64,000 bases of DNA from Phyllobates terribilis. Taxonomy: Eukaryota. The position numbers were made by a program, and so were the translations under genes. The notes beneath the pieces were generated by a model. It did not search any database. It saw only the letters and a program-made list of their open reading frames with translations, and was not told the origin of the DNA. This document shows positions 1-64,000 of the stretch, one piece after another (positions within the stretch are counted from its first letter, which is position 1; every line of letters begins with the position of its first letter). The stretch covers positions 1,154,192,001 to 1,154,256,000 of the forward strand of contig NW_027362761.1 in NCBI RefSeq assembly GCF_046119375.1, in the 5' to 3' direction.

Positions 1-1082
1 TCGTTGATTGGTCGCGGACTTGGCCCGCGACCAATCACTGATCTTGCGGCCAAAGTTAAACACTACTGTGCTGATTGGTCGCGGACGCTGCCCGCGACCA
101 ATCACCGATTTGGGCGCCAAATTTAAATATCGGCCGCGACCAATCACCGATCTTGGCTCCACATTTAAACACCGCTGTGCTGATTGGTCGCGGCCGATAT
201 TTAAATTTGGCGCCCAAATAGGTGATTGGTCACGGGCAGCGCCAGCGACCAATCAGCGATTTTTAACACAAATGTCCGGACCTTTGTAACACCATGCGGA
301 TACTGTGGGGACATCAGCGGCTAGGGTGTGAAGGGAGGACCGGGGAGCGGCGCTGCGGGTCGGGATACTTCTGCTGCGAGCGCCCGCTCATGTCCCTGGT
401 TCTTGCAGCAGAAGTATCCGGACAGGCAGAGGCGCTGACATCCAATTGGTCGCGGACGCTATTTAAAATTGCCGCATAAATCGGTGATTGGTCGCTGTCT
501 TGGCCCGCGACCAATGACTGATCTTGGCGCCAAAGTTAAACACTATTGTGCTGATTGGTCGCGGACGCTGACCGCGACCAATCATCGAATCGTCTTGGGG
601 AGGACCGGGGAGTGGCGCTGCCTGTGCGGATACTTCCGCTGCGAGAACCCGGGACATAGCGGGCGCTCGGAGCAGAAGTATCCCGACCCGCAGCGCCGCT
701 CCCCGGTCCTCCCTTCCGCATGGAGGTCAGCGGCGCAGGCGGTCCTTCCGCTGCTACCGGCCGGGAGATGAGCGCCTCTCGCCGCTCATCTCCCGGCTGC
801 ATCTCCGTCGCGCAGATGGGTCCGGCGGTCGGGTTCCTTCTGCTGTTGCCGGCCGGGAGATGAGCGCCTCGCGCCGGTCATCTCCCGGCTGCATCGCCGC
901 TCAGCTCCGTCCCGCAGATGAGCCGCTAACGGCCGCCATCTTTTTTTAGAAATCCCCCGGCGCTGATTGACCGCTGCCGGACCAATGAGCGACGCGGGAT
1001 TTCCTGGACAGACAGACACACAGACACACACACAGACAGACAGACAGACAGACAGACGGGATAAGATGATTATATATATAGA
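1..1082 (-). mobile_element. Non-autonomous Helitron, 5' part (continues beyond window start), filled with CCAAT-rich satellite
   Basis: Minus strand starts A|TCTATATATATAATC at 1082 followed by (GTCT)n; closely similar to 53221-54535, the 5' part of the complete copy at 50811-54535. Confidence 0.8.
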
Positions 1083-1129
1083 TAGTAGTTACATGACCCC
1101 AATAAAGTACAGTGAAACATGTTTTGAGA

Positions 1130-2432
1130 CAACCATCCATAATTGCATTAACACCCAGAAACTTATAAAGAATTTGCAGTCTTTATTTTCCCCAATCTCC
1201 TTCCTCTCATGTCCTGACTCCTTTGAAACACTATAATGAAACACTGCAAAGTGCCCTGGATGAAGCTGCACCTCCTACACTTAGAGCAGCCCGGCACAGA
1301 TGGTGGCAACCACGTTTTCTCCAGCAGTGCTCCAGGTGCGCCGAACGTCTTGGAAGAAAATTTAATCTGGCAGAAGATTTCATCCATTATAAGTTTAGGC
1401 TTAAAACATACGACTCTGCTCTGCCTCTCTGCAAACAAGCCTACTTTACCGCCCTCATCATCTCCCTATCCACCAATCCCAAGCTAATCTTTCACACTTT
1501 TCTTTCCTTCCTTAGTCCAAGAGCGCAGGAACCAATCACCAAACTCAGCTCTGACAATCTGTGCAGTTATTTCAAAGAAAAAAATCACCATATCGTAAAT
1601 TTTCTCCCAATACCCTAATATTATGCATTCTCTTTCCTCTTGCACTTCATCTAACTCCCTTTCTGTCTTCGAATTGGTCATAGAAGGAGAAGTTACCAGG
1701 CTTCTCGCATCTTCTCACCATGCTACCTGCAACATCTCCTTTAGTCCCTTTCCCCAGCTGTCACCACTATCACCACTCGCCAAACTAAAATATTTAATCT
1801 CTCTCTCATCTGGTATCTTTCCCTCCTCCTGCAAGCACGCCATCATACATTCATTACTAAAAAAAATCAATCCTCGACCAGAACTGTGCTGCTAACTACA
1901 GACCTGTCTCTAATCTCCCCTTAATTTCTAAACTTCTGGAACACTTTGTCCACTTCCATCTAATCCGCTATCTCTCAAATAACACTGTTCTATCTTGACC
2001 CTCTACAATCCGGTTTCTGTTCTTTACACTGTACTGAAACTGCTCTTACTAAAATCTCTAGTGATCTAGTAACAACTAAATCTAATGGTCACTACTCCCT
2101 GCTGATTCTCCTGGATCTCTCAGCAGCATTAGACACTGTGGATCACCAGCTCCTCCTCACTATGCTCTGCTCTTTCTAGATCAAGGATACTGCTCTTGCT
2201 TGGTTTTCCTCCTATCTCTCAAACCGCTCCTTCACTGTATCTTTTGCTGCATCCTTTTTTTCTCCTCTTTCCAATACTGTCAGAGTTGCTCAGGTTTCAG
2301 ATTTGGTTTTCAGTACCATCTTTATGCTGATGACACCCAATTATACATATCATCTCCTAACATCACCCCTGCATTACTACAAAATACCAGTGACTGTCTG
2401 TCCATTGTCTCTAATATCATGTCATCTCTCTA
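1130..2432 (+). mobile_element. L2-clade LINE ORF2 fragment (RT region), degenerate, part 1
   Basis: Broken frames give [45 protein letters not shown] and [10 protein letters not shown]; interrupted at 2433. Confidence 0.9.
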
Positions 2433-3084
2433 CAGGGTCGGTCTGGCCTGGCGGGAAATCAGGAAATTTCCCGGTGGGCCCCGACATGAGAGAGAGAATT
2501 GGTGGCGGGGGCCCTTTAAAAGTGTGAGCCTTTTAAAAGCGCGGCTGAATCAAATGTAGCGTCGCGCGCACGGTACATTCATTGGTGACAGCGGGCCTGC
2601 GGTGACGTGCATGCAGCATACTTACCACGTGACTCTCTGACACTAAGAGGATGGATTCTGTGGCAGACTGTGGTGTCAGGTGACATTGAAGGTGCTCTCG
2701 TCTGGCCTCTGATACGCCGCGGCCGCGCTCTGCAGTGCTCTCTCTCTGCTCCGGGGCCGTCCTATGATACGCCGGAGCCACAGAACCCGACGTCTCGCTC
2801 TGCTCTCCCTGCTCCAGGGCTTCTCATACAGTTCCATCCCGGCTCCATATCTGTTCTGGCCTGCTCCCATGTAGTAATACCGGCTCCCGACCAGGTGGTG
2901 GCACCGGAGCACCGCCCCCTTCTCTCCTGCTCTGACTCTGGGCTTTTTAATACCGGCTCCGGGGCTGGATATGTGGAATGTGGCCTGGCCTGGAATTGGA
3001 AACAAGGCTGCAGGCCTACAGCTCTCACTGCTTCAATTTCATGTCAAGAGCACCGTGCCAAATTTTTATGAGTGAGTTATATGG

Positions 3085-3381
3085 GTGTGTGTGTGTGTGT
3101 GTGTGTGTAAATATATATATATATATATATGACTGTGTGTGTGTATATGCATGTGTGTACAGTTTGTGTATATGCCTGCATGTGTGTGTATGCCTGCATG
3201 CGCGTGTGTGTATATGCCTGCATACATGCGTGTGTGTGTATATGCCTGCATACATGCATGTGTGTGTATATGCCTGCATACATGCATGTATGTGTATATG
3301 CCTGCATACAAGCTTGTGTGTATGTATATATGCCTGCATACATGCGTGTGTGTGTGTATATATGCCTGCATGCGTGTGTGT
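3085..3381. repeat. (TG)n/(TA)n and TATGCCTGCA(TA/TG)-type microsatellite; continues at 4720-5028 past the solo LTR
   Basis: Direct reading; runs into the N gap. Confidence 0.9.
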
Positions 3382-3513
3382 NNNNNNNNNNNNNNNNNNN
3401 NNNNNNNNNNNNNNNNNNNNNNNNNNNNNNNNNNNNNNNNNNNNNNNNNNNNNNNNNNNNNNNNNNNNNNNNNNNNNNNNNNNNNNNNNNNNNNNNNNNN
3501 NNNNNNNNNNNNN
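3382..3513. other. Assembly gap (132 N)
   Basis: Run of N. Confidence 1.
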
Positions 3514-4719
3514 CGCCCCCTGGGCCATATTCTTTAGTGGGAATATCCGGAGCCGGATCAGATGGGGGTTGTAGTCTTCCGAGTGGCTGTGACCCGGTCC
3601 GTGCCCAGGGTGTCAAACTCAGTTGTATGTGGCAGTCCTTACTGATGTTACTAAAGTTCTTTATGTCGACTACGCCACCCGTTGTATTGCGGTCACTATG
3701 GCCGCCGCTGCAGCAGGGTCCGCTGAGGCTGATGGTGTAGGTGCAGCTTGTGATGGTATAACCCCCAACGGTTGGGGTATAGCCTCAGGGGGTCAGGTGC
3801 AGAGGATGGGGGTTGTGGTGGTGCAGCGTAGATGTAAAATGAAGACAGAGTCGGGTTGTGCAGTTTAGGGTATTTACTCACTGCTGATGTTCCGGTCACT
3901 CCAGCTTCAAGTGACCACCCGAGCCGTGCTGCGTCCACCAGGTCCTGGATCCAGCCAACCCCCCAAACAAGTCCGGAGCGTGACCCTGAGCTCTCCTTCT
4001 GTCCTTTCCTCTGGCCGTCCCCACTAGTGATCCACCTAGGTCCAGCTCCCTCGGGCCTTCTGTTGGGAGACCCTTGGCCTTGGGTTCCCTGACCCTCCAC
4101 GTGGTATGCCTTCGGGGTGGATGTGGTGGGTGGCCGTGGCAGACACTGCCCACGGCCTCCGGTCTCTGGCTAGGGTGTGCTTTTGCCCCCACCAGCTTGG
4201 GATCCGGTACCCTTTTGCCAACTCTTCACCCGCTGATGGACTTTGGGTTCTCAGAGTTCCTTTTCTGTTTCCCCCTCTGGGTCTTTCTGGCTTTCTCCTC
4301 TCTCTCTCTCTGGGGCTGCTCTGCTCCTCTTCCTCTGACTTCTCACAGACTGACTGACTCCTCTGCAAAGACTGACCCTGTTCTTTGATGGTGCCCACCT
4401 TATATACACCCTCTATGTGTGAGCTCAGGTGACCAGCACCCAATGAGCTCCTATCTTTACCCAGGCTGCTCCCCCTATCTGCCCCTACACTACTTGGGAT
4501 GTTCCACCCCCCTCCCACTCCAGCCAGGAACAGACTCGGTCGTACCTGCACATTTCTAAGTGGGAGTACCGTCGGTCTGTTCCCCGGAAATGGGATGTAT
4601 GTAGTGCATGCAGCCTACCGAGCTCAGATCCACACTCCATCCTTACCCGGGAGTGGAATATCACACCTCTGGGTTGAGGTGCAATACCCCTGTAGCAGCC
4701 GAATCCTCAGGGTGCTACA
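3514..4719 (-). mobile_element. Solo LTR of the same family as 19840-21058; last few bases hidden in gap
   Basis: Reverse complement starts TGTAGCACCCTGAGGATTCGGCTGCTACAGGGG and ends ...CCCAGGGGGCG; collinear with the CSD-element LTR. Confidence 0.9.
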
Positions 4720-5031
4720 TATATACATGCATGTGTGTACAGTGTGTGTGTATATGCATGCATGTGTGTGTACAGTGTGTGTGTATATGCCTGCATGCAT
4801 GTGTGTACTGTATATGCCTGCATGTGTTTGTGTGTATGTATTTGAGTGCCTGCATGTCTACATGTGTATATGTGTCTTCACACGTGTGTGTGCTTCCCTG
4901 CGTGTCTGCATTTTTGTGTGCGATTGTCTGAGTGTGTCTGAGCATGACTGCGTGTGCATTTCTGTGTGTGTTTGCCTGCGTGTGCACGTGTCCCTATTTC
5001 TGTGAGTATGTGTATCTGCGTGTGTATATTA

Positions 5032-5789
5032 GGGCTCTTTCACATGTCCTGATATTTACGGGACTGGAGATATCCGTGTCCACCTGTGTGTTATCCGTGT
5101 GACACGTATCGGCGCTTGGGAATCAGTGTACAGTTAGCGCTGTTCCCAAGAGCCGGGTGCTGAGTGCTGCCCTCATCATAGATCCCTGCCGGTGCTGCGA
5201 TCAGCAGCAGCAGGGTCAATGATGAGAGTAGTAGTCTACTCCCTCCGTGTCCAACTGTAAAAATAGGAATAAAATAAAAGAATCCTTATACTCACCTCTC
5301 CTAAGCGTCACCCGCTGTAATTCGTGTGAGCGCTCACTCCGAGGAGAATGACTCCTGCAGCGAGCGGGCCCCGGAGCTGCGCTCAGTGATTGACAGGGCA
5401 CCCCTTGTTGAGTGCAGCTCCGGGGCCCACTCGCTGCAGGAGTCGTTCTCCTCGGCGTGAGCGCTTGCACGGATTACAGCGGGTGATGCTTAGGAGAGGT
5501 GAGTATAAGGATTTTTTTATTTTATTCCTATTTTTACAGTTCTACACGGCGGGAGTAGACTACTACTCTCATCATTGACTCTGCTGCTGCTGATCACAGC
5601 GCCGGCAGGGATCTATGATGAGAGCAGCGTTCAGCACCCGGTGCTTGGGAAGAGCGCTGTCATCAGTGTGCAGAACGTTTTGCGGGAGGTGCAGCAGGTA
5701 AAAACATTCATTTGAATGGGTCTGCGTGTACCAATGTCTCTGGTACGTGTGGAAACTGTCACCGCATGTACTGACGTGTGAAAGAGCCC
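5032..5789. mobile_element. PIF/Harbinger-type MITE with long internal palindrome
   Basis: TIRs GGGCTCTTTCACATGTC / GACGTGTGAAAGAGCCC, TTA on both sides; ~5150-5385 is the inverted copy of ~5408-5645. Confidence 0.8.
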
Positions 5790-6769
5790 TTAGTATGTGT
5801 CTGTGTGCGCTTGTTTTCGTGTGTGTAAGAGCGCTTCTGCATGTCTGTGTGGTCTTCCGAAGATTTATTATATTTGGGGAGAGAGGGGAGAGAAATTTTA
5901 GGAGACAGAATGGGGAGATGTGTGAAGAAACAGTATGGTGAACCAGAGGAGGGGTGGGAATGAGTGCAGGAGCAGAATGGGGAAGGGGGATGTGTGAGGA
6001 AACAGTATGAAGAGTGGGGGAATAGTGTGAGGAGACAGTATGGAGGGAGAAAAATGTGAGGTGACACAGCACAGAGACTAGGTAGTGTGGGGGAAGGTAT
6101 AGAGATGCGGCAGTATGGGGGAAACAGTGTGAGGGCACAGAAAGGGGGGAACAGTATGCTGAGGAGGGGGGAGTGTGATGAAGGGGCACAGTATAGAGAC
6201 TGGGCAGTATAGGGGGGACACAGTGTGAGAGGACAATGTGAAGAGGGGGCCCAGTATGGTAAGGAGAGGACAGTGTGGAGAGCAGGTACCATAAGAGGGG
6301 TAGAGTGTATGTCATGTTTTGTGCAGGGAGCATTGTAAGAGTTAGGTTTATTCAGGGGCTCAGTGTAGATATTTTTATTCAGGAGCATTATAATGACTCT
6401 GCTATCTTTAAGGGCATCGTGTCGGGATGTGCTGCAGAAGACCGGAGAAGATGGAAGTCTGCTGAGATGAGCTGTGGATAAGAAAAGTCATCATGGAGTC
6501 TGGACAAGAGGAAGAAAAGAAAGAGAACAACTCTAATCAGAGAAGACGTCTCAGGTAAGATACCTGGATGTAAATGTTCATTTGTGATCCTGCCTGTGTC
6601 TCATCAGTACTGTGGTTCCTGTATGGTCCGCAGTCTGATGATGACTGATAACTTCCAGTATCTCTATTGTTAATTACATACTGGGAGTTGTAGGTTTATG
6701 TGATAGAAAGATATATGGGGCTGACCTGACATTACAAATGATGGTGGTTCAGATGATGTATTCATGTAC

Positions 6770-7175
6770 TGATGTGTTTGTGCACATCTGCGTGTTTGTG
6801 CGCCTCTGCGTGTTTGTGCGCGTCTGCGTGTTTGTGCGCGTCTGCGTGTTTGTGCGCGTCTGCGTGTTTGTGCGCGTCTGTGTGTTTCTGCGCGTCTGTG
6901 TGTTTGTGCGCGTCTGCGTGTTTGTGCGCGTCTGTGTGTTTCTGCGCGTCTGTGTGTTTGTGCGTGTCTGATGTGTTTGTGCACATCTGCGTGTTTGTGC
7001 GCCTCTGCGTGTTTGTGCGCGTCTGCGTGTTTGTGCGCGTCTGTGTGTTTCTGCGCGTCTGTGTGTTTGTGCGCTTCTGCGTGTTTGTGCGCATCTGCGT
7101 GTTTGTGCGCCTCTGCGTGTTTGTGCGCGTCTGCGTATTTCTGCGCGTCGGCGTGTTTGTGCGCGTCTGCGTATC
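6770..7175. repeat. 18-bp minisatellite (TCTGCGTGTTTGTGCGCG)n
   Basis: Direct reading; explains the six-frame hexapeptide-repeat ORFs. Confidence 0.95.
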
Positions 7176-7787
7176 TGTAATAATATGTATTTTTGTAAGA
7201 TGCGTGTATGTAACTGTGCATTGTGGTGTGTAATAACATTCATATGCTTGAGGCACCTTTACTAAATCTATTAGGTCTCTTTCACATGTGTTAGGGAATT
7301 CCATTTGTCTTTCCACATTTAGGAACAGACAAGTGAAATTTGCTAACCTTGTCATAACTGTCACCATTGGGATGTGCTTGTATGGAGCGGGTTCAGGAGC
7401 TGAGCCTGCTCCATACCAGGCAGATGTCGGCTGTGTTACATAGCCGGAGTCTGCATGTAACAGCTGTGATCAGATCTCGCCTTGATTGCTGCTGTTTTGA
7501 GTATTTAAGTGCCCTTGTCAATCACTGACAGCGGCATTTAGATAGCACGATGGCCGGTGCATGCAGTCACCTGTTCCCTTCAGCCCCCTGTGACGCAGTT
7601 GCAGGTTGCTGATGGGTTGCCAGTAGTGCTGAGTGAGCGTGGTCAGATAAGAGACATTACAGTCACCGTGAACTACAAAGTGAGCGTGCTGCAATAACTT
7701 CCGGCACCTTGATTGCGACACTTCCATGGAGCCCAACCTCAGGCTGAGCTTCATTGAATGACTAACATGGCAGCAGCACCTGTCAAC

Positions 7788-8089
7788 TAGTGCTGAGTGA
7801 GTGTGGTCGGATAAGGTGTGACCCCAGCATGCTTGGGTGTTATCCGAGTATCTTGTAGTGCTCTGCTAATATGCTCGAGTCCCTGCGGTAACATGTTTTG
7901 CGGCGGTAGACAGAAGCAACACATGCAGGGATTACCTAACAAACCGGCAATTCCTGCATGTGTTGCGTCTGTCTACCGCCGCAAAACATGCTACCCTGGG
8001 GATTCAAGCATAGTAGCACTACAAGATACTGGGATAACACCCGAGCATGCTGGGATCACACCTTATCCGACCACGCTCGCTCAGCACTA
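7788..8089. mobile_element. hAT MITE (TAGTGCTGAGCGAG-type TIR), centre of a larger palindrome 7651-8226
   Basis: TAGTGCTGAGTGAG...CTCGCTCAGCACTA; flanks are inverted copies rather than a direct TSD. Confidence 0.75.
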
Positions 8090-8602
8090 GTTGCCAGGTG
8101 CTGCTGCCATGTTAGTCATTCAATGAAGCTCAGCCTGAGGTTGGGCTCCATGGAAGTGTCACAATCAAGGTGCCGGACGTTATTGCAGCACGCTCACTTT
8201 GTAGTTTGCGGTGACTGTAATGTCTCCCTCCTTGCACCGATCCTATGACAGGAAGCAAGTGGCAGTAGGGAGAATAAAATGTAATTTTCTCCGTGTAGCC
8301 AATGCTTTTCCAATAAGCCGTCTAACCAGGCTTTAAACCCTATTTACCTGCAGATTACCCCTATATCTGCAGATAAATAGCGTTTTTCAAGGTGACAAGT
8401 TACCATTAAAGGGACTCTGGCAGTACGGAATGACTGTCCGAAGAAAGTCCTGCCGCTCAGTGCTTCACAGCGTGGCCAATCATGTAACTATAGTGCATTA
8501 TAGAAATGCATAACAAGTAATAAAACCGTTTATGGTGGGCTGTAGTGTGGGCCCCTAGAATCAGTTCTCCTGGTGGGCCCTAGGCACCCCAGTCCGACCC
8601 TG

Positions 8603-9190
8603 TCTCTCTATCTAAAACTGAATCTGTTGAAAACTGAACTCCTTGTGTTTCCTCCCTCTACTTACCTTCCCAAACCCAAATATTGCCATTTCCATGTGGG
8701 GTTCTACCATTACTCCCATGCAGTATGCCCACTGTCTTGGGGTTATATTTAACTCATATCTTTCCTTCACTCCCTATATCTGATCACTCACTCGCTTATG
8801 TCACCTACACCTCAAAAACATCTCTAAAATTCGACCTTTTCTTACCCTTGACTCTGCTAAAACTTTTACTATTGCTCTTATTCATCCTTATCTGGACTAT
8901 TGCTACTCTTTACTACCGTTTACTGAACTCTCCCCCCATTCAATCCATCCAAAAAGCAGTATCCAGGATCATATTTTTCTCCAACTGCTATACCAATGCC
9001 TCTACCCTGTGCCAGTCATTGCACTGGTTGCCAATCCACTACAGAGTCCAATATAAACTTATCTCTCTCACCCATTAAGCTCTCCACAGTTCCCCACCAC
9101 CCTACATCTCCTCCCTCGTTTCAGTCTATCACCTTACCCATGCCCTCCATTCCGCTAATTAACTAAGACTAACATCTTCAATAATCCAAA
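8603..9190 (+). mobile_element. L2 LINE ORF2 C-terminal fragment, part 2
   Basis: LKLNLLKTELLVFP, LHWLPIHYRVQYKLISLTH, typical of L2 C-termini. Confidence 0.85.
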
Positions 9191-9375
9191 CTTTTTTGTA
9201 AATTTATGAAGCTGGAATCCACCCTTTCTTCTAGGAAGAGCTTGTGTGGTTTATTGCTTTTATCTACTCTGATATCTACAAAACAAATGCGCACCAAAAG
9301 TCATCACTATTTTCAGCAAGCAAACTGGTATAGAAGCCTTGATAAATTCTACTCGTAAGTTTATACTGTCTAAAT

Positions 9376-9549
9376 CAGTATTCCACAACTACAGTTCTCA
9401 AGAGCCACCAACAGGCCATGCTTTCAGGATTTCCTTAGTATTACCCAGGTGATAATTACATCACCTGCACAGGCAATAATTCCATCACCTGGGCAATATT
9501 AAAGAAATCCCGAAAACATGACCTTGAGGACTAGAGTTGGGGAACACTG
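9376..9549. mobile_element. 174-bp hAT MITE (also copied, inverted, within 14683-15431)
   Basis: Imperfect TIRs CAGTATTCCACAACT / AGTTGGGGAACACTG; perfect 8-bp TSD GTCTAAAT (9368-9375, 9550-9557). Confidence 0.85.
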
Positions 9550-10589
9550 GTCTAAATCTTTGAGATAATTGGTAAATCTTCCCCATAATTTAGATCAGGC
9601 ATGTTACTAATTTCATATAAGCACTAATTCTAGAGGATCTCTACACACTTTCTGATTCCTCTTTATTTTATTATATTAATAGCTATTAATATATTATTTT
9701 CCCTAGTTCAATACCTGTATTTTCCCTTTAACTGGCCTGGAAACTTTGCATTCACTGAAGCAGTAAAGTCTGTTGCGCTCCAGCATCATAAACAATGGTC
9801 TAGTATTATTAAGGTATGTTGACATTGTTTTATATGCTTAAAGAATATTGGTCAGCCAAAGTTATTTCGCCTCCGGACAACCATTTTTTAGGTCAAAAAC
9901 AAAGACTTTTTCATAACTGAAACTTTGTGTATATATATTTCATTTCAAATACATATGGCAAAAACAATACTGTTGGGGTTATGAGTTATCGATTTTGAGC
10001 TAAATGTCATTTTTCAAAGTCATTATTGACTGGAAATGTCAGCAACACAGAGAAGGCAACTTCTGTTTATGGAGAGTTTTGTTAGGTTCACATTGTTATA
10101 GAGAGAGAGGCATTTATTGATTGCAATCTGCTGAACTGGATGATAGTATGCAACAGCCTATAACACGTCCCTTTATAGAATTTGTTTAACCACACAATGT
10201 AAAAGAGGAAAATCAATGCTGGTCCTACCTTGGTATAATGCAACCTTTGAAGTATTGAGTTTTCGCTCAATTTTATTTGCAGTAAAAATGTCTTATATGG
10301 TATATGTTACCGTCTCTTTGGAGTAATCATGAGACCAGAAGGTGTCATTACAGCTATTATCCATATTTTATGTATGATTATTACATGTCTATTTGGGTTT
10401 CAGTTAAAGAGTAACATAACCTTTCCATTTAAATTTTTTCATTTTTATGCTGAAAATGTAATTTTCATTAATATCGTCAGGGCTGTCATCAGGGCATTAC
10501 TGTTCTTACTGCTGTATGGGGCCTGGTGAACAATAGTAAAGAGCGGGGGCCCAGACCCAATCCAGGGCCCCCTTACTCTTGTGCTTCTG

Positions 10590-11636
10590 TGCCGTTGTGC
10601 CCCCACCGGCGGGTGTATATCTCGACGCAGGGAACCTTGGGTTGGCCCTCTGCTAGGCAGGGACGCTATTCCCCTCACCTCTCTGCTCCTAGCCCGGCGT
10701 CCTCCTCCCGCTCTGCTGGCAGCGCGCGCTCCTTCCCGGCCGCTGTGCTTAGGGCGCGCGCGCGCTCCCTCCCTCTTAAAGGGGCCGCGCGCGCCGTCCT
10801 AAGGAGTCCCCGGCCAATGGCCGGAGGACTTCACCATATATAAGGCACCTCCTCCAAAATGGAGGTGCCCGAGCAATGTTGTTGCACTGTTCACTACTCT
10901 GCTTCAGCCCTCAGGTCCCGTTGCCAGTTACCTGCCAGTTTGCTGTCTGATTCCTGCCTGATATTCTACTTACCTGCCTGCTAGCCTGAGGTCCGACGGT
11001 CTGCCTACCGACTCCTGTCAGTCTGTCTAAGGACCAGCTTGCCCGCTCACCTGGGAGCGCTCCTCTGCTACCTGCCTGCTAGCCTGAGGTCCGACGGTCT
11101 GCCCTCCAACTCCTGTCAGTCTGTCTATGGACCAGCTTGCCCGCTCACCTGGGAGCGCACATCAGCTACCTGCCTGCTAGCCTACCTGGAGGCTCCGCCG
11201 TCACGTGCTGTGACCACCGGCCATTCCAGAGACTCCTGCCCGCTGACCTGGGAGCGCACACCTGTTACCTGCCTGCTAGCCTACCTGGAGGCTCCGCCGT
11301 CACGTGCTGTGACCACCTACCTTTCCAGAGACTCTCGCTTGCTCACCTGGGAGCACACATCAACCATCTGCCTGCTAGCCTACTGGGAGGCTCTGCCATC
11401 ACAGGTCGTACCTACCCTTTACCCAGAGACTGCCCCGGTCACTTGCCGTGACCTCCTGCCCGTTCATCCAGAGACTGCCCCGGTCACTTGCCGTGACCTC
11501 CAGCCCGTTCACTCAGAGACTGTCCCGGTCACCTGCTGTGACTGCCTGCCCGTCTTCCCTGGTCGCCACCCGCTCCCTTACAAGGACCGCCCCCTTGTAT
11601 AGTAGCTCAGAGGTTCCGCCTCCCAGACCCGTTACA
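10590..11636 (+). mobile_element. Probable 5'-truncated solo LTR with internal tandem repeats
   Basis: GC-rich U3-like block, CCAAT ~10814, TATATAA ~10836, repeated CCTGCCTGCTAGCC units, ends ...CCGTTACA; 5' end and TSD not found. Confidence 0.45.
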
Positions 11637-11647
11637 TACACTATATA

Positions 11648-11957
11648 ATATTAATAATAATAATCTATTTATATAGCGCCAACATATTCCGCAGCGCTTT
11701 ACAATTCAAACAATTTACAGACATCATCCCCATTTGGGCTCACAATCTACATTCCCTATCAGTATGTCTTTGGTGTGTGGGAGGAAACCGAAGAGCCCGG
11801 GGAAAACCCACGCAAACACGGGGAGAACATACAAACCCACGCAAACACGGGGAGAACATACAAACTCCTTGCAGATGTTGTCTTTGGTGGGATTTGAACC
11901 TAGGACCCCAGCCCCACAGGACTGCAGTGATTAACCACTAGGCCACCGTGCTGCCCC
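11648..11957 (-). mobile_element. tRNA-derived SINE (V-SINE-like) with L2-type tail
   Basis: A-box TGGCCTAGTGG, B-box GGTTCAAATCC, tail GTAAAGCGCTGCGGAATATGTTGGCGCTATATAAAT plus (ATT)n; TSD CACTATATA (11639-11647, 11958-11966); ~29-bp internal tandem duplication. Confidence 0.85.
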
Positions 11958-12383
11958 CACTATATACAGAGCTCCTGTGTATAATGTCACTGGTGATCAC
12001 TGTATTACCTGTACACTGACATTATGCACTGCATACTAGCTCCTGTGTACAGTATAATGGCACTTATGGTAATATTAGTATTGTGTTTTTTTATTAATGA
12101 TCAGTATTTTAGTATTTGGTCACTATGTGGTGGTAATATGTGGTCTAATTATTGTTCCTTGTACAGTTGAAACCAGAAGTTTACATACACTATATAAAAA
12201 GACACATATGCATGTTTTTCTCAATATCTGACATGAAATCAGAATAAACCTTTCCCGTTTTAGGTCAATTAGGATTACCATAATTTTCAATATTTGCCAA
12301 ATGCCAGAATAATGAGAGAGAGAGAGAATATTTTAAGGCATTTTTATTACTTACTGCAAAGTCAAAAGTTTACATACATTTCA

Positions 12384-13401
<1,018 letters not shown>

Positions 13402-13909
13402 GATTCTACACAAAGAAGCAGTGTGTTTCAGGTGTGCATTAAAACACATGCACAGGTGTGTCTCTAATTAACTCAGATGTTGCCAAAAAAACAGAAGCTT
13501 CCAAACACATGACATCATCATATGGGCAGTCCAGAATTGTTTAAAGGCATAGTAATCTTAGTGTATGTAAACTTTTGACTTTGCAGTAAGTAATAAAAAT
13601 GCCTTAAAACATTCTCTCCCTTTCATTATTCTGACATTTGGTAAATATTAAAAGATATGGTAATCCTAATTAACCTAAAACGTTGGGTTGGGGAGCTGCA
13701 CGGCTGTCAAAACTGAATGGCCATGCAGCTGAAAGGGAGTCCCTCCTACCCTTCAGTGACACACTGGAGATGGCGCGTACGCAATGATATCATTGCGTAC
13801 TCACCGGCATCAAGCGCAAGGATGCTGCCAGTCTAGAAGTGGAGCTGCTGGGATCGTATAAGAGACTAAGTATGAAAACTTTATTGTTTTTAAGAGAATT
13901 AAATGGTCT

Positions 13910-14300
13910 TGGAGACAGCACATGATGAATTGGCAGTGGGGGGAGCACATGATGAACTGGGAGTGGGGGGAGAGCACATGATGAACGGGGAGTGGGGATA
14001 GCACATCATGAACTTTGGGGGAGTGCAAATAATGAAGAATTGAGGGTGGGGAACAAGGGACAGAAAATAATGATGAATTGAAGGTGGGGTGGGGAGAGCA
14101 AATGATGACTTGAGGGTGGAGGGTGAGAGCAAATGATAATGAATTGAGGCTTGGGGACAACAAGTGATGATAAATTAAGGGTGGGAGACTGCAAATAATG
14201 ATGAATTGGGGTGGGAAAGAGTAAATGATGATGAAGTGGGGGTGGGAGAGAGAGAGGACATGACAAAATGAATTGGGGCGGATGGGGACATGTAAATATA
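13910..14300. repeat. Degenerate G-rich minisatellite (GGGGAGAGCA(C/A)ATGATGAA(T/C)TG-like units)
   Basis: Direct reading. Confidence 0.75.
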
Positions 14301-14682
14301 ATGAATCGGGAGAGTGGGGGGCGTTGAGGATGACGGAGTGTGACTGGTAATGAATTGGGGGAAAAAGTACAGGTTCTAATTAATTTATATATTTAATAGG
14401 TTGGGAAAGTGGCTATTTACAGTTAGTGGAGGCACTGTGGTGGATTACAATTTATATTTGGAATGGTGGGATGCATAATAACTAAATAATGGTATTAATG
14501 GTGGGTGCACATCTGTATTCAGCTGCGTAATGTAGAAGTTGGGGAATGTGCTCTAGATAACTGTGTGTTATTTTATGCAAAGACGAGTCCTGGCTGGAAG
14601 AAGTGATCTGCGCTTGATGAAGGAGATGAGATGAAGGACTTCAAATAGAGATGTCACTGGGGAGTCAGTGTGTTATCTGTAC

Positions 14683-15431
14683 ACCTTAATAATACTAGAC
14701 CATTGTTTATGATGCTGGAGCGCAACAGACTTTACTGCTTCAGTGAATGCAAAGTTTCCAGGCCAGTTAAAGGGAAAAAATACAGGTATTGAACTAGGGA
14801 AAATAATATATTAATAGCTATTAATATAATAAAATAAAGAGGAATCAGAAAGTGTGTAGAGATCCTCTAGAATTAGTGCTTATATGATATTAGTAACATG
14901 CCTGATCTAAATTATGGGGAAGATTTACCAATTATCTCAAAGATTTAGACCAGTGTTCCCCAACTCTAGTCCTCAAGGTCATGTTTTCGGGATTTCTTTA
15001 ATATTGCCCAGGTGATGGAATTATTGCCTGTGCAGGTGATGTAATTATCACCTGGGTAATACTAAGGAAATCCTGAAAGCATGGCCTGTTGGTGGCTCTT
15101 GAGAACTGTAGTTGTGGAATACTGATTTAGACAGTATAAACTTACGAGTAGAATTTATCAAGGCTTCTATACCAGTTTGCTTGCTGAAAATAGTGATGAC
15201 TTTTGGTGCGCATTTGTTTTGTAGATATCAGAGTAGATAAAAGCAATAAACCACACAAGCTCTTCCTAGAAGAAAGGGTGGATTCCAGCTTCATAAATTT
15301 ACAAAAAAGTTTGGATTATTGAAGATGTTAGTCTTAGTTAATTAGCGGAATGGAGGGCATGGGTAAGGTGATAGACTGAAACGAGGGAGGAGATGTAGGG
15401 TGGTGGGGAACTGTGGAGAGCTTAATGGGTG
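14683..15431 (-). repeat. Near-identical inverted duplicate of 9069-9815
   Basis: Reverse complement matches from CACCCATTAAG (9069) to ATTAAGGT (9815); only difference noticed is a 2-nt homopolymer length change. Confidence 0.92.
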
Positions 15432-18400
15432 CAGTAAGTAATAAAAATGCCTTAAAACATTCTCTCCCTTTCATTATTCTGACATTTGGTAAATATTAAA
15501 AGATATGGTAATCCTAATTAACCTAAAACGGAAAGGTTTATTCTGATTTCATGTCAGATATTGAGAAAAACATGAATATGTGTCTTTTTATATAGTGTAT
15601 GTAAATTTCTAGTTTCAACTGTATGGGGTATTATTCGGTCACTATGTGCTAGTAGGTAATATCTGGTCCGGCCATGGTGTGACAGTATTTGTACCTTGTA
15701 TGTGGTATTATTAGTCATTTTTAGTGTTGAGCGAACATGCTCGACACTGCTCGGTACTCGCCCGAGCATCACGTTACTCGGGATGTTCGGCGAGCACCGA
15801 GCATTTCCGGGTTACTCGGGCGGGAGCTCAGGTCTCCGCCCTGCATGTTTGGCGCTCTTTACAGAGCCAATGAACATGCAGGGATTGCCAGCCAGTCACT
15901 GTAATGCCGCAGCCATGTTGGTTGTGGGCACTACATTGATTGGCTGGCCGCACAGCGTCACCTCGAGTATTTAAAACCGGGCGCCGCCATCTTGGACACA
16001 GACGGCTGGGATCAGACAGTGTAGGGACAGCGCTGCTGATTTAGGGAGAGATATATACTGCAAAATAGTTAGTGTAGGGTCTGTAAAGGCTGCCAGATCA
16101 AACAAACAGTCCTTCTCAGGACTAATATCCATCCCAGATATCAGGCAGGCAGGCTGTATAGGAGACGCAGTGGTTATACCAGCAAACGCTGCATTACAGT
16201 CCTGTGTGCTCCTGTTGCTGAAATTTCTGGACTTAGCTCCAGGTCTCGGGGGCCAGGAAAAATCCTTTTTTTTTATCTAAATCCTCTTTTTTTTTCCTCC
16301 TTCACACTGTACAAATACCCGTCTTATTAACCTTTTGGTGTCCCCCCCACGCCAAAAAAAAAAAAAAAGTGTGTCTGTGACAGTTCAGACACAAATATAT
16401 CTGTTGAAAATAGTCTGGTGTAGGCCAGAGAAACAGAAGTGTGGTTTTGCAGTTCCACGGTTCAAACCTCTGTATTTTCCACTTTTGGGCCATTTGTATC
16501 TAATGGTGTGTCGCTCACTGTTCAGCCGCAAATATATATATTTAAAACAGTCTGGTATCCACCAGTAAATTATAACTGTGGTTTTGCAGTTCCTCGGTAA
16601 AAAATCTCTATTATCCAGCTTTTGTTATTTTTTACGTAAAGAAACACAGTAATAGTTTCTCCCTGATTGTTCAGATTGTTTAAAAGAGTCGGGTGTAGGC
16701 CAGAGAAATAGAACTGTGGTTTTCCTCTTCCACGGTTCTAATCTACTTTTTATTACCCTTTTTCCATTGATAGTGCGAGTGTAAGCTATTTTACTTCCTT
16801 TACAATGGGTAAGGCACGTGGCAGGGGACGTGGAACTGGACGTTCTGGTGATGGTGCGTGCGGAGGACGGGGCCGTGACCATGGTGAAAATGTGCCACAA
16901 CCAACAGCCACATCTTCTCGCTCCCACTTCTTGACCGAATTACTAGGGAAGCACAGAACAACACCAGTATTGTGAACTGATCAGTGTGAACAGGTTATTA
17001 ATTGGATAGCAGATAATACTTCCAGTTACCTGGGCACCACCACCTCCGGTCTGTCTTCCACACGGTCAAATCTTAGTAGCCGTGAGTATCGACCGCATAC
17101 TCCTCCTCACCCTGATGCTCCTTCCTCCCACCATGCCGAGTGTCGTCAGACAGCAACTGATCCCACACTTGGACACTCTGAAGAGCTGTTCACTGGTCTA
17201 TTTCCATATTTGTGCCCCTCGCCTGCTCCGCTTGAAGTGGTGGAAGAGGAGATCCCATGTAGCGATGCCCAAATATTTGAACAGCCATGGCCAGAGGAAG
17301 TCGACGCTGGCAATTTGTCACAAGAGGTGGACGATGACGAGACACAATTGCCACGAAGTGAGGAGGAGGATCGTGGTGCGCAAGTGAAAAAGGAGGAGGT
17401 TGTGGATGATCTAGTAACTGACCCAACGTGGCAGGAGGACACGCAGAGCGAGGCCAGCAGCACACAGGGGGAGGGAGGCAGAGTACCCCAACAGGAAAGA
17501 AGAAGCAGTGTGGTGGCCACACACAGAAGGCAGGCAACAGTTCCCCGTAACACCAACACGAGGGACGTTGCCAGTACAACCTGTAGGTCTTACAGAGTCT
17601 GGAATTTTTTTAAAGACTCTGCTGATAACCCCAAAAAGGCCATTTGTACCACCTGCCAGGCCAGCATCAGCAGGGGTAACAAAACTACGAGCCTGACCAC
17701 CACCAGCATGATCAGGCACATGGCAGCAAAGCACCCGACTTTGTGGGGTGAACCCCAGGGTCCACGACCAGTGTCAGCGGGTGTCACCACTGCTTCTTCC
17801 ACTGTTGTGCGTGCAATACAACCCCCTGTTGTGTGTGCAAGGCAATCCCCTGTTCATACTGCATGCAAAGATGCCCCCTCCTCTCAGTCTTCACTTGTTA
17901 TGGCAGTTTGTCAAGAAACAGCATCAACGTCCACGTCCACGTCCCACCGCAGCGTTCAATTGTCCATATCCCAGAGCTTTGAACGAAAGTGGAAATTCGC
18001 AGCTAACGCCCCACAGGCCACAGTCCTGAATTCGCACATTTCACGAATGCTTGCGTTGGAAATGCTGCCTTTTGGGCTGGTGGAGAAGGAATCCTTCCGC
18101 AACCTTATGGCGGTGGCCGTCCCTCAGTACTCGGTCCCCAGCCGACACTATTTTGCCCGGTGTGCCATTCCCGCACTACACAAGCACGTGTCCCAAAACA
18201 TCTGCCGTGCCCTCAACAACGCAGTTACTGGGAGAGTCCACCTGACAACGGACACATGGACAAGTGCTTGTGGCCAGGGATGGTACATCTCCCTGATGGC
18301 ACACTGGGTAAACATAGTGGAAGCCGGGACCCAGTCGGACCTTGGGACGGAACACAAACTCCGCACACTGAGGATTGCGGGCCCTATGTCAGTCATAGTT

Positions 18401-19839
18401 GCCCCCACAGTGTACAGCTCCTGCGCATCCTCCTCCTCCTCCTCATGTTCAGCCTCCATCTCAGATATCACCACATCAGTTACAAGCTGGAAGCACTGCA
18501 GTACTGCCTCCGCCAAGCGGCAACAGGCTGTGCTGAGACTCATAAGCTTAGGTGAGAAACCTCACACTGCTTGTGAGTTGTGGACAGCTGTGAAATAGCA
18601 GGAAGATCTGTGGCTGAGACCGCTGAACCTACATCCAGGCATGGTGGTGCGTGACAATGGCCATAACCTGGTGGCGGCTCTGAGGCGAGGCGAGATCACA
18701 CACGTACCATGCATGGCTCATGTGCTTAACCTCGTGGTTCAGCGGTTTCTTATATCGTACCCCAAGTTACCAGATCTGCTCGTCAAAGTACGCCGCCTGT
18801 CAGCTCATTTTCGCAAGTCGGCTACAGCTTCCGCCGCCCTTGCTGTGTTGCGGCAGTGTTTGCAGCTTCCATCACACCCACTGGGTGTGATGTCCCCACA
18901 CGTTGGAACTCTACCCTTCACATGTTGCAAAGGATTTGTGAGCAGAAGAGAGCAGTTGTGGAGTACCAGCTGCAACAAGGCCGTCGATATTCAGGTCAGA
19001 CTCCACACATAAGACCTCAGGAGTGGACCTGGATGTCTGACATATGTACCATCTTGACAAACTTTGAGGAGTCCACCAAGATGGTGAGTGGCGATGACGC
19101 CATCATTAGCGTCAGCATTCCACTTGTCTGTCTTTTGAAACGCTCTCTGCAGAGAATTAAAGAGGAGGCATTGCAGCCAGAGTATGATGAGATGGATGAA
19201 GAAGCCATTGCGGTCGATTACACACAGCCCAGCCTCATCTCATCCCAATGTGCATTGGGGGACAATGAGGGAGAGGAGGAGGAGGAGGAAGAACAGGAGT
19301 TTGTATCACGTGCTGTAAATGGTAGTACCTGTACAACTGTCATACCGTCGGTTCAGCGTGGGTGGCCTGAGGACAGAGGGGAGGAGGAGGAGAGCATGGT
19401 CAGTCGTCATCTTGGTGAGTACACGGAAGTCTTGCCCGTTACCAGTATGGCACGCATGGCTGACTTTATGTTACGCTGCCTTAACCGTGACCCTCGCGTT
19501 GTCAAAATGTTGGGTGACAGTCATTACTGGTTGGTGACACTTTTAGACCCCCGCTACAAGGAGAACTTTCACTCTCTTATTCCTGAGGTGGAGAGGTCTA
19601 CAAAAATGGGGCAGTACCAGAAGGCCCTTGCTGCAGAACTGTTAAAAAAATTCCCATCTGAACACGCTAGCAGCAGAGGTCACAGTTCGTTGCCCAACTA
19701 AGGCGTACATGCGAGAGAGACACAACTCCAATCCAGCACAGGCAGGGGAACACTGTCAACGTTCTGGGACAGTTTTCTCAGACCCTCCCGGGGTACTCTC
19801 ACAAGGAGTGGAAAGTTTCAAAAGATGGTGAGGGAGTAC

Positions 19840-21058
19840 TGTAGCACCCTGAGGATTCGGCTGCTACAGGGGTATTGCACCTCAGCCAGAGGTGTGATAT
19901 TCCACTCCCGGTAAGGATGGAGTGTGGAGCTGAGCTCAGAAAGCTGCATGCACTACACACATCCCATTTCCGGAGGGCAGACCAACGGTACTCCCACTTA
20001 GAAATGTGCAGGTACGACCGAGTCTGTCCTTGGCTGGAGTGGGAGGGGGGTGGACCATCCCAGTAGTGTAGGGGCAGATAGGGGGAGCAGTCTGGGTAAA
20101 GCTAGGAGCTCATTGGGTGCTGGTCACCTGAGCTCACACATAGAGGGAGTATATAAGGTGGGCACCATCTAAGATCAGGGTCAGTCTGTGAGAAGTCAGC
20201 CTGTTGTAGTGAAGACTTTGCAGAGCAGTGGAAGAAAGCAGAGGAGCAGAGCAGCCCCAGGCCCAGAGTGAGAGAGGAGAGAACGAAAGACCCAGAGGGG
20301 GAGAAAGAAGGAACTCTGAGAGCCCAAATACAACCACAGGGTGAAGAGTTGGCAACAGGGTACCGGATCCCAAACTGGTGGGGGCTACAGCATACCTCAG
20401 CCAGAGACCGGAGGCCGTGGGCAGCATCTGCCACGGCCACCCACCAAATCCACCCGGAAGGCAGACCACGCATAGGGTCAGGGAACCCAGAGGCAAGGGT
20501 TCGCCAACAAGAGGCCCGAGGGAGCCGGACATAGGTGGATCCCTGGTGGGGAAGGCCAGAGACGAGGACAGAAAGGGAGCTCAGAACCACGCTCCAGAAC
20601 TACTTGGGGGTTGGCCGAGTCCAGGACCTGGTGGACGCAGCGCGGCTCGGGTGGTCACTCAAGGCCGGAGTGACCGGTACAAGAACAGCAGTAAGTAAAG
20701 AACCCTGAACTGCACAACCCGACTCTGACTCTCATTACCATCTTCCCTGCACTTCCACAACCACCATCCTCTGCACCTGACCCCCCTGAGGCTATACCCC
20801 TCCCGTTGGGGGTTATACTACCTAAGCTGCACAAATACCATCAGCCTCAGCGGACCCTGCTGCAGCGGCGGCCGTAGTGACCGCAGTTCAACGGGTGGCG
20901 TAGTCGACATAAAGAACTTTAGTAACATCAGTAAGGACTGCCACACACTGAGCTTGACACCCTGGGCACGGACCGGGTCACAGCCACTCGGAGACTACAA
21001 CCCCCATCTGATCCGGCTCCGGGTATCCCCCAACAACACTGGCCCAGGGGGCGCGTCA
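19840..21058 (+). repeat. 5' LTR (1219 bp)
   Basis: TGTAGCACCC...GGGGGCGCGTCA; by eye 4 substitutions and 1 indel versus the 3' LTR. Confidence 0.96.
20112..20156 (+). promoter_or_regulatory. Putative LTR promoter: inverted CCAAT (ATTGG) and TATATAA; AGTAAA (possible polyA signal) ~20694
   Basis: Motif match and position only. Confidence 0.45.
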
Positions 21059-21062
21059 ACTT

Positions 21063-21081
21063 TGGCGTAGTCGGCAGGATT
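21063..21081 (+). promoter_or_regulatory. Primer-binding site complementary to the tRNA-Ser 3' end
   Basis: TGGCGTAGTCGGCAGGATT, 4 nt after the LTR; complement of ...AATCCTGCCGACTACGCCA (vertebrate tRNA-Ser end recalled from memory). Confidence 0.9.
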
Positions 21082-21275
21082 ACGTGCCCACAACAACCGG
21101 GTACTGCGTGCCTGAAGAAAAGTTCACCGTTACCTTAAAAAGGAGTCTCCTGCCGGTTCCGGAGGGTCCCCGCCATCGGGCCCCATCACAGGTCGTTTCC
21201 CGCCGGTTGTCCGCCATTTGCAGCTTTTTCCCGCCATTTCCAAAGATTTCCCGCCTTGGAAGAGCGGACGCCATT

Positions 21276-23045
21276 ATGGGCGTGCCAGAGGGTGGCAAGA
21301 GGCCACCTCCCATCGTGGGCCAGGTCGAAGAATGGCGCCAAAAGCGGAAACCGCGCCCACCAACAGGGACTGTGATGCTGGAAGTGTCCATCAGCATAAG
21401 AGAACTGCCCCTGGAACTGACAATCACAAAGTTGCCCCGGGACCACCCTAGATGTGGGCGGAGACAGAAGAAGAGAACAAAGATGGGTGTCGCCTGGAGC
21501 AGTCTGGAGAGAGCGCACCCGGAGACAAGACGTCTGGAAGAGAGTCCAGAGAAAACACACCCGGAGATGGAGGGAGAGCCAGGCAGCACCGACCCAACGG
21601 TCAGGAGCCTGATGCGGGTCGCCACTCCAGGCAGCACCGACCCAGTGGTCAGGAGCCTGTTGCAGGTCGCCACTCCAGAAGGCCTGCTGGAGATCCTAAC
21701 ACAGCTCCCCCGAGACCGGGAGTGTGCACAGACTGCGCTGGAGGGCCTCGCACAGAGGTTGGCCCGGGTGCAGCGAGAGACGTTGGCGGAGTGGAGCCGA
21801 GAGATGGCCCAGCAGACCGAGACTCGTCAGCGGAGCACGCCACCCGAGACGAGGAGACAGACCGCCTCTGAGGATGGCGCAGGAGGACTGAAGGCCGGAG
21901 ACGGTGCCGAGAAGGGAGCCGAAGGAATGGAGGCAGGTAAAGGGGACGTCACTACCCCGCAACGGGAAACCGCGTGCCTGCCCCAGCTCCCCGTCGCAGA
22001 GCCCGAAGTACCCCCTGCCGTGCCCGTCGCTGCAACGTCACCGCCGCAGACTAGGCCTCAAACGGAAGCCGCGACCCCTGTGACGTCACACGCCTCGACC
22101 CCGAGCGTGGCCAAGCAGGAAGTACCATCGGCCTGGTCGCAAGGCCTAGTACCCCCGGGCGCCGCAATACCAACAGCGCCCCCTACCTCCGCGGATCCCC
22201 CGGCCTGGTCGCAGGGCCAAGTAACACAGGGCGCCGCCGTTCTTACGGTGCCCTTTACTTTCAAAGTGCCCCAGGCCTGGTCGCAAGGCCTGGTTAACCC
22301 GGGCGCCGCTACCACCACGGCGCCCATAACACCTAAAGTACCGCACCTGGGTGAGGACCTGTTCGCCCAGCATACGTGCCCGGATGGGCAGCCCTTCGTA
22401 TGGCCCCAGGAATACATCCAGCTGGAGCTGCAAAAAGCAAGGGCCATGTGCGAACCCCTGATCCCGGCTCCAAAGCCCATGAAGAGGATCTCGCCCCCGC
22501 TAGAAGAGACCCAGTTTGAGTGGGATCCCACCGGAGAAGACCTTATGGGGTTCACTCAGGAGACTCGGGCAGCCGCAGCGGAGCGTGCAGAGTGCTGCCG
22601 CCAGCAGCTCGAGGTCTTTGAGAGGGAGCGGAGAGAGAGGCGGGTCCGGGAACAACAAGCCCAAATAAGGAGCGCGGAGCAGAAGAGCCGGACCAGGAGA
22701 GACCCCCGTGCAGCGCATGGTCCCCGAACCATCGGGACTGTAATAAAATTTAATCTGCAGCATGGGTGGGGTTTCATCAGGGATCACCGCACCCCAGGCG
22801 ACGTCTTCGTGACCAGGAGAGACGTTGAGTCCCACCTACCGGAGGGACACAGAGGACGTGACCTGTATTTAGGGGACGAGGTCACCTTCACCCGGCACAA
22901 GTGTGCCAAAGGACCCTACGCCCTCCATGTGCATCGCCTGACGGAGGAGGAGCTGCGGTGTGAGGAGGAGCAAGAGGACCCGGACGGGTCTGAACCAGAA
23001 CCTGGAACCAATCACAAAGAAAGAGCAGGAGGACGACGTCGTTGA
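21276..23045 (+). CDS. 589-aa protein (frame open from 21084): predicted helical and Pro/Ala/Thr-rich regions, C-terminal cold-shock domain (22731-22940)
   Basis: IGTVIKFNLQHGWGFIRDHRTPGDVFVTRRDV...LYLGDEVTFTRHKCAKGPYALHVHRL fits CSD pattern G.V..FN...G.GFI......DVFV...G..V.F...KGP.A..V; uninterrupted frame; true start codon uncertain. Confidence 0.85.
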   Translation: MGVPEGGKRPPPIVGQVEEWRQKRKPRPPTGTVMLEVSISIRELPLELTITKLPRDHPRCGRRQKKRTKMGVAWSSLERAHPETRRLEESPEKTHPEMEGEPGSTDPTVRSLMRVATPGSTDPVVRSLLQVATPEGLLEILTQLPRDRECAQTALEGLAQRLARVQRETLAEWSREMAQQTETRQRSTPPETRRQTASEDGAGGLKAGDGAEKGAEGMEAGKGDVTTPQRETACLPQLPVAEPEVPPAVPVAATSPPQTRPQTEAATPVTSHASTPSVAKQEVPSAWSQGLVPPGAAIPTAPPTSADPPAWSQGQVTQGAAVLTVPFTFKVPQAWSQGLVNPGAATTTAPITPKVPHLGEDLFAQHTCPDGQPFVWPQEYIQLELQKARAMCEPLIPAPKPMKRISPPLEETQFEWDPTGEDLMGFTQETRAAAAERAECCRQQLEVFERERRERRVREQQAQIRSAEQKSRTRRDPRAAHGPRTIGTVIKFNLQHGWGFIRDHRTPGDVFVTRRDVESHLPEGHRGRDLYLGDEVTFTRHKCAKGPYALHVHRLTEEELRCEEEQEDPDGSEPEPGTNHKERAGGRRR

Positions 23046-23470
23046 GTACGGTAGTATAGAGACTGTATATAGTTGCCCGTCGGGGCACAGTGAACCGTTG
23101 CTGCTAATATAGTCCCCGTTGGGACCAGAGAACTGAACTGTTAACCCGTGTGTCCCTATTCCCCACTGACCGAGGACTGAGAGCGGTCATCCCTTTCCTA
23201 ATACCTGGCCGAGGACTGAGAGCGGCCATATCCCCTTGTATATAGTTGCGCTTCCTAAAGCGCCCCCTACCGGTTTTATAGGAAACCGTGTTTCTTCAAG
23301 AGACTGTCGCACTTTACCCGGTCACAAGTTGCACCGTGACCGGAGGTACCAGAAGACAAGAATGTTTTTATGAAAAGTTTTATATGATGTTTTATTATGT
23401 TGTTTATGCAAAAATTGTATGTTTTGGTGTTGTTTATATCTTACAGCCCGAGGACGTGCTGTGGTTTACC

Positions 23471-23479
23471 AGGGGGGAA
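23471..23479 (+). promoter_or_regulatory. Polypurine tract
   Basis: AGGGGGGAA directly before the 3' LTR. Confidence 0.85.
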
Positions 23480-24699
23480 TGTAGCACCCTGAGGATTCGG
23501 CTGCTACAGGGGTATTGCACCTCAGCCAGAGGTGTGATATTCCACTCCCGGGTAAGGATGGAGTGTGGAGCTGAGCTCAGAAAGCTGCATGCACTACACA
23601 CATCCCATTTCCGGAGGGCAGACCAACGGTACTCCCACTTAGAAATGTGCAGGTACGACCGAGTCTGTCCTTGGCTGGAGTGGGAGGGGGGTGGACCATC
23701 CCAGTAGTGTAGGGGCAGATAGGGGGAGCAGTCTGGGTAAAGCTAGGAGCTCATTGGGTGCTGGTCACCTGAGCTCACACATAGAGGGAGTATATAAGGT
23801 GGGCACCATCTAAGATCAGGGTCAGTCTGTGAGAAGTCAGCCTGTTGTAGTGAAGACTTTGCAGAGCAGTGGAAGAAAGCAGAGGAGCAGAGCAGCCCCA
23901 GGCCCAGAGTGAGAGAGGAGAGAACGAAAGACCCAGAGGGGGAGAAAGAAGGAACTCTGAGAGCCCAAATACAACCACAGGGTGAAGAGTTGGCAACAGG
24001 GTACCGGATCCCAAACTGGTGGGGGCTACAGCATACCTCAGCCAGAGACCAGAGGCCGTGGGCAGCATCTGCCACGGCCACCCACCAAATCCACCCGGAA
24101 GGCAGACCACGCATAGGGTCAGGGAACCCAGAGGCAAGGGTTCGCCAACAAGAGGCCCGAGGGAGCCGGACATAGGTGGATCCCTGGTGGGGAAGGCCAG
24201 AGACGAGGACAGAAAGGGAGCTCAGAACCACGCTCCAGAACTACTTGGGGGTTGGCCGAGTCCAGGACCTGGTGGACGCAGCGCGGCTCGGGTGGTCACT
24301 CAAGGCCGGAGTGACCGGTACAAGAACAGCAGTAAGTAAAGAACCCTGAACTGCACAACCCAACTCTGACTCTCATTACCATCTTCCCTGCACTTCCACA
24401 ACCACCATCCTCTGCACCTGACCCCCCTGAGGCTATACCCCTCCCGTTGGGGGTTATACTACCTAAGCTGCACAAATACCATCAGCCTCAGCGGACCCTG
24501 CTGCAGCGGCGGCCGTAGTGACTGCAATTCAACGGGTGGCGTAGTCGACATAAAGAACTTTAGTAACATCAGTAAGGACTGCCACACACTGAGCTTGACA
24601 CCCTGGGCACGGACCGGGTCACAGCCACTCGGAGACTACAACCCCCATCTGATCCGGCTCCGGGTATCCCCCAACAACACTGGCCCAGGGGGCGCGTCA
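23480..24699 (+). repeat. 3' LTR (1220 bp)
   Basis: Direct repeat of 19840-21058, followed by GTAC TSD. Confidence 0.96.
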
Positions 24700-25289
24700 G
24701 TACCTTGCCAACCTTACCGGCGTCCTTCGTGATTCCTCTGTGCCTGTTAATTATTGGGTATCCAAGCTGGATACTTGGAATGAACTCGCTCTGTACACCT
24801 TGGAGGTCCTGGCCTGCCCTGCCGCTAGCGTGCTATCGGAGCATGTTTTTAGTGTTTTTAGTGCCGCTGGGGGAATTATAACTGATAAGCGCACTCGCCT
24901 GTCAACTGACAATGCCGACAAGCTGACCCTTATCAAAATGAACAAGGGCTGGATTGGGCTAGACTTCTCATCACCACCAAATGACAGCAGAGTAACATAA
25001 AGTCAAATCCACTGTGTTATTTCGGGAGGTGTATTCACATGCACCGCTTCACACCCACACATGGGTATACGCTTCCTCATTTCGGCTGTTTTATGTTCTT
25101 CTCCTTATCCTCAGCCTCCACCACCACTATACCACCAGGGTGACCGTGGTCTTTGTTGCCATTATTGAAAGTTCCTGCGTCCTTATTTTTGTCAGCTTTT
25201 GCTTGGAAGGCATAAGCAAAGACTGGGAGACCCACTCCCCAATAATGGGAATAATATTTTTAAGATGCTGTATTGTATGGCTCTTGTAA

Positions 25290-26075
25290 GGGGAATTAAA
25301 ACCGTCATGTTAAGCTACTGTGACCTCCACCACTTTTCCAAGGGGCATTAAAACCGTCTTGTTAAGCTACTGTGACCTCCACCACTTTTCCAAGGGGCAT
25401 TAAAACCGTCTTGTTAAGCTACTGCGACCTCCACCACTTTTCCAAGGGGCATTAAAACTGTCTTGTTAAGCTACTGTGACCTCCACGTCTCTTCCGAGGG
25501 GCATTAAAATCGCCTTGTTGAGCTACTGTGACCTCCACATCTCTTCCGAGGGGCATTAAAACCGTCTTGTTAAGCTACTGTGACCTCCACCACTTTTCCA
25601 AGGGGCATTAAAACCGTCTTCTTAAGCTACTGTGACCTCCACGTCTCTTCCGTGGGGCATTAAAACCGTCTTTTTAAACTACTGTGACCTCCACGTCTCT
25701 TCCGAGGGGCATTAAAACCGTCTTGTTAAGCTACTGTGACCTCCACGTCTCTTCCGACGGGCAATAAAACCATCTTGCTAAGCTACTGTGACCTCCACCA
25801 CTTTTCCAAGGGGCATTAAAACCGTCTTGTTAAGCTACTGTGAGCTCCACATCTCTTCCGAGGGGCATTCAAACCGTCTTGTTAAGCTACTGGGACCTCC
25901 ACATCTCTTTCGAGGGGCATTAAAACCTTCTTGTTAAGCTACTGTGACCTCCATGTCTCTTCAAAGGGGCATTAAAAGCGTCTTCATAAACCACTCTGAA
26001 CTCCACAGCTCTTCCAAGGGGCATTGAAATGTTGTTTTTAATTACCTCTAACCTCCACGACTCTTCCAACGGGCA
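25290..26075. repeat. 52-bp tandem array (~15 units) inside the hAT, downstream of the transposase
   Basis: ACCGTC at 25301, 25353, 25405...; unit ACCGTCTTGTTAAGCTACTGTGACCTCCAC(CACTTTTCCAA/GTCTCTTCCGA)GGGGCATTAAA. Confidence 0.93.
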
Positions 26076-28596
26076 TTGCATTTCCTCCTAATTTTAGTCA
26101 GCTTTTGCTTTTCAATGCAAAGGTGAAAACTAAGGGAGACCCACTCCCCAATAATGGGTAGAAGGTTTTTAGTACGCTGTAATCCACGTCTGTTTCAAGG
26201 GGCATTGCAGTTCCTCAAAATTTTTGGAAAGCCTTCCATTCACTGCTTAGGCCAACAGTGTACAGGAGACCCAGTTGCTATAAATGGAAAAAATGGTTTA
26301 GTTAAGGCCCTCTGACCTCCATGTCATTTCCAAGGGGCATTGGAGTGCCTCGAAATTTTTGGTAGGCATTGCACTCACAGTATGCCCTATAACTGTGTAG
26401 CCGAACCGCTCATTTTGGTACAGAAACATATCCTACAAGACATATGTGGTTGACTGGCCTGATATTGATGTGAATGGTCCCTGTTCCTCCTGCTCTTTCT
26501 CCTTTGCCACCACCTCATCCATCATTTATCACCTGAAGCTTTGTTTTAACGGGAGTCATAGAACTGGGATAGTAGCAGGAAAACATCCAGCAATCCTCGG
26601 AGGAGGTAGGATATGCGCCAAAACGCCGACCACCTTAGGCCTAGCCGCTACTACATACATGCGCTTGCATTCCAAGAAAACAAAGCGGATGCTAACTTCT
26701 ATCATCATCATCATGCTCCTCACCTTGGCACTCTCAACTCCCCTGATGGAGAAGCCAGGGCCCACCGGAGGAGTCTGGTTCTCTGGTGGGCTCGTCCAAT
26801 GCTGCCCTAAAGCAGGCCAGGCTAAGAAAAGTGTGTGGGAAGGTGACAGGAGAAATAGGGGCGGCTGGGGACCGTTTATGGACACCCAGCCGCCCCCAGG
26901 TGGCTGGGGACCGTGTGTGGACACCCGGCCGCCCCCCTGGCGGCTGGGGACCGAGCGTGGACACCCGGCCACCGGGCGGCTGGGGACTGAGTATGGATAC
27001 CTCGCTGCCGAAGCAGCCATGATGTAGTGGCCAGCTTCGGCCTCCTCCAAACTAAAAGGCCCCATTTCAAGTGCAAGCTAGCAGTATAGTATTGCAGCCA
27101 GCGGGTGGGTGGGTGGGTGGTTGGCTGCATATTTGCACTTGCATTGCAAGGAATGGGGGAGGTACGATTGAACACTGCCCTGGGACAAGGACTTGCACGG
27201 GGATAGTTGCAAGTCTGCATCTTCTGATGCGGCAAGGATCACTTCTGATGGGCACACTTTTAGGCAGTGACCTGCATGTCAGAGATGCTTCCAGCGGTCT
27301 TCCCCATGCTGTTCCCATGTCTTTTCAACACTGTATGCATGTGTCACACAGCACATGGCCAGATAAGGTTGTAAAATGTTAAAATGACATTTCCCAGTGA
27401 ATGCATTTATCACGGTTGTAAGCAATACAAAAGTGCAAAAACGCATAAAAAATGCTACTTGTGAACATAGCCCAAGTTGTGGAGGAGTATTTTTTGGGGG
27501 GTTATTTATTTTACCTCATACACAAGTCTTTACCCTGGAAAGGAACTTCCTTAACATATTTCACAGGAAAGCAGTTTCAGTTTCATTTTTGAACGTTTTA
27601 TTGTGAGCCCTTAAAAGTGGCTTAATACCTCTGACCACGTTGTTGACAGCAGTGACTTGGGGGTCAGAAATGCTTCCTGGGGTGATCCCCTTGCTGTCCC
27701 CATGTCATTTGAGCACTGTCACTATCGTTTTGGGCACTTGTTAGGCTTTTAAAAGACTGCCGGGGGTGCCGTCGCAAAAATGCTCGGGTCTCCCATAGAC
27801 TAACATTGGGCTCATTGCTCGGGTCGAGCACCCGAGTATCACGGCGAGCTCGGCCCGAGCTTCGAGCACCCAAGCATTTTAGTGCTCGCTCAACACTAGT
27901 CATTTAAAAAATGTATGTGACATATTTCCTTAAAGAAAAATAAATTAAAATATACCTAAAAAGATTATTGGATATTTTAAGAAATGTATAATAGGTTTGA
28001 GTAGAGTAGGGCCCGGCTAGAAGAGTCTACCTTGTCCTAGTGGTGGCTTAAAAAATCTTTTGGTCACATCAAAGGCTGCTGGCTATATATGTGGTATAGT
28101 GTTCGATGGGAACTGTTTGTGTGATTGGTGAGGACATGGTGCAGAAGTGGAGTTTTTCCAAGAGTGGGTGGTGGGACTGTGGAAGGTTTGAGGGGTGGAG
28201 GCGGAGCTGGGGTAGAGCCTGAGCTGAGTCTCAAGGGGGCCTGAAAATTTTGCCAGTATGGCAGCCTGAATATCATTTTAGGATTCCACTATTTTGCTTC
28301 CTTCATTGGGAAAATTGATGAAGTGGTTGTGTTGTGCTAAACAAACTACTTTGTTGGAGATCATGCACAATGCAGTTTACAGATCTCCTAGTATTGCATG
28401 GTGTATGGACTGTCCCCAGCCAAACAGCTTCTTCGGGAAACTATAATATCTATAGTATTTTCCACATTAAGGAACAAAAATAGGGTAATTAACCCTATTA
28501 CACTATTTATGGACATTACATTTCTTGCTCAAAGATCAGAAAAGAAGTCTACTTGCTCTTTAACCTTTTCCTGACATGTGCCATATATTTAATTAA

Positions 28597-28990
28597 AGGG
28601 GTTGTCCACTACTAGGACAACCCATTCTTGATCTAATTGTTTGACCCCGATAAAATAAAAAAGCTTATACTCACCTCCCATGCCGGCACCGTTCCAGCAG
28701 CGTCAGCACTCGCGATCCATGGGCTCCTCTGTGGCTGTTGTGACACTTGAGCCAGGAGCCCAATTAGCGCTGGCGTCACTGTCTCCTTCTTCTGTCGAAT
28801 TGAACATGAAGAGGAAGTTCGGGCTGTGGCTGTTCTCTGACTTCCTCTTCATGTTCAATTCATATGAAAGTGGGGCCAGTGATGCTAGCGCTGATCCGGC
28901 ACATGTCACAACAACCGCACGGGAACCCTAGGAGGACCGCAAGTGTCGTCACCGCTGGAATGGCTCCGGCACAGGAGGTGAGTATATAAA
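28597..28990. mobile_element. Kolobok/T2-type MITE (TTAA site), palindromic core, far end not found
   Basis: TTAA|AGGGGTTGTCC start; 28666-28760 inverted with ~28880-28986. Confidence 0.55.
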
Positions 28991-29700
28991 TAAAAAGTAT
29001 GAAAAATTTTAATCTACCTCTTTAACCCCTTCCCAATATGGTCAGCTTTCGATTTTGCCTCTTTTTCTTCCAAGAGATGTGACTTTTTTATTCCTGTCTA
29101 CCTAGATGTTTGTTGGCTTGTTTTTGATGCCATTCATTTTACTACATATTGTATTGTTAAATGGGAACAAAATTCCAAGCGTGGGGAAATTGAAAAATAA
29201 CACCACAATTCTGCTTTTTGGGAATTGTTTTTACAGCGTATAATGTGTGGTAAAAATAACCTGACAACATGATGAACGAGGTCAATACGATTATGACGTT
29301 ATCAAACTTGTCTAATTCTTTTTATTATTTTACCGGTGAAAAAAAATTGGATATGTGTAAAAAAAACACATTTTTTTTATTGCGTCACTATTTTCCAAGA
29401 CCTGAAATGTGAGTGAGGGTTTATGTTTTTGGTAGGAGACATAATGTTTTTATTGATACCATTTCGAAATCTATATGACATTTTTATAGCTTTTCGAGGA
29501 GGCTGGCATCTCTCGCTGTCATACCATCTGCGATGAATTACAATTGCTGCTGGAAACCTAACAAAGTGCCTCCAGGTGAGTCATGGCTGTTAGGTCTTTT
29601 CAAAAGTATGGGCTAATAGTTTGCTTGTTGTTGACTGATATGCCATAAGACATTGTAATAGTGATTATATCAAAGCAAAATAGAATAGATCAGAAGTACG

Positions 29701-32163
29701 TGACGCGCCCCCGGGGCCGTGGGGTACTCGATGCCGGGCCGGTCGTTGCTAGGGGAGATGTCACAGTGGCGGTGACCCAGTCCATGACCCAGGGCAGTCA
29801 ATCAAAAAGGGGAATTATTTACAGGGGATTTATAGTTCTTATATATATAGTTCGTGACGCCACCTGTGGCATGCGGCTATATGGAGCCGCCGCTGCTGTG
29901 CAGAACCTCTGGAGCTGATGTTTAGTGCAGCCGAGTTGGTTCAGCTCTCCACAGGCAGAGCTTAGCTCCAGGGCAGAGAATGGTGATGCTGGGCGTTGTA
30001 GTGCAGGGGTGATGGCACAGATAATAATCACAGAGACAGTGGGGTGCAGTCTTCAGGGTCTTTACTCACGGTTGTTGCATTTCAAGTTACAGGTACCAGT
30101 GTAACTTCCCTCGTCGTGCTGCGCTTACTCAGGGAGGGGTTCAGCCAACCCTCAGATATCTCCGGAGTACTTAGCGGGACCCCCTTCTGTGTGTTCTCTC
30201 TCTCTGGCCGTCTCCCTGTGTAGCGCCCCGAGGGTTCGGTTGCTACAGGGGTATTGCACCTCAACCAGAGGTGTGGTATTCCATTCCCAGTTACGGATGG
30301 AGTATGGACCAGGGCTCAGTTAGCTGCATACACCACACACACCCCATTTCCGGGGGACAGCTCTACGGTGCTCCCATTTATATATATATGCAGGCACATC
30401 TGACTATGTCCCTGGCTGGAGTGGGGAGGGGGGAGAGAACCCAGTGGTGTAGGAGCAGAAGGGGACGGTTTCTGGAGCATAGGAAGGAGCTCATTGGTTG
30501 CAGGTCACCTGAGCTCAGACACAGAGAAGCAGATAAAAAGGTGGGGGCCATCTTAGGAGAGAGTTCAGTGTTCTGTGAGAGGAGAAGGCAGGGAGCAGAG
30601 CTGCTGCATGGGCTCTGCTCCCTGGGCAGGCCTAGCACAGAGGCCGGAGCCTGAGGGAAAAGAGAAGAAGGAGATGGAAGGAAAGAGGACAAAAAGAGGA
30701 GTAGAAAGGCTCCAGAAACAAGAAGGCAGAAGGGACCCTAAGAACCCACGAGATATCGGGTGAAGGGTCGGGCAGAATAAGGGTACCGGATTCCCAAGTT
30801 GGTGGAGGTAAATTATCCCTCAGCCAAAGACCGGAGGTCGTGATCATCTATTGGTGCGACCCCCTGCTACACCCGCTAGGAAGGCACCACAAAGGGTCAG
30901 GGAAACGGGCGATAGGTTTCACCAAGAGAAGGCCCGAGGCAGCTGGACAGAAGTGTGGTCACTGGTGGGGCACGAGAGGCCGGAGAAAGGACAGAAGGGG
31001 GTCCTGTGCCATACTCCTGAATTGCCTGGGGGTTGACCGAGCTCCTCACCTAGTGGACGCAGCATGGCTTGGGCAGTCATTCCCTGCAGAAGTGACTCGG
31101 ATAACAACTGTGAGTAAAAGACCCTGGACTGCAACACGTTGTCTCTGTGTTTCTTACCGCGCCAGCACTAACGGTACTGGGACGCACTGCACCACAACCC
31201 CCACCATCTATGCTCACTGCCCTGAGGCTACACTCCTCCCGTGGGGAGTTATACTATTCTCTGCTGCACCCACAATACCAGCCTCAGCGGTCTGCCCTGC
31301 AGCGGCGGTTCACTCTGACCGCAATCCACGGGTGGCGTAGTCAGACATTCATAACTATACTAATAGACTGCCACAGCATTTGGTCTGACCACCCTGAGCC
31401 ACAGGATCGGGTTGCCACTACTACCCCCATCATCACACTGAAGCCCGATTCCGAGTGCCCCACGGCCCACTCACCTGCACCTCATACCTAATGTCCCAAT
31501 CCAGTACCCGCGGGCCTTCTCGGGCGATGTCTGTTCCGTCCCCTGGGTCCTCTATAGCTACCTTCTTGGTGAGACTGATATGAACTGTTGGCTACAGGAC
31601 TTGAAATACTGCAGCCTCCGGTTTCTAGTTGAGTCATAAAGCACTCTGCTAGTTGAGGGACCGGTCCCCTTTGTGTGGCCTGACCCCTCCACCTCCTGGT
31701 GGATTTGGGCGTACGGGTGGCCTCCAGCACTGCCCGTACCCCTGGGGTCCCTTCTTCCGTTCCTGGAGCCCTTCCTGCTCCTCTCCTTCTTCTTCAGTCC
31801 TGGGCCTCTCCTCAGGCCCTCCTCCTGAGCAGAGCTCCTGAAGAGCCTCTGCTCCTAGCACTACTCCTCTCAGACTGATCTGACTAAAACAAGATGGCTT
31901 CTCTATTTATACCTTCCTTTCATGTGCTCCCCTAATCTGCTTCCTCCACCCACACCCACTACATGGTTCCACCCTTCAGCTAGGGACGAGGGACTGTGCT
32001 CTCCCTTAGGAGCAATCTCACCCTGCCCTCCACTGAAGCGGAATGTGTTGGATGCAGGTGTTAGGGTCCCGGGCAGCACTCCCTCCTTACCTGAGAGTGA
32101 GATACCACACCTCTGGGTGAGATGCAGTACCTCTGTGGCGACAGAACCCTCAGGGGCGCCACA
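29701..32163 (-). mobile_element. Divergent solo LTR of the same broad family, split by a second LTR
   Basis: Minus strand TGTGGCGCCCCTG...GGGGGCGCGTCA; perfect TSD TACG (29697-29700, 32164-32167); ~1.2 kb once the insert is removed. Confidence 0.85.
30219..31469 (+). mobile_element. Solo LTR inserted in opposite orientation inside the previous LTR; last ~12 bp lost
   Basis: TGTAGCGCCCCGAGGGTTCGGTTGCTACAGGGG start; collinear with 19840-21058 up to ...CACGGCCCA. Confidence 0.85.
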
Positions 32164-32342
32164 TACGCACTGGTAAGTTATCATGGGGGTCTCCAGCGTC
32201 CTGCTAGTGCATTGGTAATATGACCTAATGTTGGTAAGGCTGTTTCTTTTTCTGAATATATGTTTTTCTGTGAGCCGTATGTGGCAGATGAAAAAAATAT
32301 TTGTTTCCTTGAATTGTGTTATTATTCTGAAGAGGTTGTAAC

Positions 32343-33198
32343 TAGAGAAGAGCGGATCTAACAAAATTTGAATTCGACAAATTGCGTGGATTTTCCCATT
32401 AAATTTGATTCGCAGCTATTCTCAATGAATTGAGTGTCCCTTTTTATGCTTCAAATCCCAGAGCATAATAAACTTAAAATAATAAAAACAAACAAAAAAA
32501 ATCATACTCATCTCATGTTCACCTGTCTGGCCTAACCGCTCCTCACTGCCCATCGTTCATTCCTTAGAACCGTCTCTTCTTTCCTCCTCAAGAGCCGCAT
32601 CTCCTGGCCTGCTCATTCCTGGCCGGGACTTATGGACTCGTCCAGGACGTTGAGGTCACATTGTCACTGAGGCCTGGTCGTGGTTGAAAGTCCTGGAAGC
32701 TGGAGCTATAACAGCGGAAAAAAAAACCCTGAGGACTAAGTATCAGGCAGTGAGCCTGATGTACATTCCTCTTCATTCCGATGTTGCATCCCCAGGCTTG
32801 TTCACTCTAGGCCAGGACTTCCGGCCTTGGAGGTGACTGTGTGTTGTACATCATGACATCACAGACGTGCGACATGCAGTGATCTCTCAGTCCTGGTCAT
32901 GGCTGGAAGTCAGGGCCTACAGCGAACAAGCCAGGGAATGTAGCTTGCAATGGAGGAAATAAGAGGCTGCTCTGAGGATCGTACAGCGGGCAGTGAGCAA
33001 CGGTGGGGCTGACAGGTGAGTTGAGGTTTTTTTTGCTTTTTTCATTTTTGCCTGTTCAGCAAAATATCAGTCAGCCCGCCTTCACTTTGCTGAATCCTCG
33101 CGAATAAAATTGACAAAAATCTGTATTCTCAAAAAATGCGGATTTATTATATATTCAAGTAGAATTCAATTCCACTTGAATAAATTTGCTCACCTCTA
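32343..33198. mobile_element. hAT MITE (TAGAGATGAGC-type TIR) with palindromic interior
   Basis: TAGAGAAGAGCGGAT / ATTTGCTCACCTCTA; TSD GTTGTAAC vs GTTGTAAA. Confidence 0.7.
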
Positions 33199-36100
33199 GT
33201 TGTAAATCACGTTAGACACATTTGGTACTGATGTAATCACACTGATACCCAGAATGAAGATAAAATAGTTTTTTTTGTTATTTTACACCTTATCCTCAAA
33301 AGAGTAAATAAAAAAACTCAGGAAAACAAGGTCAGAATTGTTATTTGTTATTTTTAAGCTATATGTTCAAAATGGTGCCATCGAAGAATACAACTTATCT
33401 TGCAAAAAAAAAACAAGTCTCGTACAGCTACAAAAACAACATCTTAAAAGGAATCAAAAATGCATAAAATATGTGAATCTGCCATCTTATCGTCAATGGC
33501 TGATGCACAAAGACAAGGGGAACTGTGTAATGAGGAATTCATCTTAATAAGCACAATCATTTCCACACTGGTGAGTATTCATACAGCGTGCGAACTGCAG
33601 AGGAGATGAAGCATTCTGGTGCCATATACAGCCCTTTTAACTCTCTGTGTACTGTGTATATACTCATATATACTCATATGAGGAGATCTTATGGCAAGGT
33701 TCGTTAGTCAGACCTAATGGAGATAAATTACACAGAATTGTCTTACTGAGCAGGCACTCCACTCAACAGCTTTAATCCTTCGCATTATATATTCACAATT
33801 ATTTTTCTTTTATGTTTGTTGCTATTTTTCTCATGATTATATTGTAGATTATATAACAGATTAAGTTTACACTGTTGTATAATTGGTGCAACCTAAGATT
33901 TACAACATCACATCAGTCTTAAAGTGATCACTGTCATTTCAACTTTTCATAAATCAACAGTACAAGTAAATATTATATGATTGAATCCGTTTGATGTGAA
34001 TTGAATTTTTAAGAATTTGGTGAAGAAGGCTATCTCAAAGGTTTTAGAAGATTGCACCACCCAAAAAAGGATCGCATAATCTTATGGAATGGCCAGATAG
34101 GCTTCCACATAATGCCTTGCAGCTGTCACAACACATGGTATAGTACAGCCAATTATGAGAGACTATCGCAGTATGTATAAAATTGCAGGCAGGGAATGCA
34201 GCAGCCATTTTGTGGTGAATCTGGATAGTAACAGAACTTTACTAGGGATGAGCGGACCCATGGAAGTTCGGGTTCATTGGAATCGACCGAACTTAAGTAC
34301 AAAATTGGGTTCGGATACCAGAACTGTACCCCAACTTGAATCTGAAACCGGACTCCATAAAAATCAATGGGGAACCAAACTTTGGAGCTGGAAAATCTCT
34401 CTCTTTGTGCCTGTCACTAGGTATGAGAAATAGAAAATAATACAGACTTCATTGATAGAGAGAGAGGGGGAGAATCCCTGTGTCTGTGAGACAGCGCCAG
34501 GGAACGACACATGGCTGGCAGCTCTACTTGCTTGATCTGTGTTTTTACAGTGCTGCAGCAATTAAATTATATTTGTAAGACTTGTCTGGGCAACTGAATG
34601 CTTTGTACAACATTTGATTCACCGTGAATTTCCTTACAAAATTTGAATGAGCTGAAAAATTTGAATTTCAAAACATTCACTCATCATTAATAATTAATAA
34701 CATATCCATTCACCTAAATATTCCTCTGTCTACATTTAACGGCCACCCCCCCCCAAATACACCTCTTGAAGTCATCATTTATTCTGAGCTCTCAACTCAC
34801 TAAGGGATCTGATTACAAAAGTAGCATTCCTTAATATAACGTGAGATCGAAAGGATAACTTCTCTCCTTGTGGAGAGTGACAAGTTGGCCTGCTTGCTTG
34901 ATCAGACTTGCTGCTATGACATGACATGGTATATGTGACAGGTAGAAGTAGTGCTTTTGCCGAGTGTGATATGCAGAAGTAGTGCTTGTGCTTTAAAAGC
35001 ATCCAGCAACTAGAGGGGTTAACACAGTTACAGGAGAAGGGGAGTGTTTTAACAGAGTCCCAGGGGGATTGTGGGGAAGTTGTTTACTGTCTGGAAGGAG
35101 CCGAAGAGAAAGGGTGTGTGTGTGTTCTGTATCTCACAGAAGGCCCCTGCAAGTGAAAAGGATTCAAGTCAGGAGTGAAGCAAAGCACAGGTCAGGTAGA
35201 GTTCCAGAACTAGCAGTGCAGAGTATTGTCAGACAGAAAGATAAGGACTGGAAGAAATGGTGTCACAGGGATCATTTCCCTTAGCAAACCTTCCCCACCT
35301 CCTCCATCTCACTGTGCTGTAAAGAGTGCTGTGTTCATTAATGTGCCTTTGCATTAGATCTGTGCTGTCCTGTACTACTGGGAAGACTGTGAACTGCTGT
35401 GCTGCTAAGGAAACTTTACTGTTTGTCACTGGAGCCTGTTGCTCATAAGACTTAACTTGCACTGGCTGTGCAGCTTCTTAATAAATGCTACTGTTCTACC
35501 GTTTATGAGGACTCTTGTCAAGTGTGTCTAGTCAGCAAGTGAAAAACCTACATGTCTGTGCCTGAGGGTCAATACCCCTGTGTGCCTGAGAGAAGCTGCA
35601 GCACATGGTCTATGGTCGCCCTGAGTAACGGTTCCCCCAGGATTCCAAAGAATTCATGTTACCTGTCTCACCCCTATCTGAACCTAGCAGCGTGCGTGTA
35701 ACATACAGCACCACGAACCTGGAGGGACTATCATAACCTTGTCTCTGATGGTGATAATGAGGCAGGTGGCATCGCTTGCTGTTGATACAGTTGAAAATTG
35801 GAACAATAACCTCCTAGACTGGCATCCTAGATCAATCCTTAAAATTAGAAGCATCGCTTGCTGGACTTGTGCCCAAGATCAATCTTGAGAATTGAAAGTA
35901 TTGCTTGCAGTGCTGGCGCTCTAGATCTTTCTCCCTGTCCCTCTCCATCTCCCCTTCCTAACTGCCTGATAACCACCATCTACTTCTTGTTTCAGCTCAT
36001 TTTAACATCACTAAAGCTAGCTTTTCGTTAATTACATTAAAATGATTATACACACTCATAGGAAACCTCAGCATTTTAGATGCATCTTTTCAGGACAATT

Positions 36101-37513
36101 GTTTTACCTGCAATTAGAATGGAATTTTTAAGGAAAATTTGCCAAGGCAGGTGAATTTGAACTTCAAAAGACTTAACCATCTCTACTTATTATCAGTGAG
36201 TGACTGGTATCCATTTGGATAAACAGAGGAACTTATTAAAATGCACATACACCTACTTTTATAAATATTGTATGCCCTTAAACACTTTTCAGATTGGTTG
36301 GGGTTTGGTTCTTACTTCTTAGACCACCACTAATCAATCAAAACACTGTTCCTGAGCACTCACTTCAGCAAGTAGAGGCACTCAGTTCTTGCATGAGTGT
36401 TTTTGATCAATCAGTGGGGGTATGCAATGTATGTAAAAAAGTTAGTAAATGTAGCTACACTTGACTGTGTACCCTTTATACGCATGTGGATGTCATGAAT
36501 GTCCTGATGTCACAATGTCTTGATTTTTCAGAAATAATTTGGGCAAATTTGTGGATGTCTTCTGCTAAAAAAGAGACAGACTGTCTCTTGGTTTGTTTGC
36601 AGGGGGAATGGGACTTAAACATCCCTATTTTGCCAACATCAATGTTGGTACGTATGGAATTATCAGTAAAAAAAAAGTTTTTTGAATGACTGGCTAAAAA
36701 CAAAGTTGTCTGTTGTTGGACCTTTGGAGAACATTATTGTCCCAGAACCTTGACCCACTGGGGAATCCTCTGATACTCTGGTGAACCGGTCACTTCCTGC
36801 TTTTGAGCCAAAGGCTTATCAGGCATTTCTAATTCCGCTAAAGTCTTTGCGTGTGAACATATTTTCCACAATCTAGTAGTATATCCGTCATAAACACTTT
36901 GCAACTTTGACATAATAACTAATTACTTTCTTCTATAGTAACTGAACAGCAAGTATTTTCTTCCTGTGGAAAGAAATATGATGGAAATCCTATGGGCACA
37001 GTCCAGTGAAAACAAGACTTCCCTTGCATTGTTTTCCACAACCATTCATGTCACTAGATGTTGGTCCTTCAGTACAAACAATAGAGACTTACCAAAAATG
37101 TATGCACATAGAATAGGAAAGGAAAGTATTACTTCAAGGGTACTATTTATCTCTGATAAAATCTTAAAAGGGAATCTGTCACCTCGGAAAATGCAATTTA
37201 CCTACAAATATAAGGTTAATCTGTAGGTAAATAGTGTTATTCAGCTACCTGGCCTCCTTAATGAAAGTGCGGCTCCAGCTAGAAAATTAAATTATTTCCT
37301 CACGTGAGCCATCGGCTTTCAGTAATGGGGGCATACACGGAGTGACAACAGACACAGCACATCTGTGCAGAGTGAGCTGTCAATCAAAGTACTAGGGCGT
37401 GCTTACAGCTCACAGGATAGTGAGTTCTGCAGGTGGTAACTGTAGCCACTCCATGCCCCCTGACTGAAAGCCAGCAGGTTGCTGGAGGAAAGAAGTTTAT
37501 TTTCTACTGCTAG

Positions 37514-38615
37514 TCACACTCTCAGTAAGGTGGCCTGGCAGCAGAATAATGCTGTCTGATGTGTTGGGCTAGAGAGTTCCAGAGTAAGGGGGATGCATGA
37601 GAGAAAGCTTGTATGCGATTGTGGGTAGAGGAGATAAGAGGGGAGTAGAGCAGGAGATCCTGTGAGGATCGGAGGTAGCGTGCAGGTAAGTAACGGGAGA
37701 CTAGGTCGCAGATATATGGAGGAGACAGGTTGTGAATAGCTTTGTATGCCATGGTTAGGGTTTTGAACTGGAGTCTCTGGGCAATAGGGAGCCAGTGAAG
37801 GGATTAACAGAGAACAGAGGCTGGGGAATAGCGGGGGGGACAGGTGGATTAGTTGGGCAGCAGAGTTTAGGATAGATTGGAGGGGTACAAGAGTGGTAGA
37901 AGGGAGGCCATAGAGAAGGAGGTTGCAGTAGTCGAGGCTGGAGATGATGAGGGTGTGCACTAGTGTTTTTTCAGATTCGTGGTTGAGGAATGTGTGGATC
38001 CGGGAAATATTTTTTAGCTGCAGTCGGCAAGAAGTGGAAAGGGCTTGGATATGATGTTTGAAGGAGAGATCAGAGTCAAGGGTTACCCCGAGGCAGCGAG
38101 CTTGCGAGACTGGGGAGAGTGGACAACCATTGACTTTGATAGATAGGTCAGATGGGGGGGTTGAGCGAGATGGTGGAAAGATGATGAATTCAGTTTAATC
38201 CATATTAAGTTTTAGGAATCCAGCAGAGAAGAAAGATGAAATAGCAGACAGGCAGTGTGGGATTCTGGTTAGTAAGGAGGTGACATCAGGTCCAGAGAGG
38301 TAGATCTGTGTGTCATCAGCATAGAGGTGACACTGAAAGCCGTGAGACTCTATGAGCTGTCCCAAGCCGAAGGTGTAGATGGAGAAGACCAAGTGTCCTA
38401 GAACCTTAGCCTTGGGGAACACCGACAGATAGTGGGCGAGGTGAGGAGGTGGTGTGTGAGTGGGAGACGCTGAATGTCCGGTCTGTTAGATATGAGGAGA
38501 TCCAAGTTAGGGCCAAGTCTGTGATGCCGAGAGATGAGAGAGTCTGTAGTAAGAGGGAATGGTCCATTGTGTCAAAGGCAGATGACAGGTCCAGAAGGAG
38601 CTTGTTTTGTTCCAA
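37514..38615 (-). mobile_element. L2 LINE fragment (RT to near 3' end), degenerate
   Basis: [49 protein letters not shown]. Confidence 0.9.
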
Positions 38616-39372
38616 ACAAGTGCAGTTTTTATTGCTTTCCACAGGTTGCACAGCACCAAAACAAACTCATAAGCATAAATCCACTTAAAGAGATGGCTCC
38701 CATCTCTCAGCCCTCCCCTGAGCTGCACCAGCGATGCCATAGCACCAAGGCAATGTCACCTTCCAGCCAGACAGCTCCCTCATGCTTTCAGACTGCATAT
38801 TCAACACTGAAGCCATATTTATCCAGGACATCCAATACTTGCACTGCAATTGTCTGTGCTTTCTGGGATTTCACATCCGTATTCCGTCCAACAGTTGTAG
38901 GGATTCACGCTCTCTGGCAGGCGTTTGGCATTAGGCCTTAGGTAGCGTTCACACAGGCAATGCAGTTTTAGTCTAAACACGTGCAGTTTTTATTGCTTTA
39001 CACAGGTTGCAAAGCACCAAAGCAAACTCATAAACATAAATCCCTAGTCTTGTCCAGGCGCTAATTAAGCAGAACAGACCCTGGCTACTCATACACAGCT
39101 GAGCTAGCCCCAGCTCTGTTAAACAAAACAACTATCTGGCCTCTGTTACATCCAGCAGCCTAACTGACTCCTCATTCAGGGAGAGACCCCAGGACATCTC
39201 CCTCTCTTATCTACAGCTCACATCTTGGCTGGACACACAATGAATCTACTTCCTGCTTCTTATAGAAACCATACAGGTGTTTCTAATCAAACACTGCAGA
39301 GCTGGGATGTAACCCTGTCCTTCCCTGCAATGCTACAATATACACTCATAAATAAATAAATAAATAGATATA

Positions 39373-39600
39373 CAGTACAGACCAAAAGTTTGGACACATC
39401 TTCTCATTTAAAGATTTTTCTGTATTTTCATGACTATGAAAATTGTACATTCACACTGAAGGCATCAAAACTATGAATTAACACATGTGGAATTATATAC
39501 TTAACAAAAAAGTGTGAAACAACTGAAAATATGTCTTATATTCTAGGTTCTTCAAAGTAGCCACCTTTTGCTTTGATGACTGCTTTGCACGCTCTTGGCA
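39373..39600 (+). mobile_element. Tc1-like terminal fragment
   Basis: TA|CAGTACAGACCAAAAGTTTGGACACA start typical of Tc1 TIRs; no partner end found. Confidence 0.6.
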
Positions 39601-42600
39601 AAGGGACCTGCAAGCAGCGGATGTTGATGATTTTCCCAAGTGCATTCAGCGTGGCAGAACATTCCTTAGATCACCATTATTGACCTCATTGATAGCAGCC
39701 AAGGCTGTTAGTGCGGGATATCTGCACTTTGCGTTCATTCTCAAAACTGAATGAATCAAGACATTTTTCAAATTTTGTTTTCTTTTTTTCATCATTTGCA
39801 TATCATTAACATTCCATTTCCTGCAATTTTCATAATGCTACAAGTTTTCCTTCTTGGTGTTGCAATTTCAATGGTGTTGGTGTTGCAATTTTTAAAAGGT
39901 TGTGTTGTTAGGATTTTGCTTATTTTCACACACAGAAATGGCTTTCCAGTCAAATAAAACAATGTCTGTATTGGCATGGAAAGTATGTTTTGGAACTTGA
40001 GACTATATTCAGTTTTCTTTACCATTTTTGCCCCACAAATGTATTCAATTAAATGTCTCATGCATGGAATTAAGTTCATTAATTAGTAAGTCTTCGAAAA
40101 CAAATAAATGTTGTAGTTATTTATTTTTCAGTTAAAGCCTTCACTGGGGCAGTCATTTTTCAGACACATATTTCCTTCCTGTATTGACTGTGTAGGCTGT
40201 ACAGCTAACTGAGTGTGCTTAAAGGGAACCCGTCATGTACTTTGTACTATCTAAACTGCACCATTGCGTTGTTAGTGATGCAATGTGCATCACTAACATA
40301 TTTTTTTATCAAAATTGGTTGTCTAATCATGCGTAAAAACCACTTTATATAGTTTTATCATACCTGCTCATTTAGTCATAGGGGTGTGATTCACCGCATT
40401 TAGTCAAGGTTGTCACCGCCCATGCCTTTCGAATTCTGTTCCTAGACTTGCGCTGACGTCAATAGTATCAGAGTTTAAATCCCGCGCTTGCGCAATGTAT
40501 CAAGGCCAGCTGCGCATGCGCAGTGTGTATTGGACAGCCGCGCTTGCGCATTGTCGATCTGGGAGCCGCGCATGCACCGTGACGAGCAGCTGAGACAAGT
40601 TTGTTATCAGGAACATGATAAAGCAGAGTAGACAGTATGAACAGCATCAGTATAAGCTAAGGAGAGTTCATTACCAGGCACCTCATTGCAGCCAAGTTGT
40701 AGGTGTGAATGGCACCAGTATTAGAGGACTGAGCTTGATAGTAGTTGCTGATTGCAGGGTAGGAAATTGTCAGGAATTCCAACACACACAGAGGGACGAC
40801 ACCGGGGAGATCACGCAATATCTCACCGTGCTGTCACGCTGTCCGTATTTTGTCCGGAGTCCCGAGTACGCGATCCAGACTACTCGCTACGTGGATATCG
40901 GCAAGCGACCAGTGAGCGTATGGCGCCACACCTTGGGGATTCCATGTTTAACACCCTCCGTACAGTCACTGTCAGCTTCACGATAGCCCAATTATTAATA
41001 CTGTCTGCCACCATCGACCGAGTTTGAAATATAATACAGGCCTGGCCGGACGCCTGCGTTTTGGTAGCGTATATGGCTTCGGGGAAGGGAACGATTACAG
41101 AACAAAAGAAACAGAACTATTAAATTTTATATTTAATCCAAAAGGGAGGCAGTGTTTAGGAAAAATGTACACAAGGATGTTACAAAGCAGACATTAAAAT
41201 ACATAGGCAGTTACATAAAATAAACAGGGTAAAAAGAAGACAACTTACACTATACGATCACGGAGACGATTCAATATAGGTGGAGGAGAGGCTCCCTAGT
41301 TGGATTATGCTGTTATTGAACAGGACCCGTTGCTTATAATTCTTATTCCCCCCTGGCAATGAGTGCTCCTGTCTTCTCCATGGATTCTCTTATACCTAAG
41401 GGGAGATCTGGCCACACGCCCCTTGTGGTGACATCATGTGGGGCGGTCTCCAGCCTGTACATTTTTATTAAAAACGCTAACTTCTGCGATAACTCATTGC
41501 TCGTTGATCGCAGAAGCTTGCAAACTACGCCATTTTTTCCATTATGATTTTATCTTTATTTAGAGACCACACATCACATAGCTGCAGTCTGCTATTCTGG
41601 TGTTTTTGTGCTACAGCTCCCTGATTTTGGTTACAGCCCTGGAAAACAACCTATACATTCCTGGGCTGATTTTGTCACTACACATATGGGTCCCTTACTG
41701 TTGGGCGTATGGAACTCATAATATTTCATAGTTCATATCGGATTCAGTTTATCTGCAAATTTCCCTTTGAGGCTCGGAAAGCAGCCTCACGGGTACACAC
41801 AAATTAGAGCAAGCCTGCGTTTTAATTACCTCCTTATCTTTCAGAGACAGGATGCTTGCTTCCTAACAAAGTTATAACACTCCTTGGCTGGCCTTGTTTG
41901 CATAAACTATTTCCCAGGCGTGTGCTAATTGGGGCTTTTTTGCTGAGGAAAATGGGACAGCTCGGTGCAGACAAGTGGTGATAATTTGCAGTAAGACACT
42001 GTATAATTGTCATCTCTGGACAAACACTACAGCAGAGGGCATGGTAGAAGGGGCTAATATTCTGTTAATATGTCCCTGACATTAATATTTTCCTGACAGA
42101 AATAATCATACACTTGGCTGGAGCAGAGTCAAGTTTACGCTACATGCGTGACTAATGGAAAACACATAGAGACAGAGTGTATTACTACCTCAATACTCAG
42201 GCATTACATAGCTGCCTGAGGAAGCCTTAAAAGGCCTTTGATGATTATATCTAAGGTGATTACAGGGTTACCACATTAACTCAGGGTGAACTAGCACAGA
42301 GGGCGTTGGCCATAGTAGAAGGAAACAAAGCCTGGCACAGGAGCTGGGACAGGTGATTTACATACAGTAAGTTTGTCTCCAAAATCATGTTTAAATCTTG
42401 GCCAAATAAAGGATCAACTGGTCTTCTGGTGGTCTTCTCTAACCCTATTCCTATTATTGGAGTACTATGTCCACTTAAAGTACCACCTGAAATATCATAG
42501 CTAGATCTCAGAAATTGTGCATATTATACAGTAAGTTCAAGATTTACAGTGAGAACTAAATAAAAGGATAAGTCAGTCTATGTAGTCATGGATTTGCTGT

Positions 42601-42859
42601 AGTCTCTGTGCTACCATATTGTGATGATGGATGAGATAATTCTCAATTGAAGCAATAGTTTTACAGTAGGATAGCCCCATTATATAACACACTACATTTT
42701 TTAGATTCCTATGAAATACATGAGAAAAAAAACATCTGTGGCTTCATGTAAAAGCATCCAGCGGTATTGCATGGTCTTATAGTATAGTATGTGCCAAAGA
42801 CAATGGGAAAACAAAATAAGGCACTATTTTATGGATATTTGGCTCACTGATGATATAAC

Positions 42860-43139
42860 TAGTGATTAGCGAGTATGTTCGGTTAACCCTTTCGGCGCGT
42901 ATGCTCAGGCGAGTGCCGAGTATCTTCAGCGTACTCGGTGATATGTTTGAATCACTCCCGTGTGCATGATTTGCAACTGTTTGACAGTTTTAATACATGT
43001 GAGGAATGCTTAAGAAAAAAGCGTATCATGCACACGGGAGTGATTCAAACATATCACCAAGTACCCTGAAGAAAGATACTCGGTACTGATCCGAGCATAC
43101 TCGCCGAAATGGTTAACCGAACATACTCGCTGATCACTA
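42860..43139. mobile_element. 280-bp hAT MITE
   Basis: TAGTGATTAGCGAGTATG / CATACTCGCTGATCACTA; perfect TSD GATATAAC. Confidence 0.9.
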
Positions 43140-44730
43140 GATATAACTCGTTTTTCAGTTCAAGATTTACAACAATTTAATTTTTGGCAGAAGTAAACAT
43201 CATGTATCAGTCTTTTAAGGGCATCCTTCCCCCAACCTCCACACACACACAATAGATCGCTCTCAGCCAACAGCCTTAGCTTATTCAACCATCAACTACC
43301 TCTCTTGTCTCCATATTGCCAGGAGAGCTTGGCAAATCCAACCACTCCTGTCATCTCTTTGGCCGACCATACACATTAGATGACTTTTGGTCAAATGATG
43401 CTTCGGTTGATTGTTTGGCAGACAGCCGTCTCAGCCTACTTTCCCATTCAAAGGAGTGTTCATTCAGCCGAGTGTTCCTGTGCTCTCCATGAGAAAGCTG
43501 TCAACTGATACAGTGGTCGAACAATGTGATCGTCAGTCCGAAATCGAACATGCCTGATCAACATGTATGCTGAATATCATTTGGCCAGTGTTCCAATGCA
43601 CAATAGACCATCGGCTGAACCCATCGATATCGGCCGATATTATTATAATGTGCATGGGGTCCTTATGAGTGATCCACTGCCAGACACCTCTGATGGCAGC
43701 TTATCTACCAAAAAACAAAAGAATTACCAGTTCGCAATTTGACATGCCACATCATCTGTTGACAAACAGTCAGGATGACACCATATCCATTAGACTGTCT
43801 GCTTGAGTCTATTCAGCAATTTTTGCCAATGCTCGTATTTAGAGATCTTTTATTAACTCACTTTCTATAGTGTGTATACTTTATACCGTTTTTTAGCTTT
43901 CACACAATTATATCTAAAGACAAGGAATGTAATATTCTTACATAAGAAGCACATAAAATAATATAGGCTCCTTATGTAATACAATATAAACCTCTCATCT
44001 TCGGGATATTCATTTTGTGAAAGACATTTGAAAATCTTATATATTTACAGTGTGTTCACTATTAATGACCACGTCAGAGAATGTATTATCTGAAAACAAA
44101 CAGACTTGTTACAATTTTGTCTTTAAATCAGTGTGCATTGTATAGAAACAGTATCTAAAAGGTGTGATAAATTACATAGGACACATGGAATACACCTGTG
44201 ATTAATGAGGCATTATACTATTGTTGCATGAGAAGTGGAACCACTGTGAAGGGAGATAACCCAGTAAAATTATTGCCTGGTGCAATGCAATTAACTTTCC
44301 TCTTCCTTCTCAAGTGATAGGTGATTATGAAGAACCGTCCCATTGTGCTCCAAATAATAACTATGAATGAGATAATGCAAAACACATTTCTGCCAAAAGG
44401 AAGCTTCACCTCTTGCGATGGGGAACAATACCGCCTGCGTACAGTAATTTGGAGCATGGCTCCTTTACGATACACAGGAGAGTCTTTCTGCTGCCCAAGG
44501 AAAAAATACAGAAACATAAGACTTAAAGAAAAGCCTTTCTGCTCGTAGACCAGTGATTTATGAGGTTCTACATGGGCTTGAGTAGAGCAGGTTAATTGCT
44601 TTCTTGGTTTTATTGGGTTGCCTTTATTGTTACTAATATTAATAAAGGATTTGGATCGGACTAGTAATTGGGGTCATTGAGCATCCTATGTAGAATGCAT
44701 TTGCATTTATGAGTTTCTGTGAGGCACTTT

Positions 44731-45480
44731 TTAATAAATGAGTATAAATTTTTGCAGTAAGAAAATCTTATCTATGGGGGTGGAGTGGGTATAGGGATAG
44801 GGACACATCCACGTTGGGGTATCTGGGTCCATGAAATATGAGGCTCCTCCTAGTCTGTGGCAGGCGCTGACATATTGCACTGCTATGGCGGCTGCATTTT
44901 CCTCTTCCCGCAGTAATATAGTCAGTTTGTCTTCCTCCTCGATGGTGTTGGAGTCTGGGAGGAGATCGGACAGTCTCATGAAGTGAGTGTCTCTCACTGT
45001 GGAGTATTTGGGGCACCTCAGCAAGAAGTGGGTCTCATCCAGCACAGCCTTCTGGGGACACTGCTGGCGGAGTCTGCTCTCTCGGGGTATGTAGTTCTGT
45101 CGGTGCCGCCCGGATTCGATGAGTAGACTGTTGGCGCTCAGTCTGTACCAGCTCAGGATTTGTCGCTCTTTGGAGTTTGCGAGTTTCTCTAGATATGGGG
45201 CCAGTTTGTATTCCCTCTGTAGGTTCTGGTATACCGTCAGTTTCTGTGATTTGTTAATGTCATTCCTTCAGATGCTGAGATACTCCTCTCTGCCTTAGTG
45301 AACCATCTTCCGATCTGGCCTTTTGTAAGGCCATGCAGGTTTGTGGCTTGGTCAGACTGGTTTGGGGTAATTTGTGTTGGGGGGCTTCCTTCTCCTGGGG
45401 CTTCCTGGTGTAGCAAGAGTTTGTGATGGTAAGAGCTGGGACTACTACTTTGTAGATGAGCCTTGAATGATAGCGCCATC
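44731..45480 (-). mobile_element. Non-LTR retrotransposon C-terminal fragment (RTEX/Crack-like zinc-knuckle end); clade uncertain
   Basis: YRLSANSLLIESGRHRQNYIPRESRLRQQCPQKAVLDETHFLLRCPKYSTVR. Confidence 0.7.
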
Positions 45481-46467
45481 TTCTGCATTATATGAAAAAC
45501 AAAGAAAAAGAGGTATACTATACCAGCAGTGATCACCCGAGAAATAAATAATATAAAGAATGTATATAAATTTTATTAAATATTCAACAATACAATAGCA
45601 ACTCCAAAAAAAAAACATGAAAACATAAGTTAAAGCTTAGTTACAAAAAAAAACACACTGAAGGAGAAACCACCCACTATACAAATCCTCCAATACAATA
45701 CAAGTAATATATATGAACATTGCTGATAAACAGATGTCTCTGATGATCAATACCCGACATGAATCATAGACCAATATCATAAGGTCAAAAAATACACTGA
45801 TGTGCATAAATGAACACTATGGCCTATGGAGCTCCCATCAAGTGGTTATCTGTCAGGATAGCCACCCGAGGAAAAACAAAATATGAATAATGGCCAATGA
45901 GACTGTAGTGATAGAGAAAAAATATGACAATACACTAAGTTGGGACTATCAATCCAAACCTAAGACCTAAGGAAAGACCACTGCATAAAATGCATCAGAG
46001 AATGCCCCCAGCATGTCAAAGAAGGGCAAGCCCCATATCATAAGTAATTAACCTAAACTTAAGTTATGAACAGAAGGAAGATAATCTCGGTATGTCATAG
46101 GAAAGTAAACCTAATGTCATCCCAGCATCAAACCTGGACATAGTATATAGAAACATATAGGTGCCCATGTACAAAGCCGGGTATTAAAAATAGAATGGGT
46201 GGGCTTTCAGTGCCCAATGTGTGTCACCACACGCGGTGGCTTCATCAGGGCTTTTTCTTTGTTTTTCATATACTGCTAATTTGGTATACTGCATGTAGAT
46301 CCTCAGAATAGGATGGTGCCCTCCATTTGTGAGTGTTTCAGCCTTCTTCTGGATTGCAAGGTGTAGCGGTAGTCTGCCCAGCTCTGCTATGCAGGTGCTG
46401 TTTGATGTGCTCCTATAGACTTGGGGAAGGTGTTTGCAGAACTCTAGGTGCTATCTCTCTATCTATC

Positions 46468-46656
46468 TATCCGAAAAAATTGGAGGCAGCACTCAAGCAT
46501 AAAGTGAAAAATCGTTTTTTTAATAGCCCATGTGGCTGTGGCGAGGTTTCGGTCCCAAACTGGCGACCTTTCTCAAACATCGCCACAGCCACATGGGTTA
46601 TTAAAACAACGATTTTTCACTTTATGCTTGAGTGCTGCCTCCAATTTTTTCGGATA
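46468..46656. repeat. 189-bp near-perfect palindrome with a hammerhead-like core in its loop
   Basis: Arms TATCCGAAAAAATTGGAGGCAGCACTC... and inverse; loop on minus strand reads TTGAGAAA-GGTC...GACC-GAAAC. Confidence 0.75.
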
Positions 46657-46716
46657 TTATGAGGTTTGGTATATTCCTGGGGGGGCCATGTGCAACTGAA
46701 TATATATTTTGTGCTA

Positions 46717-46873
46717 NNNNNNNNNNNNNNNNNNNNNNNNNNNNNNNNNNNNNNNNNNNNNNNNNNNNNNNNNNNNNNNNNNNNNNNNNNNNNNNNNNNN
46801 NNNNNNNNNNNNNNNNNNNNNNNNNNNNNNNNNNNNNNNNNNNNNNNNNNNNNNNNNNNNNNNNNNNNNNNNN
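46717..46873. other. Assembly gap (157 N)
   Basis: Run of N. Confidence 1.
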
Positions 46874-47561
46874 TCCATCTATCTATCTTTGCAACAATGC
46901 AATGTGACTTTTTACTTGAGAGATCTATTCTCTGAGGAAACACCCTTGCATCTCTTCTGGCAGTGTTTGTTTGCCCAAGCCCTAACTGATGTCATGAAAA
47001 ATAAAGGCGTTTTCCAAGCATAAAATATTGATGTTTTATTCTTAGGGCAGGTCATCAAAATCTGGTGGAACTGGATGTAAGCATTGATCGTAGCTGCACT
47101 TTGCAGCTCTGTTCAATGTGTAGCAGCCACTTCTAGGTACTAAGTATCTGCTCCTTTTGAATAGAATTTAATGTGCAGTTCTCGGCAGCAGCTACTACTG
47201 TGCAGGGCAGCTCCATTCAATGTTTGCATCCGGTGCCACCGGAGCTTATCACAGCTGATTGGTGCGGAGCCAGGTGTCAGATGCCTACTGATCTAATATG
47301 TCAAGACCTATCCAAAAAAGTACATCATCAATATCCCATATCTGGAGAACCCCTTTTACTCAGACACCTAGCAGCCTAGCATAACAGGTGATACTTCATG
47401 GTCTTTTTCTTGGTTTTATATGGTTGAGGTATTCTAGGAAACCTGTCCACTTATGAATTTTTTTAAAGACTCTGTGGCTTGCCAGAAAAGAACCAGTCAT
47501 GAACTGGAAGAGGAATCATCTAGGACTTTTGTTGGACTTGGAAAGGCAAAAATATTGTTAC

Positions 47562-49089
47562 TAGTGATGAGCGAGCATGCTTGTTTAACCCTTTCACCGA
47601 GTACGCTCGGATGCTTACCAAGTAGCTTCGGCATGCTCGTATATTATGCTGGAGTCCCTGCGTCTGCATGATTTACAGCTGTTGGACAGCCTCAACACAT
47701 GCAGGGATTGCCTGTTTGTTAGGGAATCCTCACATATGTTGAGGCTGTCTTACAGCAATAAATCATGCAGACGCAGGGACTTGAACATAATATACAAGCA
47801 CGCCAGTGAAAGGGTTAAACGAGTGACTCGCCCCCTGGGCCGTGGGGCACTCGAGACCGGACTTCAGGGCAATGCTGGGAGTAGTAGTGGCGACCCGGTC
47901 CCGTGGCTCAGGGTGGTCAGACCAGTGGTAGTCTGTGATGAGCTGTAGGTAATGTCCGACTACGCCACCCGTGGATTGCGGCTATTATGAACCGCCGCTG
48001 CAAGGCAGTCCACTGAGGCTGATGGTGTGTGCAGCTGAGGTAGTGTAACTCCCCACGGGAAGAGTGCAGCCCCAGGGCAGTGTAGAGGATGGTGGGGTTG
48101 ATGGTGCAGAGAGTCCCAGTGCCGTTAGTGCTGGAGGAGCAAGGAGTACACAGACAACGTACTGCAGTCCAATGGCTTTTACTCACAGTTCATATGCTCC
48201 GGGTCACTTCAGCGCAAGCAGTGACCACCCAAGCCGTGCGGTGTCCACCAGGTGAGGGACTCGGTCAATCCCCAGGCACTTCAGGAGTATGGTTCAGAGC
48301 TCCTTCCTATCCTTCCTTCGGCTCATGCCCCGCCAGTGACCAAGCTTTTGTCCAGCTCCCGCAGGTCTATGCGCGCAAACGTGGGCCCCGTTTCCCGCTG
48401 CCCTATATGGTATGCCTTCCTAGCAAGGTTTAGCAAGGGGTCGCACCAAGTGATGGTCGCGACTTCCGGTTCTTGGCTGAAGATTATTAGCTTCCACCAA
48501 ATTGGGATCCGGTACCCTCTTCTTGCCTGACCCTTCCACCTTCTTGTTCCTGAGCCCTTCTGTTTCTTGGCCACTTCTTTCCCTTCTCCTGTTCCTTCTC
48601 TTCTCCTCCGTTCCTTCTCCTCCCAGGCCCCGGCCTTTTCTCTAGGCCTGCCTCTGAGCAGAGCTCCTACAGAGCCTCTGCTCCCTGTCTTCTCTTCTCT
48701 CTGTACTTCCCTGACAGAACTGGCCCTGATCTAAGATGGTGCCCACCTTTTATACCTCCCTCTAGAACATGAGCCCAGGTGACCAGCAACCAATGGGCTC
48801 CTACCTACGCTCAGGAACCGTCCCCTTCTGCTCCTACATCACCGGGTTTTCCTCCCCCCTCCCCACTCCAGCCAGGGACAGATTCTGTAGTGCCTGCATT
48901 ACTGTCTAATGGGAGGACCGTTGAGCTGTCCCTCGGAAATGGGGTGTGTGTGATGCATGCAGCTAACTGAGCCCTGGTCCATACTCCATCCTTACCCCGG
49001 AGTGGAATATCACACCTCTGGCAGAGGTGCAATACCTCTGCAGCGACCGAGCCCTCGGGGCGCTACACGAGCACGCTCGCTCATCACTA
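47562..49089. mobile_element. hAT MITE interrupted by a solo LTR
   Basis: TAGTGATGAGCGAGC / GCTCGCTCATCACTA; perfect TSD ATTGTTAC. Confidence 0.9.
47824..49067 (-). mobile_element. Solo LTR of the CSD-element family (1244 bp)
   Basis: Minus strand TGTAGCGCCCCGAGG...GGGGGCGAGTCA; perfect TSD CGAG. Confidence 0.9.
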
Positions 49090-50129
49090 ATTGTTACCCC
49101 TCTTCCATTCCCCTCTTTTCTATCTGTGTCTGTGTTTCAGTAAAGCCGTGATTCATTGTCACTTATCCCTTTTTACACTTCGTGTTTTGCAAGAAACTTT
49201 CCAGGCTCCAAAAAAAACTTAACATAGATCTTTTCCTGAAAAAAAAAATATCTACATTCATTTGTTTTTCCAAAGGTGGGTGATTAAATTGTGTTTCCTT
49301 AAAATAGGCAACACTTTCCTTTTACTTAGTTTCTTTTCCAGTGAATAATTCACATAACAAAGATATTTCTCTAAATATTAAACGCTTAACAAAGAAATTT
49401 AATGAATCCCAAACTGCGATTAGTCTTGTAGAATGACAAAGTCAATAAATGATAAGAGTTGAATTTTTAGTTTGATTATTTATTCTAGGCAACCAATTAA
49501 AATTAAAGTATAGTAGTGCCTTGCCCACAGCTTTTTTTTCCTAATAATCCATGGAAATAATAGCCAACGTTTCTGAGGGCCCTCCTGAGATTTTAACCTA
49601 TCTAAACCATTACACAATTAAAGTTCCCCGAAATCATAAGAGGGCAATTTCCCTTTTCAATTACCAATTTTAATGAGTTATATACACAAAGGCAAGCAAG
49701 CAATGCAGACTCTTCAATATCTCTCATGTTATCTAATTTATTCAAAATTAACAGTGCAGAAACATTTTTCTGGATCAATACACTGCCCCCCCTTGTGAAT
49801 AGAAGAATGGTAAGAGTAATACTCCTATCCTATCCATTTTTTTAAATAATATAATTTGTCTTTAGCAAGATGAGTTTTCTACACACACACAATTCCTTAG
49901 AGATGTTGGGTGACTAAATCAAACAGATCTCTAGACTTTCATCTCCCATATCTTCAATATTCCAAGTTAACACATTTATTTTCATACTTGGTCATTTTTT
50001 AGAAAATACTACAAAAAAAAAATGAAACTTTTTCTTGTCCAGCCATTTCGTGGACTCCACATAAGTGAAGTAGGAAACAACATGAATGAAGTAACACCCC
50101 CAATATCCTTATTAGTAAAGTCCAACTTG

Positions 50130-50510
50130 AAGTATTTCTGAAGTGTAAAGGAAATGATACAAGGTTTTATAAATATTTTAAAAATATAAATCTGAAAATT
50201 TTGCATGCATTTGTATTCAGCCCCCCCATAGTCAATATTTTGTAGGACCACCTTTCGCTGCAATTACTGCCGCTAGTCTTTTGAGGTATGTTTCTACCAG
50301 CTTTACTTATCTAGAGGCTGAAATTTTTGCCCATTCTAGACTAAAGGGGGCTGAATGCAAAATGCACATCACAATTTTCAGATTTATATTTTTAAAATAA
50401 TTAGAAAATCATGTATCATTTCCTTTACACTTGACAAATACTTGCTACTTTCTGTTGGTATAGCGCATAAAATCCCAATAAAATGCATTTAAGTTTGTGG
50501 TAATGCTTCA
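50130..50510. mobile_element. Internally deleted Tc1-like remnant (inner TIR halves facing each other)
   Basis: ~50131-50230 is inverted at ~50345-50435 (ATTCAGCCCCC / GGGGGCTGAAT). Confidence 0.55.
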
Positions 50511-50810
50511 GTGGGCTTATCATAAAATAGAACCTAAACTGTGCAAGATGATTTCTCCACAAAGGAGACAAGGAACTACACAATAACAACTACATTTTTT
50601 TTTATTATTATTATTATTATTATCTTTATTATTATTTTAACATGCCAAAACTGGTGAAATGTCCTTAATAAAGACTTAAGAATTTAATAGGCAAGTGATG
50701 AAAAATTAACAATTCAGTATTATATCAGCCTACGTACACTATAAAAAAAAAAACTGAAATTTATCAAATGCATTTACAAAATTAAACTATAATAAATCTT
50801 TATAGAGACA

Positions 50811-53800
50811 CTAGATGGTGGCTCGATTCTAATGCATCGGGTATTCTAGAATAGGTATGCGGCCGACGGGGTGCAATTAGCAGAGCGGTGTTTAAATTTT
50901 GCGCCAAAATCGCTGATTGGTCGCGTTCGGCAACCTCGACCAATCAGCAAAGCGGTGTTTAAATTTGGCGGCAATATTGATGATTGGTCGCGGGCGGCGG
51001 CCGCGACCAATCAGCGAACCATGTTAGTGAGGACTGGAGAGCGTGTTTAAATTTGACACCAAAATCGCTGATTAGTCACGACCAATCAGCAGAGCGGTGT
51101 TTAAATTTGGCGCCAATACTGCTGATTGGTCGAGGCCGCCGGCCGCGACCAATCAGCGATTTTGCCGCAAAATTTAAACAACGCTCTGCTGATTGGTCGC
51201 GGCCGTCAGCCGCGACTAATCAGCGACTTTGGGGCCAAATTTAAACCCCGCTCTGCATCGCTCTGCTGATTGGTCGCGGTCGCCGGCCTCGACCAATCAG
51301 CAGAGCGGTGTTTAAATTTGGCGCCAAAATCGCTGATTGGTCACGGGCGGCGGCCGCGACCAATCAGCAAACCGTGTTAGTGAGGAATGGAGAGCATGTT
51401 TAAATTTGGCACCAAAATCGCTGATTAGTCGCGGCCGGCGACCAATCAGCAGAGCGTTGTTTAAATTTGGCGCCAATCTTGCTGATTGTTCGCGGCTGAC
51501 GGCCGCGACCAATCAGCAGAGTGAGGTTTAAATTTGGCGCCCATACTGCTGATTGGTCGCGGCCGGCGACCGCGACCAATCAGCAGAGTGGGGTTTAAAT
51601 TTTGCGCCAATACTGCTGATTGATCTCGGCCAGCGACCGCGATCAATCAGCAGAGCGTTGTTTAAATTTGGCGCCAATCTCGCTGTTTGGACGCGTCTGG
51701 TGTCCGCGACCAATGAGCAGAGCGTTGTTTAAATTTGGCGCCAAGCTCGCTGATTGGTCGCGGCTGGCGTCCGCGACCAATTAGCACAGCAGTGTTTAAA
51801 TGTCGCGGCAAGATCGGTGATTGGTCGCGGCCGCTATTTAAATGTGGCGCCCAAATCGGTGATTGGTCACGGTCAGGATCCGTGACCAATCAGCACAGCA
51901 GTGTTTAAATATGGCGCTAAGATCTGTGATTGGTCGCGGCCGCTATTTAAATGTGGCGCCCAAATCGGTGATTGGTCGCGGGCAGCGGCCGCGACCAATC
52001 AGCAGAGCGGTGTTTAACTTTAGCGCCAAGATCACTGATTGGTCTCGTGCAGAGAGCACGACCAATCAGCGAATCGTATTGGTGAGGAGCGGGGAGCGGA
52101 ATCGTATTAGTGAGGAACGGGGAGAGCCGCTGCCTGTGCGGATACTTCCACTCCGAGAAGCCAGGAGATGAGCGACTGCTCGCAGCAGAAGTATCCCGAC
52201 CCGCAGCGCCGCTCCCCGGTCCTCCCTTCACACCCTAGCCGCTGATGTCCCCACAGTATTCGCATAGTGTGAAAAATCGCTGATTGGTCGCTGGCGCTGC
52301 CCGCGACCAATCACCGATTTGGGCGCCAAATTTAAATATGGGCCGCAACCAATCACCGATCTTGGCTCCACATTTAAACACCGCTGTGCTGATTGGTCGC
52401 GGCCGATATTTAAATTTGGCGCCCAAATAGGTGATTGGTCGCGGGCAGCGCCAGTGACCAATCAGCGATTTTTAACACAAATGTCCGGACCTTTGTAACA
52501 CCATGCGGATACTGTGGGGACATCAGCGGCTAGGGTGTGAAGGGAGAACCGGGGAGCGGAGCTGCGGGTCGGGATACTTCTGCTGCGAGCAGTCGCTCAT
52601 CTCCCGGCTTCTCGGAGTGGAAGTATCCGCACAGGCAGCGGCGCTCCCCGATCCTCACTAATACGATTCCGCTCCCCGCTCACCAATACGATTCGCTGAT
52701 TGGTCGCGCTCTCCGCACGCGACAAATCAGTGATCTTGGCGCTAAAGTTAAACACCGCTGTGCTGATTGGTCGACGATGCTGTGCGCGACCAATCACCGA
52801 TTTGGGCGGCACATTTAAATAGCGTCCGCGACCAATCAGTACAGCGGTGTTTAAATGTGGAGCCAAGATCGGTGATTGATCGCGGCCGATATTTAAATTT
52901 GGCGCCGAAATCGGTGATTGGTCGCGGGCAGCGCCAGCGACCAATCAACGTTTTTTAACACAAATGTCCGGACCTTTGTAACACCATGCAGATACTGTGG
53001 GGACATCAGCGGCTAGGGTGTGAAGGGAGGACCGGGGAGCGGCGCTGCGGTTCCGGATACTTCTGCTCCGAGCGCCCGCTCATGTCCCGGGTTCTCGGAG
53101 CGGAAGTATCCGCACAGGCAGCGGCGCTGACATCCATGCGGCTAGGGCATGAAGGGAGGACCGGGGAGCGGCGCTGCGGGTCCAATTGGTCGCGGCCGCT
53201 ATTTAAATGTGCCGCACAAATCGTTGATTGGTCGCGGACTTGGCCCGCGACCAAAGTTAAACACTACTGTGCTGACTGGTCGCTGCCCGCGACCAATCAC
53301 TGATTTCGGCGCCAAATTTAAATATCGGCCGCGACCAATCACCGATCTTGGCTCAACATTTAAACACCGCTGTGCTGATTGGTCGCGGCCGATATTTAAA
53401 TTTGGCGCCCAAATAGGTGATAGGTCGCGGGCAGCGCCAGCGACCAATCAGCGATTTTTAACACAAATTTCCGGACCTTTGTAACACCATGCGGATACAG
53501 TGGGGACATCAGCGGCTAGGGTGTGAAGGGAGGACCGGGGAGCGGAGCTGCGGGTCGGGATACTTCTGCTGCGAGCGCCCGCTCATGTCCCTGGTTCTTG
53601 CAGCGGAAGTATCCGGACAGGCAGCGGCGCTGACATCCAATTGGTCGCGGATGCTATTTAAAATTGCCGCACAAATCGGTGATTGGTCGGTGTCTTGGCC
53701 CGCGACCAATGAGTGATCTTGGCGCCAAAGTTAAACACTATTGTGCTGATTGGTGGCGGACGCTGACCGCGACCAATCACCGATTTGGACGCCAAATTTA

Positions 53801-54535
53801 AATATCGGCCGTGACCAATCACCGATTTGGGCGCCAAATTTAAATATCGGCCGGGACCAATCACCGATTTTGGCTCCACATTTAAACACCGCAGTGGTGA
53901 TTGGTCGCGGCCGATATTTAAATTTGGCGCCCAAATCGGGGATTGGTCGCGGGCAGCGTCGGCGACCAATCAGCACAATAGTGTTTAAGTTTTGCGCTAA
54001 GATCAGTGATTGGTCGGGTCCGAAGACCGCGACCAATCATCGAATCGTCTTGGTGAGGACCGGGGAGCTGCGCTGCCTGTGTGGATACTTCCGCTGCGAG
54101 AACCCGGGACATAGCGGGCGCTCGCAGCAGAAGTATCCCGACCCGCAGCGCCGCTCCCCGGTCCTCCCTTCCGCATGGAGGTCAGCAGCGCCAGCGGTCC
54201 TTCCGCTGCTACCGGCCGGGAGATGAGCGCCTCGCGCCGCTCATCTCCCAGCTGCATCTCCGTCCCGCAGATGGGTCCGGCGGTCGGGTTCCTTCTGCTG
54301 TTGCCGGCCAGGAGATGAGCGCCTCGCGCCGGTCATCTCCCGGCTGCATCGCCGCTCAGCTCCGTCCCGCAGATGAGCCGCTAACGGCCGCCATCTTTTT
54401 TTAGAAATCCCCCGGCGCTGATTGGCCACTGCCGGACCAATGAGCGACGCGGGATTTCCTGGACAGACAGACACACAGACACACACACAGACAGACAGAC
54501 AGACAGAGACGGGATAAGACGATTATATATATAGA
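50811..54535 (-). mobile_element. Complete non-autonomous Helitron (3.7 kb) filled with CCAAT/TTTGGCGCC satellite
   Basis: 5' A|TC at 54535; 3' CTAG|T at 50811; subterminal hairpin CTCGAT...ATCGGG (50822-50841) just upstream of the CTAG; no TSD; no Rep/helicase ORF. Confidence 0.85.
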
Positions 54536-55803
54536 TGAATTCACAAAAAATAGTACGTTGTACAACTGTAATGCAATGCATGAAAGAATCAGATAACTAG
54601 CAATATCCAAAACCGCCAACCCTCAGCTTGCAAATACCAGGACAGTACAAGAGATGTAGAAGTAATTATGGAGAGGTTAAACTTATCCATAGTATCTGGC
54701 ATATAGTATGGAATTAGCCTTCAAACTGATGAGGCTGAGTGAATCGTGAAATACACTTCAAATGATTAGATACAGGTAGAGTTTTGAACACCTAGAGATG
54801 TCTGGTCACCAGGGAAGATGTATGTGGAGGATTAGGTCTGGAGTCTGGACATACGAATAGGCCTGGATGCAGTCAGAGGTCTGGACACCTGCCAAGGTTT
54901 GGATGCCAGGAAAGATATGGATTCAGGAAAAGGTTTGGATGCTGGTCGAGGTCTGGAGACTTGGTATGGACACAAACAGATGGTTGGACACAGGATGATG
55001 TTTAGCCATAGGCAGAGACCTGGATGCAGAAAAAGGTCTGCATGAAAGGAGAGGTAACCTTACCACCAGGTTCCACTGAACCCATTGTACTATTCTTTGC
55101 ATGCCAAAAGAACAAGGACAATCTCTAACTTTGCTTAAACCTAGAAGTGTCCTAGATCAAGATGAAAGCACAGGAGCACAAACACAGTCATCCAAAATGC
55201 CAGCACAAATCAAAATAATGGGACAGATCCTGCAGACCTGTGGAGAGTGTACCTTCTTTCGGACATGAAAAATTATAAGTGATCAGCTCACCTATTCACA
55301 GATGCAGGTGTGCACGGATCCAAGTTCCAAAGGAAATAGTCCATATAACAAAGGCAGTTGATCCAGCACTTCCAATAAAACGTATATTTTCATTAAAAAA
55401 ATTTCATCCATAAAAAATATATAATTCCTTAAGAAATCCACAGAAACATATGAAAAAGTGTATCATATGAGGAAAAAGTCCCAAAGGAGATGCATTCAAG
55501 GTGTTGGTTGACGCGTTTCGAAGTGATACTTCTTATTCATAGCCTTTCGAACATACCTGGATGTTGAGTAGGTGTACCCATGTCATGATGTCTAACCACG
55601 TCACGGTGTCCTAGACTTTAGGTGGGGAGATAGAAGAGGAGCATGACATGAATACATGATTCTCATTAGTAAACCTTTAGCTAGGCATGTGGACGCACAC
55701 AGTTTAGCCTTTCTTATATATTATTATTATTATTTATTATTATAGCGCCATTTATTCCACAGCGCTTTACATGTGAAAAAAGCTAGACGAATTCATAGTC
55801 CAA

Positions 55804-56880
55804 TTGAATCAGAACACATGGGGCATTAGGCTGACATATAAATTTCACACCACCAAAATTGACTTCCTGGATGTCGAGCTGGAGGTTGATGATGGGAGGT
55901 GCCCCCAGACCGACATTTTTAGGAAGTCTACGTCAGTTAATGCCCTAATAAACGCTGACACGGCACACCATCCAACTACTATAAGGGCCGTCCCCGTTGG
56001 GCAGTTACTGAGGGCAAGGCGGATCTGCTCCTCTGACCTTAAATTTGAGCATCAGGCCGTGGACTTGAAGCTCAGATTTAAACAACGAGGATACAGCAAC
56101 AGATGTATTAAGCATGGATATGATAGGGCTAGGCGAACCCCACGTAACAATTTATTATACTCGAACGCCATTAAGGGGTTGGAGACCGGACAAGCAAAAA
56201 TTCGGTACATTTCTAATTATAACCATGAGTGGGAAAATATGAGGAAGATCATGACCAAGCACTGGGACATCTTGGCAACCGACCCCTCCCTGGGACCAAT
56301 TCTTGGGGATCGTCCCCTTATGACCCCGAGACGGGCCAAAAATCTTAAAGACCTCCTAGTCTCGAGCCACTATGTTCCGATACAACCAAATCCTTTTGGT
56401 TCTCGTGGACCGACCCTTGGAACTTTTCCCTGCGGTCGTTGTCTTGCGTGCACCAATGTCGCGCGCAGCAACACGTTCACGTTCTCAGATGGCAACAGAC
56501 ATTTCAAAATAAGACACTACATTTCATGTGGCACTAGTAATGTCATATATTATGCCACGTGTGATTGCCCCTTAATCTATATTGGACTTACATCCAGGGA
56601 ACTGAGAATACGTGTGCGTGAGCATGTGCGCGACATTGGTGCGGCCAGGACAGCGACTGATGTCAATGAACTCAAAAGCATTCCCAGGCACTTTAGGGCT
56701 GTCCATAATTGCGACCCTCGCTGTTTCAAAGTGCGGGGGATAGACATGATACATTTGGGTGCGCGGGGTGGCAATGTCAAAAAGATTTTGGCGCAGGTTG
56801 AAGCTAAATGGATAGTGACACTTGGGACATTGTCACCCCGTGGACTAAATGAGTCCCTTTCTTTCTCCTCCTTTTTATGA
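55804..56880 (+). CDS. Penelope-like ORF remnant: RT thumb, Cys linker (CGRCLAC), GIY-YIG endonuclease
   Basis: IDFLDV..FRKSTSVN..H; VIYYATCDCPLIYIGLTSRELRIRVREH; EAKWIVTLGTLSPRGLNE; RT core missing. Confidence 0.9.
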   Translation: MNQNTWGIRLTYKFHTTKIDFLDVELEVDDGRCPQTDIFRKSTSVNALINADTAHHPTTIRAVPVGQLLRARRICSSDLKFEHQAVDLKLRFKQRGYSNRCIKHGYDRARRTPRNNLLYSNAIKGLETGQAKIRYISNYNHEWENMRKIMTKHWDILATDPSLGPILGDRPLMTPRRAKNLKDLLVSSHYVPIQPNPFGSRGPTLGTFPCGRCLACTNVARSNTFTFSDGNRHFKIRHYISCGTSNVIYYATCDCPLIYIGLTSRELRIRVREHVRDIGAARTATDVNELKSIPRHFRAVHNCDPRCFKVRGIDMIHLGARGGNVKKILAQVEAKWIVTLGTLSPRGLNESLSFSSFL

Positions 56881-57602
56881 CATTAAATTATTTATAGTTG
56901 ATCCTATTTCATACAATGATCCCCTCCTCTCTACCCTCACTGTGCCCGAGGGATATACATGTTTAGGTTGGGGTCTATTTTTTGTTTTTTGCTTTTGTTT
57001 TTAATTTAATTTTCATTTTTAATTGGTTTATATATTCTTTCAGCTTTTTTTCAGATAGTGCATAACTCTTCTTCTTTGCACCTTATTGGACCGATCTTTA
57101 CCTATTCAAAATGACTGTGTGATGCAGATGCTCCATAGGAAATGAAGGATGGGATGACAGAATGAGGGGAAAAAGACAAAGAAAAGGGCCACTGATGGAC
57201 AAACTGTCATGGATAATATGCTATAATATGAAATCTCCTGTTTTATTCCTGTTCTGTCTTTTCTTTCTTGTGCACATATAATCTTTAGGCGAGTGCTGCT
57301 GCCCTGTGACGTGGTGCGCATGCGCCGGCCTCCCTGCCGTTGGACACGCCCCCAGCTGTCTGCATGACGTCCGCGCACGGTCGGGCACCCCCGCCCTTTG
57401 AGCGGCGTGCCCGCGCGTGCGCGGTGGTTTCTTGACGGCTTGGGGGCGTTGTCTGACGTGGGTCTCGGCGGGCGCATGCGCTAGTTTCGTGTCGCTGGGA
57501 CACCCGCACACGCCCCCATCACACGTGCGATTGGTCACGTGAGCGTTCACGTGACCGGCGCCAACGGTTCAAAAGGGTCTCTTCTCCCCACTACTGTCAC
57601 CA

Positions 57603-57647
57603 CCCCTTGAGAAAGCGGCCCTAGCTGCTGCGAAACGCGCGTCGGGG
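57603..57647 (+). ncRNA. Minimal PLE-type hammerhead ribozyme motif (variant core)
   Basis: CCCC-TTGAGAAA-GCGGC...GCTGC-GAAAC-GCGC-GTC-GGGG: stem I, stem II and palindromic stem III. Confidence 0.7.
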
Positions 57648-60600
57648 ACGCACGTGGTTTTTCTGAATTACCCACTGACCGCCCACCACCACTCCTGGTA
57701 AGAGATATATCTCCCTCATGCCCATTTATAGTGACACATCTCCTTTGGCACTCTGCTCAAATATGCTTAAGAGGTCACTTCCCTCTCCTCTCTTTTGGTA
57801 GGAGTGGGGGGTAGGGGGAGGGAAGGGAATGTGTGGAGGTGCTCTCCTATTTACCCAACTCTGTATTAATACAAATATGCATGCTGCACTTTAATTGATA
57901 AGCTTGGCTTTGCTGCTTTTCTTTTTTCTTTTCTCTGCAGTGCACTGTAGAGTGCGCCACCATGTGTTCGGTTTTATAATAGCTTATCAATCTTGACATG
58001 ATATTGTACCCTATTTAAACAAATTTTTATGCCTATTACTTATACTCTACTGGTCAAGAATTTTAGGTGCAGCGTTTTTCTACTTTGATGGAAAAACCTT
58101 TTTCCAGCTATAGAGTTGCGTTTATTTGATTGAGCATCTAGTACTGAGGCAGGTCCGTTTTGGCTAATTCGGATATTTCATTGTCCACCTTGCTCTTCAC
58201 TTGCTTATTATTCATATTTTTCTCTATTCTGATTATATACTTGTTTTAATCAATTGTGTCAATAAAATATGTGTCTCTTTTTAAACCATGATGACTCTGT
58301 TTTCCTCTTGTTAAAAAATGTTACTTTTGAGTCGGTATTTGAGGGTGTTGGGGGTGATTTTGTTCCCTCGCCCACACTCAATTTCTAATATTTGGGCTAT
58401 TTTGCTAATTATGTGAAAAAAGGGGTATACATACATGAACAATTACAACGATCTTTAACAAAACGTGACGGCGACTGGTACAGGAGGAGCGAGGACCCTG
58501 CCAGCGAGGGCTCACAGACTACAAGAGATGGGTGAGAATACAGTAGGTGGGGGTAGAGCTGGTCGTGCAACGGTATGGTGGAACAATGGTTACTGGAGGT
58601 TATAGGCTTGTCGGAAGAGGTGAGTCTTCACGTTCCTTTTGAAGGTTTCCATGGTAGGCGTAAGTCTGATATGCTGGGGTAGAGAGTACCAGAATAGGGG
58701 GGACGCACGGGAGAAATCTTGTATGCCATTGTAGGAAGAGTAGATAACAGGGGAGTAGAGCAGGAGATCTTGTGAGGATCGGAGGTAGCTTGCAGGTATG
58801 TACCAGGAGACTAGGTCAGAGATATCTGGAGGAGACAGGTTGTGAATGGCTTTGTATGCCATGGTTAGGGTTTTGTACTGGAGTCTCTGGGCAATGGGGA
58901 GCCAGTGAAGGGATTGACAAAGAGGAGAGGCCGGGGAATAGTGGGGGGACAGGTTGATTAGTCAGGCAGCAGAGTTTAGAATAGATTGGAGGGGTGCGAG
59001 AGTGTTAGAGGGGAGACCACAGAGCAGGAGGTTGCAGTAGTTGAGGCGGGAGATGATTCGTGGTTGAGGAATGTGCGCATCCTGGAGATATTTTTGAGTT
59101 GGAGTCGGCAGGAAGTAGAAAGGGTTTGGATATGTGGTTTGAAGAAGAGATCAGAGTCCAGGGTTACCCCAAGGCAGCGAGCTTGTGGGACTGGGGAGCG
59201 TGAACAGCCGTTGACGTTGATAGATAGGTGGTGGGGGGGGGGGGGTGAATGAGATGGTGGAAAGAAAATGAGTTCTGTTGTATCCATGTTAAGTTTTAGA
59301 AATCTGTCAGAGAAGAAGGATGAGATAGCGGACAGACATTATGGGATTTTGGTTAGTACGGAGGAGATATCGGGTCCAGAGAGGTAGATCTGTGTGTCGT
59401 CAGCATAGAGGTGGTACTGAAAGACGTGAGACTCTATGAGTTGTCCCAGGCCAAAGGTGTAGATGGAGAAGAGCAGGAGTCCTAGGACTGAAGCTTGGGG
59501 GACACCGACATATAGGGGGCGAGATGAGGAGGTGGTGTGTGAGTGGAAGACAGTGAATGTCCGGTCTGTTAAATATGAGGAGATCCAAGATAGGCCCAAG
59601 TCTTTGATGACAAGAGATGAGAGAATCTGTAGTAAGAGGGAATGGTCCACTGTGTCAAAGGCAGGTGACATGTCTAGGAGGAGGACGACAGAGTAGTCTC
59701 GCTTCGATTTGGTCATTGGTGACTTTAGTCAGGGCAGTTTCAGTAAGATGGTGTGGTCGGAAGCCAGATTATAAGCAGTCAAAGAGAAAGCAGGAAGATA
59801 GGTGGGAGGACAGTTCAAAGTGGACATGTTGTTCCAGAAGTTTTGAGGCGTAGGAGAGGAGAGATATGGGGCTAGTCTGAGAGGAAGGGTCAAGGGATGG
59901 CTTTTTGAGGATGGGTATGATCGAGGCGAGTTTGAAGCATGAGGGGAAGACACCAGTTGTTAGTGACAGGTTGAAAAGGTGGGATGAAGTCTGTATATCC
60001 CTGGTTTTAGGCCAAGTTCATATTTTACATTAAAATTAAAGTTTTAGAAGTTGTAAGTTTCTTGTGGTGACCTATTGATAGACCATAGCTCCATGTTTGA
60101 TATATTTTAGCGCTCCCCTCAGCCAAGGTTTAATATACCCAGCAGTCTGCCTTAGTTCACCGCAGTAATATGGCTGACAATGTTTTTAATGCTGATTACA
60201 TTCAATCCTTGTACTGTTAATGAGTATATCAACACGGCATGAAAGCACACATAAATGGCAAATGGATACAATCCCTTATAATACCTTAATCAGAACTTTA
60301 CAAATGCAGATTAGCTGCTCATAATAAAGCCTCACTGGGAGGCAATTTGGATTTTTTTTGGATTAATATTAGACATTTAAAATGTAATTTTCTGTTAAAT
60401 ATTAATTGACAGGTGACATTATCCGTACAATCCTTATCATTAATATTCTGAAATAAAACTTGTTCTAGCCCATGCTGCTGTCCACAGGCGGGCATCCTGC
60501 CCAGTACAATTGTTCTTATAACATTTGCATGTTCTACTGTAGACATGACCCGAACAAACTATCTGAACTGATTAAGACCATTGTTAAAGACAAATCAATT

Positions 60601-63039
60601 ACCTAATTATCTCCAGTAGCCAGGAATTGAAAGACCAAAACTTTTTTTTATCTTCAAACACCATGTTCTATAACATATGATACCAGAATTCTGGGGAGAA
60701 GAAAAATGTTCTGGGAAAGAAATTGTCTCCAATCAAACCAAAGATATTACTAGGACATAACCCACATTGGTTACCCATCCTTTTCTCTAGCTGGTCATTA
60801 AAAAAATTAATTAAACAAAACAACAATACAATAAAGTATACATGTAAAAACGTGCTTTTACTGTATGCTGTAAATAACTGCCATTGTTCAAGGATGTGCC
60901 CATCGTCAATTAAGTTTCTTTTTTTTATAGGCACATACAGTGACACTCAATGCTATTTACATGGCTATTTACAGGACAGAACAAACATAGGTTAGAATAG
61001 TTTCTAGTTGGCATGTGCCAGTCGTGCGGCAACTGCTGAAACCGGCAAGCAAAGCTGAATCCTAACAGTGTGTGCATTACACACAGTTAGAATTCGACAA
61101 GCTACAGCATTTGCCAAAGATTTCACCAGGTGTGAAAAGTCCCTTTAAAAAAATGTACTTTTGCTGTACAACACACTAAAATTTTTGTCTCTGTAGGGAA
61201 TTTAGTGCACAGTATAATAAAAACAGAGCTGCAACCAATATAAAGTCATATTAAGAAAATAATCAGCGCAAAATTTGTAACGAGGATAAAAATAAAGGGT
61301 TCATGTGATCCAAAAACTCTTCTACTTCTTATGTCCAGATTCTTTAAATAGAGAATATCCTCCTTATCATCATCATAATCATCATCAGGTAATGTATGTG
61401 AAGTATTGGGTTCCTGTGTATGGAGCAGGCTTAGGTGCTGAGCCTGCACCATAGCAAGTAGATGGCAATTATATTACACAGAGACCTTCTGCGGGTAAAA
61501 GCAACTGGAACTAGCTCCATTCACTGCTGTTCAACCATTTATTGTGAGTCGGTCAGTAATATTTGCTCTAGACTCCCAGAGGTACTGCAGGATAAGGCAG
61601 TGTAAAACATTTCCAATAATACCTGTTATGTCTAAATATGGTGCTCTGTTGCTCTAAAATTCCTGTTTTATGCCTAAGAAAATTAGCTTTGCAAGTTTAC
61701 TTGTGGAATTGTAACTGCACTTGCAGTCCTTGGTTCCACTCCTCTTCTAGATGCCAATGACACAATTCACTTCTGACATTGTAGATTGTGGCATTGTGAC
61801 CATTATATACCGGAGCCACTGTCTTCACTAAGTGGAAGCAGCGCTAGTAGGGAGAAGTAAAAAGGAGCCGAAGACTGCAAGTGCACGAATACACCCAACT
61901 GTGCACTTGAAAAGCTAATTTTATTATGAATAAAATATCCCATTTTCTTTTAGTCTTAAATTAAACCATTCATTTTACCATACATTGTATAAAATACATA
62001 AAATAGAAACATTTCCAAGTGAGATGACATGGTAAAAAAAGTGCAATTCCACAATCTATTTTGGGGTTTGCTTTATGGGTGTTGTTTTTACAGCATTTAC
62101 TGTATGCTAAAAATCATGACACTACAGAAAAGAACAATTAAAGAAAATCCTACCTTGCATTGTTTTTCTATTTAAGTGCTAAAAAAACTTTTTTTTTACA
62201 TTTTTTACTATATTTTTTAGTTACCTTAGGAGATTTCAACACCAAGGGGACCAGATCTTTTGAAAACTCGAGTGCTTTTTGTCTTCTAAGTGCTTATAGT
62301 TTGCAAACAGGGTCAATTTTTTTTTTACGGATAAGGAAGGGGGGGGGTCGTTGATTTAGCTGGATGAATAGTAAAGCTGCTGTTACATGGGATGAAAAGT
62401 TGTTTTTGCTTTGGAGAAGGAAGGATGATGGCTGCCAAAAAAGTACTAATGGAGTGGCAAGATCATGGAGGTTCCCGCAGATTTCTATAAAAGTGCCCTA
62501 TGTTACAAAACCCACATAACACTACGTGGCAGAAACCCAAAAACGTATTATTCCCTTCAAAAAGATACAATATTTTTGGACAAAAGTGGTGCCCTTATCC
62601 TCTGGTCCCCATAGCGGCTTCCATCTCCACATCTATGGCTGCTACGGCTATAGTTATGGACAATAGTAATCAGAGCGGGCGCAGCCGGCAGGGGGGCTCA
62701 GTCGGGCCGCCTAATGCAGCGATCCGAAGTGTCTCTCCCGGCAGCTGCATTCTGCCGCCCCCCCCCCTGACTGGGAGTTGGCACTTCTGTGAGCCAGCTG
62801 TCAATCTGACAGGCAGTTCACAGAACGTGTAGCGCACTGGCTCCCAGTGATTGTACTCGCATCTTTCAGACGCGAGTACAATTGAAGCTCTGACCTTTGG
62901 GTTAGAGCGACGCCAGCAGCTTGATCAGGTCATGTGATCACGCTGCTGACGTCATTCATCAGCGCCCAGAAGCGCCAAGAGCATCAGTGGTAAGTGCTCC
63001 ACACTAAAGCTAAAAACACCGAAGATTACATGTAACGGT

Positions 63040-63720
63040 GGGGAGATTTTGTGTGTGGTCGGGTATTTACTGTGGGGAGGTATGTACTCTGTGTGTGGGG
63101 GAGTACTTACTGTGGGGGGTATATACTCTGTGTTGGGGGTATTTACTGGGGGGTATATACTCTGCGTTTGTAGGAGTATTTACTGTGGGGGGTATATATT
63201 CTGTGCGTGGGGGGTATTTACTGGGGTGTATATACTCTGTGTATGGGGGGTATTTACTGTGTGTGTTGGGGTATATACTCTGTGTGGGGGTGTTAACTGT
63301 GTTTGTGAAGGGTATATACTCTGTGTGGGGGTATTTACTGTGTGTGGGTGTATTTACTGTGTGTGGGGGTATTTACTGCGTGTGGGGGGTATTTACTGTG
63401 TGTGGGGGATATTTACTGTGCGTGGGAGTATTTACTGTGTTTGTGGGGGGGTAGTTATTCTGTTTTTGGGGTATTTACTGTGTGTGGGTGGTATTTACTT
63501 TGTGTGGGGGTGCATTTACTGTGTGTGCGGCGAGGTATTTACTGTGTGGGGGGGCATTTACTGTGTGTGTGGTGGGGGGTATTAACTGTGTGGGGGTATT
63601 CACTGTGTGTGTAGGGAGTATTTACTGTGTGTTGGAGTATTTAATGTGTGTGGGGTATTTACTGTGTGTGTGGTGGGGGTATTTAGTGTAACAGGGCTGA
63701 GGGAGATTTACTGTGTAGGG
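63040..63720. repeat. G/T-rich minisatellite (GGGGGTATTTACTGTGTGT-like, ~18-21 bp)
   Basis: Direct reading. Confidence 0.9.
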
Positions 63721-64000
63721 GAGATTTAGTGTAACGGGGGGGAAGATTTGAGGATACAAGTTTGGGGAGCAAGGAGACACAGTAGGTGCTGACACAGTAT
63801 GGTGAGTAAGGGGATGGGTGCGGACACAGTATGAGGAGCGAGGATGATGGGATGTGTGAGGAGGCAGTTTGGAAAGTGAGAGGGTAAATGTACTAGGAGG
63901 GAGGGGAAAATGTGTGAGAAGACTATTGAAGGGAATAGCGTGAGGAAACAGTATGAGGAAAGAAAAGTATGAGTGGGCACAGAATGAAGACTGAGTAGTG

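Follow-up and report, generated by a model that had tools for sequence, protein, structure and literature searches.

LTR retrotransposons of the window

The window, by which we mean the whole 64-kb stretch of DNA that was analyzed, contains one element with two LTRs (element A, 19840-24699) and four further LTRs (B to E; Table 1). Paired LTRs, a primer-binding site (PBS), a polypurine tract (PPT), 4-bp target-site duplications (TSDs), and LTR ends of the TG...CA type identify these sequences as LTR retrotransposons of the Ty3/Gypsy type. The six LTRs are not six independent observations, as all belong to a single clade, within which they amount to four or five subfamily copies. The frame of element A possesses a cold-shock domain (PF00313, E 2e-7, aa 575-641), and no other Pfam family was detected in it. 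No tRNA gene is present within the 64-kb window.

Table 1. Position and properties of the LTR elements and their features in the window.
Feature	Position	Strand	Properties
Element A	19840-24699	+	4.86-kb non-autonomous Ty3/Gypsy element; 4-bp TSD GTAC
5' LTR of element A	19840..21058	+	99.3% identity with its own 3' LTR
AGTAAA, putative poly(A) signal	20694..20699	+	would put the second site in U5
6-bp hairpin	20868..20884	+	ends about 11 nt 5' of the second site
Second tRNA-Ser site, AGA/TGA type	20896..20906	+	11 nt, corresponding to CCA, discriminator, and 7-nt acceptor strand
Variable G-poor linker	20907..20935	+	directly 3' of the second site
Single open frame of element A	21012..23045	+	677 codons from stop to stop; C-terminal cold-shock domain
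True PBS of element A	21063..21080	+	18 nt, tRNA-Ser(AGA/TGA); 4 nt past the LTR end
3' LTR of element A	23480..24699	+	polypurine tract directly 5'; second site 24537-24547
LTR B	3514..4719	-	3' end cut by a stretch of N; second site 3667-3677, AGA type
LTR C	30219..~31468	+	inserted inside LTR E; last bases missing; second site 31333-31342, AGA type
Solo LTR D	47824..49067	-	TSD CTCG; second site 47956-47967, AGA type
Solo LTR E, divergent	29701..32163	-	4-bp TSD CGTA; split by LTR C; second site 29850-29862, CGA type

The Ty3/Gypsy family to which these elements belong is represented in the genome by at least 52,000 exact PBS junctions; the exact junction patterns yielded 47,903 + 1,252 matches of the AGA type and 556 + 2,944 matches of the CGA type, all of them lower bounds. 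Autonomous relatives in the same genome possess the same U5 and PBS and code for a PNMA/zf-CCHC gag, protease, reverse transcriptase (RT), RNase H, and integrase. Three of the four site/PBS groups considered below include passengers that lack pol and carry the cold-shock frame (L508-L517, L526); these passengers have U5 and PBS in common with the autonomous gag-pol elements. The order RT, RNase H, integrase in autonomous members with this U5 and PBS likewise places the family in Ty3/Gypsy. Gmr1-like Gypsy elements are defined by an integrase that precedes RT. Membership in this group was rejected because integrase comes after RT and RNase H in the autonomous relatives (RT 462-621, RNase H 693-824, integrase 961-1129 in the one copy that was scanned). 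Many proteins of frogs and fishes share 59-73% identity with the RT, the nearest named ones being those of poison frogs, followed by other frogs and fishes. In the gag-pol of its autonomous relatives the family is like fish and amphibian Ty3/Gypsy elements with a PNMA-like gag, whereas the window element is devoid of pol and carries the cold-shock frame.

Several other repeats are found in the window. Fragments of a BED-finger, hAT-like transposase (16976-19701) adjoin element A, and two inverted repeats of 749 nt (9069-9815 and 14683-15431), which are 99.6% alike and lie about 5 kb apart, are probably a young DNA transposon. A frame of 367 codons at 55777-56880 resembles, on inspection by eye, the RT end of a Penelope element plus a GIY-YIG nuclease and gave no Pfam match. 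Nested direct and inverted repeats of a 67-bp unit, MITE-like in appearance, occupy 1-1083 and 50874-54536.

The second tRNA-Ser-complementary site

The preliminary description of this locus had reported a partial PBS inside all six LTRs, and each of these motifs is present where it had been placed (starting at 20896, 24537, and 31333 on the plus strand and at 3677, 47967, and 29862 on the minus strand). All six share one aligned position across the LTRs; their distance from the LTR end, given as 150-165 nt, is in fact 144-163 nt (163 nt from the motif start in A, 144 nt in D, and 162 nt in E). The chance expectation per LTR is about 0.001 for a 10-mer and 1.5e-5 for a 13-mer. ARAGORN identified a tRNA-Ser(CGA) gene (L153) and genes for tRNA-Ser(AGA) and tRNA-Ser(TGA) (L427-L431) in the same genome; the latter two have one acceptor stem in common, and the common motif complements both. 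Both motifs thus have a counterpart at the 3' end of a host tRNA-Ser, and the assignment of the divergent motif to a CGA-type tRNA is borne out by its exact match to the tRNA-Ser(CGA) gene of this genome. Complementarity of the two PBS types to the 3' ends of these genes spans 18 nt, and those relatives of LTR E that have a PBS carry the CGA type (L047, L053). Duplexes of the window motifs with their own tRNA reach -18.5 to -24.8 kcal/mol, those with the other tRNA -10.7 to -16.3 kcal/mol, and that of the PBS -36.7 kcal/mol. An Rfam tRNA search gave Lys clusters in both of the two loci checked. A third tRNA-Ser class (L603, C11 ~604.8-605.0 Mb) had 196 pattern matches, and those listed form one tandem array; for the tRNA-Ser class that serves thousands of copies, one gene was found in 18/24 matches examined.

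Across 213 loci, agreement of the site with its own tRNA at positions 1-11 is 83-100% in every one of the four groups, the exception being position 10 of CGA group 1 (63%; 19 of 52 copies mismatched); positions 1-6 served as the search anchor, and their match rates are hence biased upward. In the same loci, positions 12-13 match in 76-94% in the CGA types and poorly in the AGA types, and positions 15-16 in only 0-17%. The match ends after 11-13 nt, and eleven nucleotides correspond to CCA, the discriminator, and the acceptor strand. For a true PBS we required a match to the 18-nt tRNA complement that adjoins the LTR end, and the second site is too short to qualify. Position 11 of the CGA type follows the 3' strand of the tRNA (97-100%) and not the 5' strand, the two strands forming a G-U pair there. 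A scan of the LTR and the first 400 internal nt recovered conserved complements to 8-mers of the tRNA 3' end only and to no other part of the tRNA.

The motif had been expected to be better conserved than the adjacent LTR sequence. This holds for the sequence just 3' of it, which is far less conserved, and fails for the 7 nt that precede it, which are equally conserved and not complementary to the tRNA. A conserved block that takes in the 7 nt preceding the tRNA match would suit a DNA-binding-protein site resembling the PBS by chance, or a decoy for 3' tRNA fragments; PBS sequences are targets of 3'-tRFs as well as of KRAB zinc-finger proteins. We nevertheless regard such a role as very unlikely. 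The decoy function that had been suggested is disfavored because the site is 12-18 kcal/mol weaker than the PBS, making it a poor competitor, and because it is devoid, as we infer, of the part with which the seed of a tRF would pair. A change to the complement of a second real tRNA, apparently twice, would in turn be unexpected of a protein site.

Upstream of the site lies a hairpin with compensatory changes at three of its six pairs in 44 subfamily copies (23 cells, 0 of 500 shuffles, a result inflated by sequence relatedness), and these pairs tolerate G-U on the plus strand; a different hairpin was recognized by eye at the same place in group 2. The linker has a G fraction of 0.02-0.14, compared to 0.22-0.30 in the flanking U5. 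AGTAAA precedes the site by 150-260 nt in 199 of 213 loci, whereas downstream of the site no hexamer is conserved; the site is hence probably located in U5. In many subfamilies, AGTAAA overlaps a splice-donor-like GTRAGT (20690-20699 in the window, and homologues), which is absent in others; this overlap could suppress polyadenylation in the 5' LTR.

Predicted folds show the site as mostly paired, with an unpaired probability of 0.1-0.6. A type-specific intramolecular partner of the site was rejected, as the own motif was best in 21 of 54 representatives and the swapped one in 33. A predicted long-range helix of 5 bp connects U5 upstream of the hairpin with the LTR end (20846-20850 with 21047-21053 in the window; columns 13-17 and 278-282 of alignment A1); it is 98% paired, with one-sided changes only. 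At the quasi-palindrome with which the second site begins, one and the same 11-nt deletion or short replacements recur in several subfamilies (L663-L665, L674, L676; L655, L661, L667, L675).

Coupling to the PBS, primer switches, and rewriting of the site

We located the site by its type-neutral flanks, typed it by positions 7-10, and measured its coupling to the PBS by sampling rather than by a genome-wide count of a single pattern. Among 221 loci with a 5' LTR and PBS, 210 were concordant and none was AGA/CGA-discordant; three were ambiguous, six had no site, and two carried a PBS for a third tRNA. The 161 distinct loci comprised 102 AGA/AGA and 50 CGA/CGA combinations (two ambiguous, five without site, two with the third-tRNA PBS), and group 2, with 60 loci and other spacers, comprised 30 AGA/AGA and 28 CGA/CGA combinations (one ambiguous, one without site). 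Discordance was absent even in 30 loci picked for spacers suggesting it, and a genome pattern search gave no match to a CGA-type PBS in the commonest downstream context of the AGA lineage. No third lineage-wide type was detected in 11 matches, in 20 of 215 plus 20 chosen further, or in 10 matches. A repeated two-base variant of the site is mostly one LTR copied inside another repeat, and occurs also in three other backgrounds.

These data substantiate a co-variation with the true PBS, which had been named as a check. The two findings named beforehand as speaking against the motif, a lack of any matching host tRNA 3' end and a motif neither more conserved than its surroundings nor co-varying with the PBS, were not obtained. 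The second site was found in none of 24 copies from two unrelated families with another serine-type PBS, which we take to be Ser-GCT. In a metagenome scan of 120 stretches, five had the exact PBS and none of these an upstream copy, two of the five having less than 130 nt upstream; one CGA-type PBS match outside this genome (L341) had no upstream copy.

The coupling samples consist of first-listed matches, mostly from contig C1, with many near-copies (about 30 of element A), and the tree therefore weighs more than the counts. Group 1 alone requires one change (156 rows), and its AGA/AGA copy L261 is 0.04 substitutions per site away from the CGA clade. The masked U5 tree that includes group 2 has two changes (61 chosen rows; 0% of the bootstrap trees with one), while a single AGA clade is not rejected by it (p=0.27). 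In the tree of the cold-shock frame (51 rows thinned from 54), two joint switches are forced and one AGA clade is rejected (AU p=0.012). The gag tree (35 of 71 rows) contains no AGA member of group 2 and is uninformative on the second switch, because the second AGA group is without such a gag. A second switch could also be simulated if recombination had carried over a U5-PBS block, but the two AGA groups differ in U5 sequence and in their hairpins; two switches are a small number. That a multi-base change of this kind is hard to explain by drift is supported by p values of 4e-10 to 1e-4 for five named changes (Jukes-Cantor; branches 0.04-0.78).

A PBS for a third tRNA-Ser is carried by 11 scattered copies (L631-L641), ten of which keep the CGA-type site, while one is without a site in that 5' LTR. 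As ten of these 11 copies retain the CGA-type site, the PBS can be rewritten by primer capture without a change of the site in the same round, and the existence of these copies indicates that such PBS-only captures are able to integrate. That they have not spread is expected from rarity alone. In-register joints, in which a full 18-nt PBS runs into position 19 of the site, were met unsought four times (L115/L203, L204, L422, L294); a search for this joint then gave nine matches from six events, four of them new, i.e., eight separate events in all. Joint cases with a visible site carry AT at positions 17-18, which is present in only 23 of 213 loci; this fits annealing of the plus-strand end at the site. 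LTR growth across the PBS was observed in L204/L647, L422, L649, and L650, and collapse in the form of reciprocal deletions in L292 and L293. A duplication that later collapses would leave the site overwritten, the state seen in L294, where the site has been extended to 18 nt in the 5' LTR and not in the 3' LTR. Sites of this length do not persist: GG at positions 15-16 is found in one of 213 loci, and the full 18-nt match in the site context has five genome-wide matches, one of them an overwritten site.

It had been considered that the motif is a relic of LTR growth across an old PBS, in which case recurrent templated rewriting from the PBS would keep the match of a functionless sequence. Growth, collapse, and the overwritten 5' LTR of L294 are all in keeping with this idea, as is a CA 4-5 nt before the site, the arrangement found at the LTR end. 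The relic thus accounts for the origin and rewriting of the site; it explains neither its retention nor the cut at 11-13 nt. With one in 213 loci and five matches genome-wide, set against tens of thousands of elements, 18-nt matches arise too seldom to account for 86-100% agreement at positions 7-10 (63% at position 10 in one group) while the next 25 nt diverge. Moreover, the sequence before the site is unlike an LTR end, local similarity exceeding that of shuffles in only one of three LTRs. This reading is already weakened, and we consider it quite improbable.

Use of the motif as a true second priming site, which would make a shorter minus-strand strong-stop DNA, would be in line with its start at TGG and the CA that most subfamilies have 4 nt before it; L294 could be a product of such priming, and L677 (five copies of one duplicated block) combines a full 5' LTR with a 3' LTR that ends at the CA before the site. 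However, the flanks of L677 are mismatched and without TSD, and its end point was forced by the search pattern. A TSD was found for none of the 22 matches to LTRs stopping at the site (the LTR start was found for 12 of them and the L668 block; the pattern covers about one quarter of the flanks and part of group 1), the scarcity of 18-nt matches speaks against routine priming as well, and a GC-rich hairpin is positioned just upstream. Priming from the site, as put forward in the preliminary description, is therefore highly unlikely. In several copies, the PBS runs 30-50 nt into tRNA sequence, as if plus-strand synthesis had passed the usual 18-nt stop (L151, L154, L155, L424, L426, L432-L434, L446). 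Tandem repeats of 33-34 nt, made up of the PBS and the first internal bases (L642-L644), are likely products of plus-strand slippage.

The main rival to docking of a tRNA at the site places the working copy in minus-strand DNA, where the complement of the site would mimic a tRNA end, pair with a plus-sense PBS (that of the partner RNA, or the one at the 3' terminus of plus-strand strong-stop DNA), and assist or park strand transfer. Such pairing demonstrably occurs, as the eight separate joints between the PBS and position 19 attest, and a second template is suggested by L651 and L647, whose added segment is not identical to the first. At the distal CpG, we counted 39 G-to-A and 10 C-to-T variants; this is the reverse of what G-U pairing with the tRNA would favor and fits G-T wobble in the minus-strand geometry, although the excess may reflect only weaker constraint near the helix end. 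Coupling to the PBS type would be explained equally well. On the other hand, the products (nine and five matches) are rare aberrations rather than the normal outcome, the established model of LTR reverse transcription has no step requiring such a mimic, and the hairpin, with pairs that tolerate G-U on the plus strand, would be left unexplained. We regard this alternative as unlikely.

Putative docking of the primer tRNA and comparison with known systems

Judged from sequence comparisons in one genome, the site is real, non-random, and probably functional. Its conservation over the length of the acceptor stem, its coupling to primer identity, and its retention despite mis-transfer point to selection; mis-transfer products represent a visible cost, and yet the site is present in all four groups. 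That it is functional and tied to the sequence of the tRNA or the PBS appears very likely. For the more specific proposal of a second docking site in the RNA leader for the 3' end of the primer tRNA-Ser, with hand-off to the PBS, we see about an even chance. If located in U5, the site would exist in one copy, at the RNA 5' end, and only the acceptor strand of the tRNA would be engaged in pairing. One tRNA would be unable to bind the site and the PBS at once, because both need the same tRNA nucleotides; it would instead pass on to the PBS, where seven extra nucleotides would serve as a toehold and provide about 12-18 kcal/mol more pairing energy. Alternatively, the tRNA might stay at the site as a second, unextended molecule that aids primer selection or packaging.

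Once a new primer has been captured at the PBS, rare templated rewriting may follow, in which the 18-nt plus-strand primer copy would anneal at the site and the duplication would collapse; selection would then keep positions 1-11 and lose positions 14-18. Combined, these steps would amount to two-step primer loading: the acceptor strand would be caught at the U5 site and handed to the PBS, primer identity would be written twice, and the tRNA would change only when a slip of reverse transcription rewrites the site from the new primer. This scenario is tentative, and we hold it to be possible rather than probable. If true, it would constitute an undescribed step in the initiation of LTR reverse transcription and a mechanism that fixes primer switches. 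How LTR elements change their primer tRNA is stated to be unknown (PMC10886601).

Two tRNA-binding sites are also described for Drosophila gypsy by Gabus 2006 (PMC1635307): a 5' and a 3' PBS, the second of 11 nt, as is the frog site predicted here from sequence, and situated near the RNA 3' end, where it was unneeded for priming in their tests. The second gypsy site is the partner of the anticodon and T stems, which lets one tRNA bridge both sites, whereas the frog site and the PBS use the same tRNA nucleotides and are 127-201 nt apart. The bipartite PBS of the Ty3/Gypsy element Ty3 (PMC11381356) has an 8-nt 5' PBS completed by 3'-end segments. The frog element is like Ty3 in its extra complementarity to the tRNA outside the priming site and differs from it in a full 18-nt PBS and in the lack of conserved complements to other tRNA parts in the LTR and first 400 internal nt. 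A bipartite PBS of the Ty3 or gypsy kind, which is defined by pairing with different parts of the tRNA, was therefore rejected, as the site targets the same nucleotides as the PBS.

The Helenus and TRIMp3 elements (Kojima 2024, PMC10886601) are non-autonomous animal elements with 4-bp TSDs and a sense tRNA-like polymerase III promoter in the LTR. The window element resembles them in these TSDs, in its non-autonomy, and in the tRNA-related sequence of its LTR. It is unlike Helenus because the frog site is an antisense 11-mer, no tRNA gene is present in the window, and a cold-shock frame exists; membership in this group, to which a tRNA-like polymerase III promoter in the LTR and a lack of coding capacity belong, was rejected for the latter two reasons.

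In HIV-1, PBS-only switches revert, and stable primer switching needs a change in a second site, the PAS or U5 A-loop (PMC3185550). The frog site likewise represents a second determinant tied to primer identity, a conclusion here read from evolution, and its co-change with the PBS on a primer switch is a PAS-like property. By contrast, the HIV-1 PAS and A-loop pair with the T-arm or the anticodon loop and not with the CCA end, and this was shown by experiment. As far as nucleotide sequence can tell, the frog site extends primer-template pairing in a new form that is PAS-like in primer coupling. Our search of the open literature found no description of such a second site, and a prior note may exist. 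The additional tRNA contacts known from LTR elements and retroviruses involve regions of the primer other than its CCA end; a design that offers this end a second site, at the length of the acceptor stem and switched together with the PBS, differs from these. Among its tens of thousands of copies, the family includes natural intermediates: captures at the PBS alone, duplications in register, one overwritten site, and two joint switches that became fixed.

What the first reader, a model, noticed from the sequence alone, without database searches (positions are those of the whole stretch)
19840..24699. Young, intact LTR retroelement whose only ORF encodes a cold-shock-domain protein instead of recognisable Gag/Pol
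Seen: 1.2-kb LTRs differing by about 4 substitutions and 1 indel, GTAC TSD, tRNA-Ser PBS, PPT, and a 2.4-kb interior holding one uninterrupted ORF (589 aa from ATG 21276). No PR, RT, RNase H, IN or CCHC knuckle is visible, but a clear CSD lies at 22731-22940 (RNP1-like GWGFI, RNP2-like DVFV, KGPYA end). Its loop after DVFV is long, as in eukaryotic Y-box CSDs; K replaces the W of KWF and T replaces the H of FVH. Established: CSDs (YBX1/YBX2-FRGY2, Lin28, CspA) bind single-stranded nucleic acids and act as RNA chaperones; Y-box proteins mask mRNA in frog oocytes. Inference: a trans-mobilised non-autonomous family that keeps its own RNA-binding protein, possibly a nucleocapsid substitute, packaging aid or germline anti-silencing/translation factor. 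The frame is intact while neighbouring transposases are decayed. I do not know of CSD-encoding LTR elements, but cannot confirm novelty without searching.
Basis: partly seen in the sequence, partly recalled or inferred. Interest (0 to 1): 0.92.

Follow-up and report, generated by a model that had tools for sequence, protein, structure and literature searches.

The report
Helper-dependent frog retroelement encoding cold-shock protein
A recently inserted, helper-dependent LTR retroelement of a poison-frog-like genome carries as its only gene a conserved cold-shock-domain RNA-binding protein instead of Gag/Pol; this is unusual, but cold-shock domains have already been reported in bird endogenous retroviruses.

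Summary
Window 19840-24699 is a complete 4.86-kb LTR element. Its LTRs (1219 and 1220 bp) differ by 4 substitutions and 1 indel. It has TG..CA ends, a GTAC duplication, a 19-nt site complementary to tRNA-Ser(AGA), and a purine tract.

The single ORF (589 aa from ATG 21276) matches only Pfam CSD, above the curated cut-off. The predicted structure is a five-strand barrel that superposes on CspA and YB-1. It follows an Arg/Glu-rich helix and a long disordered N-terminus. No Gag, capsid, zinc knuckle, PR, RT or IN was found.

Related elements with near-identical LTRs and intact ORFs occur in Phyllobates terribilis and Anomaloglossus baeobatrachus. Ranitomeya variabilis has a rearranged copy and R. 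imitator a decayed one. Against the Phyllobates copy, dN/dS is 0.27 overall and 0.07 in the CSD, and all seven ORF indels are in frame.

It is therefore a selected gene of an active, non-autonomous family. My inference is that the protein binds the element's own RNA to aid helper-driven mobilisation. This was not tested, and no helper was found.

Novelty is moderate. A 2025 study reports 46 CSD-encoding bird ERVs, but none that is pol-less with a CSD gene as its only ORF.

The parts
19836..19839 (+). 5' copy of the 4-bp target-site duplication (GTAC)
   Evidence: Read directly. Identical to 24700-24703.
19840..21058 (+). 5' LTR, 1219 bp, TG...CA
   Evidence: 99.7% identical to the 3' LTR: 4 substitutions and 1 indel.
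19840..19868 (+). 7-bp hairpin at the first bases of U3 (19840-19846 pairs with 19862-19868)
   Evidence: Seven LTR copies from three genomes; 100% of cells paired; 2 pairs with compensatory changes.
20150..20156 (+). TATATAA, candidate TATA box, which would give a U3 of about 340 bp
   Evidence: Read from the sequence. Not tested.
21063..21081 (+). Primer-binding site complementary to the 3' end of tRNA-Ser(AGA), 4 nt after the LTR
   Evidence: Unique in the window. Identical to the first 19 nt of published tRNA-Ser(AGA) antisense probes.
21082..21275 (+). Leader. It holds three TTCCCGCC motifs (21197-21255) and three CCGCCAT motifs (21170-21237)
   Evidence: Only one other TTCCCGCC in 64 kb. 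The Phyllobates copy has five in the same place. Conserved at nucleotide level: dS 0.14, dN/dS 0.8.
21276..23045 (+). Only long ORF, 589 aa, ATG in a good context (A at -3, G at +4)
   Evidence: 73% aa identity to the P. terribilis copy, dN/dS 0.27, all 7 indels multiples of 3.
21579..21674 (+). Two in-frame 48-nt repeats inside the ORF (disordered N-terminal part)
   Evidence: The Phyllobates copy has three units.
22129..22344 (+). Three in-frame 72-nt repeats inside the ORF (Pro/Ala-rich disordered part)
   Evidence: All three units are also present in the Phyllobates copy.
22557..22700 (+). Arg/Glu-rich long helix (aa 428-475) directly before the CSD
   Evidence: AlphaFold2 pLDDT 78-93. Composition R 26%, E 17%. 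Present in all family members.
22734..22934 (+). Cold-shock domain (aa 487-553)
   Evidence: Pfam CSD above the curated cut-off. Foldseek top 50 PDB hits are all CSDs; CspA TM 0.88, rmsd 1.7 A. dN/dS 0.07.
23046..23470 (+). 3' untranslated interior with conserved blocks, including an 18-nt box at 23444-23461 after a T-rich tract
   Evidence: The box is invariant in the window, P. terribilis and Anomaloglossus copies.
23471..23479 (+). Polypurine tract AGGGGGGAA abutting the 3' LTR
23480..24699 (+). 3' LTR, 1220 bp
24700..24703 (+). 3' copy of the target-site duplication (GTAC)

Best explanation
Shown. This is a young insertion of a non-autonomous LTR retroelement, about 0.8-1.6 My old by LTR divergence. 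It has the cis equipment of a class-I-like endogenous retrovirus: TG..CA LTRs, a 4-bp duplication, a tRNA-Ser primer site and a G-rich purine tract. Its one gene encodes a protein with a disordered N-terminal half, an Arg/Glu-rich helix, a Y-box-length cold-shock domain and an acidic tail with a basic end. The gene belongs to a family of such elements in dendrobatoid frogs and has been kept by purifying selection while the elements kept transposing.

Inferred. Protease, reverse transcriptase, integrase and probably the capsid shell come in trans from an unidentified autonomous retrovirus-like element that recognises the same LTR ends, primer site and leader. The CSD protein is made from the element's own full-length RNA and binds single-stranded nucleic acid, most likely that same RNA. 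In that role it would act as chaperone, stabiliser or packaging adaptor and raise this parasite's share of the helper's particles. That is functionally comparable to a nucleocapsid domain or to LINE-1 ORF1p. The CSD itself was probably taken from a host Y-box-type gene long ago.
For: Complete LTR anatomy.

No PR, RT, RNase H, IN, Gag or CCHC. Pfam at E <= 1 gives only CSD. PDB phmmer of the N-terminal 458 aa finds nothing. Foldseek against PDB and BFVD returns only CSDs. No CCHC regex match.

CSD fold at pLDDT 86-95 in the core model.

Relatives occur in four other genomes. Their LTRs are 100% identical in P. terribilis and 99.5% identical in Anomaloglossus, and their ORFs are intact.

dN/dS is 0.27 overall and 0.07 in the CSD. 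ORF indels are 27, 48, 6, 3, 3, 3 and 6 nt, whereas LTR and UTR indels are mostly not multiples of 3.

Thirty-one columns of the helix+CSD core are invariant across lineages whose N-termini no longer align.

The loop length matches YB-1 with a 1-residue gap, against a 5-residue gap to a bacterial Csp. YB-1 is the top profile hit.

At least four further LTRs of the same superfamily lie in this 64-kb window, so the family is abundant.
Against: There is no evidence of transcription, translation or nucleic-acid binding.

The YB-1 base-stacking residues W65 and H87 are replaced in every family member (K/A/D/S and T/A/N). The ligand or binding mode may therefore differ.

No autonomous partner was found, so trans-mobilisation is deduced only from the missing genes.

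Only five copies from five genomes were examined.

Y-box ancestry is not resolved: CspA scores as well as YB-1 (31.0 against 31.2 bits).

The LTRs and leader are more conserved than silent sites of the ORF (K2P 0.15-0.18 against dS 0.65). This is unexplained.
Confidence: 0.5

Rival explanations
1. Transduced host gene acting on the cell rather than on the element's RNA. A Y-box-like regulator was captured the way oncogenes are captured by defective retroviruses. It benefits the element or its helper by altering host translation, mRNA masking, proliferation or silencing in germline cells.
For: The layout LTR-leader-single fused ORF-LTR is that of replication-defective transducing retroviruses (established knowledge). 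The bird ERV study found repeated CSD capture and proposed a benefit to retroviral proliferation (PMC12287698). The loop is Y-box-like. Selection on the ORF is equally compatible with this reading.
Against: No close host progenitor turned up among 1.84 billion representative proteins. The nearest hits outside the family are dinoflagellate multi-CSD proteins. The canonical Y-box stacking residues are lost family-wide. The persistence of several deeply diverged element lineages suits a role in the element's own cycle, but does not exclude a host-directed one.
Confidence: 0.2
2. A very divergent Gag. The N-terminal two thirds would be a degenerate matrix/p12/capsid, and the CSD would replace the zinc-knuckle nucleocapsid. 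The element would then make its own particles and borrow only Pol, like gag-only plant elements.
For: The ORF sits exactly where gag sits, about 200 nt after the PBS. It starts with Met-Gly. It has a Pro-rich disordered stretch like p12. A nucleic-acid-binding domain lies at the C-terminal end, where NC lies.
Against: There is no Gag Pfam hit at E <= 1, no PDB sequence hit, and no capsid-like helical domain in the AlphaFold2 model: residues 1-123 and 187-377 are below pLDDT 50. Foldseek finds no Gag or capsid match in PDB or BFVD. N-termini of the family lineages do not align with each other. The Gly-2 context does not fit the myristoylation preference in the Phyllobates copy. The single PTAP is not conserved. 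The alignment is shallow (5 sequences), so absence of a fold is weak evidence.
Confidence: 0.15
3. A passenger ORF without function: an open frame that survives because the copies are young and GC-rich, or a host gene that merely lies between two solo LTRs.
For: The ORF is 62% G+C, which lowers stop-codon frequency. Only a few copies were seen. One copy (R. imitator) is broken into three frames.
Against: P(open by chance) is about 5e-9. dN/dS is 0.27 with dS 0.65. All seven indels are in frame. The CSD core is invariant across lineages with 35-45% identity. PBS and PPT abut the LTRs, and a matching duplication shows one insertion event rather than two solo LTRs.
Confidence: 0.05

Closest known systems
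CSD-encoding endogenous retroviruses of birds (Mol Biol Evol 2025, PMC12287698)
   Same: Retrovirus-like LTR elements carrying a Pfam PF00313 cold-shock domain of cellular type. Capture was recurrent and was interpreted as beneficial to the retrovirus.
   Different: The bird elements were found and classified through their RT (ERV-A/B and ERV-G groups), so they carry pol. The CSD sits at varying positions. No selection analysis is described in the text read. Here the host is a frog, pol and gag are absent, the CSD protein is the only gene, and purifying selection is measured. Whether the frog and bird CSDs are related was not testable, because no bird sequences were at hand.
Non-autonomous LTR elements mobilised in trans (mouse ETn/MusD and VL30, plant LARD/TRIM, gag-only BARE-2)
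   Same: They keep LTRs, PBS and PPT, lack pol, and depend on a helper (established knowledge).
   Different: ETn, VL30, LARD and TRIM have no conserved protein. BARE-2 keeps a true Gag. This family keeps a non-Gag RNA-binding protein.
Replication-defective transducing retroviruses (gag-onc type)
   Same: LTR-leader-one fused ORF containing cellular sequence-LTR, dependent on a helper.
   Different: Those are short-lived somatic variants. This is a germline family that has diversified across two frog families with the insert under long-term selection.
LINE-1 ORF1p and retroviral nucleocapsid (functional analogues only)
   Same: An element-encoded nucleic-acid-binding or chaperone protein with a long helix next to a small RNA-binding domain, expected to coat its own RNA.
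   Different: No homology: ORF1p uses a coiled coil plus RRM plus CTD, and NC uses CCHC knuckles. The helix here is Arg/Glu-rich with few hydrophobic positions, so a coiled coil is doubtful.
Vertebrate Y-box proteins (YBX1/YBX2-FRGY2)
   Same: CSD with the extended loop after the DVFV strand; YB-1 is the best profile hit in PDB. There is also a Pro/Ala-rich region before the domain and a charged tail after it.
   Different: Only about 31-35% identity. The W and H stackers are replaced. The family has its own invariant GWGFI motif and its own invariant loop motif. The N-terminus is much longer, and the gene is single-exon and LTR-borne.

Membership tests
LTR retrotransposon / endogenous retrovirus (structural definition) | Two direct long terminal repeats ending TG...CA | tested here: met
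   1219 and 1220 bp, 99.7% identical.
LTR retrotransposon / endogenous retrovirus (structural definition) | Target-site duplication flanking the pair | tested here: met
   GTAC on both sides. ACAA in the Phyllobates copy.
LTR retrotransposon / endogenous retrovirus (structural definition) | tRNA primer-binding site after the 5' LTR and polypurine tract before the 3' LTR | tested here: met
   19-nt match to tRNA-Ser(AGA). AGGGGGGAA at 23471-23479.
Autonomous retrovirus / LTR retrotransposon | Encodes protease, reverse transcriptase/RNase H and integrase | tested here: not met
   One ORF only. Pfam at E <= 1 gives CSD alone.
Retroviral Gag | Capsid (CA) fold or Gag family signature | tested here: not met
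   No Pfam, PDB or Foldseek match; no helical globular domain predicted. The shallow alignment limits the weight of this result.
Retroviral Gag | CCHC zinc knuckle in the nucleocapsid | tested here: not met
   Regex found none.
Class I (gamma/epsilon-like) ERV | 4-bp target duplication | tested here: met
   Window, L001 and the solo LTR at 47826-49067 have 4 bp. The L003 copy looks like 5 bp.
Class I (gamma/epsilon-like) ERV | Placement of pol in the class I clade | not testable with these tools
   The element has no pol and its helper was not found.
Cold-shock domain, Pfam PF00313 | Profile score above the curated cut-off | tested here: met
   31.3-31.5 bits against 27. All 5 family members match.
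Cold-shock domain, Pfam PF00313 | Five-stranded OB-type beta-barrel | tested here: met
   AlphaFold2 pLDDT 86-95. TM 0.88 and rmsd 1.7 A to CspA.
Cold-shock domain, Pfam PF00313 | RNP1/RNP2 aromatic and His residues that stack on bases | tested here: inconclusive
   The two Phe are kept. The W and H equivalents are replaced in all members. A new invariant Trp lies in GWGFI.
Vertebrate Y-box protein family | Extended loop between strands 3 and 4 | tested here: met
   1-residue gap to YB-1 against a 5-residue gap to a bacterial Csp.
Vertebrate Y-box protein family | Groups with YBX genes in a CSD phylogeny | not tested
   No frog YBX, LIN28, CSDE1 or CARHSP1 sequences were obtainable from the tools. 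Profile scores do not separate YB-1 from CspA.
Bird CSD-carrying ERVs | CSD within an ERV that also carries RT | tested here: not met
   No RT here. The bird set was defined by RT phylogeny.

The most novel reading that the evidence does not exclude
The CSD protein is a functional replacement for nucleocapsid/ORF1p that a pol-less LTR parasite encodes for itself. It would bind its own RNA in cis, perhaps at the repeated leader motif, and deliver it to a helper's particles. Frogs and birds would have acquired CSDs in retroelements independently, which would make the cold-shock domain a recurrent, selectable retroviral accessory module.
Probability: 0.3. Interest if true: 0.75.

Novelty: new variant of a known kind. 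Interest (0 to 1): 0.62.

Why it matters
Non-autonomous LTR elements are usually seen as protein-less hitch-hikers, or as carriers of a true Gag. A family that has discarded Gag and Pol yet preserves a host-type RNA-binding protein under selection, across two frog families, suggests a third strategy: the parasite invests in one protein that improves its access to a helper.

Together with the repeated CSD captures in bird ERVs, this would point to a general benefit of cold-shock domains for retroviral RNA handling. It also gives a simple system, one small gene and a 4.9-kb element, in which cis-preference and packaging competition can be tested.

Such families may also contribute to the very large, LTR-rich genomes of poison frogs.

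Tried and rejected
Autonomous partner:
- The window and four related loci contain no RT or IN ORF linked to these LTRs.
- The other LTR copies in the window are solo or nested solo LTRs.
- Scans of IMG/VR with the protein profile and with the U5-PBS junction found nothing.
- The metagenome scan found only one unrelated CSD at 35% identity.

More family members:
- The word-indexed protein searches returned only the Phyllobates protein.
- The exhaustive search gave four frog proteins and then generic protist CSDs.

Gag homology of the N-terminus: rejected as far as sequence and fold searches reach.

A second gene running from the 3' UTR into U3 (ORF 23288-23707): rejected, because the Phyllobates copy has a stop five codons after the conserved box.

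PTAP late domain: not conserved.

Known RNA families in the element: none in Rfam at E <= 1.

Leader stability: not above shuffles, z = -1.5.

Repbase and Dfam could not be consulted, so a catalogued consensus under another name cannot be excluded.

Full report
1. The observation

A repeat search and a pairwise alignment show two direct repeats, at 19840-21058 and 23480-24699. They are 1219 and 1220 bp long and differ by four substitutions and one single-base indel. They begin TG and end CA. The four bases GTAC precede the first repeat and follow the second.

Four bases after the 5' LTR lies a 19-nt string at 21063-21081. It is unique in the window, with 0.01 matches expected by chance. It is identical to the first 19 nt of antisense probes published for human tRNA-Ser(AGA) (PMC13478228, PMC3299991). 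The tract AGGGGGGAA abuts the 3' LTR.

The K2P distance between the LTRs is 0.0033. That gives roughly 0.8-1.6 My, depending on the rate used; 1.03e-9 per site per year is the rate used in PMC12690878.

The element interrupts a decayed hAT transposon: a BED finger lies upstream and the hAT dimerisation domain downstream.

2. The gene

Between the LTRs there is one long frame, open from 21084, with a well-placed ATG at 21276 and a stop at 23043-23045. At its composition (62% G+C), the chance of 653 open codons is about 5e-9.

Pfam at E <= 1 reports a single family, CSD PF00313, at 31.3 bits against a curated cut-off of 27. It covers aa 487-553 of the 589-aa protein. There is no CCHC knuckle. 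The first 458 residues match nothing in the PDB even at E <= 10.

AlphaFold2 on the whole protein, with a five-sequence alignment, predicts three regions:
- Disorder for residues 1-123 and 187-377.
- A helix at 134-186 and a confident Arg/Glu-rich helix at 428-475.
- A five-stranded barrel at 484-554.

A second model of the conserved core reaches pLDDT 86-95 in the barrel.

Foldseek against the PDB returns only cold-shock domains in its first 50 hits. CspA gives TM 0.88 and rmsd 1.7 A; YBX1, YBX2, Lin28 and CRHSP-24 follow. Against predicted viral structures it returns only phage and giant-virus CSDs, with no Gag or capsid.

The alignment to YB-1 needs one gap residue in the long loop after the DVFV strand. 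A bacterial Csp needs five. A family profile ranks YB-1 first, but level with CspA (31.2 and 31.0 bits) and well above Lin28 and CRHSP-24 at about 20 bits. A Y-box origin is therefore plausible but not established.

The Trp of KWF and the His of FVH, both base-stacking residues in YB-1, are replaced here and in every relative. GWGFI and a loop motif are invariant.

3. Relatives

An exhaustive search of 1.84 billion representative proteins found four related frog proteins. After them come only generic multi-CSD proteins of dinoflagellates. The four frog proteins come from:
- Phyllobates terribilis (73% identical).
- Ranitomeya variabilis.
- Ranitomeya imitator.
- Anomaloglossus baeobatrachus.

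The first three species are Dendrobatidae and the last is Aromobatidae.

The DNA around each was fetched:
- The Phyllobates gene lies in an element collinear with the window's over its whole length, at 78% nucleotide identity. Its 1247-bp repeats are 100% identical, it has the same Ser primer site, and its duplication is ACAA. The annotated protein is a truncated model; the real frame is open for 710 codons.
- The Anomaloglossus gene lies between 1284-bp LTRs that are 99.5% identical. It has a related primer site, a purine tract and the same LTR start.
- The R. variabilis copy has an intact ORF in a rearranged element.
- The R. imitator copy is broken into three frames.

This is therefore a family of elements that has been transposing recently in several genomes.

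4. Selection

A codon alignment of the window and Phyllobates ORFs gives dN/dS 0.27 from the ATG and 0.07 in the CSD, with dS 0.65. All seven indels in the ORF are multiples of three (27, 48, 6, 3, 3, 3, 6 nt). Indels in the LTR and untranslated parts are mostly not.

Across the deeper lineages the N-terminal halves no longer align. The helix-plus-CSD core keeps 31 invariant columns.

The stretch upstream of the ATG is conserved as nucleotides rather than as protein (dS 0.14, dN/dS 0.8). Translation therefore most likely starts at 21276.

5. Cis elements seen along the way

- The leader holds three TTCCCGCC motifs within 60 nt. The Phyllobates copy has five, and only one other occurs in the 64 kb.
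- An 18-nt box at 23444-23461, just before the purine tract, is invariant in three lineages.
- The first 29 nt of U3 form a 7-bp hairpin kept in seven LTR copies, with two compensatory pairs.
- The window also carries at least four more LTRs of the same superfamily, solo or nested.

6. Interpretation

The anatomy and the missing genes make this a non-autonomous element that must use a helper's enzymes. That step is a deduction, because no helper was found.

The element keeps one selected protein whose only recognisable domain binds single-stranded nucleic acids in all characterised relatives. From this I infer that the protein acts on the element's own RNA, as chaperone, stabiliser or packaging adaptor.

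Three rivals remain:
- A host-directed regulator carried like a transduced gene.
- A Gag so diverged that it is unrecognisable, with the CSD in place of the nucleocapsid.
- A functionless passenger, which the selection data nearly exclude.

7. Comparison and novelty

Full-text searches found no report of a CSD in a frog or non-autonomous LTR element. They did find a 2025 study of bird ERVs in which 46 elements encode a Pfam CSD. Those CSDs were captured several times, in two ERV groups defined by RT (PMC12287698).

A CSD in a retrovirus-like element is therefore not new. What is new, as far as I can tell, is a pol-less and gag-less family whose sole gene is a CSD protein, with measured purifying selection, in amphibians. 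Repbase and Dfam could not be checked.

I rate it a new variant of a known kind, of moderate-to-good interest.

The two N runs in the window (3382-3513, 46717-46873) were left as they are.

Noticed in passing
window 19840-19868, and the same position in LTRs at 4719(-), 49067(-), 30219(+), 32163(-), L001:7941, L003:8451: A 7-bp hairpin formed by the very first bases of U3. Every copy can pair, and two pairs switch A-U to G-C in a compensatory way. Its function is unknown; it could serve at the integrase end or at plus-strand priming.
   Followed up: partly
window 21170-21255; L001 9322-9419: Cluster of TTCCCGCC (3 copies here, 5 in Phyllobates) and CCGCCAT motifs in the leader between the primer site and the ATG. 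They resemble E2F and YY1 DNA sites, or could be a repeated RNA-binding motif.
   Followed up: partly
window 23444-23461: An 18-nt box after a T-rich tract and 9 nt before the purine tract. It is invariant in the window, Phyllobates and Anomaloglossus elements, although their proteins are only 35-40% identical. It looks like a splice acceptor, but no conserved downstream frame exists.
   Followed up: partly
window 21012-21275; L001 9074-9442: The ORF's frame stays open upstream of the ATG, back through the primer site into U5, in both species. In the protein alignment the indels there are in frame. This reflects either nucleotide constraint or a non-AUG N-terminal extension.
   Followed up: partly
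window 19840-24699 against L001 7941-13031: The LTRs (K2P 0.18) and the leader (0.15) are more conserved between the two species' copies than silent sites of the ORF (dS 0.65).
   Followed up: no
window 16976-19701 and 24740-25000: The host site is a decayed hAT transposon, with a BED zinc finger upstream and the hAT dimerisation domain downstream, split by the insertion.
   Followed up: partly
window 3514-4719 (-): LTR 86% identical to the element's, flanked by CA/TG-rich simple repeats on both sides, with no purine tract. Its end runs into the N run 3382-3513, which was left untouched. Probably a solo LTR.
   Followed up: partly
window 47826-49067 (-): Solo LTR of a more distant subfamily (69% identical) with a 4-bp duplication, CTCG.
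   Followed up: partly
window 29850-32163: An LTR on the plus strand (30219 to about 31450) appears nested inside a minus-strand LTR of the Anomaloglossus-like subfamily (start at 32163, end near 29850).
   Followed up: no
window 25177-25996: Tandem array of a 52-bp unit (about 16 copies, 87-92% alike), just downstream of the hAT remnant.
   Followed up: no
L003 8446-8450 and 13320-13324: The Anomaloglossus copy seems to have a 5-bp duplication (GGCCC), whereas three other insertions have 4 bp. Its primer site differs from the Ser(AGA) site, and its tRNA was not identified.
   Followed up: no
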